Part shown: positions 1-64,000 of the stretch, one piece after another | How positions within the stretch are numbered: position 1 is the first letter of the stretch | Layout of the letters: every line of letters starts with the position of its first letter | Origin: Bacillota bacterium | GTDB taxonomy: Bacteria; Bacillota; Clostridia; Acetivibrionales; DUMC01 | Reading direction: 5' to 3' | DNA: 64,000 nucleotides | Assembly (NCBI GenBank): GCA_013314855.1 | Contig: JABUEW010000001.1 | Span: 24,377 to 88,376 of the forward strand | Notes under the pieces: model-generated | Database searches by the model: none | What the model was told of the DNA's origin: nothing | Seen by the model: the letters and a program-made list of their open reading frames with translations, nothing else | Program-made: the position numbers and the translations under genes

Positions 1-861
1 ACTATTGGCAAAAGATAAATCGGTCTCATCCCCTATTTTAAACTCTAAAATTCTAAATACTGTTGACTTAAAAGCTGTAGCATTAAATAGAGGATCACTT
101 TCAAATTCTTTCAATTTTTCTTTTTCAAAATTTTTTAGTTCATTTCGCATTACATACATTGCATCAAGACAGTTGCTTGCATCCTGCATAGCCTTCTTTG
201 TTTCAAATTCAATTTTAAATCTTCCGCCGCTTACAGATACTGGTGCTATATCAAAATTAACACCATCGGCATAAATATAATAGTTACATGGATATTTTAG
301 AACAGCCGCAAGTGACCCATTAGCTCCTCCGCCTTCTTCATCTACAACGGAAGCAAGCACCACATCATTATCCAATTTAATATTGCAGTCGATTACAGCT
401 TTTAAAGCCATGTATGCAGCTGCAAGGCCTTCTTTGTCATCACAGGCTCCCCTACCATAAACTTTACCATCTCTTAGAAGCCCCGACCAAGGGTTCACCG
501 TCCAATCATTCGGGTTACCCACAGGCACCACATCTACATGGGCACTCAACATTATTTTTTTCGTAGACTTCATTCCCTTGTATATACCTATAAGATTGGG
601 TCTATCCTTGTAATCCCTTTCTTTTAAATAACCCGGATGATTCTCAATATTCTCTATAGAATCGGGTGTAAACATGTCAATTCTCAAGCCCAATTCTTTG
701 TATCTTTCCGCAAGGTATTCCTGGCATTTTTTTTCATAACCCAGAGGCGGAAAGTTTTCACTTGGTATCCTTATTAGTTCCTGGAGTAAAGTAATACAAT
801 AATCCTTATTCTTATCAATATATTCAATTACTTTAGACTTATACCCTTCTTTATTTACCAT
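1..861 (-). CDS. M20-family metallopeptidase / N-acyl-amino-acid deacylase (ArgE/DapE-like); 3' end runs off the window
   Basis: Absent from the ORF track because there is no stop in the window. My own minus-strand translation from ATG at 861 (GGAGGG about 9 nt upstream) gives MVNKEGYKSKVIEYIDKNKDYCITLLQELIRIPSENFPP... and later MLSAHVDVVPVGNPNDWTVNPWSGLLRDGKVYGRGACDDKEGLAAAYMALKA. These are the HxD and GRGxxDxK metal-site motifs of peptidase M20. The + strand ORF 5..274 is antisense noise. Confidence 0.8.
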   Translation of the reverse strand, partial: MVNKEGYKSKVIEYIDKNKDYCITLLQELIRIPSENFPPLGYEKKCQEYLAERYKELGLRIDMFTPDSIENIENHPGYLKERDYKDRPNLIGIYKGMKSTKKIMLSAHVDVVPVGNPNDWTVNPWSGLLRDGKVYGRGACDDKEGLAAAYMALKAVIDCNIKLDNDVVLASVVDEEGGGANGSLAAVLKYPCNYYIYADGVNFDIAPVSVSGGRFKIEFETKKAMQDASNCLDAMYVMRNELKNFEKEKLKEFESDPLFNATAFKSTVFRILEFKIGDETDLSFANS

Positions 862-905
862 ATAATAGATCCCTCCACATAATTTATTCAATCACAAGGC
901 AGAAA

Positions 906-2024
906 CTAAGGTAGAAGCTTTTCTGCCGGTACATATTCCATACCTATACTTTCCGCAATAGGCTTATTTGTTATATAGCCTTTATATGTATTTAATCCGC
1001 GCTTAAGTGAGCAATCATCTAATATAGACTTTTCAACACCATTATTGGCAACTCTCAAAATATATGGCAGAGTTACAGATGTCAAAGCAAAAGTGGAAGT
1101 CCTTGGTACCGCCCCGGGCATATTATCCACTGAGTAATGTATTACACCATATTTCTCGTAATAAGGGTTATCATGTGTTGTAACCCTATCTATTGTTTCT
1201 ATTGAACCTCCCTGATCAATAGCTACATCAACAATTACAGAACCCTTTTTCATAGTTTTTACCATCGTTTCGGATACAACCTTTGGTGCCCTGGCTCCTG
1301 CCACCAAGACCGCCCCTATCAGAAGATCTGCTTTTTTTACCATTTCAGCAGCATTATATTCATTATAAAGTAAAGTGGAAACTCTTCCTGAAAAAATGTC
1401 ATCCAACTGAGACAATCTATTTTTGTTAACATCAAGTATGGTAACCCTTGCGCCAAGCCCAATTGACATTTTTGCTGCATTTGTACCGACACAGCCTCCC
1501 CCTATAATAACAACCTCGGCTGGAAGAACTCCTGGAACACCTCCTAACAATATACCGCTTCCACCGTTATGTTTCTGCAGCATATACGCACCTACCTGTA
1601 CCGACATTCTCCCAGCTACCTCACTCATTGGTGCTAATAGCGGAAGAAAACCATTTGCCAATTGTACTGTTTCATAAGCTATGCCTATTATCTTTTTTTT
1701 AATTAAAGTTCTGGTTAAAGCCGGATTTGGCGCCAAGTGAAGATACGCAAACAGAGTTTGTCCTTCTTTCAATAAATCATATTCACTCTCGAGAGGTGCC
1801 TTAACCTTAAGTATAATATCTGCCTCAGAATATACCTCAGTGTTATTTTCAAGGATCACTGCTCCAGCTCTTTTATATTCATCATCTTCAATGCCGCTCC
1901 CAACCCCTGCTGATTTCTCAATTATTACTTTGTGACCAGCCCTAACAAGTTCATTTACCCCAGCAGGCGTTATTGCAACCCTGTTTTCATTGTTTTTTAA
2001 TTCCTTTGGAACCCCTATTATCAC
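906..2024 (-). CDS. ald: L-alanine dehydrogenase
   Basis: 372 aa. The N-terminus MIIGVPKELKNNENRVAITPAGV and the Rossmann motif VVIIGGGCVGTNAAKMSIGLGARVTILD are typical of AlaDH. GTG start preceded by GGGAGG; TAG stop. Confidence 0.9.
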   Translation of the reverse strand: MIIGVPKELKNNENRVAITPAGVNELVRAGHKVIIEKSAGVGSGIEDDEYKRAGAVILENNTEVYSEADIILKVKAPLESEYDLLKEGQTLFAYLHLAPNPALTRTLIKKKIIGIAYETVQLANGFLPLLAPMSEVAGRMSVQVGAYMLQKHNGGSGILLGGVPGVLPAEVVIIGGGCVGTNAAKMSIGLGARVTILDVNKNRLSQLDDIFSGRVSTLLYNEYNAAEMVKKADLLIGAVLVAGARAPKVVSETMVKTMKKGSVIVDVAIDQGGSIETIDRVTTHDNPYYEKYGVIHYSVDNMPGAVPRTSTFALTSVTLPYILRVANNGVEKSILDDCSLKRGLNTYKGYITNKPIAESIGMEYVPAEKLLP

Positions 2025-2088
2025 TAGTAATTCCTCCCATACTTTTCCTTATCTTGATTATCCAAATTATTTACACAAATTGTTCCCA

Positions 2089-3336
2089 TTACCTTCGGTG
2101 TTTTTCTGCCACACTTTTTACAATTTGCGCTACCAATTCACAGTCCTCTTCTGTATACTTTTCACAGAATGTAGACCAGCGCAACCAGTTCTCAAGAAAT
2201 GCAGCTGCATTTGGGCACATGCTCTTATAATTATATTCGTATGATGCAGGAGGCATTGAATATGGATATACCTTATTACTTGCGTTCTCCTGCAGGAAGG
2301 TACATGCATCCGGCATGAAATAGTAACGGGCAGTACTAATCCCTGGTATTCCGGCAGCAGCACATTCCTCACCAAACTTGTCAGCAGTACAATCAAAAGC
2401 TTCAGGATCTATACTAAATCCGCACATCCAGCAGGAGTATACATCAAGATAATCTGGAATTTTATCAGGAATAATGCCAGGTATATCGGCAAGTTTTTTA
2501 TTGATAAGTCTTACCATTTTGTCCCTCTTAGCCACATTTTCCTGAATAATTTCAAGCTGGGCCAGGTTTATTGCAGCTGTACAATTAGGCATACGGATTG
2601 CACTGCCGGGTACAACATGCAGTCTTCCAAAACCGGGTTTAATTTGTGCACCCCTGCTCTGACAGCGAAACCTAGCGTATTCAGCCAATTCGTCATTATT
2701 GGTTATAAAACAGCCGCCAATATCAGATCCCATGGTTTTTTCAGCATCAAAAGAAAACGCACCTACATCACCTATTGTCCCTGCCAGTTTTCCCTTATAC
2801 CTTCCATATACAGCCTGGCACGCATCCTCTATAACCATAAGATTATATTTTTTCGCCAATTCCAAAATTGGATCCATATCACAAATAATACCTGTCATAT
2901 GAACAACAACAATTGCTCTTGTTCTATCAGTTATACAAGGCTCAATTGTTTTGGCACTTACATTTACACTGCCGGGTTCAGTATCTGCAAAAACCGGGAT
3001 ATTGTTGTTCTTAATAAATCCCATAATAGTACCGTAGTCTGTTATAGGGCTGAATATAACTTCATCTCCAGGATTAAAATTCAATGCTTCAGCCAGCATT
3101 TGAATTGCAGATGTACAACCCGGAGCAGAAACACAATGCTTTACTCCCATTGCTTCTGCATACGCCCTCTCAAACCTGCCTATCATATCAACAGTTAATC
3201 CACTGTCAACAACCTCTTGAAGGTATTTTAAAGCATTAGGCCCCATTATTCTAGGAAATGGCGTTGGCAGTTTTCCCTTTAGCCCTGCCAATGCTTCTGC
3301 TCCATATTTTGCACGTTCCAACTTCTTTTCCATCAC
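2089..3336 (-). CDS. DegT/DnrJ/EryC1/StrS-family PLP-dependent aminotransferase
   Basis: 415 aa. Has GPNALKYLQEVVDSGL, VSAPGCTSAIQMLAEAL, PGDEVIFSPITDYGT and a FSFDAEKTM Schiff-base lysine context. Confidence 0.8.
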   Translation of the reverse strand: MMEKKLERAKYGAEALAGLKGKLPTPFPRIMGPNALKYLQEVVDSGLTVDMIGRFERAYAEAMGVKHCVSAPGCTSAIQMLAEALNFNPGDEVIFSPITDYGTIMGFIKNNNIPVFADTEPGSVNVSAKTIEPCITDRTRAIVVVHMTGIICDMDPILELAKKYNLMVIEDACQAVYGRYKGKLAGTIGDVGAFSFDAEKTMGSDIGGCFITNNDELAEYARFRCQSRGAQIKPGFGRLHVVPGSAIRMPNCTAAINLAQLEIIQENVAKRDKMVRLINKKLADIPGIIPDKIPDYLDVYSCWMCGFSIDPEAFDCTADKFGEECAAAGIPGISTARYYFMPDACTFLQENASNKVYPYSMPPASYEYNYKSMCPNAAAFLENWLRWSTFCEKYTEEDCELVAQIVKSVAEKHRR

Positions 3337-3598
3337 AAATTACCCCTTTCTTTTCGCTATAATTCATTTCGTAGTTTAGAGTAGTTTAGAAATAATTTTA
3401 GTTGTATAATTTACTTTTGTTAATATTTCTTTTTTCCATTTATATAACTTATATAATAATAATAGAATTTTCACCATATTTCTTCACATTAAATTGCTAT
3501 ATATGTGGAAGTTATTGCTTAATAATATTACCCTGAATTCATATTATTTTTTTGACACTAATATAAACGTATATTTTTATAAACGTATGTTTTACCTG

Positions 3599-5668
3599 TC
3601 ATTCCATTACAACAAGCCCATAGATTTTAAAATTCGGAACTTCAAACATTATCTTTCCCCTTTTTGTCTCAAATGATATTTCCTTAATGGCATGGAATTC
3701 GGGGCTAATAAATGACAACTTTTTAATAATCCTGTTTTTGGGTTGCTTAAAACTTACCTTTAAACCTGTAACAATATTTTGATAATCATAGTTCACCAAA
3801 TGCAGCATTAGCCTCCCTGTGCTTCTCTGGGTAAGAAATTCAGCAGCTGTAGTAAAAGGCCCTTCTATTCTTAAAATCTCACGGCCTTTTCTCGCCCAGT
3901 TCAAAATTTCAATTATCTCCTTCCAATTAACGGGAAGATACCCTTGAAGTCTTTTTAGGTATGGAACTGCGGGTCCAATTGAATGTCTCACATGTGATAT
4001 TTTCAAATCCTTTTCATGAGGCACCACCTTTGGAATAACAGCAAACTTTCCCTTACCAAGTGTCCCTTTTACCACTTCGTTTATTGGCCATTTGATACCA
4101 AGAACATTTTCTAGTCCGTATTCCTGCTCTTCCATAGGTACATGGAAAAGAGATACACCTTTCCTTCGTCTTCCCCACTCATCAAGAAGAGATGTCTGAT
4201 CGGTAGCTATAAGGCTTCCTCCATTTTTTACATAATTTTCAACCTGGGAAATTTGTTTGGAACTCATATATTTTACATTTGGAAGAACAAGCACTGAATA
4301 CTCTGATATATCTTCAAGGTCCTCATCATATATAACCGAATATGGGATCTTTGATCTTATAAGCGTCTCTTCAAAATATATTAGACTAATAAGAGAAGAC
4401 GTCATTGAATATGAAAGTGAAGGATATGAATTAAGAAGTGCAATTTCGGGAATTTCCTCGGTTTCCTCAAAATACTTCCTATTATGTTTAAAAAATTTAA
4501 TATATTCTTTTGTTTCTTTCTCAAGGCAATCCAATCCGGGCATACCAACCGTGTTAAATACAAAAGGATTGAACGCCATTGATTCTGCAAGATCAAGCAG
4601 TATATTTTTTCTTTGGAAATTGGTCATCCATACGCCGCGTCTAAGCTTACGAGCACTTTTAAATGTGCGTATCCTTGTAGCCAGTTTTCCGTCCTGATGC
4701 ACCCCGAGAATCCCCTGGTCTGCCTCAGCTGCAAGAGCGTCGCAGTGCGGATATATTGATGTTGGCCATATACCATGAAATACTGCGTTGTTGAGCCCCC
4801 CCATTGGGCCCATGTATGGGCAATTCCATACTATTGCAATATCAGGTGATATTTTTTTTATGTATTCCTTAAATCTCTTTGATACCTCTCCTAGTCTCCA
4901 ACATCTGAAATCTATCCATTCCTGCTGGACCGGATCATTTATAGCGCCGGGTTCTATACCTGCAAAAAGAAATGGGTCTGTATAGTTCCATTTAAGTTCA
5001 TCCACAAATACAGGTGGAAAGATTCCATCCACTTTTGGAAACCCAAACCGTTCCAACCTTGACTCCCGTGATGGGTATTTTCTGTTGAGATATTCTCTAA
5101 ATGCCTTTGTGCAATCATTACATGCGCAAGCAAAGGAATAGTAACCATAATTATCGAAAAAAACCAGATCAGCCTCCAGATTTTCAACGGCATATTTTAT
5201 GCCTTTTTCTACATACTGTAGGTACTCTTCCTTATTTATGCAGGGAATAAGCCTGAAGTATGAATTATAATAAGTCGGTTTTCTTCCCTGGTGATCTACC
5301 TGTACCCATTCCAGTACTGCTTTTTCTTCATTTACTACGCCTTCATAGAATACTGAACCTATTGATTGAACATAGGCCCCCACTTTTATACCTTTCTCGT
5401 GGAAATAGCGGGCCATCTGCCTTTGTCTTTTCATATTCTCATTATCTGCTTCATAACCAACATTATTAAATGCCTGGACAACTACCAGATCTATGCCTAG
5501 TTCATGTAGTTTTTTAGCTGTTTCTAACGAGTGCTCTTTGTTGTAAATTTCCCAAAACTGATGGGTTACAAGCCCTTTTCTCTGATTCAAAATAAGGGCT
5601 TCACCTTCCTGTACTACTATTACTCCTTTTCTTAACCAGTCTACAGAGGTCAAAGTATAATCTTTCAT
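3599..5668 (-). CDS. GH42-like protein (TIM barrel with CxCxxC cluster plus GATase1-like middle domain), paralog I
   Basis: 689 aa. SFACACNDCTKAFREYLNRKY resembles the GH42 Cys cluster followed by F..WL...Y. VLVLPNVKYMSSKQISQVENYVKNGGSLIATDQT resembles the GH42 trimerisation/GATase1-like domain. About 65-70% identical by eye to 8088..10160. Confidence 0.55.
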   Translation of the reverse strand: MKDYTLTSVDWLRKGVIVVQEGEALILNQRKGLVTHQFWEIYNKEHSLETAKKLHELGIDLVVVQAFNNVGYEADNENMKRQRQMARYFHEKGIKVGAYVQSIGSVFYEGVVNEEKAVLEWVQVDHQGRKPTYYNSYFRLIPCINKEEYLQYVEKGIKYAVENLEADLVFFDNYGYYSFACACNDCTKAFREYLNRKYPSRESRLERFGFPKVDGIFPPVFVDELKWNYTDPFLFAGIEPGAINDPVQQEWIDFRCWRLGEVSKRFKEYIKKISPDIAIVWNCPYMGPMGGLNNAVFHGIWPTSIYPHCDALAAEADQGILGVHQDGKLATRIRTFKSARKLRRGVWMTNFQRKNILLDLAESMAFNPFVFNTVGMPGLDCLEKETKEYIKFFKHNRKYFEETEEIPEIALLNSYPSLSYSMTSSLISLIYFEETLIRSKIPYSVIYDEDLEDISEYSVLVLPNVKYMSSKQISQVENYVKNGGSLIATDQTSLLDEWGRRRKGVSLFHVPMEEQEYGLENVLGIKWPINEVVKGTLGKGKFAVIPKVVPHEKDLKISHVRHSIGPAVPYLKRLQGYLPVNWKEIIEILNWARKGREILRIEGPFTTAAEFLTQRSTGRLMLHLVNYDYQNIVTGLKVSFKQPKNRIIKKLSFISPEFHAIKEISFETKRGKIMFEVPNFKIYGLVVME

Positions 5669-5716
5669 AACCTAACCTATTCCTCCTCTAAATAGAGTGT
5701 TTTTCATTACTATAAT

Positions 5717-6886
5717 TCAGATATAATATGATAACCTTACTTCTATGGAACTTTTAATTCCACTCCTGCCATACTTATTAACAGTACATGCACTTATGGT
5801 ATTGCTGCCTTCTTTAAGCCGCCATTTAAACTCTTCCTGCCTGGTTTCCCAATCATTATCATCCAATTTGACAATATAATGGTCAAAATAAGGATCTGTA
5901 TTACTCATCTTTACTATTAATTTTATATCCGGGTTTTCGGGACAGTCTTCAACCGTTAATTCGATTTTAGTCTGATTGAGGGTAAAATAAACGTCATCGG
6001 GATTTTCAACCCATTGGATTTTGGGCCATGCCCTCTGGATTGGATATTCATTTACAAGCAGCAGGGCTTCTGCCATTTTATCTGAAAACATATAACTCTT
6101 ATCGGCAGCGTGTATTATAATGTAAGTGTAAAAATGCATGCTTTTGTTTATAGTAAACCGCTTCCACATTTCAATCAACTGCGCTTTACTTGAAATATAA
6201 TTGTCTGCATGATTCTTTCCGAACATCTTAAGAGTAGCATCATAAAACCCCTTTAACTGGGATTCAAGTTCATCCTGGCTAAATTTGATTTCAGGCGTTG
6301 CCGGAACCTGTTCGACATTTTTTTCTTTCCCACAAAGCCATGCTTTTCTTACTTCATAGGAATTCAAGGGTACCCCTTTTTCCTCGTAATGCCAGTCTGT
6401 TGTTGGATCAAAAACAACCCATTTTCTATAGTCATTTGACCATACTTCTGTCACACAGTGACCAGTAAAAAATGAATTTTCTGGTTCAGGTATATCGCTC
6501 TTATCTCTTAGTATACTTACAAGCCTTGCGGGAAAACCTAAGGACAGGCAGCATTGCATAAATACACTTGCATATACTCCACAGGCAAAAGTCGCTCCCT
6601 TCTCCGCTGCTTCCAGTACATCGATGGCATTACCGCTTCTAGGAACAGGATTACCTGTAAAACCATATTTCCACCTGTTTTTTACCCATTTCCTGAGTAA
6701 AACCAGTTTTTCAAATTCAGTTTTTCCATTGGCCACTACATTATCAAGGGAGTATTTCTCTCTCAAGGCCTTAAGCTTAGCATCATCATATTCAGAATAA
6801 TTATAGCGGGTATAATCACCAATGATTGTGGGATTATCATATTTAACTATCTTTAATTCTTTTAACCCTTTAAATATTCTTTCCAT
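5717..6886 (-). CDS. Transglutaminase-core-like Cys-His-Asp protein, paralog I
   Basis: 389 aa. ATFACGVYASVFMQCCLSLGFPARLV (Cys), FTGHCVTEVW (His) and WVVFDPTTD (Asp) appear in the order and spacing of the transglutaminase core. Confidence 0.65.
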   Translation of the reverse strand: MERIFKGLKELKIVKYDNPTIIGDYTRYNYSEYDDAKLKALREKYSLDNVVANGKTEFEKLVLLRKWVKNRWKYGFTGNPVPRSGNAIDVLEAAEKGATFACGVYASVFMQCCLSLGFPARLVSILRDKSDIPEPENSFFTGHCVTEVWSNDYRKWVVFDPTTDWHYEEKGVPLNSYEVRKAWLCGKEKNVEQVPATPEIKFSQDELESQLKGFYDATLKMFGKNHADNYISSKAQLIEMWKRFTINKSMHFYTYIIIHAADKSYMFSDKMAEALLLVNEYPIQRAWPKIQWVENPDDVYFTLNQTKIELTVEDCPENPDIKLIVKMSNTDPYFDHYIVKLDDNDWETRQEEFKWRLKEGSNTISACTVNKYGRSGIKSSIEVRLSYYI

Positions 6887-6975
6887 ATAAACGTCTCCCC
6901 TGTTAAACTTTTAAGTTTTAAACATTTAAAGGTTAAATAGCCTTTAATATTTATAAGTTTATAAGGAACTCATTT

Positions 6976-7983
6976 TTAGACATAAGATTTCTTCTGTACC
7001 GCTATTTCCATACCATTGTGAACTTCAATTGTAAAACACAATATTCCGTTTTTAACAGGGTACACCTTCACCTGGTTTCCATCTGCAAAAACATTTATTA
7101 CCTCAGGTGTAAACGGACATTCTATCAATATTGTAAGTTCCTTACAGTAAACCTGTTTGGGTACAGAATTCAGATTGACACAAAAATGACCCTCTTTAAT
7201 ATTAATATTTTCTATAAAAGCACATCGGCGCATATACCTGTAGTCAATTACCTCATCCGGATTTGCATACCAACACGAATTGCCTCCCTCGTATATAATT
7301 GTTTCCAACCTCTCTCTGTGATGGGCAGCATTGCAGTCCTTATACAAATGAATAGCTTGTTCCAGTGGACAATGGCAGTAATCCACAATCCAGCTATTCA
7401 AAGCCCTCGCCTGATGGATGCGTTTCCATGGGTCATAGGTTCCATCAAATACTCCCCAGTATTTTTCGTGAAGTGGAACACGGTTTATCCAAAAAAGATC
7501 ATCTGCATCCGGGAAGTTCACATCATCAGTTATACTCATACCTGCCAGGTAGCCGTATTCTTTAAGTTTTTCTATTACATCGCTTGTCAGGTTATCATTG
7601 TTGCCTGGAGCAGTATACACTGTAACAGGCCTTCCGATAGCATCCTCAATGACTTCTTTTGCCTTGAGTAATTCCAATTCAGGATTGTTCATTACATTTT
7701 CATGACTCCAGGAATGGTTCCCAACGCCCCACCCTTTTGATACAAGCTCCCGAAGTTCTTCACTGTTCATATGTCTCATACCGTTAAATGAACTGGTACC
7801 ACAATTTCTACGCTTTCCTATTTGACCTGCTACGACTTCAACATGCCCAGGTATTCCAAGTTCATCATGAACTGGAATTACGAATTTTGACAAATCGGCG
7901 AGAGCTTCATCGTATGTAATTGAATATACCCAATCCTTACAATACTTCCATTTTGCAACTGAAAGTTTGATATTTTCTTCCAT
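6976..7983 (-). CDS. Polysaccharide deacetylase (CE4/NodB-like)
   Basis: 335 aa. SITYDEA sits in place of the TFDDG motif, and GWGVGNHSWSHE matches the H(S/T)xxH metal motif. Confidence 0.6.
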   Translation of the reverse strand: MEENIKLSVAKWKYCKDWVYSITYDEALADLSKFVIPVHDELGIPGHVEVVAGQIGKRRNCGTSSFNGMRHMNSEELRELVSKGWGVGNHSWSHENVMNNPELELLKAKEVIEDAIGRPVTVYTAPGNNDNLTSDVIEKLKEYGYLAGMSITDDVNFPDADDLFWINRVPLHEKYWGVFDGTYDPWKRIHQARALNSWIVDYCHCPLEQAIHLYKDCNAAHHRERLETIIYEGGNSCWYANPDEVIDYRYMRRCAFIENINIKEGHFCVNLNSVPKQVYCKELTILIECPFTPEVINVFADGNQVKVYPVKNGILCFTIEVHNGMEIAVQKKSYV

Positions 7984-8087
7984 ATATTTTCAACCTACCT
8001 TAATAATATATTGGTTAATATCATATAACGTTTATTTATACTAAAACCCTATATTTGCCATTTTAATTGGTTATCATTGTTTATCCA

Positions 8088-10160
8088 TCAAGCCTCCATT
8101 ATCACCAAACCATATATTTTAAAATCCGGAACCTTAAAAGATATTGAGACTCCTTTTGTTTCAAACTCAATATTTTTCTTATCTTTCAACTCAGGTGTTA
8201 AAAATGTCAATCTGTTGATCTTCATATCTGTAGGAACTTTAAAGTTTACAAATACGTCTGTGGCATTACAGTTATGATTATAGTTAACCAGGTGAAGGAT
8301 AACCCTCCCTGCATCTTTCTGCTTAAGCAGTTCTGCACAAACAGTATCAGAAGCTTTTATTTCAAGTATTTTACTGTCTTGCCTTGCCCACTCAAGAACT
8401 TCCATTATTTCAGCCTGGTTTTCCGGTAAGTAACCGAATAATGACTTTAAATAAGGAACTGCCGGCCCTATTGAATGTCTTACTTCACCCAGATTTAAGT
8501 TTTTAGAATGAGGGTAAACCCGTGGTATTATTGCAAATCTTCCTTTACCCAGTGTACCCTTTAAGATATCTTTTGTTGGCCATTTTACACTGAGTACTTT
8601 CTCAAGGCCATACTCCTGTTCTTCCAGAGGAACTGTAAATAATGATACTCCCTTGCGTCTCCTTCCCTTCTCATCCAGAAGGGATGTTTGATCAGTAGCT
8701 ATAAGGGTTCCCCCGTTCTTAACATACTTCTCAACCTGAGAAATCTGTTCCGAGCTCATATACTTTGCATTGGCAAGCACAAGCACAGGATACTCTGAAA
8801 TATCATCCAAGTCTTCATCGTATATAACAGAATATGGTATTCTTGATCTTATAAGAGTCTCTTCAACATATATAAGGCTCATCAACGGAGCTATCATATC
8901 ATATGAAAGTGAAGCATATGAGTAAAGAAGGGCAACTTCTGTAATCTCTTCAGTATCAATAAAATACTTATTGTTCTTTTTGAAAAAGCTGATATATTTT
9001 CGGGTGTCAGGTTCTAAAGCCATCAAACTTGGCGTTCCTACAGTATTATACAGGAATGGATTGTATGCCATTGATTCGGATAGATCCAGCAATATATTCT
9101 GCCTGTGGAAATTGGTCATCCAGACGCCTCGTTTAAGTGCCCGGGCATTCTTAAAGGTTCTTATCCTTGAAGAAAGCCTTCCGTCTTCATGTGCACCCAG
9201 AAGACCCTGATCTGCTTCAGCAGCAAACGCATCACAGTGTGGATAAATAGCTGTAGGCCATACACCATGAAATGCAGCATTGTTAAGTCCACCAAAAGGC
9301 CCCATATAAGGTGCATTCCATACTACAGCAATACCTGGTGATAGGCTTTTAAGGTAGTCATAAATTCTCTTTGATACCTCACCCAGCCTTGCGCACCGAA
9401 AATTTATCCATTCCTGTTGTACCGGATCACTTATCACACCTGGGTCGTACAAAGATACAAATTGGAAAGGGTCTGTAAAAGTCCATTTCAGGTTGTCAGC
9501 AAATACTGGAGGAAATATTCCATCCACTGTGGGAAAACCAAACCGCTCAATTCTCGATTCACGGGTAGGGTACTTATAATTAAGATATTTTCTGAATGCT
9601 TCCTTACAGTCGTCACATGCACAGGCAAACGAATAATAGCCGTAATTATCAAAAAATACCAGATCTGCCTCAAGGCTTTCAACTGCATATTTAAGGCCTT
9701 TTTCTATGTATCTTAGATATTCGTCCTTGTTTATACACGGTATATACCTAAAATATGAATTATAATATGTAGGATATCTCCCAAAGTAATCTTTTTGAAC
9801 CCATTCTAAGCACGATGGTTCTTCTGTTATTACTCCTTCATAAAGAATGGAACCTATTGTCTGTACATAAGCGCCAACCTTTATTTCTCTTTCATGCAAA
9901 TATTTAGCAATTTGTCTTTCCATAATAATAAATTCGTCATCAGCATCATACCCCATAGAATTGAAACCGCCAATTGTAACTAGATCTATACCCAACTCTT
10001 TTAGCTTATCTGCAGCTTCAGGCAAGTGTTCTGTTCTAAAAATTTCTGCAGATTTTAAGGTAGTTAGGCCCTTTCTTGCTTGGAACGGGTGCTCAACTTC
10101 TTGAACAACTATAATACCCTTCTTTAGCCATTGAACATCAGTAATTTTTAAATTTTTCAT
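8088..10160 (-). CDS. GH42-like protein, paralog II
   Basis: 690 aa, collinear with 3599..5668. Has SFACACDDCKEAFRKYLNYKY and VLVLANAKYMSSEQISQVEKYVKNGGTLIATDQT. Confidence 0.55.
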   Translation of the reverse strand: MKNLKITDVQWLKKGIIVVQEVEHPFQARKGLTTLKSAEIFRTEHLPEAADKLKELGIDLVTIGGFNSMGYDADDEFIIMERQIAKYLHEREIKVGAYVQTIGSILYEGVITEEPSCLEWVQKDYFGRYPTYYNSYFRYIPCINKDEYLRYIEKGLKYAVESLEADLVFFDNYGYYSFACACDDCKEAFRKYLNYKYPTRESRIERFGFPTVDGIFPPVFADNLKWTFTDPFQFVSLYDPGVISDPVQQEWINFRCARLGEVSKRIYDYLKSLSPGIAVVWNAPYMGPFGGLNNAAFHGVWPTAIYPHCDAFAAEADQGLLGAHEDGRLSSRIRTFKNARALKRGVWMTNFHRQNILLDLSESMAYNPFLYNTVGTPSLMALEPDTRKYISFFKKNNKYFIDTEEITEVALLYSYASLSYDMIAPLMSLIYVEETLIRSRIPYSVIYDEDLDDISEYPVLVLANAKYMSSEQISQVEKYVKNGGTLIATDQTSLLDEKGRRRKGVSLFTVPLEEQEYGLEKVLSVKWPTKDILKGTLGKGRFAIIPRVYPHSKNLNLGEVRHSIGPAVPYLKSLFGYLPENQAEIMEVLEWARQDSKILEIKASDTVCAELLKQKDAGRVILHLVNYNHNCNATDVFVNFKVPTDMKINRLTFLTPELKDKKNIEFETKGVSISFKVPDFKIYGLVIMEA

Positions 10161-10189
10161 CCTTTAGCACCTCCAATTTGTAAAAGCTT

Positions 10190-11350
10190 CTAAACTTCAA
10201 AGGAAAGGTTAACGGTTATCGAACTTTCTATGCCATACCTTCCTTTTTTATTTACTGTACGCGCACGAATTTGGTTATCGCCTTCTCTAATAGTCCATAT
10301 AAATTCCGGTTCACTCTCTTTCCATTCACCTGTATCAATGCAAACTTGATAATAACTAAAATCGGGATCAGTATTTTTCATCTTTACTTCAAGTTGAAAG
10401 GGCTTCTCTTGTCCATCCACTACTCGAATCTCAATAAAGGTTTGATTAAGGGTGAAGTAAACATCATCAGAATTTGAGGTCCATGTAATATTCGGCCATG
10501 CCCTCTGGATAGGGTATTCATTTACCAGGAGCAAAGGTCCTTCTTTTTCATCGGCAAACATATAATTTTTTTCTCCTGCACCAATTATAACGTATGTATA
10601 AAAATGCATATTCTTGTTTTCTGTAAATCTGGACCATACAGTATAAACATCACTGGTTTTTGATATATACCTATCGGCATAATCCTTACCCATTAAATCT
10701 TCAGCTGCTTTGTAGTGCCTTTTGAGATAACCCTCCAAATCTTCTGGAAGCACATCAGTTACGGTTCTTTCCGGCACCTGTAATACCTTAGATGCTTCTC
10801 CATTAAGCCAGGCTTTTCTTATTTCATAAGCATTTAAAGGTATGCCGTCTTTCTCATAATAACAATCCATATCCGTATCAATAACTGCCCATTTTTTATA
10901 TTCATTAGTCCATACTTCATTAATACAATGACCTGTGTTAATGGCATCTATAGGATCAGGTATATCACTTCCATCGCGAAGAATGGATACAAGTCTTGCA
11001 GGAAAACCCAAAGCAGCACAACATTGTTGATAAACACTTGAATATACTCCACATGCAAAAGTTGCTCCTTTTTCGGCCGCTTCTAATATATCTAGTGCAT
11101 GGCCGCCTTTAGGTACAGGCGACCATCCATGAACCCACCTGCTTTTAACCCATTGTCTAAGTAAATTTAGCTTATCCCAATCAGTCCTTCCGGATTCTAT
11201 TACCCTGTCAAGAGAATATTTGTCAACTAGCATTTTCAGTTTCATTCTATCAAATTCGGGTACTTTAAAGCGGGTGTAGTCTCCAATTATGTTGGCATTA
11301 TTATATTTTGTAATTTTCAATGCTCTTAAACCTTTAAAAGCCTTAATCAT
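10190..11350 (-). CDS. Transglutaminase-core-like Cys-His-Asp protein, paralog II
   Basis: The track ORF starts at 11380. Alignment with paralog I (MERIFKGLKELKIVKYDN vs MIKAFKGLRALKITKYNN) favours ATG at 11350, which overlaps the upstream stop by 8 nt. Motifs present: FACGVYSSVYQQCCAALGFPARLV, NTGHCINEVW, WAVIDTDMD. Confidence 0.65.
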   Translation of the reverse strand: MIKAFKGLRALKITKYNNANIIGDYTRFKVPEFDRMKLKMLVDKYSLDRVIESGRTDWDKLNLLRQWVKSRWVHGWSPVPKGGHALDILEAAEKGATFACGVYSSVYQQCCAALGFPARLVSILRDGSDIPDPIDAINTGHCINEVWTNEYKKWAVIDTDMDCYYEKDGIPLNAYEIRKAWLNGEASKVLQVPERTVTDVLPEDLEGYLKRHYKAAEDLMGKDYADRYISKTSDVYTVWSRFTENKNMHFYTYVIIGAGEKNYMFADEKEGPLLLVNEYPIQRAWPNITWTSNSDDVYFTLNQTFIEIRVVDGQEKPFQLEVKMKNTDPDFSYYQVCIDTGEWKESEPEFIWTIREGDNQIRARTVNKKGRYGIESSITVNLSFEV

Positions 11351-12950
11351 ATTTAATCTCTCCTTTATGTTTTTCCCCATTTAACAAAGTATAAAGTTCA
11401 GGCCTCCTTGCTTCCATAATTCTATTCCTAAAATTAAAGTCTTTTATTACCTTTCCTTCTCTATACACAAAACTAACTTTTTCCCTCACTGCATTCATGT
11501 CTATTTGAGCTATATATGCCCCTTCAAGGTCATAGTTAGATGCGAAAACGGTTTCACCAGTAGCGTCAATAATATTACTACGAAGTTTCACCTGAGAAGA
11601 TGGAAATGCACATGTTACTATATAAGCACAGTTCTCAATTGCCCAAGCCCTGAAAACCCCTTCATTTATTGAATTAGCATCGTAACCCCAACTTTGGGTT
11701 TGATTTATTATTATTTCTGCACCTTTTAAACCTAGTATTCTGGGTATTTCTTGACAATATGAATCGGCACAAATTACAAACCCGACTTTGCCGAAATCAA
11801 GTTCTACAATCTCTATTTCAATACCCGTAGGTAATTCCTTATTATACATCATGGTGCATGTATTTACCTTTTCATACTTGTGTATAATATTACCGCTGCG
11901 ATCAAACAGTAATGTAGTATTTATCCCGTCAAAACAGTCGTTTACAGCGATATAGCATTTATTATTTCTTGCACACGCAGAATACATACTTATTTTCTCA
12001 TCCTGAAATTCAACCTTTATTCTACCTTTAGGGTTATATTCCATAGTTGAAAATTCCGAGCATATAACTATATCACATTTGGATGCTATGCTATTTATAT
12101 AATCACACTGCTTTATATACCAGCTTTTTTCATTACTAGATATAGTATCACTATAACTCATCTGAACAAATCCTATTACAGGCTTTTCAACTGAATATAC
12201 TTTTTTTTCATATGTACTACTTTTCAATATATCTTTAAATATACCTCTTTGGTTTTGATGGTATACTATACTTCCATAGCCGTAAATATATTTCTCAATT
12301 TGTCTTTTCTTTGAAAGATCAATTTCACAAATAATAAAACCTTTTTCTCTTCCCGTGGAAGCGATAACATCCCCTCTCAAATCATAAACAGCAGCCCTGC
12401 CTGTATGCCTTCCTAATCCATTAGAATTAAAACTCTTCTCCAATTGTTCAATAGAATACCCATTTTCTCTGTTCAGCAACTCATAATTATTTGTCATATA
12501 CATACCTGTATGGCTTGCATATGCCGAGGCTGCTACATAAAAGTAGTCAGCAATAGCCCTGCCTCTTAACAGATAATTCTGTTCCGTATCATCTCTTAAA
12601 GGCCAGACACCTAAAGAACATAGTAAAATTTCTGCACCCTTAATGGAATATATTTCAGCTAGTTCAGGAATAAATATATCGGTTCCCGCCATTAAACCGA
12701 CTTTACCAAAGTCCAACTCAAAAACTGGCATATCACTGCCTAATGCTAAGTCAATGTCGAGCCCCTCAATTTTATGAGTTTTAACATATTCTCCAATAAA
12801 TCGGCCATCTCTGCCGATAATTTTTGAAATGCAAGCATTTCTTCCATTATTTCTTACAAGTGTATTATATACTACATAGCAATTGTTTTCTCTGGCATGT
12901 TTAGAAAATAGCTCCTCTTTTATCTTAATAGTATGAATTCGAAAACCCAT
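11343..12950 (-). CDS. Tandem-domain carbon-nitrogen hydrolase (nitrilase superfamily); first domain truncated and degenerate
   Basis: 535 aa. Domain 2 has ICSEFS (Glu), YEKVNT (Lys) and DFGKVGFVICADSYC (Cys). Domain 1 aligns only from the middle of the fold and has DFGKVGLMAGTD, with no Cys. Confidence 0.65.
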   Translation of the reverse strand: MGFRIHTIKIKEELFSKHARENNCYVVYNTLVRNNGRNACISKIIGRDGRFIGEYVKTHKIEGLDIDLALGSDMPVFELDFGKVGLMAGTDIFIPELAEIYSIKGAEILLCSLGVWPLRDDTEQNYLLRGRAIADYFYVAASAYASHTGMYMTNNYELLNRENGYSIEQLEKSFNSNGLGRHTGRAAVYDLRGDVIASTGREKGFIICEIDLSKKRQIEKYIYGYGSIVYHQNQRGIFKDILKSSTYEKKVYSVEKPVIGFVQMSYSDTISSNEKSWYIKQCDYINSIASKCDIVICSEFSTMEYNPKGRIKVEFQDEKISMYSACARNNKCYIAVNDCFDGINTTLLFDRSGNIIHKYEKVNTCTMMYNKELPTGIEIEIVELDFGKVGFVICADSYCQEIPRILGLKGAEIIINQTQSWGYDANSINEGVFRAWAIENCAYIVTCAFPSSQVKLRSNIIDATGETVFASNYDLEGAYIAQIDMNAVREKVSFVYREGKVIKDFNFRNRIMEARRPELYTLLNGEKHKGEIKYD

Positions 12951-13038
12951 AAGGCTTCCGTTTATTATATTTCAGAGATAAGTATTTTTAACTTACCTCC
13001 AGAAATCCACTAATATATTCCATTAAATTTTCCAGCTA
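12933..13038 (-). promoter_or_regulatory. Leader/promoter repeat, copy x (homologous to 22915..23018 and partly to 19326..19393)
   Basis: Nucleotide alignment by eye finds the shared blocks ATG.ATTCGAAAAC, CTTACCTCCA, ATTCCAT and TTTTCCAG. It contains the ATG used by the CN-hydrolase ORF. Confidence 0.6.
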
Positions 13039-13104
13039 TATTTACTAAATTGTAACAAAATATGGGTCCAATCTCTCTTGACAAACGTCTGTTCCCCCCC
13101 ATAA

Positions 13105-14649
13105 TTGAAGTGGATGGTATTTTTTACCATTACTTTGATTACGGAGGTTTTATTTATGCTGCGTGATTGGCCCTCCCACGAGGAGTACCAGAAAAATCTT
13201 CTTTTGCACCTAGTCTTTTTCTACTTGACCGATAGGGAAAGGGTGGTTGAGTTGAAAGAGTCTATTTCCAAACTCTTTATGCTCAACCTTGACCTGGCTT
13301 ACCCTATCCTCAAACCGCTATATTCCAATACCGGACGTCCGGCTAAGAATCAGCAAGGTATTATCCGCTCCTTAGTCCTTATGCTTGACCAGGGTGAGCA
13401 TGACATACCTAAGTGGGCAGCCAGAGTCGCCAGTGATAAGCTGCTTTGCGCTATATGTGGGTTTGAATATGGCAAAGCGCCATCCTTCAGCTCATATTAC
13501 GATTTGACCAAGCGACTCTGGCAAGCCTCTCATGAAGTGCAGGTAGCCAGAAAGAAAAAGCTCCGCACTTTTAAGCCTAAGCCCCGCAAGAAGCCTGGGG
13601 CCGGTAAAAAATATGTCCTCTTGAGACATAATGGCGTTGTTAAAAAGTTCGCCTCTCTTGCAATCCGGGACAAACTCCCCGAGTATCGCCCTGAGATAGT
13701 TTTGCAGAAGCTCCTGGCCAGATGTGTTGTCGATACTTCCCTTAAAATGGGCATCCTTGGCAACCCCAAAAGCTTCTCTATCTCTAATGACGGCACTCCC
13801 TATTATTCAGGTGCCAGCCACTATGGTGTAAAAGTCTGTGATTGCAAATCCAAGGGGATCTTTGACTGCAAGTGCAAAAGACGCTATTCCGACCTCGATG
13901 CTACTTGGGGTTGGGACAGCTACCGCGAACAGTGGTTCTACGGCGATACACTGTTTGTTTGCACTGCAGCAGACAGCCCCTACGACTTGCCTATTTATCT
14001 TCGCAAAGCTCAAGCTCAAAGACATGACAGCATTATTGCCATTTTCGCACTGGATGAAGTCAGAAAGCTTTACCCGGACATTACCTTTAAGAATTATTTA
14101 GCTGATGGCTCCATGGACAATTACCCTACCTATAAGCTCCTCCAGCACCATAACATGATCCCTTTTATCCCTCTCGACTCCAATGCCAAGTTCCCGGATA
14201 AGAATCTGCCTGCTGGAGTCCTTTGCTTTGATGATAAGGGAAACCCTATTTGCATGGGTGGTATACCTTATCAAAACTGCGGATACTCTTATCCTAAAGG
14301 TATCAAATACAGGTGTTGGTTTGACTACTATAGGATTGATAAACCTTGCAGCTGCAGCAACAGCCCCTATGGTAGAACCATTTATATTAAACCGGACTAT
14401 GATCCAAGGCTTTTCCCTCCCGTATCCCGCAACTCCGATACCTTCATAGAGACGCTTAAGCGTCGGACTACAGTGGAACGTAGTCATAAAAGGCTTTTTA
14501 AAGACTACGATATTGAAGCGGGAAACTGCCGTAGTTCAAAAGAGCGTTTTATGCGGGCTACCATGGCTGCTATCAATATACACCTGGATGCCTGGATTAA
14601 GCACACCGGATTCAGTATTATTACTTCGCTTGAAGAACTGGCCGGTTAA
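13105..14649 (+). mobile_element. Insertion sequence with an intact DDE transposase (IS5/IS1182-like; DUF772-type N-terminus plus DDE_Tnp_1-type core); termini not resolved
   Basis: The likely true start is ATG at 13156 (GGAGG 9 nt upstream; MLRDWPSHEEY...). Has GRPAKNQQGIIRSLVLMLDQG, DATWGWDSYREQWFYG, LADGSMDNYPTYKLL and RRTTVERSHKRLFKDY. It is the only + strand gene in a 50-kb minus-strand run. Confidence 0.8.
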
Positions 14650-14835
14650 GTTGCTTAACGTACTTAATAATTAAATCAACTTTTTAAGCTTTAACCCCCC
14701 AAATACAATGGGTTAGCCTTGCTATGCGCTTTTTTCCCTTTACACCTGATTATACACGCAGCATATTCTGTTTTCAATGTCCACTTAATGTATATTGCTG
14801 GATTAATATCCTCTTACTTACACTTTTCTAGTTTA

Positions 14836-15588
14836 CTACAAGACTTCCATCCTACTTTTCGAATTCATACAAACAGTTTTTATTCCATCCTCAAAAATGT
14901 TTTTTCTATCACCGGCATCAGTAAATACATCACATATATTCATTATTTCTATATCCTGAAAATACTCAGGAGCATTGGAGCCGAAAACAACTTTCCCCTG
15001 AATATTATTTATTTTCTAATGACAAAAGTTGGCAGGCCCATTCCGTGAAGTTTCAATCCACAGGTTATCTGCAAATTCAAGTGCCCTTATTGTATCATTG
15101 TAATAGTCGCTGGCACCACCGTGCCCCATAATAAAATTTACATGTTGGAAAAGCCTGGCAAGTTCAGCAGCATGAAAAGGTTCGGCTATACCTGCCGTAC
15201 CTGTATGCACGTAAACAGGCACCTTATATTCGTCCGCTATTTCCAATAGCGGATATACCAGGGGATCTGCCAACCGGAAACCATGAATAACAGGATGAAG
15301 TTTAAGTCCCATCAACCCATCATCAAGTGCTTTCCGTAGTTCATCACAAGCTTCCTTGCCAAACCATGGGTTCACTGACGCCATTCCTGCAAACCTATCC
15401 GGATGATTTTTTACTGCACCTGCAATTAATTTATTTCCTTCTCTGTTTGCAACAGTCAAATACCTATCCATTGGACAAGTTATGGCAAAATCTACTCCTG
15501 CTTTATCCATTTGTTTCAGTAGTGTATATTCGTCAAGCTGCATTTTTATACCATTCCCTAAATGTACATGGCAATCAATTTTTTTCAT
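14836..15588 (-). pseudogene. Amidohydro_2-type metal-dependent hydrolase interrupted by a single in-frame TAG (15016..15018)
   Basis: The track ORF 15016..15588 ends ...ETSRNGPANFCH*. The same frame continues as KINNIQGKVVFGSNAPEYFQDIEIMNICDVFTDAGDRKNIFEDGIKTVCMNSKSRMEVL* to 14836. The combined 250 codons align gap-free with the 248-aa paralog 33891..34637 (DTSHNLSSAILGLIQAAGEDRVIFGSNMP). Confidence 0.75.
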
Positions 15589-15614
15589 ATATTGTTACCT
15601 CTTTTCTTATCCTT

Positions 15615-16508
15615 TTATCCCTTAATAGACCCTATCATAATACCTTTTATAAAGTATTTTTGTAAAAATGGATAAATACATATTATGGGTCCAATTACCA
15701 CAATAATCATGGCATATTTTACTTGCTGCATTACTCCAACTCCACCTACCAAAAAATCATCTATAAACTTCATATTGTTGACAAACTCATTAGATGACTC
15801 GATTAATACACGTTTTAAATACAACTGCACAGGTTGAATATTCTTGTTTGGTGCATAAATCATAGCATTAAACCATGCATTCCAGTGGCCTACTGCATAA
15901 AATAATACAAGTACCGCCAGAATAGGTTTTGATAAAGGTAACATGATCTTGAGAAAAATACTGAAATGCCCTGCCCCATCAATAACGGCAGATTCATAAA
16001 GGCTTTCAGGTATATTATTAAAAAAGGTGCGGGTAATAAATATATACCAGGCACCAACCGCAGAAGGCAAAACAACCGCCCACCGGGTATTATACAACCC
16101 AAGCTGTGTAATATTTATAAATTGAGGAATAAGTCCGCCCCCAAAAAACATTGTAATTGTAATAATAATCAACATGAATTTTTTAATTATAAAATCTCTC
16201 CTTGATAGAGGATAGGCTGCAAGCACTGTCATAGCAACATTAATTGATGTCCCAACTATGGTATACCAGAGCGTGTTATAATAAGCCAATAATAACATCG
16301 GATCATCAAGTATGTATTTGTAAGCCTGGAGAGAAAATCCCTTAGGCAACAGCCATATTTCCTGTTTGATTATATATACCGGATTACTAATTGAAGTGCT
16401 TAAAACATAAATGAATGGATATAAAGTTGCAACAAAAGCTAAAAATGCTAATACATAACATGCCCATAAAAAAACCATATCAGTTTTATTTGATTCTTTC
16501 ATGCTCAT
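15615..16508 (-). CDS. ABC sugar-importer permease (LplC/YtcP-like, BPD_transp_1)
   Basis: 297 aa, multi-TM, with the EAA-type loop ESAVIDGAGHFSIFLKIMLPLSKP. Confidence 0.85.
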   Translation of the reverse strand: MSMKESNKTDMVFLWACYVLAFLAFVATLYPFIYVLSTSISNPVYIIKQEIWLLPKGFSLQAYKYILDDPMLLLAYYNTLWYTIVGTSINVAMTVLAAYPLSRRDFIIKKFMLIIITITMFFGGGLIPQFINITQLGLYNTRWAVVLPSAVGAWYIFITRTFFNNIPESLYESAVIDGAGHFSIFLKIMLPLSKPILAVLVLFYAVGHWNAWFNAMIYAPNKNIQPVQLYLKRVLIESSNEFVNNMKFIDDFLVGGVGVMQQVKYAMIIVVIGPIICIYPFLQKYFIKGIMIGSIKG

Positions 16509-16523
16509 TACATGTTACCTCCT

Positions 16524-17450
16524 TTACCATAGTGATATTTCAGATACTTTTCTGCTAATAGCATTAGCAGTTACCAAAAATAAACAATTTATAACAGAAT
16601 TAAAAAGACCAACTGCTGCACCATAACTATATTTCAGTCCTACTAGACCCTGCCTGTATGTAAAAGTGGATATGACGTCAGCTACATTATATGTTGCAGG
16701 GTTATATAACAGGATTATTTTTTCAAATCCTACACTCATAATATTTCCTAAGTTTAAAATCAATAAAATGATTATAGTTGGAACAATCCCCGGTATTGTT
16801 ATGTAAAATATCTGCTTTAACCGGTTAGCACCATCTAATCTTGCTGCTTCATATAGCTGTTCATCAATTCCTGTTATAGCTGCAAGATAAATTATAGATC
16901 CCCATCCGAAAGATTGCCATATTCCTGAACTGATATATATAAACCTGAAATATTTAGAGTTCAATAAATAATTTTCAGGCGTGCCTCCAAAAAGCTGAAC
17001 CACCTTTGATACAATTCCAGTTTGAGGCGATAAAAAATTAACTATCATACCACAAACGATTACTACTGAAATAAAATGAGGAAGATAGCTAACAGTCTGT
17101 ACAACCTTTTTATAAGCCTTATGTTTAATCTCATTTAAAATAAGTGCAAAACCTATTGGAAAAGGAAAGCCAAAAACCAAGCCATAGAAACTTATCAAAA
17201 ATGTATTTTTAATTAGACGAAAGAAGAAAGCAGATGAAAAAAACAATTTGAAATTATCCAGACCAATCCAGGGACTTCCCCATATCCCCAGGCCCGGGTT
17301 AAAGTCCTTAAATGCAATAATAACTCCATACATGGGTTTATAATGAAAAATAATATAATATATGATTACAGGAGTTACCATAAGTAAAAGTGCCTTATCC
17401 CTTTTTGCTTTTTTAATAAATAAATTCATTTTATTACTTATATTCTGCAT
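16524..17450 (-). CDS. ABC sugar-importer permease (LplB/YteP-like)
   Basis: Has EAARLDGANRLKQIFYITIPGI. Start moved to ATG 17450 (MQNISNK...) by analogy with paralog 45220..46188 (MQNRIAL...). Confidence 0.85.
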   Translation of the reverse strand: MQNISNKMNLFIKKAKRDKALLLMVTPVIIYYIIFHYKPMYGVIIAFKDFNPGLGIWGSPWIGLDNFKLFFSSAFFFRLIKNTFLISFYGLVFGFPFPIGFALILNEIKHKAYKKVVQTVSYLPHFISVVIVCGMIVNFLSPQTGIVSKVVQLFGGTPENYLLNSKYFRFIYISSGIWQSFGWGSIIYLAAITGIDEQLYEAARLDGANRLKQIFYITIPGIVPTIIILLILNLGNIMSVGFEKIILLYNPATYNVADVISTFTYRQGLVGLKYSYGAAVGLFNSVINCLFLVTANAISRKVSEISLW

Positions 17451-17564
17451 TATAAATACATTCCTTTCACTGTGCTTCAAATATATAAACTAATTAAATT
17501 GTATTTACAAATATTTTCAGTATTATGTATTATATTTTATTTATTTTATCCAGATAATATTTAA

Positions 17565-17612
17565 GAAAGCCAAATCAGACAAGCAATTAATATACCTGCC
17601 TGATTTGGTTTC
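17565..17612 (-). terminator. Intercistronic hairpin between the SBP and permease genes (attenuator or mRNA stabiliser)
   Basis: Minus-strand RNA reads GGAAACCAAAUCAG-21 nt loop-CUGAUUUGGCUUUC. That is 14 bp with 1 mismatch and 1 G.U, followed by UUAAAUAUUAU. There is no clean U-run. Confidence 0.35.
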
Positions 17613-17658
17613 CTTTACACTTTTAAATAATTAATTTAACGTTAACTTTTACTTAACC

Positions 17659-19302
17659 TTACTTTATATTAGCCTTAAAAGCATCATAAATTTGTTGTTT
17701 AACCTTTAGAACTTCATCAATACCCATACTTTTCAGTTTGTTAACATAGGCATCAAAATTATCCAGGCTGTCAGCTCCAATAATGAAATTTACAACAGCT
17801 TCATCTCTATAAGTTCTGATATCTGCCATATACTGTTCAATAACTTTATTCTGTTCTATTGAGGAATGAGCTGCAGGAAATGCAGATACCAGATATGGAA
17901 GCCTTTTTTTCACGAAATCTATGCTGCCTTCTTTTAGAGCACCGACTCTAATAGAATCCTGCCAACTGTAATTAAATGCTTCCAACAAATAAATAAAAGG
18001 CAGAGCAGGATAAGTTCCATCAGATATTTTTACTTCATTTGGCGTTAAACCCTTTTCTTTAGATATATTTAAGACTTTATCGCTATTTATCATTTGTTCT
18101 CCGCTGATTGTGTAATGGTATCCTTCTATTCCAAGCATCAGCAGTTTTGCAGTTTCAGGATTAAATGCTAGGTTATCCAGCCATTTCATTGCTATTTCGG
18201 GATACTTGCATGCAGATGTAATAGATGCGCTGAAACCCCATGCAGGATCCTGTATGGCAAATTTATTGTATCCTTCCGGTCCCTGGGCAAAAGGCGTTAA
18301 AACATACTTATCTTCCTTTTCACCGGCAGCCATTAAAGTAGTATTCTGTACCATTGGACCAAACCCACAGGTAGCACCAATAATATTTTGAGATATCTTT
18401 GCATTCAACTGATCCCTATTCTGAGTGGTAAATTCATTGTCCAAAATCTTCTCATCATATAATTTTTTCAGCCATGCCAGTACATCCTTGAATTTAGGGT
18501 CGATATATTCAAATGTAACTTTTCCATCAGGATTTGGGAAAAAACCATCTGTGGATAATACATGTACATCCCATGCATCTGCAAAAGTCAATACCCAAGC
18601 CCACAAATCAGTGGAAAGGGGTATTTCATCCGTTGGATCTCCGTTTCCATTCATGTCCTGCTTTTTGAATTCTGATAATATTATATACCAGTCATCAATA
18701 GTTTTTGGTATTTCTCTGTTGATTTTTTTCAACCAATTTTCCCTAATCATGTAGGCAGCAGGAAAATATTGGTTATTCACTGTCGCATCTCCATAAATGA
18801 CAGGTATTGCACCATCAGGAGTACGAAGGGATGCTGCATATTTAGGATTGTTGGCAAAGTGTTTTTTTGCATATACACCTACTTTCTCAATCAAAGGTGC
18901 ATGATCAACAATAACCTTGGACTCATACAGACTCAGAATGTCTCCAACCGGAGTCAATATATCCGGCATATCTGTATTTGCAGCAATCCGCGTACCAACA
19001 ATTGTGTTGTAATCAGCTGCCGGATAAGCATCGAATTTCACCTTGATTCCTGTCCTTTTCTCAAGCTCCTGCCATACCAAAGGATAATCATTCATACTTA
19101 CATATTTAGTGTACCTGTCCATACATACAACAGTAAGAACAACATCTTCCTCAGCAACTGTACCTGGTTCACCGGTTTTTGATGTTGCCGTCTCATCTTT
19201 TTGTTTTGTTGCTACTTTTCCAATCTGACAGGCAGATAGCACAGCTGTCATTAGAAAAATAAAGCAAACAATAAACACAACTTCTCTTAATGATTTTTTC
19301 AT
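17659..19302 (-). CDS. Extracellular solute-binding lipoprotein of the ABC importer (LplA-like, SBP_bac_1)
   Basis: The track ORF extends to 19431 through the leader repeat. ATG at 19302 has an AAGGAGG RBS and gives MKKSLREVVFIVCFIFLMTAVLSACQ, a lipoprotein signal with an LSAC lipobox. Confidence 0.85.
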   Translation of the reverse strand: MKKSLREVVFIVCFIFLMTAVLSACQIGKVATKQKDETATSKTGEPGTVAEEDVVLTVVCMDRYTKYVSMNDYPLVWQELEKRTGIKVKFDAYPAADYNTIVGTRIAANTDMPDILTPVGDILSLYESKVIVDHAPLIEKVGVYAKKHFANNPKYAASLRTPDGAIPVIYGDATVNNQYFPAAYMIRENWLKKINREIPKTIDDWYIILSEFKKQDMNGNGDPTDEIPLSTDLWAWVLTFADAWDVHVLSTDGFFPNPDGKVTFEYIDPKFKDVLAWLKKLYDEKILDNEFTTQNRDQLNAKISQNIIGATCGFGPMVQNTTLMAAGEKEDKYVLTPFAQGPEGYNKFAIQDPAWGFSASITSACKYPEIAMKWLDNLAFNPETAKLLMLGIEGYHYTISGEQMINSDKVLNISKEKGLTPNEVKISDGTYPALPFIYLLEAFNYSWQDSIRVGALKEGSIDFVKKRLPYLVSAFPAAHSSIEQNKVIEQYMADIRTYRDEAVVNFIIGADSLDNFDAYVNKLKSMGIDEVLKVKQQIYDAFKANIK

Positions 19303-19325
19303 AACATATAACCTCCTTTTAAATT

Positions 19326-19393
19326 TGGAATGCATTCGAAAACTTAAACCGTTTCCGAATTCTATATTTGAGGCTTGGCATTTTTTAGCCTCG
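19326..19393 (-). promoter_or_regulatory. Leader repeat copy 1 (5' UTR hairpin upstream of the SBP gene)
   Basis: The RNA has GAGGCU-11 nt-AGCCUC and then UUCGGAAAC-GGUUUAA-GUUUUCGAA, about 20 nt before the RBS. Homologous to 22915..22985. Confidence 0.55.
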
Positions 19394-19522
19394 TAATGAA
19401 GAATATACGACTTTGAATATACAACTTTCACACAATATAAATGTCTTCCTATAAATTTAATGTAACGTTACCGATAAACCCTATTTATTTAACAATGTAA
19501 TTTTCCTCCTTTTATCCAGGGA

Positions 19523-19644
19523 ATTTATACGGATAGCTTTTTGAATTTCTAACGTTAAATTGTATTTGTAATATAACATAAAATATGTTACAAAACAACG
19601 TTCAATTTATAATTCTACAATCAGCAATTAACATTTTGTTCAAA
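19523..19644 (-). promoter_or_regulatory. Duplicated upstream region P1, including a 45-nt relic of an AraC-gene 3' end (19600..19644)
   Basis: Aligns with 25159..25286. The 45-nt cores match at 44/45. The minus-strand core reads AAA ATG TTA ATT GCT GAT TGT AGA ATT ATA AAT TGA. Confidence 0.7.
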
Positions 19645-19686
19645 AAAACAACGGCAGTGAAAGAACAGAGTTGCGTAGTTAATTTA

Positions 19687-21675
19687 TCAATAAATCAATT
19701 CAACTGCCATGTATACCCTTGTGCCATCCATATAAACAGGCAAACTGACCCTATCTCCATCAATACTGCATTTTGATATAAGGTCCTGTCCGGTCATAAC
19801 ATCTTTAAAGCTTTTCACAACTTTTCCTTCCGGTATTTTCAACACTAGATTTGTTTCATAAGCTAATGCAACATAATTTATAATAAGACAAAAAATTGAG
19901 TTTTCAGAAATCATGGGAAACAACTCCATAGTAGGAACATCTCTTATGTCCCATGGGCGAAGAGTCCTATAGGCATTTGGAGGAGGCCATGGTTCCAGAC
20001 AAGCTGTCGGTACATCTTTCGCAAGCCATTTCAGGAGATTCTTAAATAAGCTTATTCCCCCTGTAAATTGCCGTACTGAGCCGTGAGATCCCGGTTTAAC
20101 ATAATCATACACCGGTACACCGGATATCCATGCCTCCCGTTCAATACCATTATTCTTTACGATAATAACCGGTTTGTTTTCATGTTCAGCTATAACATCC
20201 CCGGAAATAGCCGGTTTAAAGGTTGCAAAATCCATAACTATCTTAGGATAATCTGCAATTATTCCCCACTTATTCTCCTTTACTTCGAAAATAATACGGC
20301 TGTTTTCATTCCAGTCTTTCCCTTCAACAAATGGACTTTGCCCTACCCACAATATGCCAACGCCTTTCCGTTTAAGCATTTGTATGGCTGAAAGCTGACC
20401 CTCGGGTAATATACACGCTTCAGGTACAACCATAACTTTAGTATTCCACCGGCTTGCCCTGTCTTTAATGCAGCTATCGAATACCCATTCCCATGGAAAT
20501 CCTACCTGATTCATAATGGAAGGCCACCTATTCAAATATTTATCTCCCCAGTTTCCTTCCTGATAAATTTTAATATGTGTATACTGGGGATTTACAACAC
20601 TTACATAGGTATAAGGTTCACTTTTTTCAAAATATCTTTTCATTTTCATAGATTCTCCAAAAGCTTCGGAAAATCCTGGTATAAGTTTCATCAATTCATA
20701 TGAATAAGGGGTAACCGCATTTGCTCCCAGGGCAAAAGGAATGGTTCCCGCTAATAATCCATCCTTCTCTGTTAGTTCATAAGAGGTAAGTGGCGGGAAG
20801 AATGCCTGAGGGTAAATATTCATTTCACAATCCACAGTTGCCCCCTTTAACATTCTGGTGGATTCAGTCAGGAATCTTTCGCAAGGTTTATATGAATATA
20901 AAGCAGTATGTGTTTTATGATATGGATCGGTGCTTATGATATCAAGGTTACGTGCATCCCCAGGTAAATCAATTCCAAGTACAAATGGGTTTACCATATT
21001 TGCGACAATACTTGGAGAATATTGAATTCCTACACGGATATCCGGTCTTTTCTGTTTAATAACGGTTTTAAAATATTTATGTACTTCATTCCATGATCTC
21101 ATACGATATGAATTCCATTTTCCCCATAATTCCTCGTCTTCTTTTGTTGCTGACAACGGCGGATAATGTCCGGTTTCTAAAAAGAATTGGTTTTTGCAGT
21201 AATCACAGTAGCATCCTATGGAGTTGCCGGAAAAACCAATAGATGCTTCATCGTTCAGATGAATTTCAGTGACAGCTTTAACTTTTATTATATTCATCAA
21301 AAAATCTACATAATCAGCTTTGTTTTCAGGTTGAAACGGACAAAGCCAATTTACAGTTGTAAGCCCATCACTGTCAATACTTCCTCCTGAGCAAACCATC
21401 TTTCTATGAGGATACGACTGAAGCAGTTCTTCCTGATATTTCTGATACCCTGTAAACACCTGGATTGGTAAAGCGTATTTGTCACAAATCCTCACCAGTT
21501 CATAAAACTCTTCCATGCTGAAACCCTGTCCGGTAAATTCAGGTTTTTTTGCTTGCGATACTACAACTGCTATACCTGTATACCCTTCTTCCTTAATTTT
21601 TTTTATAGTTTCATCATTTAATGATTTTCCGGGAAAAATTATAAGCGCATTATAGCGAATTTTTTTCATCTTCAA
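19687..21675 (-). CDS. GH42-like protein, divergent paralog III
   Basis: 662 aa. Has SIGCYCDYCKNQFFLETGHY (CxCxxC) and VMVVPEACILPEGQLSAIQMLKRKGVGILWVG (GATase1-like). The start is ambiguous, either TTG 21675 or ATG 21669. Confidence 0.45.
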   Translation of the reverse strand: MKMKKIRYNALIIFPGKSLNDETIKKIKEEGYTGIAVVVSQAKKPEFTGQGFSMEEFYELVRICDKYALPIQVFTGYQKYQEELLQSYPHRKMVCSGGSIDSDGLTTVNWLCPFQPENKADYVDFLMNIIKVKAVTEIHLNDEASIGFSGNSIGCYCDYCKNQFFLETGHYPPLSATKEDEELWGKWNSYRMRSWNEVHKYFKTVIKQKRPDIRVGIQYSPSIVANMVNPFVLGIDLPGDARNLDIISTDPYHKTHTALYSYKPCERFLTESTRMLKGATVDCEMNIYPQAFFPPLTSYELTEKDGLLAGTIPFALGANAVTPYSYELMKLIPGFSEAFGESMKMKRYFEKSEPYTYVSVVNPQYTHIKIYQEGNWGDKYLNRWPSIMNQVGFPWEWVFDSCIKDRASRWNTKVMVVPEACILPEGQLSAIQMLKRKGVGILWVGQSPFVEGKDWNENSRIIFEVKENKWGIIADYPKIVMDFATFKPAISGDVIAEHENKPVIIVKNNGIEREAWISGVPVYDYVKPGSHGSVRQFTGGISLFKNLLKWLAKDVPTACLEPWPPPNAYRTLRPWDIRDVPTMELFPMISENSIFCLIINYVALAYETNLVLKIPEGKVVKSFKDVMTGQDLISKCSIDGDRVSLPVYMDGTRVYMAVELIY

Positions 21676-21807
21676 TTTTTCCTCCTTCCCTTAATTTAAT
21701 GTAAACATTTAATGCCTGGTTAAAAATTAATACAATTGAGTATAAATATAATTGAACGTATTCATGGATGTATCAACTTAATACCTGTGAGCTTTAAAGA
21801 AGCAATT

Positions 21808-22884
21808 TCATAGCCTGATAAGCTGGTACCTGTCTTTATCAAGAGGATAATTATGATATCTGATTGATTTATCTCTTGATTTTACAAAACTGGCACTGTA
21901 AGTTAGCCAATCTCCGATATTAAGTCCTTGTATCTGAAGTATCCGCCCCGGCCATCCTTTTTCATAAGAAAAATCTATCATCTCATCCATGGTTTCCATA
22001 GCTTTAAAACGCTCCCTGTTGTAATTCACATACATTACCCTGTTCATTGAGTTCAGATGGTAGGAAGAACCCCAGAAATCCGATCTAATATTTAGTGAAG
22101 GTTTCACCAGGTCCGGGTGTTGAAAATGATTTACTTCAAGGATAATTCCGTCTTCCGGCTCACGGAAGGCTATATTTTCAGACTCAAACTCAATACCCAG
22201 AGCATCTCCCTTTGAATCAGCAACTACAATATTTATTCCTTTTACACCAGAGCACTTGTATCGATTTGCATAATATCTGGCATCTTTGCAGTCGGAGCAA
22301 TACTGTGCAAAAATTCGCGTCCACCAATATAAATTTATTGTTTCAGGATTGTCTTGGAAATTAAATTTTGGATGACCGGAAGCTCCTCCTACCATCAAAC
22401 CGGCATCATTTACCGCTGTTGCAGGCGATAAAGTTATACATGACTGTATGGCTGCATATGCGTGTGGTTTCAATCCACGATGAATTACCGCACGGTCGCC
22501 CCTTTGATACCAGGACGTTACTTCCTCCAAACTGAACGGATCAATTGTGCGTAACATAATCGGACCATCATTGCGCGTCTGTATTGCAAGTGCTGAACAA
22601 CCCGTATTTCCGGTAGAGTAAATCTGGGTGAAATAAGCTTCTTCAGGGCTTAATCCTGCAGCAGCACCAAAGGCCTCCACCTCTTCTATCAGCTCTGGAA
22701 ATTCCCTCTTCATAAATACAAAATTCTTTCTGAAATATGGAGATTCAAAGGAATCATTAGTCTTCCAGTATTTTTTCAATACCTCTCTTACCATTTCAGG
22801 TGAATTTTCCCCCAACAGCCTTCCCCTGTTTGAAGAATCTCCTGTAAGTTCAATGACTTCAACCAACGGTACTTCGTTATTCAT
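21808..22884 (-). CDS. Peptidase C45 / acyl-CoA:6-APA acyltransferase-like Ntn hydrolase
   Basis: 358 aa. Has an N-terminal GDSSNRGRLLGE and a candidate Cys nucleophile in YSTGNTGCSALAIQ. Confidence 0.55.
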   Translation of the reverse strand: MNNEVPLVEVIELTGDSSNRGRLLGENSPEMVREVLKKYWKTNDSFESPYFRKNFVFMKREFPELIEEVEAFGAAAGLSPEEAYFTQIYSTGNTGCSALAIQTRNDGPIMLRTIDPFSLEEVTSWYQRGDRAVIHRGLKPHAYAAIQSCITLSPATAVNDAGLMVGGASGHPKFNFQDNPETINLYWWTRIFAQYCSDCKDARYYANRYKCSGVKGINIVVADSKGDALGIEFESENIAFREPEDGIILEVNHFQHPDLVKPSLNIRSDFWGSSYHLNSMNRVMYVNYNRERFKAMETMDEMIDFSYEKGWPGRILQIQGLNIGDWLTYSASFVKSRDKSIRYHNYPLDKDRYQLIRL

Positions 22885-22914
22885 TATATGCTTTACCCCC
22901 TTTGTTTTAATTTA

Positions 22915-23018
22915 ATGTATTCGAAAACTCATAGAGTTTTCAAATGCTAAATTTGAAGCTTGGTAATTTTTGCCTTACCTCCATTATATACCATATAATT
23001 CCATATCTTTTTCCAGTA
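22915..23018 (-). promoter_or_regulatory. Leader/promoter repeat copy 2 (upstream of the C45 gene)
   Basis: RNA hairpin UUUGAAAACUC-UAU-GAGUUUUCGAA. It contains the 6-codon mini-ORF ATG AGT TTT CGA ATA CAT TAA. Confidence 0.6.
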
Positions 23019-23271
23019 GCACAATAAAATTCTATTAACAGTACTTACGCAAACAAGCTAAAAGCTTCATATATCAGGACTTTGAAAACCTAATATTGTC
23101 TAAAAGGTTGTTGCAATAAGGTTTCCAACATTTACAGCTATATTATGTAAACCATTTACTTTTCGAATTTGTACTAATTGCAGTTTCTATTAAATTTCAT
23201 AAATCAATAGTCAATTTTTGCAAGTCTTATTCTTAATAATCCTCATACTGGTTAACCAATTACATTTTTCC

Positions 23272-23988
23272 TTATATTTTACCGGATATCTTCCCTGAAG
23301 GTACTACTGCTATAACCCGGCACGGCGATGCACAGGATTTTTGAATCTTAAGCGGCATAACTATCATCTTTATCCTTGGTACAGATATTTTTGTTAAATT
23401 TACAAGGGGAGCTAAAAGAAGCGTTCCTGACTCAAAAAACATGTGTGCCCAATACTTTTTATCATTAGGATCCTGCCATGAACTCATATCCGAACCAAGA
23501 ATACTGCACTTGTGTTTTACAGCATATTCTACTGCACTGTAACTAAAGTGGGGAGAGTCGTTCAAATCCTTATGTTCAAGAAAATTAAAGCCTGTAGAAA
23601 TAATTAATGCTTCACCCGGGCTGACTTTCTCATTAACCCTTGACATTTCATTCTCAATATCTTCTACTGTCACAATTTCATTTTCTCTACGGGGAATTTG
23701 AAGGACCACTGCTGAAACAAATAAACGATCCAATCCTACTTCGTTTATCTTTTCCATCTCAGGATGAAGATGTGCTCCTGTTTCAAGGTACGTCGAAACC
23801 TGTCCGCACATGGAAATATGCTGGGAGTATGTCATGAAACCACGTTCTTTTGCGCGGGAACTTAAGTCCAGTTCACTAATATGAACTGGTGGAAACAACT
23901 CCCTGCATATTGTCATCCCTTCATCAACACCTGCACCCAAATCAACCAGTTCACCCATATCCCATATTTCATTTAATTTTAATATCAT
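23272..23988 (-). CDS. Putative cyclase / arylformamidase-like protein with a degenerate motif
   Basis: Start moved to ATG 23988 (GAAGGAG RBS). LETGAHLHP stands where the cyclase family has HxGTHxDxPxH. This is a weak call. Confidence 0.35.
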   Translation of the reverse strand: MILKLNEIWDMGELVDLGAGVDEGMTICRELFPPVHISELDLSSRAKERGFMTYSQHISMCGQVSTYLETGAHLHPEMEKINEVGLDRLFVSAVVLQIPRRENEIVTVEDIENEMSRVNEKVSPGEALIISTGFNFLEHKDLNDSPHFSYSAVEYAVKHKCSILGSDMSSWQDPNDKKYWAHMFFESGTLLLAPLVNLTKISVPRIKMIVMPLKIQKSCASPCRVIAVVPSGKISGKI

Positions 23989-24025
23989 TTTAACTCCTTC
24001 TTTAAGCATATTTTGTTATAATATT

Positions 24026-25060
24026 TCATTTATCTAAATTATTTAATATAATAACCTGCCCGCTTTTAGCTGACTCAACCACAGCCCGTGCAACCTCTAC
24101 TGCAGCCCGGCAATCCTGGGGTCCGGCACCTGATGGCTTTCTTCCCTCCTGGATTGCCGATGCAAAATCTTCAATCTCATCTCTTATAGGAAATATAAGT
24201 TTTCCATAAAGATTCTCGGCACTATATGGACTAAAATATGTTGTTTTCCCCGAACCCCAGAAGGAATAATCAGAGCCTGGGTCCGTAAATTGGATAGTGC
24301 CATCTGTACCTATTACTTCCAATCTGTGATCCATAACTACAGGAGCACCCTCCGGTATATGAAAAACCTGTTCCATTGTTCCAATAACACCATTTTCCAT
24401 TTTCAATATAACCATCCATGTATCTGCAAACGGTAGACCTAATAGGTTCCTGGATTCAGCAAATACTCTGGTTACCTTGCTTCCTGTAATCCATAAAAAA
24501 AGGTCAGTAGTATGAATTCCCGGTTCTATTATCAGCTCCGGTATATTTCCCTGATAACGGGGTAGTGAAAGGTTGGGTGGTCTACCATTACGTCTTGATG
24601 CTATTGATACTATCTTTCCTATTTCACCGCTTTCCACCATGCTTTTAATTTTTACAAAATTTGGAATATAGCGGTTAATGTAACCTACCAGAACAATTAA
24701 ACCTTTTTCCCCGGCAAGCCTTATTACTTTGTCATGGTCTTCCAGATTTGCACTTAACGGTTTTTCAACAAATACATGTTTGCCATTTTTCAATGCTTCC
24801 AAAGTTATATCTGCATGCCTAATTGCCTCTGTAATAATGCATACTGCATCTATATCCGGCAATTGCACTAATTCCCGGTAATCTTGATAAGTATTTTTTA
24901 CACCATACTTGCCGGCAATTTCCTGAAGTCTAGCTTCATTTCTGGAACAGATTGCCGAAAGCTCCATTCTTGGGCTATAATGTATTATGTTAGCATATTT
25001 TTCCCCAAAATTACCCAATCCTATAAGTCCAATTTTAACCTTGTTTTTATGTATATTCAT
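24026..25060 (-). CDS. Gfo/Idh/MocA-family NAD(P)-dependent oxidoreductase
   Basis: 344 aa with KIGLIGLGNFGEKY and HVFVEKPL. Confidence 0.85.
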   Translation of the reverse strand: MNIHKNKVKIGLIGLGNFGEKYANIIHYSPRMELSAICSRNEARLQEIAGKYGVKNTYQDYRELVQLPDIDAVCIITEAIRHADITLEALKNGKHVFVEKPLSANLEDHDKVIRLAGEKGLIVLVGYINRYIPNFVKIKSMVESGEIGKIVSIASRRNGRPPNLSLPRYQGNIPELIIEPGIHTTDLFLWITGSKVTRVFAESRNLLGLPFADTWMVILKMENGVIGTMEQVFHIPEGAPVVMDHRLEVIGTDGTIQFTDPGSDYSFWGSGKTTYFSPYSAENLYGKLIFPIRDEIEDFASAIQEGRKPSGAGPQDCRAAVEVARAVVESAKSGQVIILNNLDK

Positions 25061-25067
25061 TAAAAAA

Positions 25068-25131
25068 TACCTCCGTTCTTTTCCTTTATCCCTTAATTGA
25101 ATCTATCATAATACCTTTTAAAAAGTATTTT
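25068..25131 (-). pseudogene. Relic of an ABC permease gene: last 15 codons plus the downstream RBS region
   Basis: Positions 25086..25130 read K Y F L K G I M I D S I K G * on the minus strand. The intact permease 15615..16508 ends QKYFIKGIMIGSIKG*. Nucleotide similarity continues into the spacer before the next start codon, as at 15596..15660. Confidence 0.75.
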
Positions 25132-25158
25132 AAGTATTTTCATTCTTTCATCTATTGC

Positions 25159-25286
25159 ATTTATACAAACAGCTTTTTGAACTGTTAATATTGAATTGCA
25201 TTTATAATATAATATAAAACTAAAACAGGCTTAAAAACAATGTTCAATATATAATTCTACAATCAGCAATTAACATTTTGTTCAAA
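25159..25286 (-). promoter_or_regulatory. Duplicated upstream region P2 (copy of 19523..19644)
   Basis: See P1. The core is 25242..25286. A third, diverged copy of the core (about 82% identity) is the real 3' end of the AraC gene at 25295..25340. Confidence 0.7.
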
Positions 25287-25295
25287 TAATAACTG

Positions 25296-27620
25296 TCAAT
25301 TTATAATTCCATAATCAGAGTTTAACATTTTTTTATATTGTCCGGGAGTCATATTTTCATTCTTCTTAAACTGCCTTCTGAAGGTAAGGTCATTTGAAAA
25401 TCCTGATTTTTCTGCTGCATCTTTAATACTTTCACCTCTTAATAAAAGCTGCTTGGAATACTCAACTCTGATTTTATTTATATACTCTAGAAATGTATAC
25501 CCTGAATGATTCTTCATATATCTGCATAAATATTGTGGAGTTACATTTAAGCTCCTGGCAACTTCACTCAGAGTTAGCTGAGTATTTGTAAAATTTTCCT
25601 GTATAAAGTTAACAATTCTATTCCATAACTCAAGTCTTTTACTCTCGTGATGCATTCTTATATGTTTACAAACTTCCGAAAAAACATTTTCAATACTTAC
25701 TAGCATTTTGTTTATACTGTTAATTTCTTTAAAATCTGAAAATTTGTAACCAATATTGTATTCGACATTCATATTTTTTAAAGCTCTATGAGCTAGACAT
25801 AAAAAACTATACATCATATGCTGAATCACAAAAACATTAATATTATCAGGATTAATACTGTCATTAACTGCCTTCTCACACAATTCATAGGCTTTTCTAT
25901 CTTCTCCCTGCATTAATAATTCCAAAATTTCCCGTCCTGTGTATTCAGGTATATAATAAAAAATCTTATTTTGTTTATCTTCCTTAGAATAGATAAGTAT
26001 AGGACACTTTTGGAAATCTATAGTGTTTTCAATAATTTCCTGGCAGTCCTGAAATGACAAATAAATATTCTGTAAATTAGATACTACACGACCTATGGCA
26101 ATAGCCTGTACATTATTATTCATAAGATTAATATGATTTTCTTCTATACATTGTATTACCTCTTTCTTTATATCATTACCTTTTGTATCCTTTAAATTTA
26201 CTACCATTACTGTTTTTAATAAGTCAATATCAATAAAAAACACCGCCATATCATTTCCTAAGAATTTACTCTTTAATTGATTTTTAATTATTTCATTCAT
26301 AGGGAGTTTCTCATATTTCAAAAACATAACACAAATAAAGAAATCATATGGGAAGAAAAGTCCGACAGTATCCATATCATTTTGCAAATTATCAATCGAG
26401 AGAATATTTCCGGTGATAATTTTTCTTAAAACATAATTCATCAAAATCGGCCTTACTTTTTGAATTTCTGTTTTTAAATATAAATTATTTGATACTATCA
26501 TTTTAATATTTTGCTTCAAGAAATGATATTCATCTGAGGATGACATATTCAATGATTCTAAAGTTTTACTATCAAAAAAAATATTCATGATGTCATATAC
26601 TGGTTCAGAATTCATTTTAGCTAAAATAAACGAAATGATTAAACCAAATAACAGAATTATTGTAAGAATCATTATAGTTTGTATCATAATCGGTTTTGTA
26701 TTATACATTATAGTAAATCTGGGTATTATGGAAATATATTGTAAATCATAAAACTTAGATTTTTGGGAAAACAAAATATATTTTTCATTATTGATTATGA
26801 TTTCATTTTCATTTAATATTCTTCCCTCCAAAATTCCATGAATCAATTCTAATTTTTTTTCATCATTTAATCCATTACTACTAGAAAAAATACAATTCCC
26901 ATGAGAGTCTACCAACATATTTATGCCAAATTCCATAATTGTTCCTTTATGTAATATTGATTCTAAACTATCCCTGTTAATAAGAAAAAGGCACCTGCTG
27001 TTACTATTGTTCTGAAAAGTGGGCATTTTTTTGCTGTAAATTACCAAATTTGTGATAATACCCATAAAGTTCACCTTTGAAACCGGTACAAAATAAGACT
27101 CTTCCTCTACATTCATAATCATATTTTCTCTGCTTTTATCTAAGAAAAACAAAACATCCTTAAAAAAATCTTCTTGACTGCATCCACCCCAAGTCGAGAA
27201 ATAAAGATCATCCTCTATAAATTGGATAACAATGTGTTGAACTAAATCATTGTTTGCAGCAGCAACCCCTAATTGATTTTTACAATTATTTATTGTAGTA
27301 ATATTATTTTTTAACTTTTTAACACCTAGATTTCCAGTTTTAATAATTTTACTTATTTCTCCAACTTGAGAAAACTGAACAACAGTATTTATAATATCCT
27401 TCATTTTATTATCAAGTTCTTTTACACTTTCCTTCATGATATTGCTGTATTGTGTCTTGTTTTGTGTGACAATAGAATTTAGCAAATTGTTATAATTTAA
27501 AATGCCAATAACAGTTAAAGGTATACTGAACAACAAAGAGTAGGATATTAGAGTTTTCAAAAACAACGGTTTTTTGAATTGAAGAATTAAGCTTTTAACT
27601 CTATATATGACTTTATTCAT
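25296..27620 (-). CDS. Membrane-anchored AraC-family one-component sensor/regulator
   Basis: 774 aa. Two TM segments (LISYSLLFSIPLTVIGILNY and IMILTIILLFGLIISFILA) flank an extracytoplasmic domain. The C-terminal HTH_18 region reads LSEVARSLNVTPQYLCRYMKNHSGYTFLEYINKIRVEYSKQLL...FSNDLTFRRQFKK. Confidence 0.85.
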   Translation of the reverse strand: MNKVIYRVKSLILQFKKPLFLKTLISYSLLFSIPLTVIGILNYNNLLNSIVTQNKTQYSNIMKESVKELDNKMKDIINTVVQFSQVGEISKIIKTGNLGVKKLKNNITTINNCKNQLGVAAANNDLVQHIVIQFIEDDLYFSTWGGCSQEDFFKDVLFFLDKSRENMIMNVEEESYFVPVSKVNFMGIITNLVIYSKKMPTFQNNSNSRCLFLINRDSLESILHKGTIMEFGINMLVDSHGNCIFSSSNGLNDEKKLELIHGILEGRILNENEIIINNEKYILFSQKSKFYDLQYISIIPRFTIMYNTKPIMIQTIMILTIILLFGLIISFILAKMNSEPVYDIMNIFFDSKTLESLNMSSSDEYHFLKQNIKMIVSNNLYLKTEIQKVRPILMNYVLRKIITGNILSIDNLQNDMDTVGLFFPYDFFICVMFLKYEKLPMNEIIKNQLKSKFLGNDMAVFFIDIDLLKTVMVVNLKDTKGNDIKKEVIQCIEENHINLMNNNVQAIAIGRVVSNLQNIYLSFQDCQEIIENTIDFQKCPILIYSKEDKQNKIFYYIPEYTGREILELLMQGEDRKAYELCEKAVNDSINPDNINVFVIQHMMYSFLCLAHRALKNMNVEYNIGYKFSDFKEINSINKMLVSIENVFSEVCKHIRMHHESKRLELWNRIVNFIQENFTNTQLTLSEVARSLNVTPQYLCRYMKNHSGYTFLEYINKIRVEYSKQLLLRGESIKDAAEKSGFSNDLTFRRQFKKNENMTPGQYKKMLNSDYGIIN

Positions 27621-27732
27621 GTATTAATACCCCCTCTTTCTAACGTAGTGTTAAACTATTTACGCTCAAATAAATTTTAAAGTCTTTATTTATCAAAGGG
27701 TTAAATGTTTTTTATATAAAAAAGAATAACAC

Positions 27733-29034
27733 CCCCCTGATTTTTTATAGAATTATAATGTAAGGGCAAGAATGACTATTACACCTGCCTAAGGTTGCTG
27801 TTGCCTTTTTTAAGCTTATATATATTCAGATTGTCAAGGAGCATTCCGTTGGAGCAGCTTTTTAGGGTGTCATAGTAGTTCTCATTTTCTTTTTTCTTGT
27901 TTTTCTTTGCTTCTTTCCAAGTGTATTTTTTATACCCTTATCTCTAATGCCTTTGCTGTTCCTGAAATCGTAGCCATATAAAATTCCCTTGGGCTCATGT
28001 AGAATATCGATGAGTGTATCCTGCGTATGTTATATCTGTCTATAAATTCAATCACTTCTCTATATCCCTCTTCGTACTTTTCAAATTTCCACTTTCCAAG
28101 ACATTCATCCTCAAGTATTCTATGAAAAGCTTCTATATGAGCATTTTTATCCGGTGTTTTACAGGGTATCCTCACATGTTCTATATTCAGTTCCTCACAC
28201 CTGCTCTCAAAAGCATGGCTTATAAACTGTAGCCCGTTATCTGTCCGTATTACCGGCTTATCCTCCTTTTCATACAAGTTCCTGCGCATTAATGCCCTCT
28301 ACAACATTATGACAGCATCACTGCCTTCACAGCTTAAGCCTATATGGTAATCAACCACCATCCTGTCATACACATCGATTATTGATAATATGTAGAAAAA
28401 CCTGTCTTCTCCGGCTATCTAACCGTACTTGATGTCCGCTTCCCATAATTGGTTCACAGCTGTTACTATTCGATTCTTCGCAAGCTTTCCTGGATACTTC
28501 GGTTTTATTTCCCTCTGAGGTTTTAGTATTCCAAGTTCTTTACATAACCGGTAACCTTTTTCTTGTTTATTATAAGTTTATATTCCTTTCTTAAAGCTAT
28601 GGTAAGCTTATAACATCCATAGCTTAAGCCGTCTCCTTCACTTAATTCCATGATCCATTCTTTTATTTGTATGTCGCATACTATTCTTCCATCAATGGTA
28701 TATGAATAGCCAGGTATAGGCCTCCCTCCATTTTGTTCCTTTTCCTCACCTCTCTTGGTTCTTTTATTAGGCTTGAATCCTTCTTCAATCCCTTTTTTGT
28801 CATTTTTTTCATTGGCTCTTGTTTTTTTGTACCCGCACCCATCTTGCTACTATTTACTGGCTAACATTATACTTCCTTCCGACAACACTGCAATCCTCAG
28901 TTTCAGTGGCTTCCTTAATGACTTGCTTCTTAAATTCCTCTGAATGTTTCCGTACTCTCATATTTTTTTCCCCTTTGCTTACTTTTTTATTATATAAGCT
29001 TTGGGTCTAATTGTCCAAATAGATTAGGGGGCTT
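27733..29034 (-). mobile_element. Decayed IS3-family element (orfA/orfB with stops and frameshifts); ends approximate
   Basis: orfA starts near 28955 as MRVRKHSEEFKKQVIKEATETEDCSVVGRKYNVSQ*. The orfB pieces read ...NQLWEADIKYG*IAGEDRFFYILSIIDVYDRMVVDYHIG...* and there is an rve-core fragment at 27930..28289 (DNGLQFISHAFESRCEELNIEHVRIPCKTPDKNAHIEAFH). Candidate imperfect terminal repeats are CCCCCCTGATTTTTT (27732) and the reverse complement of AGATTAGGGGG (29031). Confidence 0.6.
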
Positions 29035-29263
29035 ATGGGAAACCTTCTTTGCCTTTTGACTCAAGACTATGAGTAACACCTTTATGTGTCAAATAAAAAT
29101 TATTTTCTTGAGCAACATACTCATTTTCACCTACTGTTATTTTGCCTGTTCCGCTTAGCACGTAAATATAATGGTAGTATTCATGTTTATGAGTCGGTAA
29201 TTTATCTCCTGATACATAACTTTCTTTTGAAAACCAAATTACATCTATGCCGCAATCAAGCAT
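29033..29263 (-). CDS. Small cupin-domain protein, possibly the N-terminal remnant of an AraC-type regulator
   Basis: 76 aa with AGGAG RBS. Has PTHKHEYYHYIYVLSGTG...THKGVTHSL. Its stop codon lies 1-2 nt from the putative IS3 terminus. Confidence 0.4.
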   Translation of the reverse strand: MLDCGIDVIWFSKESYVSGDKLPTHKHEYYHYIYVLSGTGKITVGENEYVAQENNFYLTHKGVTHSLESKGKEGFP

Positions 29264-29312
29264 AAAAACACTCCTATATAGAAAATGTTAACGGTTTTAT
29301 CCCCCTAATACT

Positions 29313-30155
29313 TCACTCTCTTTGAACTAACATCATCCTTTTTCTATGACAGTTACATTCTCCTACACCTTCGCACAAAAGAAAAGCTGGGTCTTTTTTT
29401 AATATAGGTACCAACAATTCTATTAATTTATTTCCATTTACTAATTTGCATAAGGCATTGCCAATATAACCTTCACGTTGAATTTCTTTTATTCCTTTGA
29501 TGTTTTCAATCCTTCCAAAAGCTTTTGAACAGCCGGAAAGTTTTTTGCTTAACGGAATTCTTTCAATACTTCCATCATCTCTTTCCACCAGGTAATAGTC
29601 TCCATAAGTGTCTTTGTTTTTTATATGAAGAAAAGGTAAATCCGCCAGACATTCGGCAACATGTATAGTTGAATTTGCTTCATGTCCGACTCCTATTAGA
29701 AGAACTAAACCCCCATTTTTTGCAAGTTTATGAATAGGTGTATCCTCGCCAAAAGGCGGAGTATACTCATTATGATTTTCTACATACTTTTCAGCTTCTT
29801 TTCCTATGGTAGCCACCGAATGGGTAGGGTGGTCACTTCTGTATGCATCACTTCTTCTCCAGAAAACATCACTTACAAGTCCGGTTTGAGACGAGGTCTT
29901 CTTTTTGTTGTATGGCAATGTTCCTTTATTACCTTCATAACTGTAAGTAAAAGTTGGCATCATTATAAGTCCTTCTTCTCCAACTACATTCAATAGCGCA
30001 TTAATCAAGGTATCAGCTCCACCTTCAACATAACCTATAGATTTTAATGAACAATGAAATATTAATTTATCACCTTTTTTAACACCCATTTTTAAAAGGT
30101 CAGTTATTATCCGTTTTAATCCGATATTATTAACCGTACTGTCTGACTTATCCAA
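29313..30155 (-). CDS. AAC(3)-family aminoglycoside/aminosugar N-acetyltransferase (Antibiotic_NAT)
   Basis: 280 aa, TTG start. LKMGVKKGDKLIFHCSLKSIGYVEGGADTLINALLNVVGEEGLIMMPTFTYS matches the family N-terminal signature. Confidence 0.8.
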   Translation of the reverse strand: MDKSDSTVNNIGLKRIITDLLKMGVKKGDKLIFHCSLKSIGYVEGGADTLINALLNVVGEEGLIMMPTFTYSYEGNKGTLPYNKKKTSSQTGLVSDVFWRRSDAYRSDHPTHSVATIGKEAEKYVENHNEYTPPFGEDTPIHKLAKNGGLVLLIGVGHEANSTIHVAECLADLPFLHIKNKDTYGDYYLVERDDGSIERIPLSKKLSGCSKAFGRIENIKGIKEIQREGYIGNALCKLVNGNKLIELLVPILKKDPAFLLCEGVGECNCHRKRMMLVQRE

Positions 30156-30275
30156 CTTATTATTCCCCCACCAGTAACAATTTGCAGCCCTTTTGTTTTT
30201 TAATTCTATTAAAATTATAGCATTTTCATTACTTTATGTAAATACTTCATATTCCTTCACACAAATAGAGTATAC

Positions 30276-31211
30276 CTACAGTAAAATCCTAAAATTCCTG
30301 CTTATGCCTTCACCCTCTATCCATTTGTTACCCCATTCCTCAATATAGGATTCTTTTCTCAACTCTTCACAGCCGATTGAAATTGTATTTGCGGATAATA
30401 TTCCATCATTATAATCAAATACTCTAAGTTCAAAAGGATACTCCCTTAATGAACCAGTCTGGCAATAGGCTATCCCATTCTCAAAATACAAATCATTTAT
30501 ATGCCAATGGCCCGATAGCACAAGTTTAACATTATCGTATTTACTTATAAGCTTCTTTAATTCATTACCATTTGATAGTCCCAAAAGAAAACCGTCGAGT
30601 TTTTCGCCTTTCTTTTGTCCAATCTTCCCATCAGGGAATCTGGCAACAGGGTATAATGGTTTCCATGCCAGAGGTACATGCCCCACCATAACTACCTTAC
30701 AGTCCCTGGCAACTTCAAGTTCAGATTCTATCCATTCCATCTCTTCATCAGAAACACACATTGCCACTATTTTACCAGAGTCGTATGCTTCTTTATCAAG
30801 GTACGGACTTATAGATCCATCCAATGATTTCCAATAGCACATATCCATGAAAATGAAATACAAATCTCCAAATCTTTTTGAATAATAGCATTTACCATCA
30901 GGAAGTTTATAAATATCACAAAGGGACTGGCGTACTCCCGGATACCATGTATCATGATTCCCCGGTACTGCATACCATGGACACGGGAAACTATTAAATA
31001 TTTCACAGGCAAACCTGAAATTTTCCATATTACATTTATGTGTTATATCCCCACATATAACAACAAAATCTGGCGATATCTCTGAAATAGTTTTTACAAG
31101 GCACCTGGCGATTTCAGCACTTTTGGTTAAAAGCACCCTGTTCCAAAATACACTGTCTTTAGCATTTTCAAGCATAATAAAATGAGTATCACTTAAAACT
31201 GCAAATTTCAT
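30276..31211 (-). CDS. Calcineurin-like metallophosphoesterase
   Basis: 311 aa with FAVLSDTHF, VVICGDITH, VPGNHD and LSGHWH. Confidence 0.8.
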   Translation of the reverse strand: MKFAVLSDTHFIMLENAKDSVFWNRVLLTKSAEIARCLVKTISEISPDFVVICGDITHKCNMENFRFACEIFNSFPCPWYAVPGNHDTWYPGVRQSLCDIYKLPDGKCYYSKRFGDLYFIFMDMCYWKSLDGSISPYLDKEAYDSGKIVAMCVSDEEMEWIESELEVARDCKVVMVGHVPLAWKPLYPVARFPDGKIGQKKGEKLDGFLLGLSNGNELKKLISKYDNVKLVLSGHWHINDLYFENGIAYCQTGSLREYPFELRVFDYNDGILSANTISIGCEELRKESYIEEWGNKWIEGEGISRNFRILL

Positions 31212-31271
31212 TTCTTAGCCTCACCTTGCACCATTTTAAGTAAATTACTTAAGTAAATTACCATTTTATTT

Positions 31272-33029
31272 CTATTTTATTTTATCAATATTTATTTTTG
31301 CTTCTTCCTCAAAACATTCTACCTTTTTATACTCTCTTATCACATACTCATCTTCATCTCTGAAAACTGAAATGCTCAAAGGGACATCCGTTTTACCTTT
31401 TAGTGTACATTGTACACCGGCTTCATCTATATTTAAACTATTTATCCACACACCATCTTTCCCTTTTAAGTAACGTCCTATATCGTCATGTCCCGCATAT
31501 ATTTTCTCATATTTGCCTGTCAATTGTCCGGCTAATTTTAGAATATTGTCCCATTCGTCCATTGTCATGTTTTCAAACTTTTGTTCATGGGTCACTATTT
31601 CGGCATAAAAACCTGCCCTCAAACCATGAAGTATTTGATTAGCAGCACTTCGTCCAGCTTTATCTACATCGGTATTCAAACTTTCCGCAAGGTAAGGAGT
31701 ACAACCAGTGAGAAAATCCTCCCTGAATCTGCTTAACATGGCTGCAAAAGCAAAAAAGTCATTATCATCGGGAAGATAGTCATAGTAACAGGTTTGCAGG
31801 TTGTATGGCCAAAACCCGTCACTATAACACATATCCGCCTTGGGGAGTCCAGTCTGCAGGGCGGGGCAGAAAAACAAGCGACCTCTTTTTTTCAGGTATG
31901 GCAGAGAATTAACTCCACAATCTCCAAGGTGGAATCTGATAGTTTTACCTGGAGTTGCTCCAACCCTTCTCCACCAACTATCTTCAAATTCAAAAACCCT
32001 TTCCAATTCTTCACTGCTCATTTCACCCTTGCCGTAATGGTAGTAAAGGAGGTTATAATAATCAAGGGCATGAGAATTATAGCTTACTCTTTTATCAAGT
32101 AGCCCTTCTTTTATTTTGGGGAACAACCTTTCCGGGACATTCCTCAAGAATAATGAAGGCATGGGGACATATCCGTGTTTTACCGCAATATCAACATAGG
32201 CAAAGTCATGTCTTCCGCTGCAGTCGTCAAAAGACATAGTAACAAAAGGTGGAATCATATTAGTTACAAAAGGTTTTTTTACAGCCCATATTATGGAACG
32301 CCAGAACAGGTCCCCAAGACCTCCTGTATGGCCGTATATCTCATTCCGCCAGATGCGTGGATTTATTGTAAACTGTACTGCTTTACCTTTGCCTCTGCGT
32401 GTTGCAAACACAACAGGATAATTGCCTGGCTCATATGCGCTCCAGGGAGCAACATGACGTATGTATATAAGTTGCTCTTTACCTAATAATCCTTCAGCCA
32501 AAGGTTTTACATCCAGACCCCATTTTTCTACGGCAATAGCAGTTACCATTTTATTAAATTTATGATACTCTCCATCTATTTGCATTTCTGTAATATAATG
32601 TTTATTGTTCTTTATTCTTACTACGTCTGTAGCATAAGGATGGGGATTTATTTTATCAAATCCAAATATCTTAAGGTATTCACTATTGTAATGGCGGATG
32701 TCATTGTCAAAATTTACAAGGCCTGTCCCTTCTTCTACAGTTTCAGCTATCAACTTCATTTCTTCATCTGTAAGAAAATTTCCCAGACGGCTCTGGGCCA
32801 GGATTATTCCGGCACAGCTTCTCAAAATTTGGGGCGTCAGCCTTTGTTTTGCAAGGTCCAAAACCGTGTAGGGCATACCAAAATGCTCAAGCGCTGTTAG
32901 TACCGTTTCATCAACGATTGAATAGTCCCAATATGAACCTATGCTGTTAACAACAACCAACAGGCACCTGTTTCCTAAAGAATTATGCCTTTGCCTTTCA
33001 ACTTTTCCAAAATTGTTCTTCAACCTCAT
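31272..33029 (-). CDS. Hypothetical protein: GATase1-like N-terminal region followed by a region carrying FVTMSFDDCSGRHD
   Basis: Start moved to ATG 33029 (MRLKNNFGK...). No confident family assignment. The FDD motif hints at a deacetylase-like barrel. Confidence 0.3.
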   Translation of the reverse strand: MRLKNNFGKVERQRHNSLGNRCLLVVVNSIGSYWDYSIVDETVLTALEHFGMPYTVLDLAKQRLTPQILRSCAGIILAQSRLGNFLTDEEMKLIAETVEEGTGLVNFDNDIRHYNSEYLKIFGFDKINPHPYATDVVRIKNNKHYITEMQIDGEYHKFNKMVTAIAVEKWGLDVKPLAEGLLGKEQLIYIRHVAPWSAYEPGNYPVVFATRRGKGKAVQFTINPRIWRNEIYGHTGGLGDLFWRSIIWAVKKPFVTNMIPPFVTMSFDDCSGRHDFAYVDIAVKHGYVPMPSLFLRNVPERLFPKIKEGLLDKRVSYNSHALDYYNLLYYHYGKGEMSSEELERVFEFEDSWWRRVGATPGKTIRFHLGDCGVNSLPYLKKRGRLFFCPALQTGLPKADMCYSDGFWPYNLQTCYYDYLPDDNDFFAFAAMLSRFREDFLTGCTPYLAESLNTDVDKAGRSAANQILHGLRAGFYAEIVTHEQKFENMTMDEWDNILKLAGQLTGKYEKIYAGHDDIGRYLKGKDGVWINSLNIDEAGVQCTLKGKTDVPLSISVFRDEDEYVIREYKKVECFEEEAKINIDKIK

Positions 33030-33117
33030 CACCCCTATTACTATTAATACTCTATACAATCTATACAATTTGCTTTTTATCAGTTATATTACCGGTAATG
33101 AACCATTCTCTAATTAG

Positions 33118-33873
33118 TTATGATATCAATTTCTCAGCATTCTTATAAAACAACCTTTCTTTTGTTTCATCATCCATAGTAACATAATTGAACATATCCA
33201 GCCTGTTTTTCAGCGGATACATGCTTTTACCAAAGCCAAAATCCGATCCGAACATTATTTTGTCATTGCTTACCCGGTCTATTATTTTTTGAAGCTGAAA
33301 TATCGATGGACCACAAAGCGATAAATATATATTTTTATATTTGTTTGCAGCGTGTATGGCATTATCATAAGTTTCTATCAGGCCTGAATGGCCAAGTATA
33401 ATAGTTGCTTCAGGGTATCTGAAGGCCAGGTTGGCCACCTGCAGTGTTGATGCGTAAGGGGGACTGCCGTCGTGAAATAGTATAGGTAGGTTATGTTTTA
33501 TGCATTCTTCAGTAATAAGTGATATCGATGGGTGCGTAATAGGACATCCTTGAAGCCAAGTATGAAGTTTTAAGCCTTTAAAGCCGTAAATTTCCACGCA
33601 CCTTTTTATTTCGTCCAGGGTTTTGCAACCATAATTAGGGTTTACGGTAAAAAAGCCTATAAACCTTTTTTCATTCCTTTTGCAAAAGTCATGTAAGGCC
33701 TGGTTAGCCTCTCTATACTCCCCAATTCCATAAAGGCCACTGGTGGGACTTACCCATATCTTTTCTACTTTACTTTCATCCATTAATTCAAGGGTTTCTT
33801 CTACTGTAAGGCCTGGCAGATCTCCATTCCTGAATTTTCCATCTGTCATGTGTACGTGAGTATCTATAATCAT
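33118..33873 (-). CDS. Amidohydro_2-type metal-dependent hydrolase
   Basis: 251 aa with MIIDTHVHM, ILGHSG and IMFGSDFGF. Confidence 0.75.
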   Translation of the reverse strand: MIIDTHVHMTDGKFRNGDLPGLTVEETLELMDESKVEKIWVSPTSGLYGIGEYREANQALHDFCKRNEKRFIGFFTVNPNYGCKTLDEIKRCVEIYGFKGLKLHTWLQGCPITHPSISLITEECIKHNLPILFHDGSPPYASTLQVANLAFRYPEATIILGHSGLIETYDNAIHAANKYKNIYLSLCGPSIFQLQKIIDRVSNDKIMFGSDFGFGKSMYPLKNRLDMFNYVTMDDETKERLFYKNAEKLIS

Positions 33874-33890
33874 ATTCCATCACCCGCCTA

Positions 33891-34619
33891 TCAGTTCCTT
33901 AATATTTTTATAATATTTTTATAGAAAATCTTCTCCTGTACTTGCTCCGGTAGCTTAAGTTCCAGAATCTTCTTAATTTCATGAGTCTGATGGGATCTGG
34001 GCATATTTGAACCGAATATTACCCGGTCTTCGCCGGCAGCTTGAATTAGCCCCAGTATTGCACTGGATAAATTATGTGAGGTATCAAGGTAAATATTTTC
34101 CCGGGATTTAGCTGCATAGGCTGTGTCTGTCCAGAAATCGGTGTTCCCTGAATGGCCCATAATAAAATTAACTTTGGGGAAATCATCTGCCAGCTCAGCA
34201 AGCTGGAAAGGTTCGGAAGTAACCATGGTGCCTGTATGAAAATATACAGGCACCATATATTCTTCAACTACCTTTATTAAAGGTTTAACAAGGTCACTAT
34301 TCAGTATGAACCCCTGTAATTTGGGGTTTAGTTTCAACCCGCGCAATCCTTTATCAAGATATTTTTTTAATATTTCAACAGCCTTATCAAGATACCACGG
34401 GTTAACTGAAGCAAAACCAATAAATCTGTCCGGATACTTATTAACTAGATCCAGTATATACCTATTTCCTTCTTCATTATATACAGCTATATACTGCTCT
34501 ATAGGTACAATAACGCACTTTTCGACCTCATTTTGGTCCATCAGCTCAATCAGTTTTTCAGGGTCAAGCGCTTTTTCAAAGCCTTTACCTACATGTACAT
34601 GGGCATCTATTTTTTTCAT
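33891..34619 (-). CDS. Amidohydro_2-type metal-dependent hydrolase
   Basis: Start moved to ATG 34619 (MKKIDAHVHVG). Has FIMGHSG and VIFGSNMP. Confidence 0.75.
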   Translation of the reverse strand: MKKIDAHVHVGKGFEKALDPEKLIELMDQNEVEKCVIVPIEQYIAVYNEEGNRYILDLVNKYPDRFIGFASVNPWYLDKAVEILKKYLDKGLRGLKLNPKLQGFILNSDLVKPLIKVVEEYMVPVYFHTGTMVTSEPFQLAELADDFPKVNFIMGHSGNTDFWTDTAYAAKSRENIYLDTSHNLSSAILGLIQAAGEDRVIFGSNMPRSHQTHEIKKILELKLPEQVQEKIFYKNIIKILRN

Positions 34620-34655
34620 ATTTTTTATTCCCCGCATATAAATATTTTACTTAAA

Positions 34656-34710
34656 CATATTGCCTTAATCGACATGTTTCGACATATTTCGGGTGGTGCC
34701 AGGCACCTTA
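34656..34710 (-). repeat. 55-nt repeat, copy 1, overlapping the last 15 codons and stop of 34665..35852
   Basis: About 84% identical to 36816..36870. Contains the palindrome GGTGCCAGGCACC and the direct repeat TCGACATGTTTCGACAT. Confidence 0.8.
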
Positions 34711-35852
34711 ATTTCCCACAGATATCCACTGCGGTAAGGGTTATCATTCTCACAGGCATAGAGTACTCCATCCTTTGTCATAACAACATGATGGACCTGG
34801 TAACATGCCTCTCCATCCTGGTCTATTACATCACCTATAAGCTCATACTTGGTCTTCATGAAATCAAATTTCAGCACTTCACATTTTCCGTCTCTTCCGG
34901 TAACTCCATAGGCACAACCATCAGGCCCCACTGCCATTGATGTAAGCCTGCTTCTCCTATCCTTTATTGGTGTAAAAAGGTACATGGATTTCCCTGTCTC
35001 AGGGTCTATCCTATGAATAGAACCATTTTTCCCGCTGGCATACATATACCCGTCACCAAGGTTAAAAAGGGCTTCCATTTTTTCGTAACCATATAACCCA
35101 TCTGCCCTGGTTAAACCGGTATCTAAAAATTCAATTTTTTCCCCCCCTGCCGGAACTCTAAAAAGCCTGTTTGCGTCTTCACCCGCATAAGGCTGCCATG
35201 CTCTTGTAAGGCACCAGGTTCCCCAAAGGTTCCCTTTATCGTCAAGTTCAATATTTTCTCCCTGGGCCATGCCTGATATTCCAGTTCCAACCAGCCCGAG
35301 ATTTTTAACCTCACCTGTTTCCATATTATAAGTTATCAAGTATTCCGGCGGAAAACACTGGCAGTACATGAGATCTCTTTCCTGATCAAGGACCGCAGCT
35401 TGTATATATACGTGGGGCATTGGGGTAGCAATTCTTTCAATGTCACCCGTCTTTGGGTTATATTTTATAATAGCACCCCCCGGAGCTTCCCATTGTTTAT
35501 CAACACAATGAAGAAGTGCAATTGCCCCATAAATGCAGCCATCTTTTTCTCTTTTAAAAAGGGCACGGTGGAACTTGGCATCATATGGTTTTGCTACCCT
35601 GCTGTACCCAAGATCCACAAATTTTTCTTCATTACGGTCATACGCCATAAAGATTCCATTTTCATCAAATGTTGTTATCCCTAAATAAACCCGGTTATCA
35701 TCTTCGTTATAATAGGCACAATCCATGCTTATCCAATCCGATCTCCATTCAGGATTGTTTTTAAAGTCATCATATGTCCATCGGCTTAGTACATTGGAAA
35801 ACCAGCTTTCCCCAAAATGTCTATCCTTTAGTTTCAAAGATTTTATTTGCAT
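34665..35852 (-). CDS. Hypothetical protein, probable beta-propeller
   Basis: 395 aa. The sequence shows repetitive strand-like periodicity (DGxxYG/DGVLYA-type blades). No catalytic motif recognised. Confidence 0.3.
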   Translation of the reverse strand: MQIKSLKLKDRHFGESWFSNVLSRWTYDDFKNNPEWRSDWISMDCAYYNEDDNRVYLGITTFDENGIFMAYDRNEEKFVDLGYSRVAKPYDAKFHRALFKREKDGCIYGAIALLHCVDKQWEAPGGAIIKYNPKTGDIERIATPMPHVYIQAAVLDQERDLMYCQCFPPEYLITYNMETGEVKNLGLVGTGISGMAQGENIELDDKGNLWGTWCLTRAWQPYAGEDANRLFRVPAGGEKIEFLDTGLTRADGLYGYEKMEALFNLGDGYMYASGKNGSIHRIDPETGKSMYLFTPIKDRRSRLTSMAVGPDGCAYGVTGRDGKCEVLKFDFMKTKYELIGDVIDQDGEACYQVHHVVMTKDGVLYACENDNPYRSGYLWEIKVPGTTRNMSKHVD

Positions 35853-35873
35853 AAATAACCTCTCCTTTAATTT

Positions 35874-36743
35874 TTATTTTTTTGCCTTATAATGCCAGGC
35901 ATACTTATCATCCTTATCGGCAAAGAACCTATAAAACTCTTTTTTCACCGGCCAATTTCTGATTTTATCCAAATTATTTATGCACCATTCTATTGATGCT
36001 GGTTCACCTTTATCATCAGTGCCTATGAAGCCCTGTTCTAATTCATCAGGATCTGCCAATCTCCATTTTCCATCAACAAACACTTCTGCTACACGATGGC
36101 AATTTAATTGTACTAATCTACCCCTCCATCCTGCTGCCTGTGCCAGTTGCACAACAACACAGGCTTGATGGCCACAACGGCCTTCATGAAGCAGTAAAAG
36201 TTCGAGGGCATCTGTCACCATTCCTGCCAACCCCCAATCCCCGTCCATAGTAACCTGCAGAGGATTACACCAAACTCCCAGGTACTTGCCAAAGGCAACG
36301 GCTTCATTATATGCTTTCACAGCCCAGGGTTTTTCCAAGTCTTCAGGATACGGCTCACTCTGTGTAGCTAAAGAATCCCCTTTAAGTCCTCTGAAGACCA
36401 GGTGAGCATCTTTTTCCATAGGTTGCTCGGCTGGAGGATGAATCATCATCCTTTGTACAAAAAAAACAAGGTTCTTAAAACGCTCAATATCATTTGTAGT
36501 GTCTTTCCATATATGGTTAATTATATCCTTTAATACCTTATCTCTATCAACACCCTCCAATTGTTTCCTGACGAAATCAAGCTTTTCAGTGCGATACCAA
36601 AGTATTGCTTTAAGACTCGTATCATACATGTCTTTTCCTTTACCCATACCTTCGGGCAAAAACCAGGGTTTGATATTACTCCCTGGTGGTGTCCATTCAG
36701 GACTATAAACATAATCAAAATCAAAGGTAAACTTTTTTCCCAC
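35874..36743 (-). CDS. Transglutaminase-core-like Cys-His-Asp protein, divergent paralog III
   Basis: 289 aa, GTG start with AAAGGAGG RBS. Has GRCGHQACVVVQLAQAAGWRGRLV (Cys), NCHRVAEVF (His) and WRLADPD (Asp). Confidence 0.5.
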   Translation of the reverse strand: MGKKFTFDFDYVYSPEWTPPGSNIKPWFLPEGMGKGKDMYDTSLKAILWYRTEKLDFVRKQLEGVDRDKVLKDIINHIWKDTTNDIERFKNLVFFVQRMMIHPPAEQPMEKDAHLVFRGLKGDSLATQSEPYPEDLEKPWAVKAYNEAVAFGKYLGVWCNPLQVTMDGDWGLAGMVTDALELLLLHEGRCGHQACVVVQLAQAAGWRGRLVQLNCHRVAEVFVDGKWRLADPDELEQGFIGTDDKGEPASIEWCINNLDKIRNWPVKKEFYRFFADKDDKYAWHYKAKK

Positions 36744-36814
36744 TAAAGTAACCTCCTTTATTTTATATTGATTTCATTAAAAGCACACACAAGTATGGAA
36801 AAACTCAGTACAAG

Positions 36815-38797
36815 TCATATTGCTGCATTCGACATGCTTCGACATAATTCGGGTGGTGCCAGGTACATTATCCCGTATACATCCAATTCCGGTATTTCAA
36901 TACGCAAATAGTCTCCATTATCTTCTGCTAGAAGCTTTATATCCTCTTTACCGGGACTCATCCATATAATATCACTCACCTTTTTCTTGGGTTTTATGTT
37001 TACTAAAATTCCTCTCCTGGTAACCGGGTGAATAAAAGGAAATACATTAACATACCTGTTCACAATATGCACAGCCTCACCATCTTCTAAAATAGTATGG
37101 TTAAGAGAAATCAAAGGCATATTCTTTTCCATATAAACTGAAGGGTTGACAAGAGCTTTCTCCACCGCTAAAGCATACTCACAATCTGGTTTTCTATACC
37201 CTGAATGTATACCAATAGGTTTCCTTTTAACAAAATAATCTTTTTCTACATTGTCATTAAAATGTTTCCATCCATTACCTCCCCACTTTTTATTATAGGG
37301 TTCAAAATTTTCATCAAATTTACAGCATATACCTGAACTTATAATTTTTCCACCAGAATTTAGATATTCTTGTATGGCATCAAACCAAACTCTAGGCATT
37401 ATTTCAATGTTTGGTACAATAATTAGCTTATATTTTTCCAACCTTGTGGAATGTTCTTCCTTCTCTACAATTAATATATCATAGGGCAAATTCATATCTT
37501 CCAAAAGGGCAGCGCTCATTTTTGAAGGACTTATGGCTTGTGATGACCAGAGATCAGACCTCCAGGAGTAAAGAATGGCAATATCATTGGCGTCCTTCTC
37601 TACAGCATAAATATCACGGGCATGTTTAACATAAAAGTTTCTCATAATGGCCTGTGCTTCCTGAAGCTTTTCATCCTCACGTATATGAAAATCCCAGAAC
37701 TCTGCTTGACCACCCATTGCCCTGCCTTCAGCGCTTAGTACCTGGACCATGCCGGCTACAGGAGCCGATTCAACTGTGCGGGTAACAATATACATGCAGC
37801 GCTCACCTTCCCCGATAGCAGTACCGAGACGTAAACTAAAAACATTTGAAACAGGAGGAGCAGTATACCCTTCCTCTGAAAACACCATGTCAAAAACTCC
37901 TGACAGGGCTACAGCGCTTTGTTCGGGGATGCCTACATGTCCATTGGATGTAAAAATAATTTTTCTACCTATTTCTTTTTCAAGGCGGCTGCGTATCTCC
38001 CTACAAAATTCCACAGCTTTTTCAATACGCCATTCCAAATATCTCATAAACCTTTTGTTATCAACCCGCACCAGATCTTTAGGTACCTGGTTATATCCAA
38101 TATAATCAAACACTCTCATATCGCCAATTACCGTTTCCTGAATACCCATATCGTCAATAAGTTCACTTCCAAACTTTTCTTTATATGCATCCTGGCAATA
38201 TTTGCAACGACAATGTATAAATGGAGTATTATTATCAAGAAATACCCCATCGGCACCGGTTTTTCCTACTCGTATTATCAAACGTTCTACAAGAAAATCC
38301 CGCCATCCGGGTTTATTTAAACAGGCAAATCTTCGTCCTTCATTATTAAAGGCCCAGGCAAATGGAACCAGTTCAGCAGCCATGGCTTCTATTTCATCCT
38401 TTGAAAATGCTCCTTCATCAAAATTGTTTTCATTCTGATAAACAACTACCGGGATACCAACTGCATGTAATGAATCATTATACTCTTTCTCATTACGTAC
38501 ACTTTCCAAAAGCATTTCATTTCTTGCAGGTCCTTTGAAACCCAGGGTACCCTTTCGCCCATAATTATCCATGGCAGTATGATACAGAAGATTACAGGGA
38601 CGATTTGCAATAGATGGCCCAACAGGCTCTTTTCGTGCTTCATTTATAGTGCTGTTAATATCAAGACTATAGAGCATTGTTCCTCGCCTTAATATTTTCC
38701 TGTAATCATCCATAGTTGGGAAATTCCCATCATGCCATAAATCAGGAGATAATCTTAACCCATTATCAAATATTATATCTTTCGTGTCTAAAGGCAC
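36815..38797 (-). CDS. GH42-like protein, divergent paralog IV
   Basis: 660 aa, GTG start with GGAGGG RBS. Has FIHCRCKYCQDAYKEKFG (CxCxxC) and LIIVPNIEIMPRVWFDAIQEYLNSGGKIISSG (GATase1-like). Confidence 0.45.
   Translation of the reverse strand: MPLDTKDIIFDNGLRLSPDLWHDGNFPTMDDYRKILRRGTMLYSLDINSTINEARKEPVGPSIANRPCNLLYHTAMDNYGRKGTLGFKGPARNEMLLESVRNEKEYNDSLHAVGIPVVVYQNENNFDEGAFSKDEIEAMAAELVPFAWAFNNEGRRFACLNKPGWRDFLVERLIIRVGKTGADGVFLDNNTPFIHCRCKYCQDAYKEKFGSELIDDMGIQETVIGDMRVFDYIGYNQVPKDLVRVDNKRFMRYLEWRIEKAVEFCREIRSRLEKEIGRKIIFTSNGHVGIPEQSAVALSGVFDMVFSEEGYTAPPVSNVFSLRLGTAIGEGERCMYIVTRTVESAPVAGMVQVLSAEGRAMGGQAEFWDFHIREDEKLQEAQAIMRNFYVKHARDIYAVEKDANDIAILYSWRSDLWSSQAISPSKMSAALLEDMNLPYDILIVEKEEHSTRLEKYKLIIVPNIEIMPRVWFDAIQEYLNSGGKIISSGICCKFDENFEPYNKKWGGNGWKHFNDNVEKDYFVKRKPIGIHSGYRKPDCEYALAVEKALVNPSVYMEKNMPLISLNHTILEDGEAVHIVNRYVNVFPFIHPVTRRGILVNIKPKKKVSDIIWMSPGKEDIKLLAEDNGDYLRIEIPELDVYGIMYLAPPELCRSMSNAAI
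36816..36870 (-). repeat. 55-nt repeat, copy 2, overlapping the last 18 codons of 36815..38797
   Basis: See copy 1. The shared nucleotides are read in a different frame here (LAPPELCRSMSNAAI* vs PGTTRNMSKHVD*). Confidence 0.8.
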
Positions 38798-38887
38798 GCG
38801 TCAACCCTCCATTTCATCAGACTTACTATTTTAGTGAAATTCCATTTACGAAACCCTCATATTAAAAATATAATTTACTGTTTTACA

Positions 38888-39928
38888 CTATTGGAATATC
38901 TCTTCACAATTCACCTCTTTAATGGTGTAGTCAGGGTATCCGGAAAAATAGATAAACCTTTTTTCTACAGGCAGAAACATAACACCATAATCAGTATATA
39001 ATCCATCCTCCCCCTGCTGTCTTATAGCTCCCTTAGAGCTTCTGTCATTGAGAAACATCATCATACCTTCCTCAGTTTTTGGTATAGAGCTAATCAAGGA
39101 TAGAGCATTCTTATACCTTTTTATTCCATTTGACAATATAGGTTCCTTTTGGGCTGGATTTTTAGCAGCCAGTTCCGAATCCAGTATGTGATTTGTATGA
39201 ATTAGAAAGCCTCTATCTATCGGCATTATTTCTGCCATACCATTTCCTGTTTTTTCTATTAACGCCATCTCACCCTTTGCATCACCCAAAATAAGGCTGA
39301 AACCATAATAGCTCAAATTGATACTCTTTAAGTATGACACTGCTTCTTTAACTGTTTTACATCGTGGAAGTATTGTATGAAGGGCATCAAGAGACATAAA
39401 CCCATCTTCCCCCGTTTCAACCCCAGGTATACCGGTCATGCCCATCGCCAGGCCGCACTCATTCATTCCCGCAGTAGTCCATATGCTGCCTGCAAAATGG
39501 AAATGTATATGTTTATATCCCCTGTCAGGGTGTGTAATCTCTAAAATATTTACTCCTAGCTCTTCTTTGTGGATATCATCGGTCTTGCCTAATACAGGCC
39601 TGTTTTCCCGGGTATAAAATCCAATGGAGGTGCAATTTTGAAATTTAGAAAGAAGGCGCCAGGAAAGTATAGCCTTAAAATAGTCATTTTCCGGGATGTT
39701 AAGCCCTGAAGCTATTCCACAGCATTCTTCATACCCTTCCGGATAGACTCTTTGGAAAGCATTTTTACAGCTATTTAGTATATCTTCCAGCCTTTTTACT
39801 TCATATGCCTCTTCAAGTTCCTGGATTTTTGGGGAAATCCATTTCATAGCAATTGCTTTACAAGATTCTCCTTGCTGTCTTCCACGCTCAAAAGGGGAGC
39901 CTTTAGTTTTAATTTGAAGCAATGTCAT
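38888..39928 (-). CDS. Peptidase C45 / acyl-CoA:6-APA acyltransferase-like Ntn hydrolase
   Basis: 346 aa. Has an N-terminal KGSPFERGRQQGE and a candidate nucleophile in FQNCTSIGFY. Confidence 0.6.
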   Translation of the reverse strand: MTLLQIKTKGSPFERGRQQGESCKAIAMKWISPKIQELEEAYEVKRLEDILNSCKNAFQRVYPEGYEECCGIASGLNIPENDYFKAILSWRLLSKFQNCTSIGFYTRENRPVLGKTDDIHKEELGVNILEITHPDRGYKHIHFHFAGSIWTTAGMNECGLAMGMTGIPGVETGEDGFMSLDALHTILPRCKTVKEAVSYLKSINLSYYGFSLILGDAKGEMALIEKTGNGMAEIMPIDRGFLIHTNHILDSELAAKNPAQKEPILSNGIKRYKNALSLISSIPKTEEGMMMFLNDRSSKGAIRQQGEDGLYTDYGVMFLPVEKRFIYFSGYPDYTIKEVNCEEIFQ

Positions 39929-40014
39929 ACACTCCTTTTTGAAATTTTCTTTTTTAATACTCCTTAAAAATTATAACATACATATACCAATTTGTAAACT
40001 ATGGTTTTGCAAAC

Positions 40015-40259
40015 GGGCGCATTTTCAAATTTTGAAGAAAATGCTGGAAGTAACATTGCGGAAAGTCTTATAGAGCCTGTTAATCCGACGAGGGATAAGC
40101 AAATCAACTGTATGAGCAAAATAATTACATTAAAATATTATTAAATTCTATTCAAATTATTTTGCGAGTTTGATTTGCCCCGAAGTGAATTTACAGGCTC
40201 TTAAGACTTGGAGCATTTAGTTACTGGAAGCATTTTCTTCATAAAAATAAAATGCACTC
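40015..40259. mobile_element. MITE-like palindromic element, copy A
   Basis: About 243 bp. The two arms are roughly 75% self-complementary. The termini are GGGCGCATTTT... and ...AAAATGCACTC. The element is flanked by a perfect 9-bp direct repeat TTTGCAAAC (40006..40014 and 40260..40268). Confidence 0.8.
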
Positions 40260-40287
40260 TTTGCAAACTTAACAACGCCTGCACTAA

Positions 40288-41520
40288 TCAGCACCTTATT
40301 CTAATAAAGTGTGCCCTGGACTTAACAAAGGGATCCATATATTCTCCACATCTCTCTGTAAAAGAACCAAGTATCAGTCCATCTCTTGATACTTCTCTGC
40401 AACCTCCTGTAGCATAAATAGAATATGGATCATCAACAAGCTCCTCACTTAACGCATAATCCTCCCAGGTCAATCCGTTATCATAACTGACAATACAGCC
40501 AATTCTTTTTCTCTGTTTTGCCACATAGTATAAAGCCTCCTTACCCGGTCGCCTGTCTACGGCAAAAAATCCGTCAAATCCTGCAAGTCTGACTTTATTG
40601 CCACCAAGTTCATGTGCCAATATTTCATGGTCTTTCTTCCCTCTTGCAATATCATACCTTATATAATGCTGTTTCCCATTATAAAAATCATCTTTTGGTA
40701 GTTTAAAATCCGGATGTGGACTCGCCCTGTACATGAAATGCAACTTGCCATTAACTGCAATAAAGTTGGAAAGCCAGGTATTTAAATCAAATTCTTCATC
40801 CAAAGTGATTCTATCACCACCGCCATCTGTATCACTTAAAACCGGAAGCCTTATTTCCGTGCCATCCATGCGCTTCCATGTATAGCCTCCGTCTTCGGAT
40901 TTCATATAGTATATGCTTAAATAATGGAATGTCTTATGCATATTTGTGGTCCAGGCTACGTGCAATACACCGTTTTCATCCATAACCATATGCGGATACT
41001 CAAAGGAAGCTGTTTTACCAATCTCAACTATTTTTGCAGAGTATTTAATATTCCCCTCCACATCGATAGCATGGAAATCGCCGTTGTTAGGTATATAATA
41101 TAACATCCTTCTTTTTTTATCGTAAGCCATGGCAAATTTCCCACCTGCAGTATTCGGAATGGTTATGCAAAAAGGGTTTTTATACTTTTCTGATGCTTTA
41201 AAAATCATAAAACACGAGTTCCATTTCACAAAGTCGGGATATACAAGATACAGGTTATTTTCTTCATCTGTTTCTAATGGAGCAGGGTTTGTGGGATCTA
41301 TACTATCATAAATAACATGGAAAGTGTCTCCCTGGTCAGTGCTTCTTAGAAGTCTCCAATTCTGTGCTGTATACTTTTCATTTCTTGACCTTATATAAGT
41401 AAGAAATATACCGTTTTCATTACTAACAATTTTTTGATTATGGCTCTGAAATGTAGCAAAAGCTGTAGCTTCCTGGTCGAAGCATATTACATCAATTTTT
41501 TTCAATTCACATTTAGACAT
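40288..41520 (-). CDS. BNR/Asp-box repeat protein (sialidase-superfamily beta-propeller)
   Basis: 410 aa with Asp-boxes STDQGDTF, SEDGGYTW and SYDNGLTW. Confidence 0.7.
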   Translation of the reverse strand: MSKCELKKIDVICFDQEATAFATFQSHNQKIVSNENGIFLTYIRSRNEKYTAQNWRLLRSTDQGDTFHVIYDSIDPTNPAPLETDEENNLYLVYPDFVKWNSCFMIFKASEKYKNPFCITIPNTAGGKFAMAYDKKRRMLYYIPNNGDFHAIDVEGNIKYSAKIVEIGKTASFEYPHMVMDENGVLHVAWTTNMHKTFHYLSIYYMKSEDGGYTWKRMDGTEIRLPVLSDTDGGGDRITLDEEFDLNTWLSNFIAVNGKLHFMYRASPHPDFKLPKDDFYNGKQHYIRYDIARGKKDHEILAHELGGNKVRLAGFDGFFAVDRRPGKEALYYVAKQRKRIGCIVSYDNGLTWEDYALSEELVDDPYSIYATGGCREVSRDGLILGSFTERCGEYMDPFVKSRAHFIRIRC

Positions 41521-41624
41521 AAATTATATCCCCTTTTTATTTCAACATCTATCTTACGCTTCATATTATATATTTAAACAGTTCATTTATATATAAAATT
41601 TCTTAACAGGGTTAACTAATTTCC

Positions 41625-42440
41625 CTATATCTCTTGACTTTTTATAGCTTTAATAAAATCATCAACATCATAAACAAAGCCAAAACCTACGGCTATTGTC
41701 CATAAGGCAAGTTCTTTGCCTAAACCTAACCTTGCAGTTTCCTTATTTTCTACCGCAGTGACCGCCTCACGTATAGTTGAGCACATTATTCCATGTCGAT
41801 ACAGGTGCATAAACCCACCGCTCGAAAACTGGATACACCAGTTTATATTGTAGCCTATATAGATTAGATGATTGATGCCATAATGTTTACACAGCTTAAA
41901 AAGCTGTTTTTCATCCAGAACAACTTCTTCATCGCCTTGGGGTTTTTCTTCTTCAGGAAATGCCGATATTTCAGCCATAACCTTATATGATTCAAGGTTG
42001 TGTTTACCGGGGAAGCCATAATCCCTTTTAAATTCCCTTAAACGCTGCAATACCGGATCTTGTTCCACCTGCTCAAAACCGGTGCTTTCGCCTACCAAAT
42101 CTAAAACCTTTTTGTACCCTGCATAATCTTTACAGTACGAACTTCCCGCAGCAACATGGAAGAGTTTCATCCCCGATTCTCTTATTGCTTGTAATAACCC
42201 GGGCATTATATTTTTTCCAACATTATACGCCCTCGGTATATATTCGCATGCCCTGAACACTCCTGGAACCTGTTCCATTGTGCCGTAATTTATTGCATGC
42301 ATAAGCACGACTGCAGTTTTATCCAGGTTTAGCTCCAGGGTCTCTTTTCTCCAGCCGCCATAACCTTCACCAGGTACTTCAAGGGAATAGTCTGCATCAA
42401 ACTGCTGATAATAATATGTTGGAAGTTTTATAATTTTCAT
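41625..42440 (-). CDS. Isochorismatase-like cysteine hydrolase (tentative)
   Basis: 271 aa. KTAVVLMHAINYG and LIYIGYNINWCIQFSSGG resemble the isochorismatase-family strand and Cys motifs. Confidence 0.35.
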   Translation of the reverse strand: MKIIKLPTYYYQQFDADYSLEVPGEGYGGWRKETLELNLDKTAVVLMHAINYGTMEQVPGVFRACEYIPRAYNVGKNIMPGLLQAIRESGMKLFHVAAGSSYCKDYAGYKKVLDLVGESTGFEQVEQDPVLQRLREFKRDYGFPGKHNLESYKVMAEISAFPEEEKPQGDEEVVLDEKQLFKLCKHYGINHLIYIGYNINWCIQFSSGGFMHLYRHGIMCSTIREAVTAVENKETARLGLGKELALWTIAVGFGFVYDVDDFIKAIKSQEI

Positions 42441-42624
42441 GAGTCAAATTCCTCCTCTTTTCTTAAAGTCCTTTAATCAATATTAAGGCTGCCCTGTAAA
42501 TTATTTTCTATTTTAGAGCAGCCCTTAAAGCGTTAACCTAAGCGTCAAGAAATATTTCACCTATATAGGCTGGAGCTTAAATTAACGCAAATGATATTGT
42601 TGCGTAGCAAATTTGCTTCGCAAA

Positions 42625-44193
42625 TTACTTTTTAGACCTTTCATGTTGTGCTTTTACAATGTCCATAATCTTTTCAATACCCATTTCCCGCAGTTTTTTA
42701 CCAAATTGTTCATAATTTTCAAGGGGTTCGTCACCAATTATGAATTTAATCTTCATTTCTTGGAGGTAGGTATCAAGGTCTTTACTTACTTGGCTAACTA
42801 TCCTGTCTTCTTCCTGTGTACGCCTTACATACATCCATGACTGTAATGGTTCTAAATAATTCATTATTTTGTCAATTTCAACCCTGTCATCAGCTAATCG
42901 GTACTTATTTGCTACTTTCATACTTTGCCTGTTGGATATATTAAGCCAGCAGCCTATAGACCATAAAGTATCTTGCGGACTCAACCCGTCAGGATTTTTT
43001 AGTACAAAATCTGTGTACTTGTATTCATTACCTTCAATTTTATACGATAGGTTTTCAATGCCGTAATTGATTAAGTTGAAGCCTTCTTCACTTGCCCATA
43101 CAAAATCAAAGAACTTCATGGCCACTTCCGGTTTTTTGCAGAATTTTGTTATTTTAGCTGCTCCGGTCTGGTAATTAAACTGTTTGTAGAATTTTTGCCT
43201 TCCATAGGGTCCTTCCAGTATTGCTATTGTATATTCCGCATTTGGATCAGAAGCCTTAACCTGGCTGTACAACCAGCTTTTGCTCCATGGATACCAGGTT
43301 ATACCTCCTACTTGATTATTGCTTAGACGTGCTACTAAATTATCATAAGACATATTGATAATTTCCCTGTCAAACACATTTTCCTTCCACATCTTATTGG
43401 CAAACTGCAGATAAAGCTTCCCTCTTTCCTCTAAATAGTCATACTCTACTTCACCATTATCATTTATACTATAGAAGCCCTGAGACATATGCATATGCCA
43501 AATATTTGACAAAAATTCAAAATAATTACTGCTGCAAGCATATACCTCATCTTTCTTGCCATTACCGTTTGCATCCTTTTCCTGGAAAGTCTTTAGAGCT
43601 GCCAGGTATTCTTCAGGAGTTTTCGGCACAGGAATATTCAATTTGTTAAGCCAGTCTTTTCTTATCCAGTTTGCCTCAAGAGAAGGAAAATCATCCAAAA
43701 CATATGGAAACTCATACATCTTGCCGTCCTCAAAGGTCATAAACTTCTTAAGCTCGGGTCTTTCCTTCAGAAGCTTAACAATATTGGGAGTATTATCACC
43801 TATAAGGTGGTCAAAGCTTATTACCAGCCCCCTGTCTATAAGGTCAACAAGATTTCCTCCCATGATTATATCCTCGAGTTGTTGCCCTGCCGCATATTTA
43901 GTGTTAGCTACAGTATGAAATTCAGACGCTGGGAGGACAACCCATTTAATTTTGATATTAAGCCTTTTTTCGATTTCATCTATTACAGGTAGTTCTCCTG
44001 AAGCATAGCTTTTTGGCGTATACCAGTTATCCCATGTAAAAATGCTTAATTCCTCCGGTGGAGTCTTGGTATCTCCTCCTTTATCAACAGCTGTTTTATC
44101 CCCAGCTTTTTCCCCATCCTTCTTGGAACATCCTGTAAATGATAGGGAAAGAATCATAACAAGACATAGTAGAATAACTAAAAGTTTTTTCAT
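42625..44193 (-). CDS. Extracellular solute-binding lipoprotein (ABC importer 2)
   Basis: 522 aa. MKKLLVILLCLVMILSLSFTGCS is a signal peptide with lipobox. Confidence 0.85.
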   Translation of the reverse strand: MKKLLVILLCLVMILSLSFTGCSKKDGEKAGDKTAVDKGGDTKTPPEELSIFTWDNWYTPKSYASGELPVIDEIEKRLNIKIKWVVLPASEFHTVANTKYAAGQQLEDIIMGGNLVDLIDRGLVISFDHLIGDNTPNIVKLLKERPELKKFMTFEDGKMYEFPYVLDDFPSLEANWIRKDWLNKLNIPVPKTPEEYLAALKTFQEKDANGNGKKDEVYACSSNYFEFLSNIWHMHMSQGFYSINDNGEVEYDYLEERGKLYLQFANKMWKENVFDREIINMSYDNLVARLSNNQVGGITWYPWSKSWLYSQVKASDPNAEYTIAILEGPYGRQKFYKQFNYQTGAAKITKFCKKPEVAMKFFDFVWASEEGFNLINYGIENLSYKIEGNEYKYTDFVLKNPDGLSPQDTLWSIGCWLNISNRQSMKVANKYRLADDRVEIDKIMNYLEPLQSWMYVRRTQEEDRIVSQVSKDLDTYLQEMKIKFIIGDEPLENYEQFGKKLREMGIEKIMDIVKAQHERSKK

Positions 44194-44331
44194 GATTTTT
44201 TCATCCTCCTTAAGATTAATAAATTTTAAATTTACGGTTAAATTATCTTGTTACAATTGCTGTGTTCTTTTCACCCCCTTTCAGTTCATATGTACTATTC
44301 CCCCTTTCAGCGATAGCCAAATTATTAATTT

Positions 44332-45204
44332 TTACCCCTTGATTGAACCTATCATAACCCCTTTTACAAAATATTTCTGAAGAAAAGGGTACACACAAAT
44401 GATAGGTAATATTGTAATAATTATTGAAGAATACTTGAGTTGTATACCATACGCTGCCCTTTCGTAACTTGAACCGGGTAAATCTCTTTGTACTTCAGCT
44501 GAAACCTCAATAAGTATACGTCTTAAGTAAATTTGTAATGGATGCTTACTCGCATCTGAAATAAATATCATAGCAGAGAAAAAGCTATTCCAGTGTCCAA
44601 CCGCATGAAAAAGTATTAACACAGCCAGTATAGCTTTAGATAGTGGAAGGTATATGCTTGTTAGTATTTTTAAATCACCTGCCCCATCAATTATTGCCGA
44701 TTCCTCAAGGCTATCTGGTATTGACTGGAAAAATGTCCTAGTAATTATAATATACCATGCGCTTACAGCTCCCGGTATAACTATTGCCCATCTTGTGTTA
44801 TACATCCCAAGCGTTGAAACTAATATATATAGAGGTATTAAACCTCCTCCAAAAAACATTGTAAAGGATATCATTATCATGAAGAAGTTCCTATGTATGA
44901 ACCGCTTTTTAGACAAAGGATATGCTGCAATAACAGTCATTATAACATTTATAGTTGTTCCAACAACTGTATACCAAATTGTATTATAATATGACTGCCA
45001 AAACATCTTATTTCTAAATACAATTTTAAATGATTCCAACGAAAATCCCTTGGGTAAAAGTAATATATTTTGCTTCATTACTTCTTCTACTGAACTTATC
45101 GACATACTAAAAACATATATAAACGGATACAAAGTTATAAAAGCAGCAAAGCTTAGTAAAATATAAATAATTACTTCAATAGCTTTATCAGATAACTTTT
45201 TCAT
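44332..45204 (-). CDS. ABC sugar-importer permease (LplC-like)
   Basis: 290 aa. Has ESAIIDGAGDLKILTSIYLPLSK and a C-terminus KYFVKGVMIGSIKG. Confidence 0.85.
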   Translation of the reverse strand: MKKLSDKAIEVIIYILLSFAAFITLYPFIYVFSMSISSVEEVMKQNILLLPKGFSLESFKIVFRNKMFWQSYYNTIWYTVVGTTINVIMTVIAAYPLSKKRFIHRNFFMIMISFTMFFGGGLIPLYILVSTLGMYNTRWAIVIPGAVSAWYIIITRTFFQSIPDSLEESAIIDGAGDLKILTSIYLPLSKAILAVLILFHAVGHWNSFFSAMIFISDASKHPLQIYLRRILIEVSAEVQRDLPGSSYERAAYGIQLKYSSIIITILPIICVYPFLQKYFVKGVMIGSIKG

Positions 45205-45219
45205 TCTCCTCCTCCATTC

Positions 45220-46188
45220 TTACCATAGAGATATTTCGCTTACCTTTTTACTTATTTTGTTTACTGTTATTAAAAGTATAAAATTCACTACAGAGTTAAA
45301 TAAGCCTACTGCACTGGCAAAGCTGAACTGTGCATTAATAATACCTGCCCTGTAAACATATGTTTGAATAACGTCTGCAACCTCATAAGTTGAAGGGTTA
45401 TACATCAATATTATTTTTTCAAAGCCAACATTCATCATTTGTCCCAGAGATAAGATCAACAGTATAACTATTGTGGGTAATATTGAAGGTATAGATATGT
45501 TTACAATTTTTCGAAATCTTCCGGCCCCATCTATTTCTGCAGCCTCATATAAATTTGGATCTATTCCGGATAATGCCGCTATATATATTATTGAACTAAA
45601 ACCAAAACCTTGCCAAATTCCCGATGCCACGTATATTGTACGGAACCACTTCTTATTCATCATGAAATGGATAGGCTCATACCCTAATTTCTCTAATAAT
45701 ATATTAATAATCCCGCCACTTGGAGATAGAAAATTAACTATCATACCAACTACTATAACAGTAGAAATAAAATATGGAAGATAGCTCGCGGTTTGAACAA
45801 ATCTTTTGAAAAAACCATTTCCGACTTCATTAAGTAATAGTGCAAATATTATGGGTACCGGAAAGCCCCAAATAAGGCTGTAAAAACTAAGCAGAAACGT
45901 ATTTCTTAATAAACGGAAAAAATACACGGATGAAAAAAATTCCTTAAACCACCTAAACCCTACCCAATTTTGAGTTAAAAAATCGTATAAATTTGAAAAA
46001 CCTTTAAAGTCTTTAAAAGCAATTAATATTCCTATCATAGGTAAATAATGAAATATCACATAATATATAATAACAGGTAAAAATATTATAAGCAATTGCT
46101 TGTTTTTCCCAAGTCTTTTAAAATAAGTATCTTTTTGTGTTGCATTAAATTCTTGTACAGATTTTCTTAATGCTATTCTATTTTGCAT
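45220..46188 (-). CDS. ABC sugar-importer permease (LplB-like)
   Basis: 322 aa with EAAEIDGAGRFRKIVNISIPSI. Confidence 0.85.
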   Translation of the reverse strand: MQNRIALRKSVQEFNATQKDTYFKRLGKNKQLLIIFLPVIIYYVIFHYLPMIGILIAFKDFKGFSNLYDFLTQNWVGFRWFKEFFSSVYFFRLLRNTFLLSFYSLIWGFPVPIIFALLLNEVGNGFFKRFVQTASYLPYFISTVIVVGMIVNFLSPSGGIINILLEKLGYEPIHFMMNKKWFRTIYVASGIWQGFGFSSIIYIAALSGIDPNLYEAAEIDGAGRFRKIVNISIPSILPTIVILLILSLGQMMNVGFEKIILMYNPSTYEVADVIQTYVYRAGIINAQFSFASAVGLFNSVVNFILLITVNKISKKVSEISLW

Positions 46189-46361
46189 AATGATGCATCC
46201 TCATCCTTTCCTGTTATCTGGGCAAAAAGAACCCTCCTACGGCTAATGAAAGGCTAATCATACCTATATACCTATTATTAATTCACATCTCAATCATAAT
46301 CATAATATCTTATGGGAAAAATGTAAACATACTATTAATTTTCGGCATACATTTTTTTACT

Positions 46362-48752
46362 TCAGGCCTGTAGTCTCGTTTTTAAGCAGTTGTTCTCCCT
46401 ATATTGAACTGGTGTTTTAAGCTCATACTTTTTAAACACCCTTCTAAATGTAACATCATTTATAAATCCAACTTCTAAAGCTATGTCTTTAATAGTCAGG
46501 TTTTCAACGGCTAATAGCTGTTTTGCCTTTTCTATTCTTTTCTTGTTAAGGTATTCTGAAAAATAAAGGCCTGTATTTTCTCTAAAAAATCTACTCAAAT
46601 AAGAATTTGAAAGGCCAAATTTTGAAGCACAAAGATTTAGGGAAAAATTACTATCAAAACATTTCTTATCTATCTCATCCAGTATGTCTTTAATAAGTGA
46701 TTGTGCAAAACTCTCATTCTTGCTCTTTATTTCTTCACAAATCCCTCTGTACATTTTTTTAATATAATCCATCATTTCTCCAAACGTATTCAACAGCAAA
46801 AGATCCTGCGAAACTATACTGTTGTCCAGGTTAGACAGGTTTAATTCCTGCAAAGCCTTTAAAGCAGTTGCTTGAAGATCATAGAACAAGAATCTCGCAA
46901 TTGCCAAATCCGGATTTTGTTTTTTAAGGTTCTCTTCTATTATACTGTCAAGAATTTCTTCTATTTTATCAAAAGCAGCAGACTTTAAACCTTCTATCAA
47001 AGCAAGCTCCTTATCAAGGGGATAGTAATAATGCAAGTTAGTTTCCCTATTACATATTTCATTATAAGCAATAACACTGCTTTTACCTTTTATAAGTTTG
47101 AAGTTCAAAGCTTTTTGGGCTTCTTCGTATGATTGATTTATCCCTTTAAAAATATTATAAGTGTTTCCTATACCTACAGTAATTACAATATCATACTTGT
47201 CTTCTATTTCTTCCTTGATTTTTCTCAATATCTGGTTTATATTGGGCTGCTTAACTACAAAATCAGAATCTAGCAAAGCAGACGAGTTGTTAATATTCAT
47301 AAGTACTGCTATTCTATAACGTTCCATCTCAACAACATAACTTGTGCATTTCAGGGTAATTAAAACACTTTCCAGCATCTCTTTTATAATCAGAATAATT
47401 TCAGGCATAACACAGTAGTCCTTTTCATTATTTGCTTTATTATAATTCTCCTTTTTATAATACTCTATTTCAAAAATAGAAACTTTATAATAACTGTACG
47501 GTAGAGATATTCCATACTTCAAAAAAATATCTTTCTGGTCTGTGTTGTATTCTACATTTCCCTTCAGTAAATTTATAATAAGATTATTTTTTTGAATATA
47601 GTTATACTTTTGCATTTCAAGCTGCATCAAATTTTTCTCATTTCTCAACTTTTTAATACAATTCTCAATAACTTCAAACTCCGATCTACATTCGTGTTTC
47701 GAATAACTATAATCGTCGTCTTTTAATATTGTAAATATAATTTTTCTTAGTGGGTCAAGAGATTTTCTTGTAACAAGTAGTACCATAATTAATGCAAACA
47801 CTATAGCTGAAATAAATACAGCAGTAAATATTTCCTTGAAGTACCCTGCTTTTTGCGTTATTAAGCTCAATGGTACTACAGCAACATATTCCAACTCATT
47901 TATATCCGATGGTATATGATATATTATATAATCCAGCCCTTCTATTTTATCCCTGAAAACATTAGTACTTCCCGTATATAAGTAACAATTGCTATTACCC
48001 TTAAAGTAAGGCAAATTCCCATGAGATACAACAATTTCATTCTTTTTGTTTAAAATATATATATTAAAATCACCTTTTGAATTAAAACTATTTAATAACT
48101 CAATTATACTGTTTGTTTTGGTAAGAATAATTAATGATGCAGCATAACACTTATTATACTTATACGAAGATGCAATACCCTGGATATATGCCATAGAATC
48201 GTACCTGCGTCCAAGATACGTAACTTTAAGATTCGAAATTATTTGAGAATCTTTATCGTTTTTTTGTAAAACATCTAAATTAAGCATATCCTTGTTTTCA
48301 ATTTCAAATATATTATTAAAAAAGTATTCTGCTTCTTCTTTTCCGGTAGGAGTAAGAATTAAACTCTCATTGTCCAAATACACAAATATTTCATCTATAA
48401 AACTGTTCACACTTTTAAAGGAAGCCAGTTCTTCAAACATAGTCAGAAAGTCTATCATACTAATTCTGCTGTAATCTATGCCTTCTCTCATATGTATTAC
48501 TTTATTAAAAAGCCTGTTTCCGCTCAATTGCATATTTAGCTTGTTAAACTCTTCAAATCTATTATCGATACTATTCTTAATACTGTTGATCAAGGTTAAA
48601 TGAAACTTTTCAGCTTCTTCTTCAATAATTCGGACTGCTGTATAATATATCATTAAACCTATTATGGAGATTGTTATTATGGACAAAGTAAAGTACGCGG
48701 TAAACTGTTTTATGAATGTTTTTTGTCCATACAGCTTTTTATAAAGCATCAT
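46362..48752 (-). CDS. Membrane-anchored AraC-family one-component sensor/regulator 2
   Basis: 796 aa with two TM segments. The C-terminal region reads LCASKFGLSNSYLSRFFRENTGLYFSEYLNKKRIEKAKQLL...FINDVTFRRVFKK. Confidence 0.85.
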   Translation of the reverse strand: MMLYKKLYGQKTFIKQFTAYFTLSIITISIIGLMIYYTAVRIIEEEAEKFHLTLINSIKNSIDNRFEEFNKLNMQLSGNRLFNKVIHMREGIDYSRISMIDFLTMFEELASFKSVNSFIDEIFVYLDNESLILTPTGKEEAEYFFNNIFEIENKDMLNLDVLQKNDKDSQIISNLKVTYLGRRYDSMAYIQGIASSYKYNKCYAASLIILTKTNSIIELLNSFNSKGDFNIYILNKKNEIVVSHGNLPYFKGNSNCYLYTGSTNVFRDKIEGLDYIIYHIPSDINELEYVAVVPLSLITQKAGYFKEIFTAVFISAIVFALIMVLLVTRKSLDPLRKIIFTILKDDDYSYSKHECRSEFEVIENCIKKLRNEKNLMQLEMQKYNYIQKNNLIINLLKGNVEYNTDQKDIFLKYGISLPYSYYKVSIFEIEYYKKENYNKANNEKDYCVMPEIILIIKEMLESVLITLKCTSYVVEMERYRIAVLMNINNSSALLDSDFVVKQPNINQILRKIKEEIEDKYDIVITVGIGNTYNIFKGINQSYEEAQKALNFKLIKGKSSVIAYNEICNRETNLHYYYPLDKELALIEGLKSAAFDKIEEILDSIIEENLKKQNPDLAIARFLFYDLQATALKALQELNLSNLDNSIVSQDLLLLNTFGEMMDYIKKMYRGICEEIKSKNESFAQSLIKDILDEIDKKCFDSNFSLNLCASKFGLSNSYLSRFFRENTGLYFSEYLNKKRIEKAKQLLAVENLTIKDIALEVGFINDVTFRRVFKKYELKTPVQYRENNCLKTRLQA

Positions 48753-48970
48753 AAATACCCCCTGAACACCCCTCTGGTCCCCACTTCCAAAAACAAATAA
48801 AACACATTAGTACGTTATTAACATATCTAATATCAAATTTTTTAAAAACTATTAGCTATACTACTTTTTATCACCTTACTTTTATAATAATATGTTAGTT
48901 TCTATCTGTAAACATATAAAAATTTCCAACATACAATATTTTTATTAAGGCCTATTTAACTGTTCCTTTC

Positions 48971-49750
48971 TTAAATAATATTTACTAATTTAAGAAAATT
49001 AATGCTTAATATTTTTACCTTATCCTCCTCACTTATATTCGAAAGTACAACATTTCCAAGCTGGTGGCAAGGGTCAAAAAATGGAAAGTCGCTACCAAAT
49101 ACTATTTTATCAGCACCAAGAAAATCAACTGTTTTTTCAAAAGCTCCCAAATAGCATCCCGATCCGGCTGTATCCAACCATACATTATCTAAATCCCGTA
49201 TTGCTTTTAAGATTTCGAGTTCCTGATTTCCATCCCATGCAGACCCATAATGGGCTTGTATAAATTTTATATTATAGTATTTGTCTGCAATAGAACGTAA
49301 GTTTTGTGCAGAACCCCATGAGTGGTTCATTATCACCAGTTTTCTTTGGTGTGCAAATTCATATACAGGTATATACTTCTTGCTGTCTGCCGGACAGTCA
49401 CTTAAGTCAGGATGTAGTTTGATTGCAGTCATATTGAGTTTATCAAAACACCTTTCAAGTTCAGGTATTACATCATTTTGTTCAAAAGGATTGACGCACG
49501 CATAGCCTAAAATTCTTCCTTTTGATGATTTTATTGCATCAGCTACCATATCATTTCCATACTTATAATCCACTTCCAGCCCTGCGAGAGAGGAAACACA
49601 AATTTTTTCAATTCCTACCCTGTCCATGGTTTTTAATATACCTTCAGCACTACTGTCAGGAATGTTAAACAACTTATAATACCCCAGGTGTCCATGAGCA
49701 TCTATTATCCTATACTTTCCTATAATTTCCCGTATTTTATTTGGCATCAA
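48971..49750 (-). CDS. Amidohydro_2-type metal-dependent hydrolase
   Basis: 259 aa with RIIDAHGHLG and IVFGSDFPF. It overlaps the upstream gene by 14 nt. Confidence 0.75.
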   Translation of the reverse strand: MMPNKIREIIGKYRIIDAHGHLGYYKLFNIPDSSAEGILKTMDRVGIEKICVSSLAGLEVDYKYGNDMVADAIKSSKGRILGYACVNPFEQNDVIPELERCFDKLNMTAIKLHPDLSDCPADSKKYIPVYEFAHQRKLVIMNHSWGSAQNLRSIADKYYNIKFIQAHYGSAWDGNQELEILKAIRDLDNVWLDTAGSGCYLGAFEKTVDFLGADKIVFGSDFPFFDPCHQLGNVVLSNISEEDKVKILSINFLKLVNII

Positions 49751-50513
49751 AATTAACCCCCTCCAGTAAATTCATGAGGTTTTTCCCAGCTATCATGTCT
49801 CTTTCATCTTCTTTAATATTTGCCAGACATACCATTGCAATGGGAGGGTTTGGACTGTAAACAGGCATCCCTGTGCCGAAAATCAATCTACCGGCGCCAA
49901 AGTTCCGCACCATCTTCTCTATCCCGTTATTAACAATGTAATATGATGTTTCTAGATACAGGCTATCAAATTTTTTAAACAGAGGATATATATATCTGTC
50001 AGCCTTAACACCCATCCTTACTAATACGAAAGGTAATGCCGGGAAGGTTTCACAAAAGTTTTTGATTTGTTCCCAGTTTATTTCTTCAGACCAATGTCTT
50101 ATTGAAAAATCTATAAACACTGGAATTTTCCTTAATTCAAGTTCAGAAAACAGGTCTTCCCACACCCAGGTATAAAGGGATATTCCATGAAAAGCAGGGA
50201 ATATCCTTACTGCCCTTATATTATTATCAGCGAGGTACTTTACGAATTCTTCCGGAGAAAGAAATTCTCCCGTATGATGGGGCATTGCTACAGCACATGG
50301 GATCAACCTGTCATAGTTTTTAATTTCTTTAAGAAGCATGTCGTTTCCTGTTTGTATATGGCTGTATTTAGCTAATGAGCCAAAAACAACGCATCGTGAT
50401 ATTCCACTTTTATCCATAAAACTAATAAGATCATTTGCTGTGTAAAAACATATACCAGTATTTTTTTTCCATTGTCCCAACATACAATTACTATCAATAA
50501 ACTCCATTGGCAT
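49737..50513 (-). CDS. Amidohydro_2-like protein lacking the N-terminal HxH
   Basis: 258 aa. It has the same length and C-terminal LIFGTGMP as family members, but EFIDSNCMLG replaces D.H.H. Confidence 0.5.
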   Translation of the reverse strand: MPMEFIDSNCMLGQWKKNTGICFYTANDLISFMDKSGISRCVVFGSLAKYSHIQTGNDMLLKEIKNYDRLIPCAVAMPHHTGEFLSPEEFVKYLADNNIRAVRIFPAFHGISLYTWVWEDLFSELELRKIPVFIDFSIRHWSEEINWEQIKNFCETFPALPFVLVRMGVKADRYIYPLFKKFDSLYLETSYYIVNNGIEKMVRNFGAGRLIFGTGMPVYSPNPPIAMVCLANIKEDERDMIAGKNLMNLLEGVNFDAK

Positions 50514-50518
50514 AGTGC

Positions 50519-52549
50519 TTATTCATCTCCATTTTTTTCGTATTCATCGAATTCATTGTGAACATGATCTATTCCTTTCTTTAACTTCCTTTCTTTAACC
50601 CACCTGTCTATATCGGGTAAATCAAAGTATTTAAGCATACCGGGGAGTATAATGCTCATGATATCGTACCTATCATAATAACGTGATTTTACCAAACTTG
50701 TAAAACTTCCTATACCTTCAACTACTTCAAGATCTTTAATGCTTTCATTAAGTGCTGCTGCAAGCTGAGCATATAAACCCTGACGTCCATAAGCATATAA
50801 ATGTACATCCCCTTTTTTTATCCCCGGGAACTGCTGTACTACTTCAATAGCTCTCAATACATCGTATGTCCTTAAGGTTGCCATGCTATCACCCAACCAC
50901 ATGAGATCATTAACCAATTTGAATATAACCCCGTAAAAATCAAGGGGCGGCATAGAACGGAAGGAATTAGGTAAAATGTTTCCTACTCCTGATGTATCAA
51001 GAACCATTACAGCTCTTCTTAAGTTACAAGTGTCTCTTATCCATTTTATATGAGGTTGTATTTGGGTAGTACCTCCATCCCATACAGCAATAGTTGCAGG
51101 AAGATCCTCTCCAATAAATTGATAATCTCTAAACAAAACTCCATAGTTAAATATACCCTCTTGTGTCCACCACATGCTTGCCTGCACAACCAATTCATCA
51201 ACTTGGGTAACCATTAAATGACGACAATTATATTCACATGGTTTCCTGTTATAATAGACTTTTTCCTTTAGCCATTTTATGGCCATTTTTCTGCGTTGAT
51301 CTTCAGGTATAGTTTCCCGCTGCTTCTCTATTTCATCAAGGCGGTTACAGTTCCCATGGTATATAAACCTTGCACCCTGCATTTCACCGCGGACCTGACC
51401 TGAGTTTGTACACCATAAACGGGAAGACTCTATTGGTCTTATTTCTTCATCTTCCTGTAATATAGGTAAAGTTTTTCTGCTTAGAAGATGCTTTGAAAAA
51501 AATTCTGCCGCTTTTTTGGCCATGGATTGAGTATACTTATGCGGTGAATTATCTTCAAACAATTCTATATTATCAATTTTCCCGTACATCTCCCAGAACC
51601 GTTTAGCTCTTTCAACTGTCCACCTGGTCCCTTCAATAGGAAAATAGTCGGATGTTGCCGCTAACACAAGAACAGGTTTTGGTGCCATGGAAATAATCAT
51701 GTCTTCGTGATCAAAACCGTATACAGACATTCCAGGCCATATGTGTTCCGCGTCAGCAGGCCCCCCTGTATATAAATGAGCTATTCTGCTAGTTATAAAC
51801 GTTGCAGGAGCTGCTGCAGCAATTCTTGGATCACATATCATCATGAGAGCAGTTTGTGTCCCTCCTCCTGAATTACCAGTAACTCCTATCTTGTCGGGAT
51901 CAACTTCAGAGCGTGTACAAAGGTAGTCTATCCCCCTCATGGCATCGTGCAAAAAATAACGGGCACTGGCATCTCCTACAGGCCAACATTGTATCCCCGC
52001 ATAATCATGCTCATAAATTCCCCATCTTACTGTTGTGCTATTAATAGATTTTTCGTAGTAGCTGAACCGTTCACCCTGACCTATTGGATCTTGTGCCAAC
52101 ACCACTAATCCTGCACGTACTAAGTATTGGCATACAATCTGATATTCATCTTCGTGTTTTGCCCGTTCATGATGCCCGCAAAGAAAAAGCACTGCACCTA
52201 CTGGATATTCAACTCCATCCGGTACATAAAGATTTGCTGTTACAAATACCTTCGGCCGAGACTCAAATATCACTTTTTCTATTCTGAAACCATTACAATG
52301 TATGACGCCTGTTATTTGCGGGTTAAGAGGTGTGTCACTAGGAGGAAGGCCTCCCAGTGACTCTATAAGCTTTTCTCGTATAAAAGCTTTTCGTTTCTCA
52401 AGCTCATCTATGTTATTGATTGCATCCCGGATGGCATTACCTGTACTGGCTGCTTCTTCAGTCAGTTTATATATAACAGACCGTAACTGGTCTTTTACAT
52501 CATAAAACCCGATACTAGGTGAATACTGTTCCAGCTCCTGTACTGTCAT
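50519..52549 (-). CDS. Alpha/beta-fold hydrolase (acetyl-esterase / S9-like) with a C-terminal extension
   Basis: 676 aa. The nucleophile elbow is GVTGNSGGGTQTA, with CGHHERAKHE and DPIGQGER upstream. Confidence 0.6.
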   Translation of the reverse strand: MTVQELEQYSPSIGFYDVKDQLRSVIYKLTEEAASTGNAIRDAINNIDELEKRKAFIREKLIESLGGLPPSDTPLNPQITGVIHCNGFRIEKVIFESRPKVFVTANLYVPDGVEYPVGAVLFLCGHHERAKHEDEYQIVCQYLVRAGLVVLAQDPIGQGERFSYYEKSINSTTVRWGIYEHDYAGIQCWPVGDASARYFLHDAMRGIDYLCTRSEVDPDKIGVTGNSGGGTQTALMMICDPRIAAAAPATFITSRIAHLYTGGPADAEHIWPGMSVYGFDHEDMIISMAPKPVLVLAATSDYFPIEGTRWTVERAKRFWEMYGKIDNIELFEDNSPHKYTQSMAKKAAEFFSKHLLSRKTLPILQEDEEIRPIESSRLWCTNSGQVRGEMQGARFIYHGNCNRLDEIEKQRETIPEDQRRKMAIKWLKEKVYYNRKPCEYNCRHLMVTQVDELVVQASMWWTQEGIFNYGVLFRDYQFIGEDLPATIAVWDGGTTQIQPHIKWIRDTCNLRRAVMVLDTSGVGNILPNSFRSMPPLDFYGVIFKLVNDLMWLGDSMATLRTYDVLRAIEVVQQFPGIKKGDVHLYAYGRQGLYAQLAAALNESIKDLEVVEGIGSFTSLVKSRYYDRYDIMSIILPGMLKYFDLPDIDRWVKERKLKKGIDHVHNEFDEYEKNGDE

Positions 52550-52594
52550 TTTTCTTTCTCTCCTCTTTTAAGCAAATTCGCTTCGATCCCGGAA

Positions 52595-53914
52595 CTATAT
52601 CAGGTTTATACTCCTTCCGCTTCTAGCTACATCTTGGGTTTCAACACCATACTTCTTCTCATATTCCTTTAATTCATCTACATTCCTTACAACCTTGTGG
52701 TAGGCTTCAATATACTGGTTTAAAAGCTCCCTGCATGGCTTTTCAAATCTTGGAGCCATCATAAATGCATGCTCTCTAAGATATTCTGTATTGGGAAGGC
52801 TTACCTTCTCAGTAGGATATTCCACTTTTACATGAGGACATCTCCCGGGGCAACCCTTTCCATAAGGTGTCTTTTCAAGAAAGAGAGGCGCTTCATGCAG
52901 GCGTCCGTATCCTATTGCTCCCACTACCACGCCTTCGGCTTTTAATGCTTTTAGGAAAGTCATTAATGACACTCCTTCAAGTTTAGTCTCATCATACCTG
53001 GCATAGTGATAACTATGCTGTCTTACGCCTCCCGGATATGTTCTCTGAGGGATAATACATTCTATATCCTTTATACCTTCCTCCAGATACCTTGCATTTT
53101 CTGACCTTATTGCATTTTTCTCATCAAGATATTTTAATTCGGTATTGACTATTGCTATACCTAAAGGATGTACCCTGTGCTTAAATCCTAATGACGTAGT
53201 ATACTTCCTGTATTCCGAGTCTTCCGGAAGTCCGCTTACCCGTTCATAATGTCCTAACGCTACTGCCCTTTCGTAATATTCATGGTTATTGGTTACCAGC
53301 ACGCCTCCTTCACCGGCTGCCAGGGTCTTGCTCCCCTGCAAGCTGTAACATCCTACATCTCCAATTATGCCTACTTTCTTACCCTTCCACATTGTACCAT
53401 GAGCATGGGCACAATCTTCAATTACACGCAAGTTGTTTTCCTTTGCTATTTTCATTATCTCATCCATGTTTGCCGGATTACCCCATACATGGACTACCAT
53501 TATCGCCTTTGTCCTGGGAGTTATTTTCCTCTTTATATCTTCAGGGTCAATACAATGAGTGTCAATGTCTACATCACAAAACACAGGTATCCCATGGGAT
53601 GCAACAATAGGAGCTACAGTAAATATCCAGGTAAAGGAAGGTACTATTACTTCATCTCCAGGTCCAACCCCTACCGCAAACAGCGCTTCGTGGAGAGATG
53701 ATGTCCCGCTGTTTACAGCTAATGAATATTTTGCCCCGATGTAGTCTCCAAAGTTTTTCTCAAATTCCCTTACAACCGGGGATGTGGAAATTTCACCTTT
53801 TCTTAATAGTTCTACTACTGCATTTATTGCCTCTTCAGATACCAGCGGCAGGCTTGCTGTTGATGAATCAATTTTCACTGCCTTTTCTCCGTTTAAAATT
53901 GCTAACTTAGCCAT
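52595..53914 (-). CDS. DegT/DnrJ/EryC1/StrS-family aminotransferase
   Basis: Start moved to ATG 53914 (GAGGAG 8 nt upstream; MAKLAILNG...). Has AVNSGTSSLHEAL, PGDEVIVPSFTW and YSLQGSKTLAAGEGGV. Confidence 0.8.
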   Translation of the reverse strand: MAKLAILNGEKAVKIDSSTASLPLVSEEAINAVVELLRKGEISTSPVVREFEKNFGDYIGAKYSLAVNSGTSSLHEALFAVGVGPGDEVIVPSFTWIFTVAPIVASHGIPVFCDVDIDTHCIDPEDIKRKITPRTKAIMVVHVWGNPANMDEIMKIAKENNLRVIEDCAHAHGTMWKGKKVGIIGDVGCYSLQGSKTLAAGEGGVLVTNNHEYYERAVALGHYERVSGLPEDSEYRKYTTSLGFKHRVHPLGIAIVNTELKYLDEKNAIRSENARYLEEGIKDIECIIPQRTYPGGVRQHSYHYARYDETKLEGVSLMTFLKALKAEGVVVGAIGYGRLHEAPLFLEKTPYGKGCPGRCPHVKVEYPTEKVSLPNTEYLREHAFMMAPRFEKPCRELLNQYIEAYHKVVRNVDELKEYEKKYGVETQDVARSGRSINLI

Positions 53915-54136
53915 TTTCAACACTCCTCGTTAGTAGAATAACTTTTTATCGTATGACTTTTTAATACCTACTCAATAAACTTAATAATTTAATGCTAATC
54001 TCATAATACTACATCCAGCAATGTACTGTAAACAAACATTAATTTTATACATACATTATTTTCATTCATAATTTTCATTCATACTTTTATTTGTTTTAAA
54101 TCAAATACAAGCTTAATTAAGCAAGTTTAGGACAAT

Positions 54137-54379
54137 GTGCATTTTATTTTTATGAAAAAAATGCTTCCGGTAACTAAATGCTCCAAGTCTTAAGAGCCTG
54201 TAAATTCACTTCGGGGCAAATCAAACTCGCAAAATAATTTGAATAGAATTTAATAATATTTCAATGTAATTATTTTGCTCATACAGTTGATTTGCTTACC
54301 CCTCGTCGGATTAACAGGCTCTATAAGACTTTCCGCAATGTTACTTCCGGCATTTTCTTCAAAATTTAAAAATGCGCCC
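54137..54379. mobile_element. MITE-like palindromic element, copy B (inverted relative to copy A)
   Basis: Its reverse complement differs from 40015..40257 at 6 of 243 positions. It is flanked by AGGACAAT (54129..54136) and ACGACAAT (54380..54387). Confidence 0.8.
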
Positions 54380-54484
54380 ACGACAATTGTGATTATTGCA
54401 AAAATTAATATTATATATTATACTTGTCTTAAATTAATGTTTTTGGTTTAACATTTTTAGTTGTATTAAATAAGAGGTGCAAAT

Positions 54485-55765
54485 ATGAAAGATAAGGGTA
54501 GTTTAAACTTAATAAGGGAAATTAATACCTCAATTATATTAGACATTCTAAAAGAAAAGGCGCCCCTTTCTAAATACGATATTTCTAAGCTTACCGGCTT
54601 AAGTGCTCCAACTGTCTCAAATATTGTAAATGATTTAGTTAAAGTTGGTTTTGTTAAAGAGACCGGTGTGGGAGAATCAATAGGAGGAAGGCCACCTTTG
54701 CTTCTTGATTTAAATTTGGAAGGCGGTTTTATTATAGGAGTTGATATAGGGTCTGATAACATAAAGGCAATTGTTGTAGACTTTTTAGGGAATATAATAG
54801 CCAAATCGGAAATACAAGTAAATCCTGATGACAGTGAATTTATTGTTTTGGATAAAATAACGCTGGCCATTTCAACTATAATTGAAAAGTCAAAAAAAGA
54901 TAGGTCGCTTTTTCTTGGAATGGGAATGGGAGTAGCTGGAGAAGTAGATTCTCTTAATGGTATAATTAAGCATGCCAGCAGACTTAAATGGCATAATGTT
55001 CCATTAAAATCAATTATAGAGAACTCTTTTCGTATACCGGCTTATATAGATGAAAATGTTAAACTTCTGACCTTTGCAGAGCAGTGGTATGGTGCAGGGA
55101 AAGGCTATAATAATATTGTTTGTATAAGGGTCGGAGATGATATTGGTGCAGGTATTATAATTGACGGCAAACTTTTTAATGGAAGCAGCGGCAAGGCAGG
55201 TGTCAATATTGGCCACTTGATTGTAAAAGCCGATGGCCCCAAATGTGAATGTGGAAATTCAGGGTGTTTGCAATCATTAGTTTCGAGTAATGCAATTATA
55301 TTACATGCAAGAAATTTGATAAAAACATATAAAAACAGTTCACGGGAAAGAATTAATAGTACAATGAGTAACAAAACTGCTAATATATCATTATTGGAAA
55401 ACTATATGAATAACCAAGATAAGTTATCTGTAGAAATTATAGCTAAATTAGCTAGAGAAGGAGATAAAATTAGTATTCAAATAATGAATGAAACCAGCAA
55501 ATATCTGGCAATTGCCATATCAAACATTGTCAATTGTCTGGACCCGGAAATTGTTATAATAGGAGGAGGTATAGCTGAAGCTGGGGACGTTTTGTTTAAT
55601 CCCCTTCAGGAATACCTTAAAAGCATAATTAAGTTTGCAACTCCATCCTTTAAGGTAGTGAAATCAAAACTTGGAGTGGATGCCTTTGCAATGGGTGCAG
55701 CTACAGCAGTACTTCACCAGATTTTCCAGTCACCCGGTAAGTTTATAGAAGTAAAGAATTATTAA
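54485..55765 (+). CDS. ROK-family transcriptional regulator (NagC/XylR-like)
   Basis: 426 aa. N-terminal wHTH SKYDISKLTGLSAPTVSNIVNDLVKVGFV, a ROK domain with GxGxG (GMGMGVAG) and the Zn motif CECGNSGCLQ. The minus-strand ORF 54466..54870 is antisense noise. Confidence 0.85.
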   Translation: MKDKGSLNLIREINTSIILDILKEKAPLSKYDISKLTGLSAPTVSNIVNDLVKVGFVKETGVGESIGGRPPLLLDLNLEGGFIIGVDIGSDNIKAIVVDFLGNIIAKSEIQVNPDDSEFIVLDKITLAISTIIEKSKKDRSLFLGMGMGVAGEVDSLNGIIKHASRLKWHNVPLKSIIENSFRIPAYIDENVKLLTFAEQWYGAGKGYNNIVCIRVGDDIGAGIIIDGKLFNGSSGKAGVNIGHLIVKADGPKCECGNSGCLQSLVSSNAIILHARNLIKTYKNSSRERINSTMSNKTANISLLENYMNNQDKLSVEIIAKLAREGDKISIQIMNETSKYLAIAISNIVNCLDPEIVIIGGGIAEAGDVLFNPLQEYLKSIIKFATPSFKVVKSKLGVDAFAMGAATAVLHQIFQSPGKFIEVKNY

Positions 55766-55770
55766 TTTTC

Positions 55771-56628
55771 CTAATTAATTTCCCTATAAGCCTCAGCTGC
55801 TTCACTTAAAGTAGACCCGATAAGTTTTACGCCGATTTCATTGCCAAATCTTCTAATTTCTTCTATCATTCTCTCCATTGTCTCCCTGCGGAAATTCCTG
55901 GGATCCGAATAATCAAAAATATTGTGTGTAAGTGGAACAAGGACTTTTAAGGAAAGTTTTTCATCTACTTGCCTTTTCATAACTTTCCTTATAATAAACC
56001 CATGATTTTTTGCGTCAGTAAACTCAACACGCAGATCCTGAGGGTGTAAACCGCCCCAAACCATAGTTTCCCAATCTACTGAAATAGGTATCTCTACAAT
56101 ATCAAGTCCACCTTCCAGCATCCTATTGTAAGGGTTTGCATAATGGACAAACAAAGGCGCCCCAGCCCAATTTGAAGCTGCTGATGTCAGCTTTCTGCCA
56201 GGAAAAGACGAACTTGAATGCCTTAAACCAGCTTTATACATTGCCTGAAAAGTATAGTCGTTTGCACTTCCAAAACCTGTCCGAACTGATACAGGACGTA
56301 TACCTAGTATTTTTTCAAAGGATTCAATTGCCCTTTCCATTATCTCCAGTTGGACCTCCATTGAGTATGTTCCCATATATCCACTGGGATAACCCGACTC
56401 ATCAGGGTGTAAATGTAGTGCAAGTTCATGGCCAGCTTCATGTTTTTTGATAAGAAGGTCCGGCATATACTTTATCTCCTCAGGCATTAAGAAAAGAGTT
56501 CCCTTCCAACCAACATCTTCAAGTATATTGCAAAACCCTTCTATTGCACGTTTTCCCAAATCAATATTGTTAACTTCTTTTCTGCAACTTTCACAATCTA
56601 TAGTCCAGCATATGTAGAAACTCACCAA
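55771..56628 (-). CDS. Deacetylase-like beta/alpha-barrel protein (divergent polysaccharide deacetylase superfamily)
   Basis: 285 aa with WTIDCES and HEAGHELALHLHPD. Tentative. Confidence 0.4.
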   Translation of the reverse strand: MVSFYICWTIDCESCRKEVNNIDLGKRAIEGFCNILEDVGWKGTLFLMPEEIKYMPDLLIKKHEAGHELALHLHPDESGYPSGYMGTYSMEVQLEIMERAIESFEKILGIRPVSVRTGFGSANDYTFQAMYKAGLRHSSSSFPGRKLTSAASNWAGAPLFVHYANPYNRMLEGGLDIVEIPISVDWETMVWGGLHPQDLRVEFTDAKNHGFIIRKVMKRQVDEKLSLKVLVPLTHNIFDYSDPRNFRRETMERMIEEIRRFGNEIGVKLIGSTLSEAAEAYREIN

Positions 56629-56728
56629 ACATACCTCCTTAAACTTCTTTTTGATACATTAGTTAAGTCTCACATCTTTATAAATAGAGTCTTTACAGAT
56701 AGAGACTTAACTAATGCAATCTATTATT

Positions 56729-57883
56729 CTACTTTCTCAATTCAGCTATAGTTTCTTTTATAGCCCAGGCAATATAGTCAAAATCTTCATACTGCATTCT
56801 GGCAAAAACAGGCACATTAAATAACTGTCTCATAATTTTAGCTGTTATGGGAGTATCATCTCCATTATATCCTCTCTCCTTGAATACTGTCCACTTATAT
56901 ACAGGTCTGTAGTGAATTGTAACTCCAATTTTGTATTTTTCTTTCAATATTTTTATAAACTCCTCTTTAGGTTTGCCTACCTTTTCGTCGTTAAAAAGAA
57001 GAGTATATAAATGATATACATGTTCATAACCTTCAGGCACATAAGGTGTGGTTATTTCTTCTACATCCTTTAACTTTTCACTTAAATATTCTGCAAACTT
57101 TTTCCTTATGCATGCGTTTTTATCTACTTTCTTTAACTGGGTAAGCCCAACAGCGGATTGCAGTTTTGTCATTCTATAATTGCTCCCCAATTCTACCACA
57201 TCATCAACAGGACCGTATTTAAACCCAAAAGACTTTATTCTTTCCAACCTGGTAAAATACTCTTCGTTATTCGTTGTTATAGCTCCACCTTCTCCTAATG
57301 TAGACATATTTTTATTGGACTGGAAACTAAACACTGACATATCGCCAAAACCGCCAATTTTTTTGCCCTTATATTTTGAACCTACTGCATGTGCCGAATC
57401 ATATATTACTTTTATTCCATATTTTTTTGCCAATCTTTCAAATCCTTCTATATCAGCTGATAGTCCTGCAAAGTGTACAGGTATTACAGCTTTAGTCCTT
57501 TCAGTTATTTTTTCTTCTACCTTTGCCGGATCCAGGTTATATGTTCTTGGATCAATGTCGGCAAATACTGGCTTTGCTCCTTTAAGTAAAATGCATGTAG
57601 CAGTACAAATAAACGTAAGCGGTGTTGTTATTACTTCATCTCCTGGTCCTATATCCAATATTTGTAATGCCAGGTCAAGTCCTGTTCCACAGGAATTTAC
57701 TGCACTTGCATATTTACACTCTTCATATTCAGCAAAAGCCTTTTGAAATTCAGTTTCCTCCGGAAGACGGAAAAATCCCTTTGCTTCTGTAACACAAGGA
57801 TTAAGTATCTTCAAGACAGCATCAATATCATCCTGCTCGTATATAGCACCAAGACCATACCATGGTAAATTTCTGATTTTCAT
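56729..57883 (-). CDS. DegT/DnrJ/EryC1/StrS-family aminotransferase
   Basis: 384 aa with AVNSCGTGLDLAL, PGDEVITTPLTF and FSFQSNKNMSTLGEGGA. Confidence 0.85.
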   Translation of the reverse strand: MKIRNLPWYGLGAIYEQDDIDAVLKILNPCVTEAKGFFRLPEETEFQKAFAEYEECKYASAVNSCGTGLDLALQILDIGPGDEVITTPLTFICTATCILLKGAKPVFADIDPRTYNLDPAKVEEKITERTKAVIPVHFAGLSADIEGFERLAKKYGIKVIYDSAHAVGSKYKGKKIGGFGDMSVFSFQSNKNMSTLGEGGAITTNNEEYFTRLERIKSFGFKYGPVDDVVELGSNYRMTKLQSAVGLTQLKKVDKNACIRKKFAEYLSEKLKDVEEITTPYVPEGYEHVYHLYTLLFNDEKVGKPKEEFIKILKEKYKIGVTIHYRPVYKWTVFKERGYNGDDTPITAKIMRQLFNVPVFARMQYEDFDYIAWAIKETIAELRK

Positions 57884-58018
57884 AACATATGACCTCCTGT
57901 TTAAATTTTAAATTTCTGTTTAATTTTTTTTATTTATTTATTTAACTTTTTAACTTTCTCTTTATTTAATTTAAGGTAATTTATCTAAATACAGCTATAC
58001 AGCTAATTTATCTAAATT

Positions 58019-59029
58019 CTATATCTCAACCTTTCTCCCTGTAATTGCAGATTCTTCAACAGCCGCCAAAATCCTGTTGGTTTTATATCCTTCTTTTCCG
58101 GATACAATGGGTTCTCTGCCCTCAACTATTGCGTTTACAAAATCGTTTATAAGAGGATAGTGTACATTTTGATGGTTTTGTATCATAGTATTTGTAATTT
58201 CTTTCCCAAGCCCTTTTATTATCCGTGGATTCAATTGGACTTCAATATTTTCACTATCGCATGGTGCCAGTTTTACTCTTCCTAACGTACCCAGTATTTC
58301 AAATTCATCAGACCATAACTTGCTGTTCCAATTAAAACTTGCTAAACAGTGGGCGCGGTTTTCCATTTCCATAATAACACTGCATGAGTCTTCTACTTCA
58401 TAACTATGAGTTTGAGTGGTCATAATACTGCAAACAAATTTAGGCATACCAACAAGATCAATCATCATATCAAACTTATGGCTGCCCATATCCCATAAAG
58501 GCCCGCCTCCTGCTTTAGCTTTTTCAACCCTCCATGCCTTAGGGTCATTCTTATCAGGATTATACCAGGTATGGTATAAAATCCTTATCTGTATGATGTC
58601 TCCTATAATGCCTTCATTAATTATCCGTTTTACTTCTTCAAGTTTTGGGAAAAACCTTCTAAAATATGCTACCCCAAGCTTTACATTTTGCTTTTCAGCT
58701 TCTTTAATTAGTTCTTCACATTCACTATTTTTCAAAGCCATAGGCTTTTCAACAAGGACATGTTTCCCCCTTTTTAGTGCTTTAAGAGCGGGTCCATAAT
58801 GCAGAAAAATAGGTGTAGCAACATACACTGCATCTATTTCCTTATCTTCCAACATTTCATCAAGATCCAGGTACCTTTTTTGCACATTATGTTTTTCTCC
58901 AAAACTGTCCAATTCATTTTTGTACGGACTCATAACAGCCAATAGCCTGCTTTGAGGCTGGCTTTTAATTGCCGGCGCAACTCTTTTATTGGAAATGTCT
59001 CCACATCCTATCAATCCCCAATTTACCAT
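58019..59029 (-). CDS. Gfo/Idh/MocA-family oxidoreductase
   Basis: 336 aa with WGLIGCGDISNKR and HVLVEKPM. Confidence 0.85.
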   Translation of the reverse strand: MVNWGLIGCGDISNKRVAPAIKSQPQSRLLAVMSPYKNELDSFGEKHNVQKRYLDLDEMLEDKEIDAVYVATPIFLHYGPALKALKRGKHVLVEKPMALKNSECEELIKEAEKQNVKLGVAYFRRFFPKLEEVKRIINEGIIGDIIQIRILYHTWYNPDKNDPKAWRVEKAKAGGGPLWDMGSHKFDMMIDLVGMPKFVCSIMTTQTHSYEVEDSCSVIMEMENRAHCLASFNWNSKLWSDEFEILGTLGRVKLAPCDSENIEVQLNPRIIKGLGKEITNTMIQNHQNVHYPLINDFVNAIVEGREPIVSGKEGYKTNRILAAVEESAITGRKVEI

Positions 59030-59162
59030 AAACTAAACCTCCTATAACAATAATTTGACTTTATAATTAATCATTAAAAAGTTAGTATCAATAGCTACCT
59101 GTTCAATGTAACGCTTTATCATGTGCTTTGTTGCAATACCTTGCCTTATTATTGCCTTATTA

Positions 59163-60440
59163 TCATATTTCTCTAACTCTTGTAATTATTTTGTTTAACC
59201 CCCGGAAAAACTCATCGAATACACCTGCAATAGCAAGAGCAATTTCTACTTCCTTCCCTTCTTCCCATGTACCCGGCGTAAGTCTTGAAAACTCAAGAGT
59301 TGCCTCTGCTTCCGGAGGAGTAAGAATATCGGGCACAAGTTTTGGTATAATAGCATCTATATTTTCAACTTCTTCCCCACTATACAGTTTCCAGAAAACC
59401 TTGTACGGTGTCCTGTAAAACATGTTTCCAATACGTTTTAATTCGTTTTGAATTAACCATATACTATCAAAATATTCCGGAGCGTTAGCATAAAACCTTA
59501 AACGCCCCTTCATTAGCCTGCAAAACCTGCTGCTATCGAATATTAAAAGTTGTGGCTGAATTGGGACACTGGCTAATTCTTTTTTCCAATCTTCTATATT
59601 ATCTTTGCTCTCCTTAGGTACTAATGTAATATAATCACGTAATATCCCTTTTACTATTTGAAGTGCTTTAAATAACCTACCCTCCAATGCGGATAATTCA
59701 GGTTCTTCATATAATTCAGGCACTTCATAATGTTTTCCCAGAGCATAAAATATCTCATCGATGACGGTTGTAACCTCAGGCTCTAAAAATACTTCTTTTG
59801 CCATTCTCAAAGATTCCAGTTTACCTCGTATTGTCCTTTTTAATACTATTGACACTGCAGATTGTACAGGTGGCGTAAAATAATGCATCATCCTGCTATG
59901 AAGCGGGTACTTGCTCTCAAAAGCACCCAGGTTTATTGCCGGGTCTATTCCACGTATATAAGGGCCATAATATGAAATAAACTTTTTTAAATGGAAGTAT
60001 TCGTCTTTTTCACACCAAGGCTTTCTGGAAAATTCCATATTTGAACGTTCAAGCTCTTTTTCATTACTACACCTATATATACTCCATTGTCTGTATTCAG
60101 GGTAATATGTAAAATCGTCCGTATATTCATCCCAGGTAAGATTTATGCCAGGTAAATGTTCCAGTATACGGATCCATTTAGGAAACCTTTTGCACAGGTC
60201 TAAATGGATTTCCCCAACTGCAGTTGACATAGCACACCAGTCATCTACAGTCATACTATTAGAACAAATAAATCTTGTATCAAAATCGCTCATGCCTGGA
60301 ATCAAATCCTCAAAAGTCCATTTACCGGCTATAGCTTCTATTTTGGGAATATCCCTTTTACACTCAGTATAATAAGTTTCTATAAAGTCTTTAAAATCAT
60401 TTTCCGGGCATGGTTCAAAAATTATTGACAATATAGCCAA
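59163..60440 (-). CDS. Hypothetical protein, possibly nucleotidyltransferase-fold
   Basis: 425 aa. LIPGMSDFDTRFI resembles the G[SG]...D.D NTase motif. The TTG start is uncertain. Confidence 0.3.
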   Translation of the reverse strand: MAILSIIFEPCPENDFKDFIETYYTECKRDIPKIEAIAGKWTFEDLIPGMSDFDTRFICSNSMTVDDWCAMSTAVGEIHLDLCKRFPKWIRILEHLPGINLTWDEYTDDFTYYPEYRQWSIYRCSNEKELERSNMEFSRKPWCEKDEYFHLKKFISYYGPYIRGIDPAINLGAFESKYPLHSRMMHYFTPPVQSAVSIVLKRTIRGKLESLRMAKEVFLEPEVTTVIDEIFYALGKHYEVPELYEEPELSALEGRLFKALQIVKGILRDYITLVPKESKDNIEDWKKELASVPIQPQLLIFDSSRFCRLMKGRLRFYANAPEYFDSIWLIQNELKRIGNMFYRTPYKVFWKLYSGEEVENIDAIIPKLVPDILTPPEAEATLEFSRLTPGTWEEGKEVEIALAIAGVFDEFFRGLNKIITRVREI

Positions 60441-60645
60441 ACCCCTTTATAAAATTCTGGTTACAAGATATATTACTAGTTATAAACCATATTATATTTT
60501 ATATTAATAGTGTTAACTTTATTATAGTGTTAACTTTATTATATCTATTAAAAAAGTATGTGTCAATATATATAATTATTTTTTGTACATAATTTATACA
60601 TAATTTTTATACATAACCTACATATCACCTTGTCATATTAGTTTA

Positions 60646-61641
60646 CTACATCATTTTATCTGCCAGCTTCTGAGCTTCAAGAGCTGCTTTGGTGGATTTT
60701 AATGCATCTATGGTATCCACTACAGGCTTATGACTACTGTCCTTTATGCCCTTAAAGAAGTCTTCTGACATTGTAAAATTCCTGCTTTCTACCGGCACTT
60801 CCATAGGGGCTTTAGTATCGGTGCATAGAATTACTTTCGGGTCTAAAGTAAATACTTCAATCTGTCCTTTGGTGCCCACTATGAAAAATCTGCAATCACC
60901 ATGCAGCGGGAAAGCATCGGGAGTAAGCCAGTCTACTCTAATAAAACCTGTGCTTCCATCGGTCATTTTGAGTAATACCTCACCATTATCCTCAAAGTCC
61001 TTAAATTGCATAAATCTTCTATTTGAATGTGCTGCTCCAATTATTGATTCAACCTCTGCACCTGTAAACCACCTGAATACGTCAATATCATGCACTGACA
61101 GGTCATTGATTATCCCGCCGTATTGCTCTCTATTAAATACCCAGTCAGGTCTTGAGGCCGGATTTAACCTGTGTGGTCTGAATGAAACACAATTAACTAT
61201 TTCCCCTATTTCACCGGCTTCAATAAGCTTCTTTGCAGTATAAAGGGGAGGATTGTACCTTTCAGTAAGCATAAAATACAGCTTGGTTTCTGCCTTGTTT
61301 TTTATAAACTCCTCTATTCTCTCCAAATCCTCAATTGTGGTAACCAATGGTTTATCAGCAATAACATGTTTTTTTGCTTCCATTGCTTTTAATATAATAT
61401 CCGCCTTTGTATTGTTTACAGCAGCTGTAACAATAACATCAGCATCAGTCTTTTCAAGAAGCTCATCAATATTAGAATACGCGGCGGCATTAAACCTTTC
61501 CTTTCCCATTTCTCTAAATTTGCTGTTTTCATCGGCTACGCCAACAACTTTAATGCCTTCAATTTTTAATGCTTCCTCCATAAATCCATATACATGGAAA
61601 TGTGCAAGACCGGCAATTCCTATCTTAAAATTCATTTTCAT
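60646..61641 (-). CDS. Gfo/Idh/MocA-family oxidoreductase
   Basis: 331 aa with KIGIAGLAHFHVYGF and HVIADKPL. An alternative start is ATG 61635. Confidence 0.8.
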   Translation of the reverse strand: MKMNFKIGIAGLAHFHVYGFMEEALKIEGIKVVGVADENSKFREMGKERFNAAAYSNIDELLEKTDADVIVTAAVNNTKADIILKAMEAKKHVIADKPLVTTIEDLERIEEFIKNKAETKLYFMLTERYNPPLYTAKKLIEAGEIGEIVNCVSFRPHRLNPASRPDWVFNREQYGGIINDLSVHDIDVFRWFTGAEVESIIGAAHSNRRFMQFKDFEDNGEVLLKMTDGSTGFIRVDWLTPDAFPLHGDCRFFIVGTKGQIEVFTLDPKVILCTDTKAPMEVPVESRNFTMSEDFFKGIKDSSHKPVVDTIDALKSTKAALEAQKLADKMM

Positions 61642-61721
61642 CTTCTCCTTTCATTTTTCATTTATTAGCAAATTCGTTTCATGCTTATATAGGCGAGAAA
61701 CTTCTTAATGCCCGGGTTAAT

Positions 61722-62747
61722 TTAAGTTTCCAGTATTTGCTTTATTTGCTCCCTTTGTGATTCACTTAAAACAATTTTCCCAGCTTGGGCATTACTTTCC
61801 AACTGCTCCGGTGTTGACGAAGAAGGTATGACAGGACCCATGCTAGGTAAAGTGAGCATATAAGAAATTGCAAGCTGATTTAGCTTTATTCCCCACTCTT
61901 TTGCTAATTCTGCCAGCTTCCTAACTTTTTCATGGGTTATCTTGTCCTGATAAACCGATTTGTCACCCTCATCATATAGCCTGTCGCCAGGACCCACTTT
62001 TTCAATATCCAAATATCTTTCTGTCAAAAGTCCTCTAGCCAGGGGGCTCCATGCAATGTAAGATATACCTGACTCTGCCGCATAAGCTAATGTCCCTTTT
62101 TGTTTTTCATTTTCACCGTTTAAAATGTCAAACTGATTTTGTACAGCAATAATTCTGCATCTTATAGACATTTTTTCTTCTACCATCTTATACATTGATA
62201 ACTGCACTGGTGTAAAATTTGATACCGCAAAATAACGTATCAGGTCCCGCTTTACTAAATCCTCTATTGCAGCAAGGCTTTCTTCTATTGGAGTAATTGG
62301 GTCGAAAGCGTGAAAATAAAGTATGTCTATGTATTCCAACTGAAGCCGCTTAAGACAAGCATAAACCGAATCAAGAATGTTTACTCTGGAGAGACGGCTA
62401 TGGTTCGGTGTTATTCCATCCATTCCACCAAATATTTTTGTTGCTAAAACAATATTTCTTCTCTGGTCGGGGTTTGATTTAAACCATTTTCCTATAATCC
62501 TTTCAGAATTTCCCGTACCATTATTATAACGGTTAGCTGTATCCCAAAAAGTAACTCCTAACTCCAAGGCCCGGTCAAAGATTTTAAATGCAGTCTTTTC
62601 ATCCACCCTGGATCCGTCCCCTGTTTCGGGATAACCGAATTTCCACGTGCCTAATCCAATGTTAGAAGCTCTCAAACCTGATTTGCCTATTAGACGGTAA
62701 GGCATTCCGTTAAACTCTTCGGTTGACCATGGTATACCCTGTGCCAT
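61722..62747 (-). CDS. Aldo/keto reductase
   Basis: Start moved to ATG 62747 (AAGGAGGGG RBS; MAQGIPWST...). Has IGLGTWKFG, FWDTANRY and YIDILYFH. Confidence 0.85.
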   Translation of the reverse strand: MAQGIPWSTEEFNGMPYRLIGKSGLRASNIGLGTWKFGYPETGDGSRVDEKTAFKIFDRALELGVTFWDTANRYNNGTGNSERIIGKWFKSNPDQRRNIVLATKIFGGMDGITPNHSRLSRVNILDSVYACLKRLQLEYIDILYFHAFDPITPIEESLAAIEDLVKRDLIRYFAVSNFTPVQLSMYKMVEEKMSIRCRIIAVQNQFDILNGENEKQKGTLAYAAESGISYIAWSPLARGLLTERYLDIEKVGPGDRLYDEGDKSVYQDKITHEKVRKLAELAKEWGIKLNQLAISYMLTLPSMGPVIPSSSTPEQLESNAQAGKIVLSESQREQIKQILET

Positions 62748-62925
62748 GTTACCCCTCCTTGTATAATAGTTCTTGTACACTATAGCACTTATATAACTAT
62801 TCAGTTACAAATTACCACATGAAGATAGCTTTGTCAAATAAAATTTTACTCAATAACTTAATATTTACTTTTCAATAGATTATGATATCATTTAATATAA
62901 TTAAAGAGAGTTTGAGAAAAAATCA

Positions 62926-63819
62926 ATGGAGGCAACAATGATATACTTTACATTCTTTGCATTTTCGATATTGAGGGGTCTTAATGCAATAGCTGTTAAA
63001 ATGGCCCAGAAAGGGCATATAAAAAATTTGCATGATTCCATTTATTTTACTATACTTTTTTCATTTTTCCAGCTTGTTTTTATTTTCCTGATTCCTCCAT
63101 GGTATAAGTATACATTCAGGCCGGATATGTTTCTATACCCGGCCTGCTTTGCCATATTTTATTTAATTTCCTACATACTGCTTATTAGTTCCCTGAAGGA
63201 AGGCCCAACATCCCTGACTAATGTAGTATACAGTTTCCAGTCAATTGTGCCTATAATAGTAAGCCTCATCCTGTGGAAAGAAAGCATGGGTGTATTTCAA
63301 GTTATAGGCCTGGTTTTATTTACTATAGTTTTGATATTATTCAACAAGGGTTCTTATAATGAAGGAGCCGAGTCCCGGAAAATAAGCCTTAAATGGGTTT
63401 TATTAGCCGGTTCCAGTACCCTTGCAGTAGGTATAGCTGTAATATTTACAAAGCAGTATATGTTGACATATGATGGTTTTATTAAAGAATATTTAATCAT
63501 ATATAACCTTATTGTAGCAATACTAGGTTTACCATACTTAACTGCCTTGGTCCTTATGAAAAAGCAAAACTTCCCTTTTAATAGTAAGTTTTTACTTTAT
63601 ACTGCTTCACCTGCCCTTATAACTGATATAACCAATATGATTTATATGTTTTACATAACAAAGTTCAAGTCTGCCTTATTTTTCCCTCTAATGAGTATAC
63701 TTAATATAATTTCCGTAGTAATATTCAGCCGGATTATTCTAAAAGAAAGCGTTTCAAGGACTGCTTATGCAGGAATAATACTAAGTTTTGCAGCAATTTA
63801 TCTATTAGGAACTAAATAA
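62926..63819 (+). CDS. Multi-pass membrane protein, DMT/EamA-like transporter
   Basis: 297 aa, about 10 hydrophobic segments. The likely real start is ATG 62938 (GGAGG 5 nt upstream). Confidence 0.5.
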   Translation: MEATMIYFTFFAFSILRGLNAIAVKMAQKGHIKNLHDSIYFTILFSFFQLVFIFLIPPWYKYTFRPDMFLYPACFAIFYLISYILLISSLKEGPTSLTNVVYSFQSIVPIIVSLILWKESMGVFQVIGLVLFTIVLILFNKGSYNEGAESRKISLKWVLLAGSSTLAVGIAVIFTKQYMLTYDGFIKEYLIIYNLIVAILGLPYLTALVLMKKQNFPFNSKFLLYTASPALITDITNMIYMFYITKFKSALFFPLMSILNIISVVIFSRIILKESVSRTAYAGIILSFAAIYLLGTK

Positions 63820-63910
63820 ATTCACAATCAGTAGATTTTCTATTATAATATAAATAGAAAAATTATAGTATAATCAAGCAAAGAAAAATGGGAAAGGTGA
63901 ATGCTTTTTT

Positions 63911-64000
63911 ATGATGGCCAAGGTTAAACAAAACGACAAATATCAAGTTTTCATGAATAAAGCCAGCGAAGTATTTAAAAAGTCAATCCCTTTTAAAATT
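63911..64000 (+). CDS. 5' end of an unidentified gene, truncated by the window edge
   Basis: ATG ATG GCC AAG... gives MMAKVKQNDKYQVFMNKASEVFKKSIPFKI and stays open to the end of the window. GGAAAGGTG lies upstream. Confidence 0.3.
   Translation, partial: MMAKVKQNDKYQVFMNKASEVFKKSIPFKI

Follow-up and report, generated by a model that had tools for sequence, protein, structure and literature searches.

We wanted to know what the two near-identical sequences represent that lie in inverted orientation on either side of a block of co-directional genes: the borders of a module that inverts or moves as one unit, or insertions that happen to lie on both sides of it. We consider, with a probability of about 85%, that the two copies are separate insertions of a dispersed, undescribed MITE family. 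The bracketing of the 14-kb sugar-utilisation gene block looks incidental and points to no built-in invertible or mobile module.

The repeat pair and its support in an independent assembly

In the window, that is the whole 64-kb stretch of DNA that was analysed, copies A and B, separated by 13,879 nt, were the sole pair of inverted repeats 40 nt or longer. Re-alignment of 40015-40257 with the reverse complement of 54137-54379 gave 237 identical positions out of 243 without gaps (97.5% identity), as claimed in an earlier sequence-only reading of this DNA. The six differences were located at element positions 12, 31, 81, 118, 211 and 223, and the longest identical run was 92 bp. In direct orientation the copies were 39% identical, so the pair is truly inverted. 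The copies also lie where they had been placed relative to the neighbouring genes: copy A 30 nt past the stop codon of the BNR gene, with the -35 element of the C45/AAT operon promoter shortly beyond it, and copy B in the spacer between the divergent DegT-operon and ROK promoters (Table 1). Copy A begins with GGGCGCATTTT and ends with AAAATGCACTC, a degenerate form of the family consensus AAAATGCGCCC, and the right end is slightly degenerate (GCAC) in both copies.

The deposited contig was made of Illumina contigs joined by MinION reads and polished with Pilon (PMC7509429), and short-read contigs break exactly at both copies, a situation in which a collapsed repeat pasted twice, or another assembly or scaffolding artefact of the MAG, could produce such a pair. 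As an independent check, we used an Illumina-only assembly of the source sample (Logan SRR6186653), whose contigs L026, L002, L020 and L003 end inside the element at all four junctions. From each of the four unique flanks, these contigs extend into the element by 28-47 nt, and they carry the same copy-specific bases at positions 12, 31, 211 and 223. This reproduction of flanks and bases, together with a site-specific duplication at each copy, makes an artefact hardly credible. The element accounts for the short-read assembly breaks found exactly at both block ends in this organism. The orientation of the 13.9-kb segment in the deposited MAG depends on long-read scaffolding, and the matched target-site duplications support it independently.

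Table 1. Features at and between the two element copies (positions in the window)
Feature	Position	Strand	Basis or remark
Promoter of C45/AAT operon, sigma-70-like	39970..39998	-	TTTACA-17-TGnTATAAT, 11/12
Copy A, left target-site duplication TTTGCAAAC	40006..40014	.	9/9 match to 40260-40268
MITE copy A (type 1)	40015..40259	+	both junctions confirmed in Illumina-only assembly
Copy A, right target-site duplication TTTGCAAAC	40260..40268	.	9/9 match to 40006-40014
Bracketed block, 10 co-directional genes	40288..53914	-	Pfam/gene calls
Candidate DegT operon promoter	54003..54032	-	TTTACA-18-TATTAT, consensus match only
Copy B, inner target-site duplication AGGACAAT (+ strand), ATTGTCCT (element orientation)	54129..54136	.	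7/8 match to 54380-54387
MITE copy B (type 1), inverted	54137..54379	-	both junctions confirmed in Illumina-only assembly
Copy B, outer target-site duplication ACGACAAT (+ strand), ATTGTCGT (element orientation)	54380..54387	.	7/8 match to 54129-54136
Candidate ROK promoter	54396..54424	+	TTGCAA-17-TATACT, consensus match only

A dispersed family of probable insertions

Complete copies of the element are about 235-260 bp long and non-coding, with no conserved ORF and only short ORFs of at most 51 aa running out into the flanks. No Rfam family matched the element. The whole element folds as one long imperfect hairpin, and the proposal that each copy forms such a structure was borne out by a folding dG of about -98 kcal/mol, with z-scores of -10.7 and -11.5 against shuffles for the two strands and the same folding energy on both. 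Terminal inverted repeats GGGCGCATTTT(C) / (G)AAAATGCGCCC are kept at the ends of all complete copies, and helix 1 (10 pairs) has 95% of cells paired. Three subfamilies were distinguished, across which 97.3% of cells are paired and 12 pairs have changed on both sides, against 1-3 in slid controls; such pairs are also included in the inner helices 6 and 9, located 50-110 nt from the ends. The subfamilies differ by swapped subterminal blocks that are still complementary between the arms, the pattern of a conserved core with variable subterminal parts being partly an ascertainment effect of retrieving the family through a core 20-mer.

Exact matches to this 20-mer were found in one Clostridiaceae MAG contig and 13 metagenome contigs, all with different flanks, essentially intergenic and many at contig ends. 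In total, the element occupies about 16 distinct, mostly intergenic sites (in the window, L001, L004-L016 and L027), in either orientation relative to the neighbouring genes. It occurs in uncultured Clostridia-like Firmicutes, in metagenomes of the subsurface and of other anaerobic settings. Several copies can occur in one genome: L013 carries two copies 3 kb apart, and the source sample holds at least three full copies and one remnant. The latter, 36 nt long and made of the two termini, lies on L027, a second contig from the source sample that ends in another copy; at the same site and between identical flanks, L013, from a near-identical genome, carries a full element.

We then looked at the flanks of the insertions. 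Duplications of 8-10 bp abut the ends in four of the six complete copies: 9 bp in copy A, 8 bp with one mismatch in copy B, 9 bp in L009 and 10 bp in L011. Their offset from the right terminus varies by 2 nt. When flanks were cross-paired as a control, none of the 30 pairings gave an exact match of 4 nt or more. No recognisable duplication was present in the two other complete copies, L012 and L005, and such a loss is expected in older or rearranged MITE copies (PMC10969869). An empty site was found for copy A in a relative, L017, where BNR and C45 are direct neighbours and the 197-bp spacer between them lacks the element. The window minus the element and one duplication aligns to this spacer, including the conserved C45 promoter immediately upstream of which copy A is inserted, although L017 is a distant relative (68% protein identity for BNR) and the comparison is approximate. 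For copy B, no orthologous DegT/ROK spacer was found.

Altogether, these features are those accepted for MITEs, namely a length below 500 bp, terminal inverted repeats, young copies bordered by direct repeats, a location in AT-rich intergenic DNA and the capacity to form stable stem-loops (PMC10969869). The element is short and non-coding (<~500 bp) and has terminal inverted repeats, individual copies have target-site duplications (four of six complete copies), multiple copies are dispersed, including within one genome, and orthologous sites are polymorphic for its presence (L017 against copy A, L013 against L027). From these sequence comparisons, we infer that the element transposes. A DDE transposase would presumably move it in trans, probably making staggered cuts about 9 bp apart, as the 8-10 bp duplications suggest. 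Neither the window nor the 27 loci contained a GGGCGCATTTT terminus adjoining a transposase, the transposase genes or remnants of the window (DDE_Tnp_1 at 13105-14649 and an rve fragment at 27930-28289) have no GGGCGCATTTT termini, and no autonomous IS with matching termini was found in viral, plasmid and phage collections. Because each copy has its own target-site duplication, copies A and B would have arrived separately, one landing in the BNR-C45 spacer and the other in the DegT/ROK divergent spacer. Since both share the derived GCAC right terminus, one may be a local hop from the other, and their inverted orientation and 13.9-kb distance would be incidental.

The bracketed genes and the alternative readings

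In transcription order, the block encodes a DegT aminotransferase, a 676-aa alpha/beta-hydrolase-like protein, two Amidohydro_2 proteins, a 796-aa AraC-type regulator, two ABC permeases, an SBP, a 271-aa protein and a BNR_4 protein. The sequence-only reading had counted 11 genes here instead of 10, and had called isochorismatase-like the 271-aa protein, which has no Pfam family even at E<=0.01. It had placed the start of the DegT gene correctly at 53914 and C45 rightly next to copy A, but for the C45 start TTG at 39922, the only one on record as a called gene, is more likely than 39928. The block had also been described as a complete unit of regulator, importer and enzymes; it contains no ABC ATPase, so the importer is incomplete. 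Nor was it supported that the repeats define or delimit a self-contained module: the family is dispersed at about 16 unrelated sites, copies A and B each have their own duplication, L017 has BNR followed by C45 without the element, and similar amino-sugar/oligosaccharide genes (paralogous sets) continue on both sides. The block belongs to a larger locus of similar genes, and it is bystander cargo between two insertions and no part of the element.

Would the pair nevertheless make the 13.9-kb block a segment inverted by recombination, with both orientations coexisting in the population or between strains? As a substrate for homologous recombination, the repeats are adequate in principle, being inverted, 243 bp long and 97.5% identical. 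Their 92-bp uninterrupted identical run satisfies the usual length needs of RecA recombination, and a RecA-mediated inversion could on sequence grounds occur, if rarely. Moreover, Neisseria gonorrhoeae provides documented cases of inversions associated with a MITE, the Correia element (PMC3454330), and the complete copy without duplication in L012 could reflect recombination between copies. However, copies A and B have both kept matched duplications; these would be separated by any odd number of inversions, and inverting the segment in silico destroyed both matches. Therefore, no net inversion has occurred since insertion, and the present orientation of the segment is that of the time of insertion. 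Almost all other genes of the window point in the direction of these 10 genes, the GC skew is continuous across the borders, and the deposited orientation itself goes back to MinION reads that scaffolded the Illumina contigs (PMC7509429). Pfam scans of every ORF of at least 150 aa revealed no recombinase or invertase in the window, and no close strain carrying the locus was found for comparison. An inversion would switch no promoter-gene link, because the candidate DegT promoter is inside the segment and would move with its operon while the C45 and candidate ROK promoters are outside, the latter outside the element as well. We thus regard an inverting segment as quite improbable, and a programmed one (inverton or shufflon) was rejected: no recombinase was present and no promoter output would depend on orientation. 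Even less probable is a composite transposon or mobile island, in which the two elements and the genes between them would have moved together. The block, with a regulator, part of a transporter and enzymes, is indeed flanked by two copies of a mobile element, but the outer flanks TTTGCAAAC and ACGACAAT are unmatched, each element having its own duplication, and no transposase lies in or adjoining the block. In L017 the gene order (AraC, permeases, SBP, a 269-aa protein, BNR, then C45) runs through the copy A border without element. The GC content of the block is like that of its surroundings, and the paralogous gene sets continue on both sides. A composite transposon was rejected, the elements being non-coding and no duplication spanning the outer flanks.

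Among the alternatives, a role of the hairpin in RNA deserves more credit, although we hold it unlikely. The element would then be kept as a cis-regulatory hairpin (transcript end, RNase III processing site or insulator between operons), whether or not it is also selfish DNA. This is consistent with the very stable fold, with the 12 pairs changed on both sides, and with the intergenic position of the copies, copy A lying just after a stop codon and before the promoter of the next operon; known MITEs (Correia, ERIC) are cut by RNase III or RNase E and influence how stable the adjacent mRNAs are (PMC10969869; PMC2649163). On the other hand, the flanks after the long hairpin (GTTTGCAAAACC and ACGACAATTG) have no U-runs, so that neither copy A nor copy B has a U-tract after the hairpin on either strand or forms a canonical terminator, and no internal promoter was detected in the element. 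The only match to the terminator consensus was a weak internal stem of 5 pairs on the non-transcribed strand of copy A. An intrinsic (Rho-independent) terminator, defined by a GC-rich stem-loop followed by a U-tract, was accordingly rejected. The copies point either way with respect to adjacent genes, no predicted transcript crosses copy B in the spacer of the divergent promoters, the folding energy is equal on both strands, and the relative without element has the same operon layout. Concordant changes would also arise if both arms had to be bound by a transposase, or through repair between the palindrome arms. Because the two-sided changes in helices 6 and 9 lie beyond any usual transposase-binding site, a further reading can be advanced, which we consider quite improbable: the family would be more than selfish DNA and selection would keep the full-length palindromy, transcribed copies serving as insulators or as RNase III-type processing sites and thereby uncoupling adjacent operons for sugar utilisation, and close inverted copies like A and B giving low-level orientation heterogeneity of operon blocks in the aquifer population. 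Returning to separate MITE insertions, the pair may be a substrate for rare RecA-dependent inversion and would be no programmed switch, composite transposon or module boundary.

This finding removes the more exciting reading, that of a purpose-built invertible or mobile catabolic module, and its practical value is modest. It adds a new MITE family for uncultured Clostridia-like Firmicutes with defined termini, duplication length and three subfamilies, which aids repeat masking, strain typing and the search for the transposase.

Comparison with known systems

Composite transposons and invertons have in common with this locus a segment bounded by inverted repeat copies. In composite transposons the flanking IS copies encode a transposase and one duplication encloses the whole unit, neither of which is the case here, and invertons have short inverted repeats, a nearby invertase and usually a direction-dependent promoter, none of which is present either. 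ERIC/RU of enterobacteria and RUP of Streptococcus pneumoniae are imperfect palindromes of ~100-130 bp in intergenic DNA; they are transcribed together with neighbouring genes and can affect mRNA stability, and the transposase of an IS presumably mobilises RUP in trans. They differ from the element described here in host, size and sequence, the latter being about twice as long. Correia elements (CREE) measure about 100-155 bp, duplicate TA at the target, differ in their terminal inverted repeats, carry promoters and an IHF site, and are to our knowledge confined to Neisseria. In contrast, our element has an 8-10 bp duplication, no detected promoter and no sequence similarity to them. Membership in Correia, ERIC or RUP was rejected on the lack of an Rfam or other match, the duplication of 8-10 bp instead of TA and the different host range. 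As small intergenic hairpin MITEs that are found at inversion breakpoints and are RNase III substrates (PMC3454330, PMC2649163, PMC10969869), CREE would by analogy be the best precedent for the inversion idea. Prokaryotic MITEs in general (PMC10969869, PMC3184786) share with the element a non-coding sequence below 500 bp, terminal inverted repeats, direct repeats on both sides of young copies, AT-rich intergenic locations, many dispersed copies, a stable stem-loop and the breaking of short-read assemblies. What differs here is that the whole 243 bp form one hairpin, beyond short terminal inverted repeats alone, and that subterminal blocks are swapped between subfamilies with complementarity kept. 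The element is an ordinary new member of the MITEs and not a Correia element.

The inverted pair and its hairpin

We compared the two copies of the element, copy A in the spacer between the BNR and C45 genes and copy B in the divergent spacer between the DegT and ROK genes. The near-identical inverted pair described in the sequence-only reading was confirmed: 40015-40257 and the reverse complement of 54137-54379 aligned ungapped with differences at 6 of 243 positions, the longest uninterrupted identity being 92 bp. Within the 64 kb of the window it was the sole inverted repeat reaching 40 nt, its arms lying 13,879 nt apart. Despite each copy being near-palindromic, the pair is genuinely inverted, since identity in direct orientation was just 39%. 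Two of the six differences were one and the same substitution (copy A, CTGGAAG; copy B, CCGGAAG), at element positions 31 and 211 (40045 and 40225; 54349 and 54169). This motif occurs once per arm and the two positions are not partners in the hairpin; the recurrence could be a coincidence or reflect deamination at a methylated CCGG.

On either strand, each copy folded into a single long imperfect hairpin of about -98 kcal/mol (z = -10.7 and -11.5 for the two strands, with dinucleotide shuffles as control). There was no conserved ORF in the element, and Rfam gave no family for it at gathering or permissive thresholds, the only matches being meaningless, low-scoring ones to miRNA models, caused by the long hairpin. 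The family-consensus ends are the inverted repeats GGGCGCATTTT... and ...AAAATGCGCCC, and the right end of both copy A and copy B carries a derived GCAC. Three subfamilies had termini and core in common; what set them apart was a subterminal stretch of about 25 nt, where the two arms changed in concert. In the consensus hairpin of 75 pairs, 97.3% of cells were paired and changes on both sides were found in 12 pairs, versus 1-3 when partners were slid by 1-3 columns. Such concordant changes would be compatible with selection for the hairpin; close to the ends, a shared requirement for transposase binding would fit equally well, and away from the ends, they would agree with repair between the palindrome arms. 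A strand-specific RNA signal (G-U pairs exceeding A-C mismatches in the alignment) was rejected, as both strands fold equally well and the alignment comprises six sequences.

Coordinates of the features in the window
Feature	Position	Strand	Remarks
Copy A	40015-40259	+	BNR-C45 spacer
Direct repeat of copy A, TTTGCAAAC	40006-40014 and 40260-40268		perfect, 9 bp
Copy B	54137-54379	-	DegT/ROK spacer
Direct repeat of copy B, ATTGTCGT/ATTGTCCT	54380-54387 and 54129-54136		8 bp, 1 mismatch (element orientation)
Block: DegT aminotransferase		-	true start ATG 53914, downstream of longest-ORF start
Block: alpha/beta-hydrolase-like protein		-	676 aa
Block: two Amidohydro_2 proteins		-	
Block: AraC-type regulator		-	796 aa
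Block: two ABC permeases and solute-binding protein		-	
Block: 271-aa protein		-	no Pfam family
Block: BNR_4 protein		-	
C45 gene			probable true start TTG 39922, downstream of longest-ORF start
IS4/IS5-type-like insertion sequence	12931-14870		
DDE_Tnp_1 transposase ORF	13105-14649	+	514 aa
Perfect 15-bp inverted repeat, GTATGAATTCGAAAA	12931-12945 and 14856-14870		unrelated to MITE termini
Amidohydro_2 ORF	15016-15588		190 aa; profile positions 1-210/289 only
Low-GC region	27620-29313		1.7 kb, GC 0.27, no long ORF
rve-type (IS3-like) integrase-core fragment	27930-28289		119 aa
cupin/AraC_binding fragment	29033-29263		76 aa
Tandem paralogous duplication	3599-6886 and 8088-11380		about 4.5 kb apart, 71-75% DNA identity
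69-nt intergenic motif	19579-19647, 25221-25289 and 25273-25341		64-88% identity

A dispersed family with empty and polymorphic sites

A search with a core 20-mer returned one match among GTDB genomes, at a contig end in an uncultured Clostridiaceae MAG, and 13 JGI metagenome contigs, mostly from one metagenome and many with the match at a contig end; a 3-kb contig, L013, carried a copy at each end. The element was absent from viral contigs (three scans) and from plasmid and phage collections (blastn). With the window included, about 16 distinct insertion sites were counted, essentially intergenic, and the flanks differed among all dispersed copies. Target-site duplications of 8-10 bp abutted the ends in four of the six complete copies, while combining left with right flanks from different copies, 30 cross-pairings in all, yielded no exact repeat of 4 nt or more. 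Dispersion, terminal repeats and duplications are hallmarks of a prokaryotic MITE in the accepted list (PMC10969869), and the family shows them. We found no description of a Clostridial MITE of this kind in the literature. The pair is two insertions, in the genome of an uncultured Clostridia-like member of the Firmicutes, of a previously undescribed MITE family.

The length of the duplications points to a DDE enzyme making staggered cuts of about 9 bp as the mover. In the window and all fetched loci, the element terminus occurred only in MITE copies, a solo terminus (locus L005) and the second L013 copy. As a transposase-bearing partner, the IS4-like transposase of the window was rejected, its bounding inverted repeat being a different one. 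Locus L015, a candidate full-length IS owing to its mid-element divergence, was a half copy (2947-3075, left arm to loop only) abutting the 3' end of an MGS-like (methylglyoxal synthase-type) housekeeping gene. The solo terminus of L005 (668-700), GGGCGCATTTTC, is followed by CATAGGCGTAAACTTAACCC, which closely resembles ATAGGCGTAAACTTAAGCC, the right-end flank of a complete copy (2281-2516) on the opposite strand at a distance of 1.6 kb; either another repeat targeted by the element or a local rearrangement may account for this likeness.

Comparison of the module and its repeats with relatives, which the sequence-only reading had in view, succeeded for copy A and not for copy B. In L017, whose BNR protein is 68% identical, we observed the order DegT, AraC regulator, two permeases, SBP, 269-aa protein and BNR, followed directly by C45/AAT, with a BNR-C45 spacer of 197 bp and no trace of the element. 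The window spacer minus the element and one duplication aligned to it, including a conserved strong promoter (TTTACA-17-TGnTATAAT, 39998-39970). Gene order thus crosses the supposed module border. An orthologous DegT/ROK spacer was not found, and ROK relatives, 80% and 64% identical, had different upstream neighbours. Upstream of the 80% identical ROK, in L024 (476-1915), lies a 479-aa DDE transposase with a weak IS240-type match, an unrelated IS, and two Logan contigs (L021 and L023) are broken 52 bp ahead of the ROK start; landings or rearrangements seem to recur in this region.

Polymorphism was seen at a Ca-ATPase gene (98% protein identity) shared by L013 and L027, a contig from the window's own sample, with nearly identical flanking DNA. 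Downstream of the gene, both carried a type-2 copy; upstream, L013 carried a type-1 element (reverse strand, about 1-94), whereas L027 (about 3705-3740) had at the same position only a 36-nt remnant, GGGGCACATTTTCTTCAAACTTCCGAAAATGCAACC, consisting of both termini but no interior. A simple deletion does not account for it, because it differs at 3 positions from the matching part of the full copy although the flanks are identical. The comparison indicates that the window's genome harbours several members of the family and that insertions vary between near-identical genomes.

The bracketed block and its orientation

The earlier count of 11 co-directional genes between the copies was corrected to 10, all on the minus strand, and the "isochorismatase-like" label is unsupported, the 271-aa protein in question having no Pfam family. 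A complete regulator, importer and enzyme unit had been proposed: the regulator, binding protein and two permeases are there but an ABC ATPase is absent, and the block is self-contained only loosely. Similar amino-sugar/oligosaccharide gene sets follow one another throughout the window, almost all on the minus strand (DegT, GFO_IDH_MocA, Amidohydro_2, polysaccharide deacetylase, GH42-like, C45/AAT, AraC regulators and CUT1-type transporters). GC content and skew were continuous over both block borders, and block composition differed in relatives.

The source study used npScarf to join Illumina contigs by means of MinION reads, followed by Pilon polishing (PMC7509429). The flanking proteins were present in Logan contigs of SRR6186653, an Illumina metagenome from a 2.8-km-deep Siberian aquifer. 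In this Illumina-only assembly, the block was a separate contig of 13,958 bp; it and two neighbours each ended 28-47 nt into the element. A scaffolding artefact was rejected, since these contigs enter the element from the flanks and reproduce the copy-specific bases. Right ends of the element lay at both block ends and left ends on both outer contigs, so the k-mer graph cannot fix the orientation of the block, which is fixable only by spanning reads and target-site duplications.

Insertion of the 14.4-kb unit as a composite transposon was rejected because its outer flanks (TTTGCAAAC versus ACGACAAT) do not match. When 40258-54136 was inverted in silico, the flanks became unmatched at both copies. 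Each copy has a matched duplication of its own, and since inversion splits the matches, these indicate that the present orientation is that of insertion, or that any later inversions were even in number. Judged against L012, the one additional type-1 copy that has a right arm, and against the left arms of four further type-1 copies, 2 changes were private to copy A and 4 to copy B, and both shared one derived change at the right terminus. Being a single site, this weakly suggests sister copies, for example through a local hop. Bracketing of the block by the two insertions looks incidental.

Neighbouring repeats and likely effects of the element

The transposase gene of the insertion sequence runs opposite to nearly every other gene in the window, and the adjoining Amidohydro_2 ORF may be truncated. 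The fragments in the low-GC region probably derive from an IS and a disrupted regulator. Each unit of the tandem duplication (repeat families D1-D4) encodes a GH42-like protein of about 690 aa and a transglutaminase-like protein of about 390 aa. The 69-nt motif, upstream of a 662-aa gene and a 774-aa AraC regulator gene, may be a shared operator or promoter of paralogous modules.

An identical run of 92 bp should permit rare RecA-dependent inversion of the block. The proposal that the pair is a recombination substrate stands in principle; a role in defining a module is not supported. Inversion between copies has a precedent in Correia elements (PMC3454330). It would turn ten genes against the prevailing orientation and leave the expression logic unaltered, because the candidate promoter of the DegT operon (54032-54003) lies inside the segment and those of C45 and ROK outside. 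We saw no sign of a programmed switch: Pfam scans of all window ORFs of 150 aa or more gave no recombinase, and no promoter-gene link would be altered by inversion.

The element is chiefly of practical use, in explaining assembly breaks, checking orientation and annotating repeats. At both copies, we found no U-tract after the hairpin, no canonical terminator and no internal promoter. Copy B lies between divergent promoters, outside every predicted transcript. If transcription ran on past the BNR gene, the RNA of copy A would be a hairpin whose arms measure about 110 nt and which could be a target of RNase III, as has been shown for Correia elements (PMC10969869).
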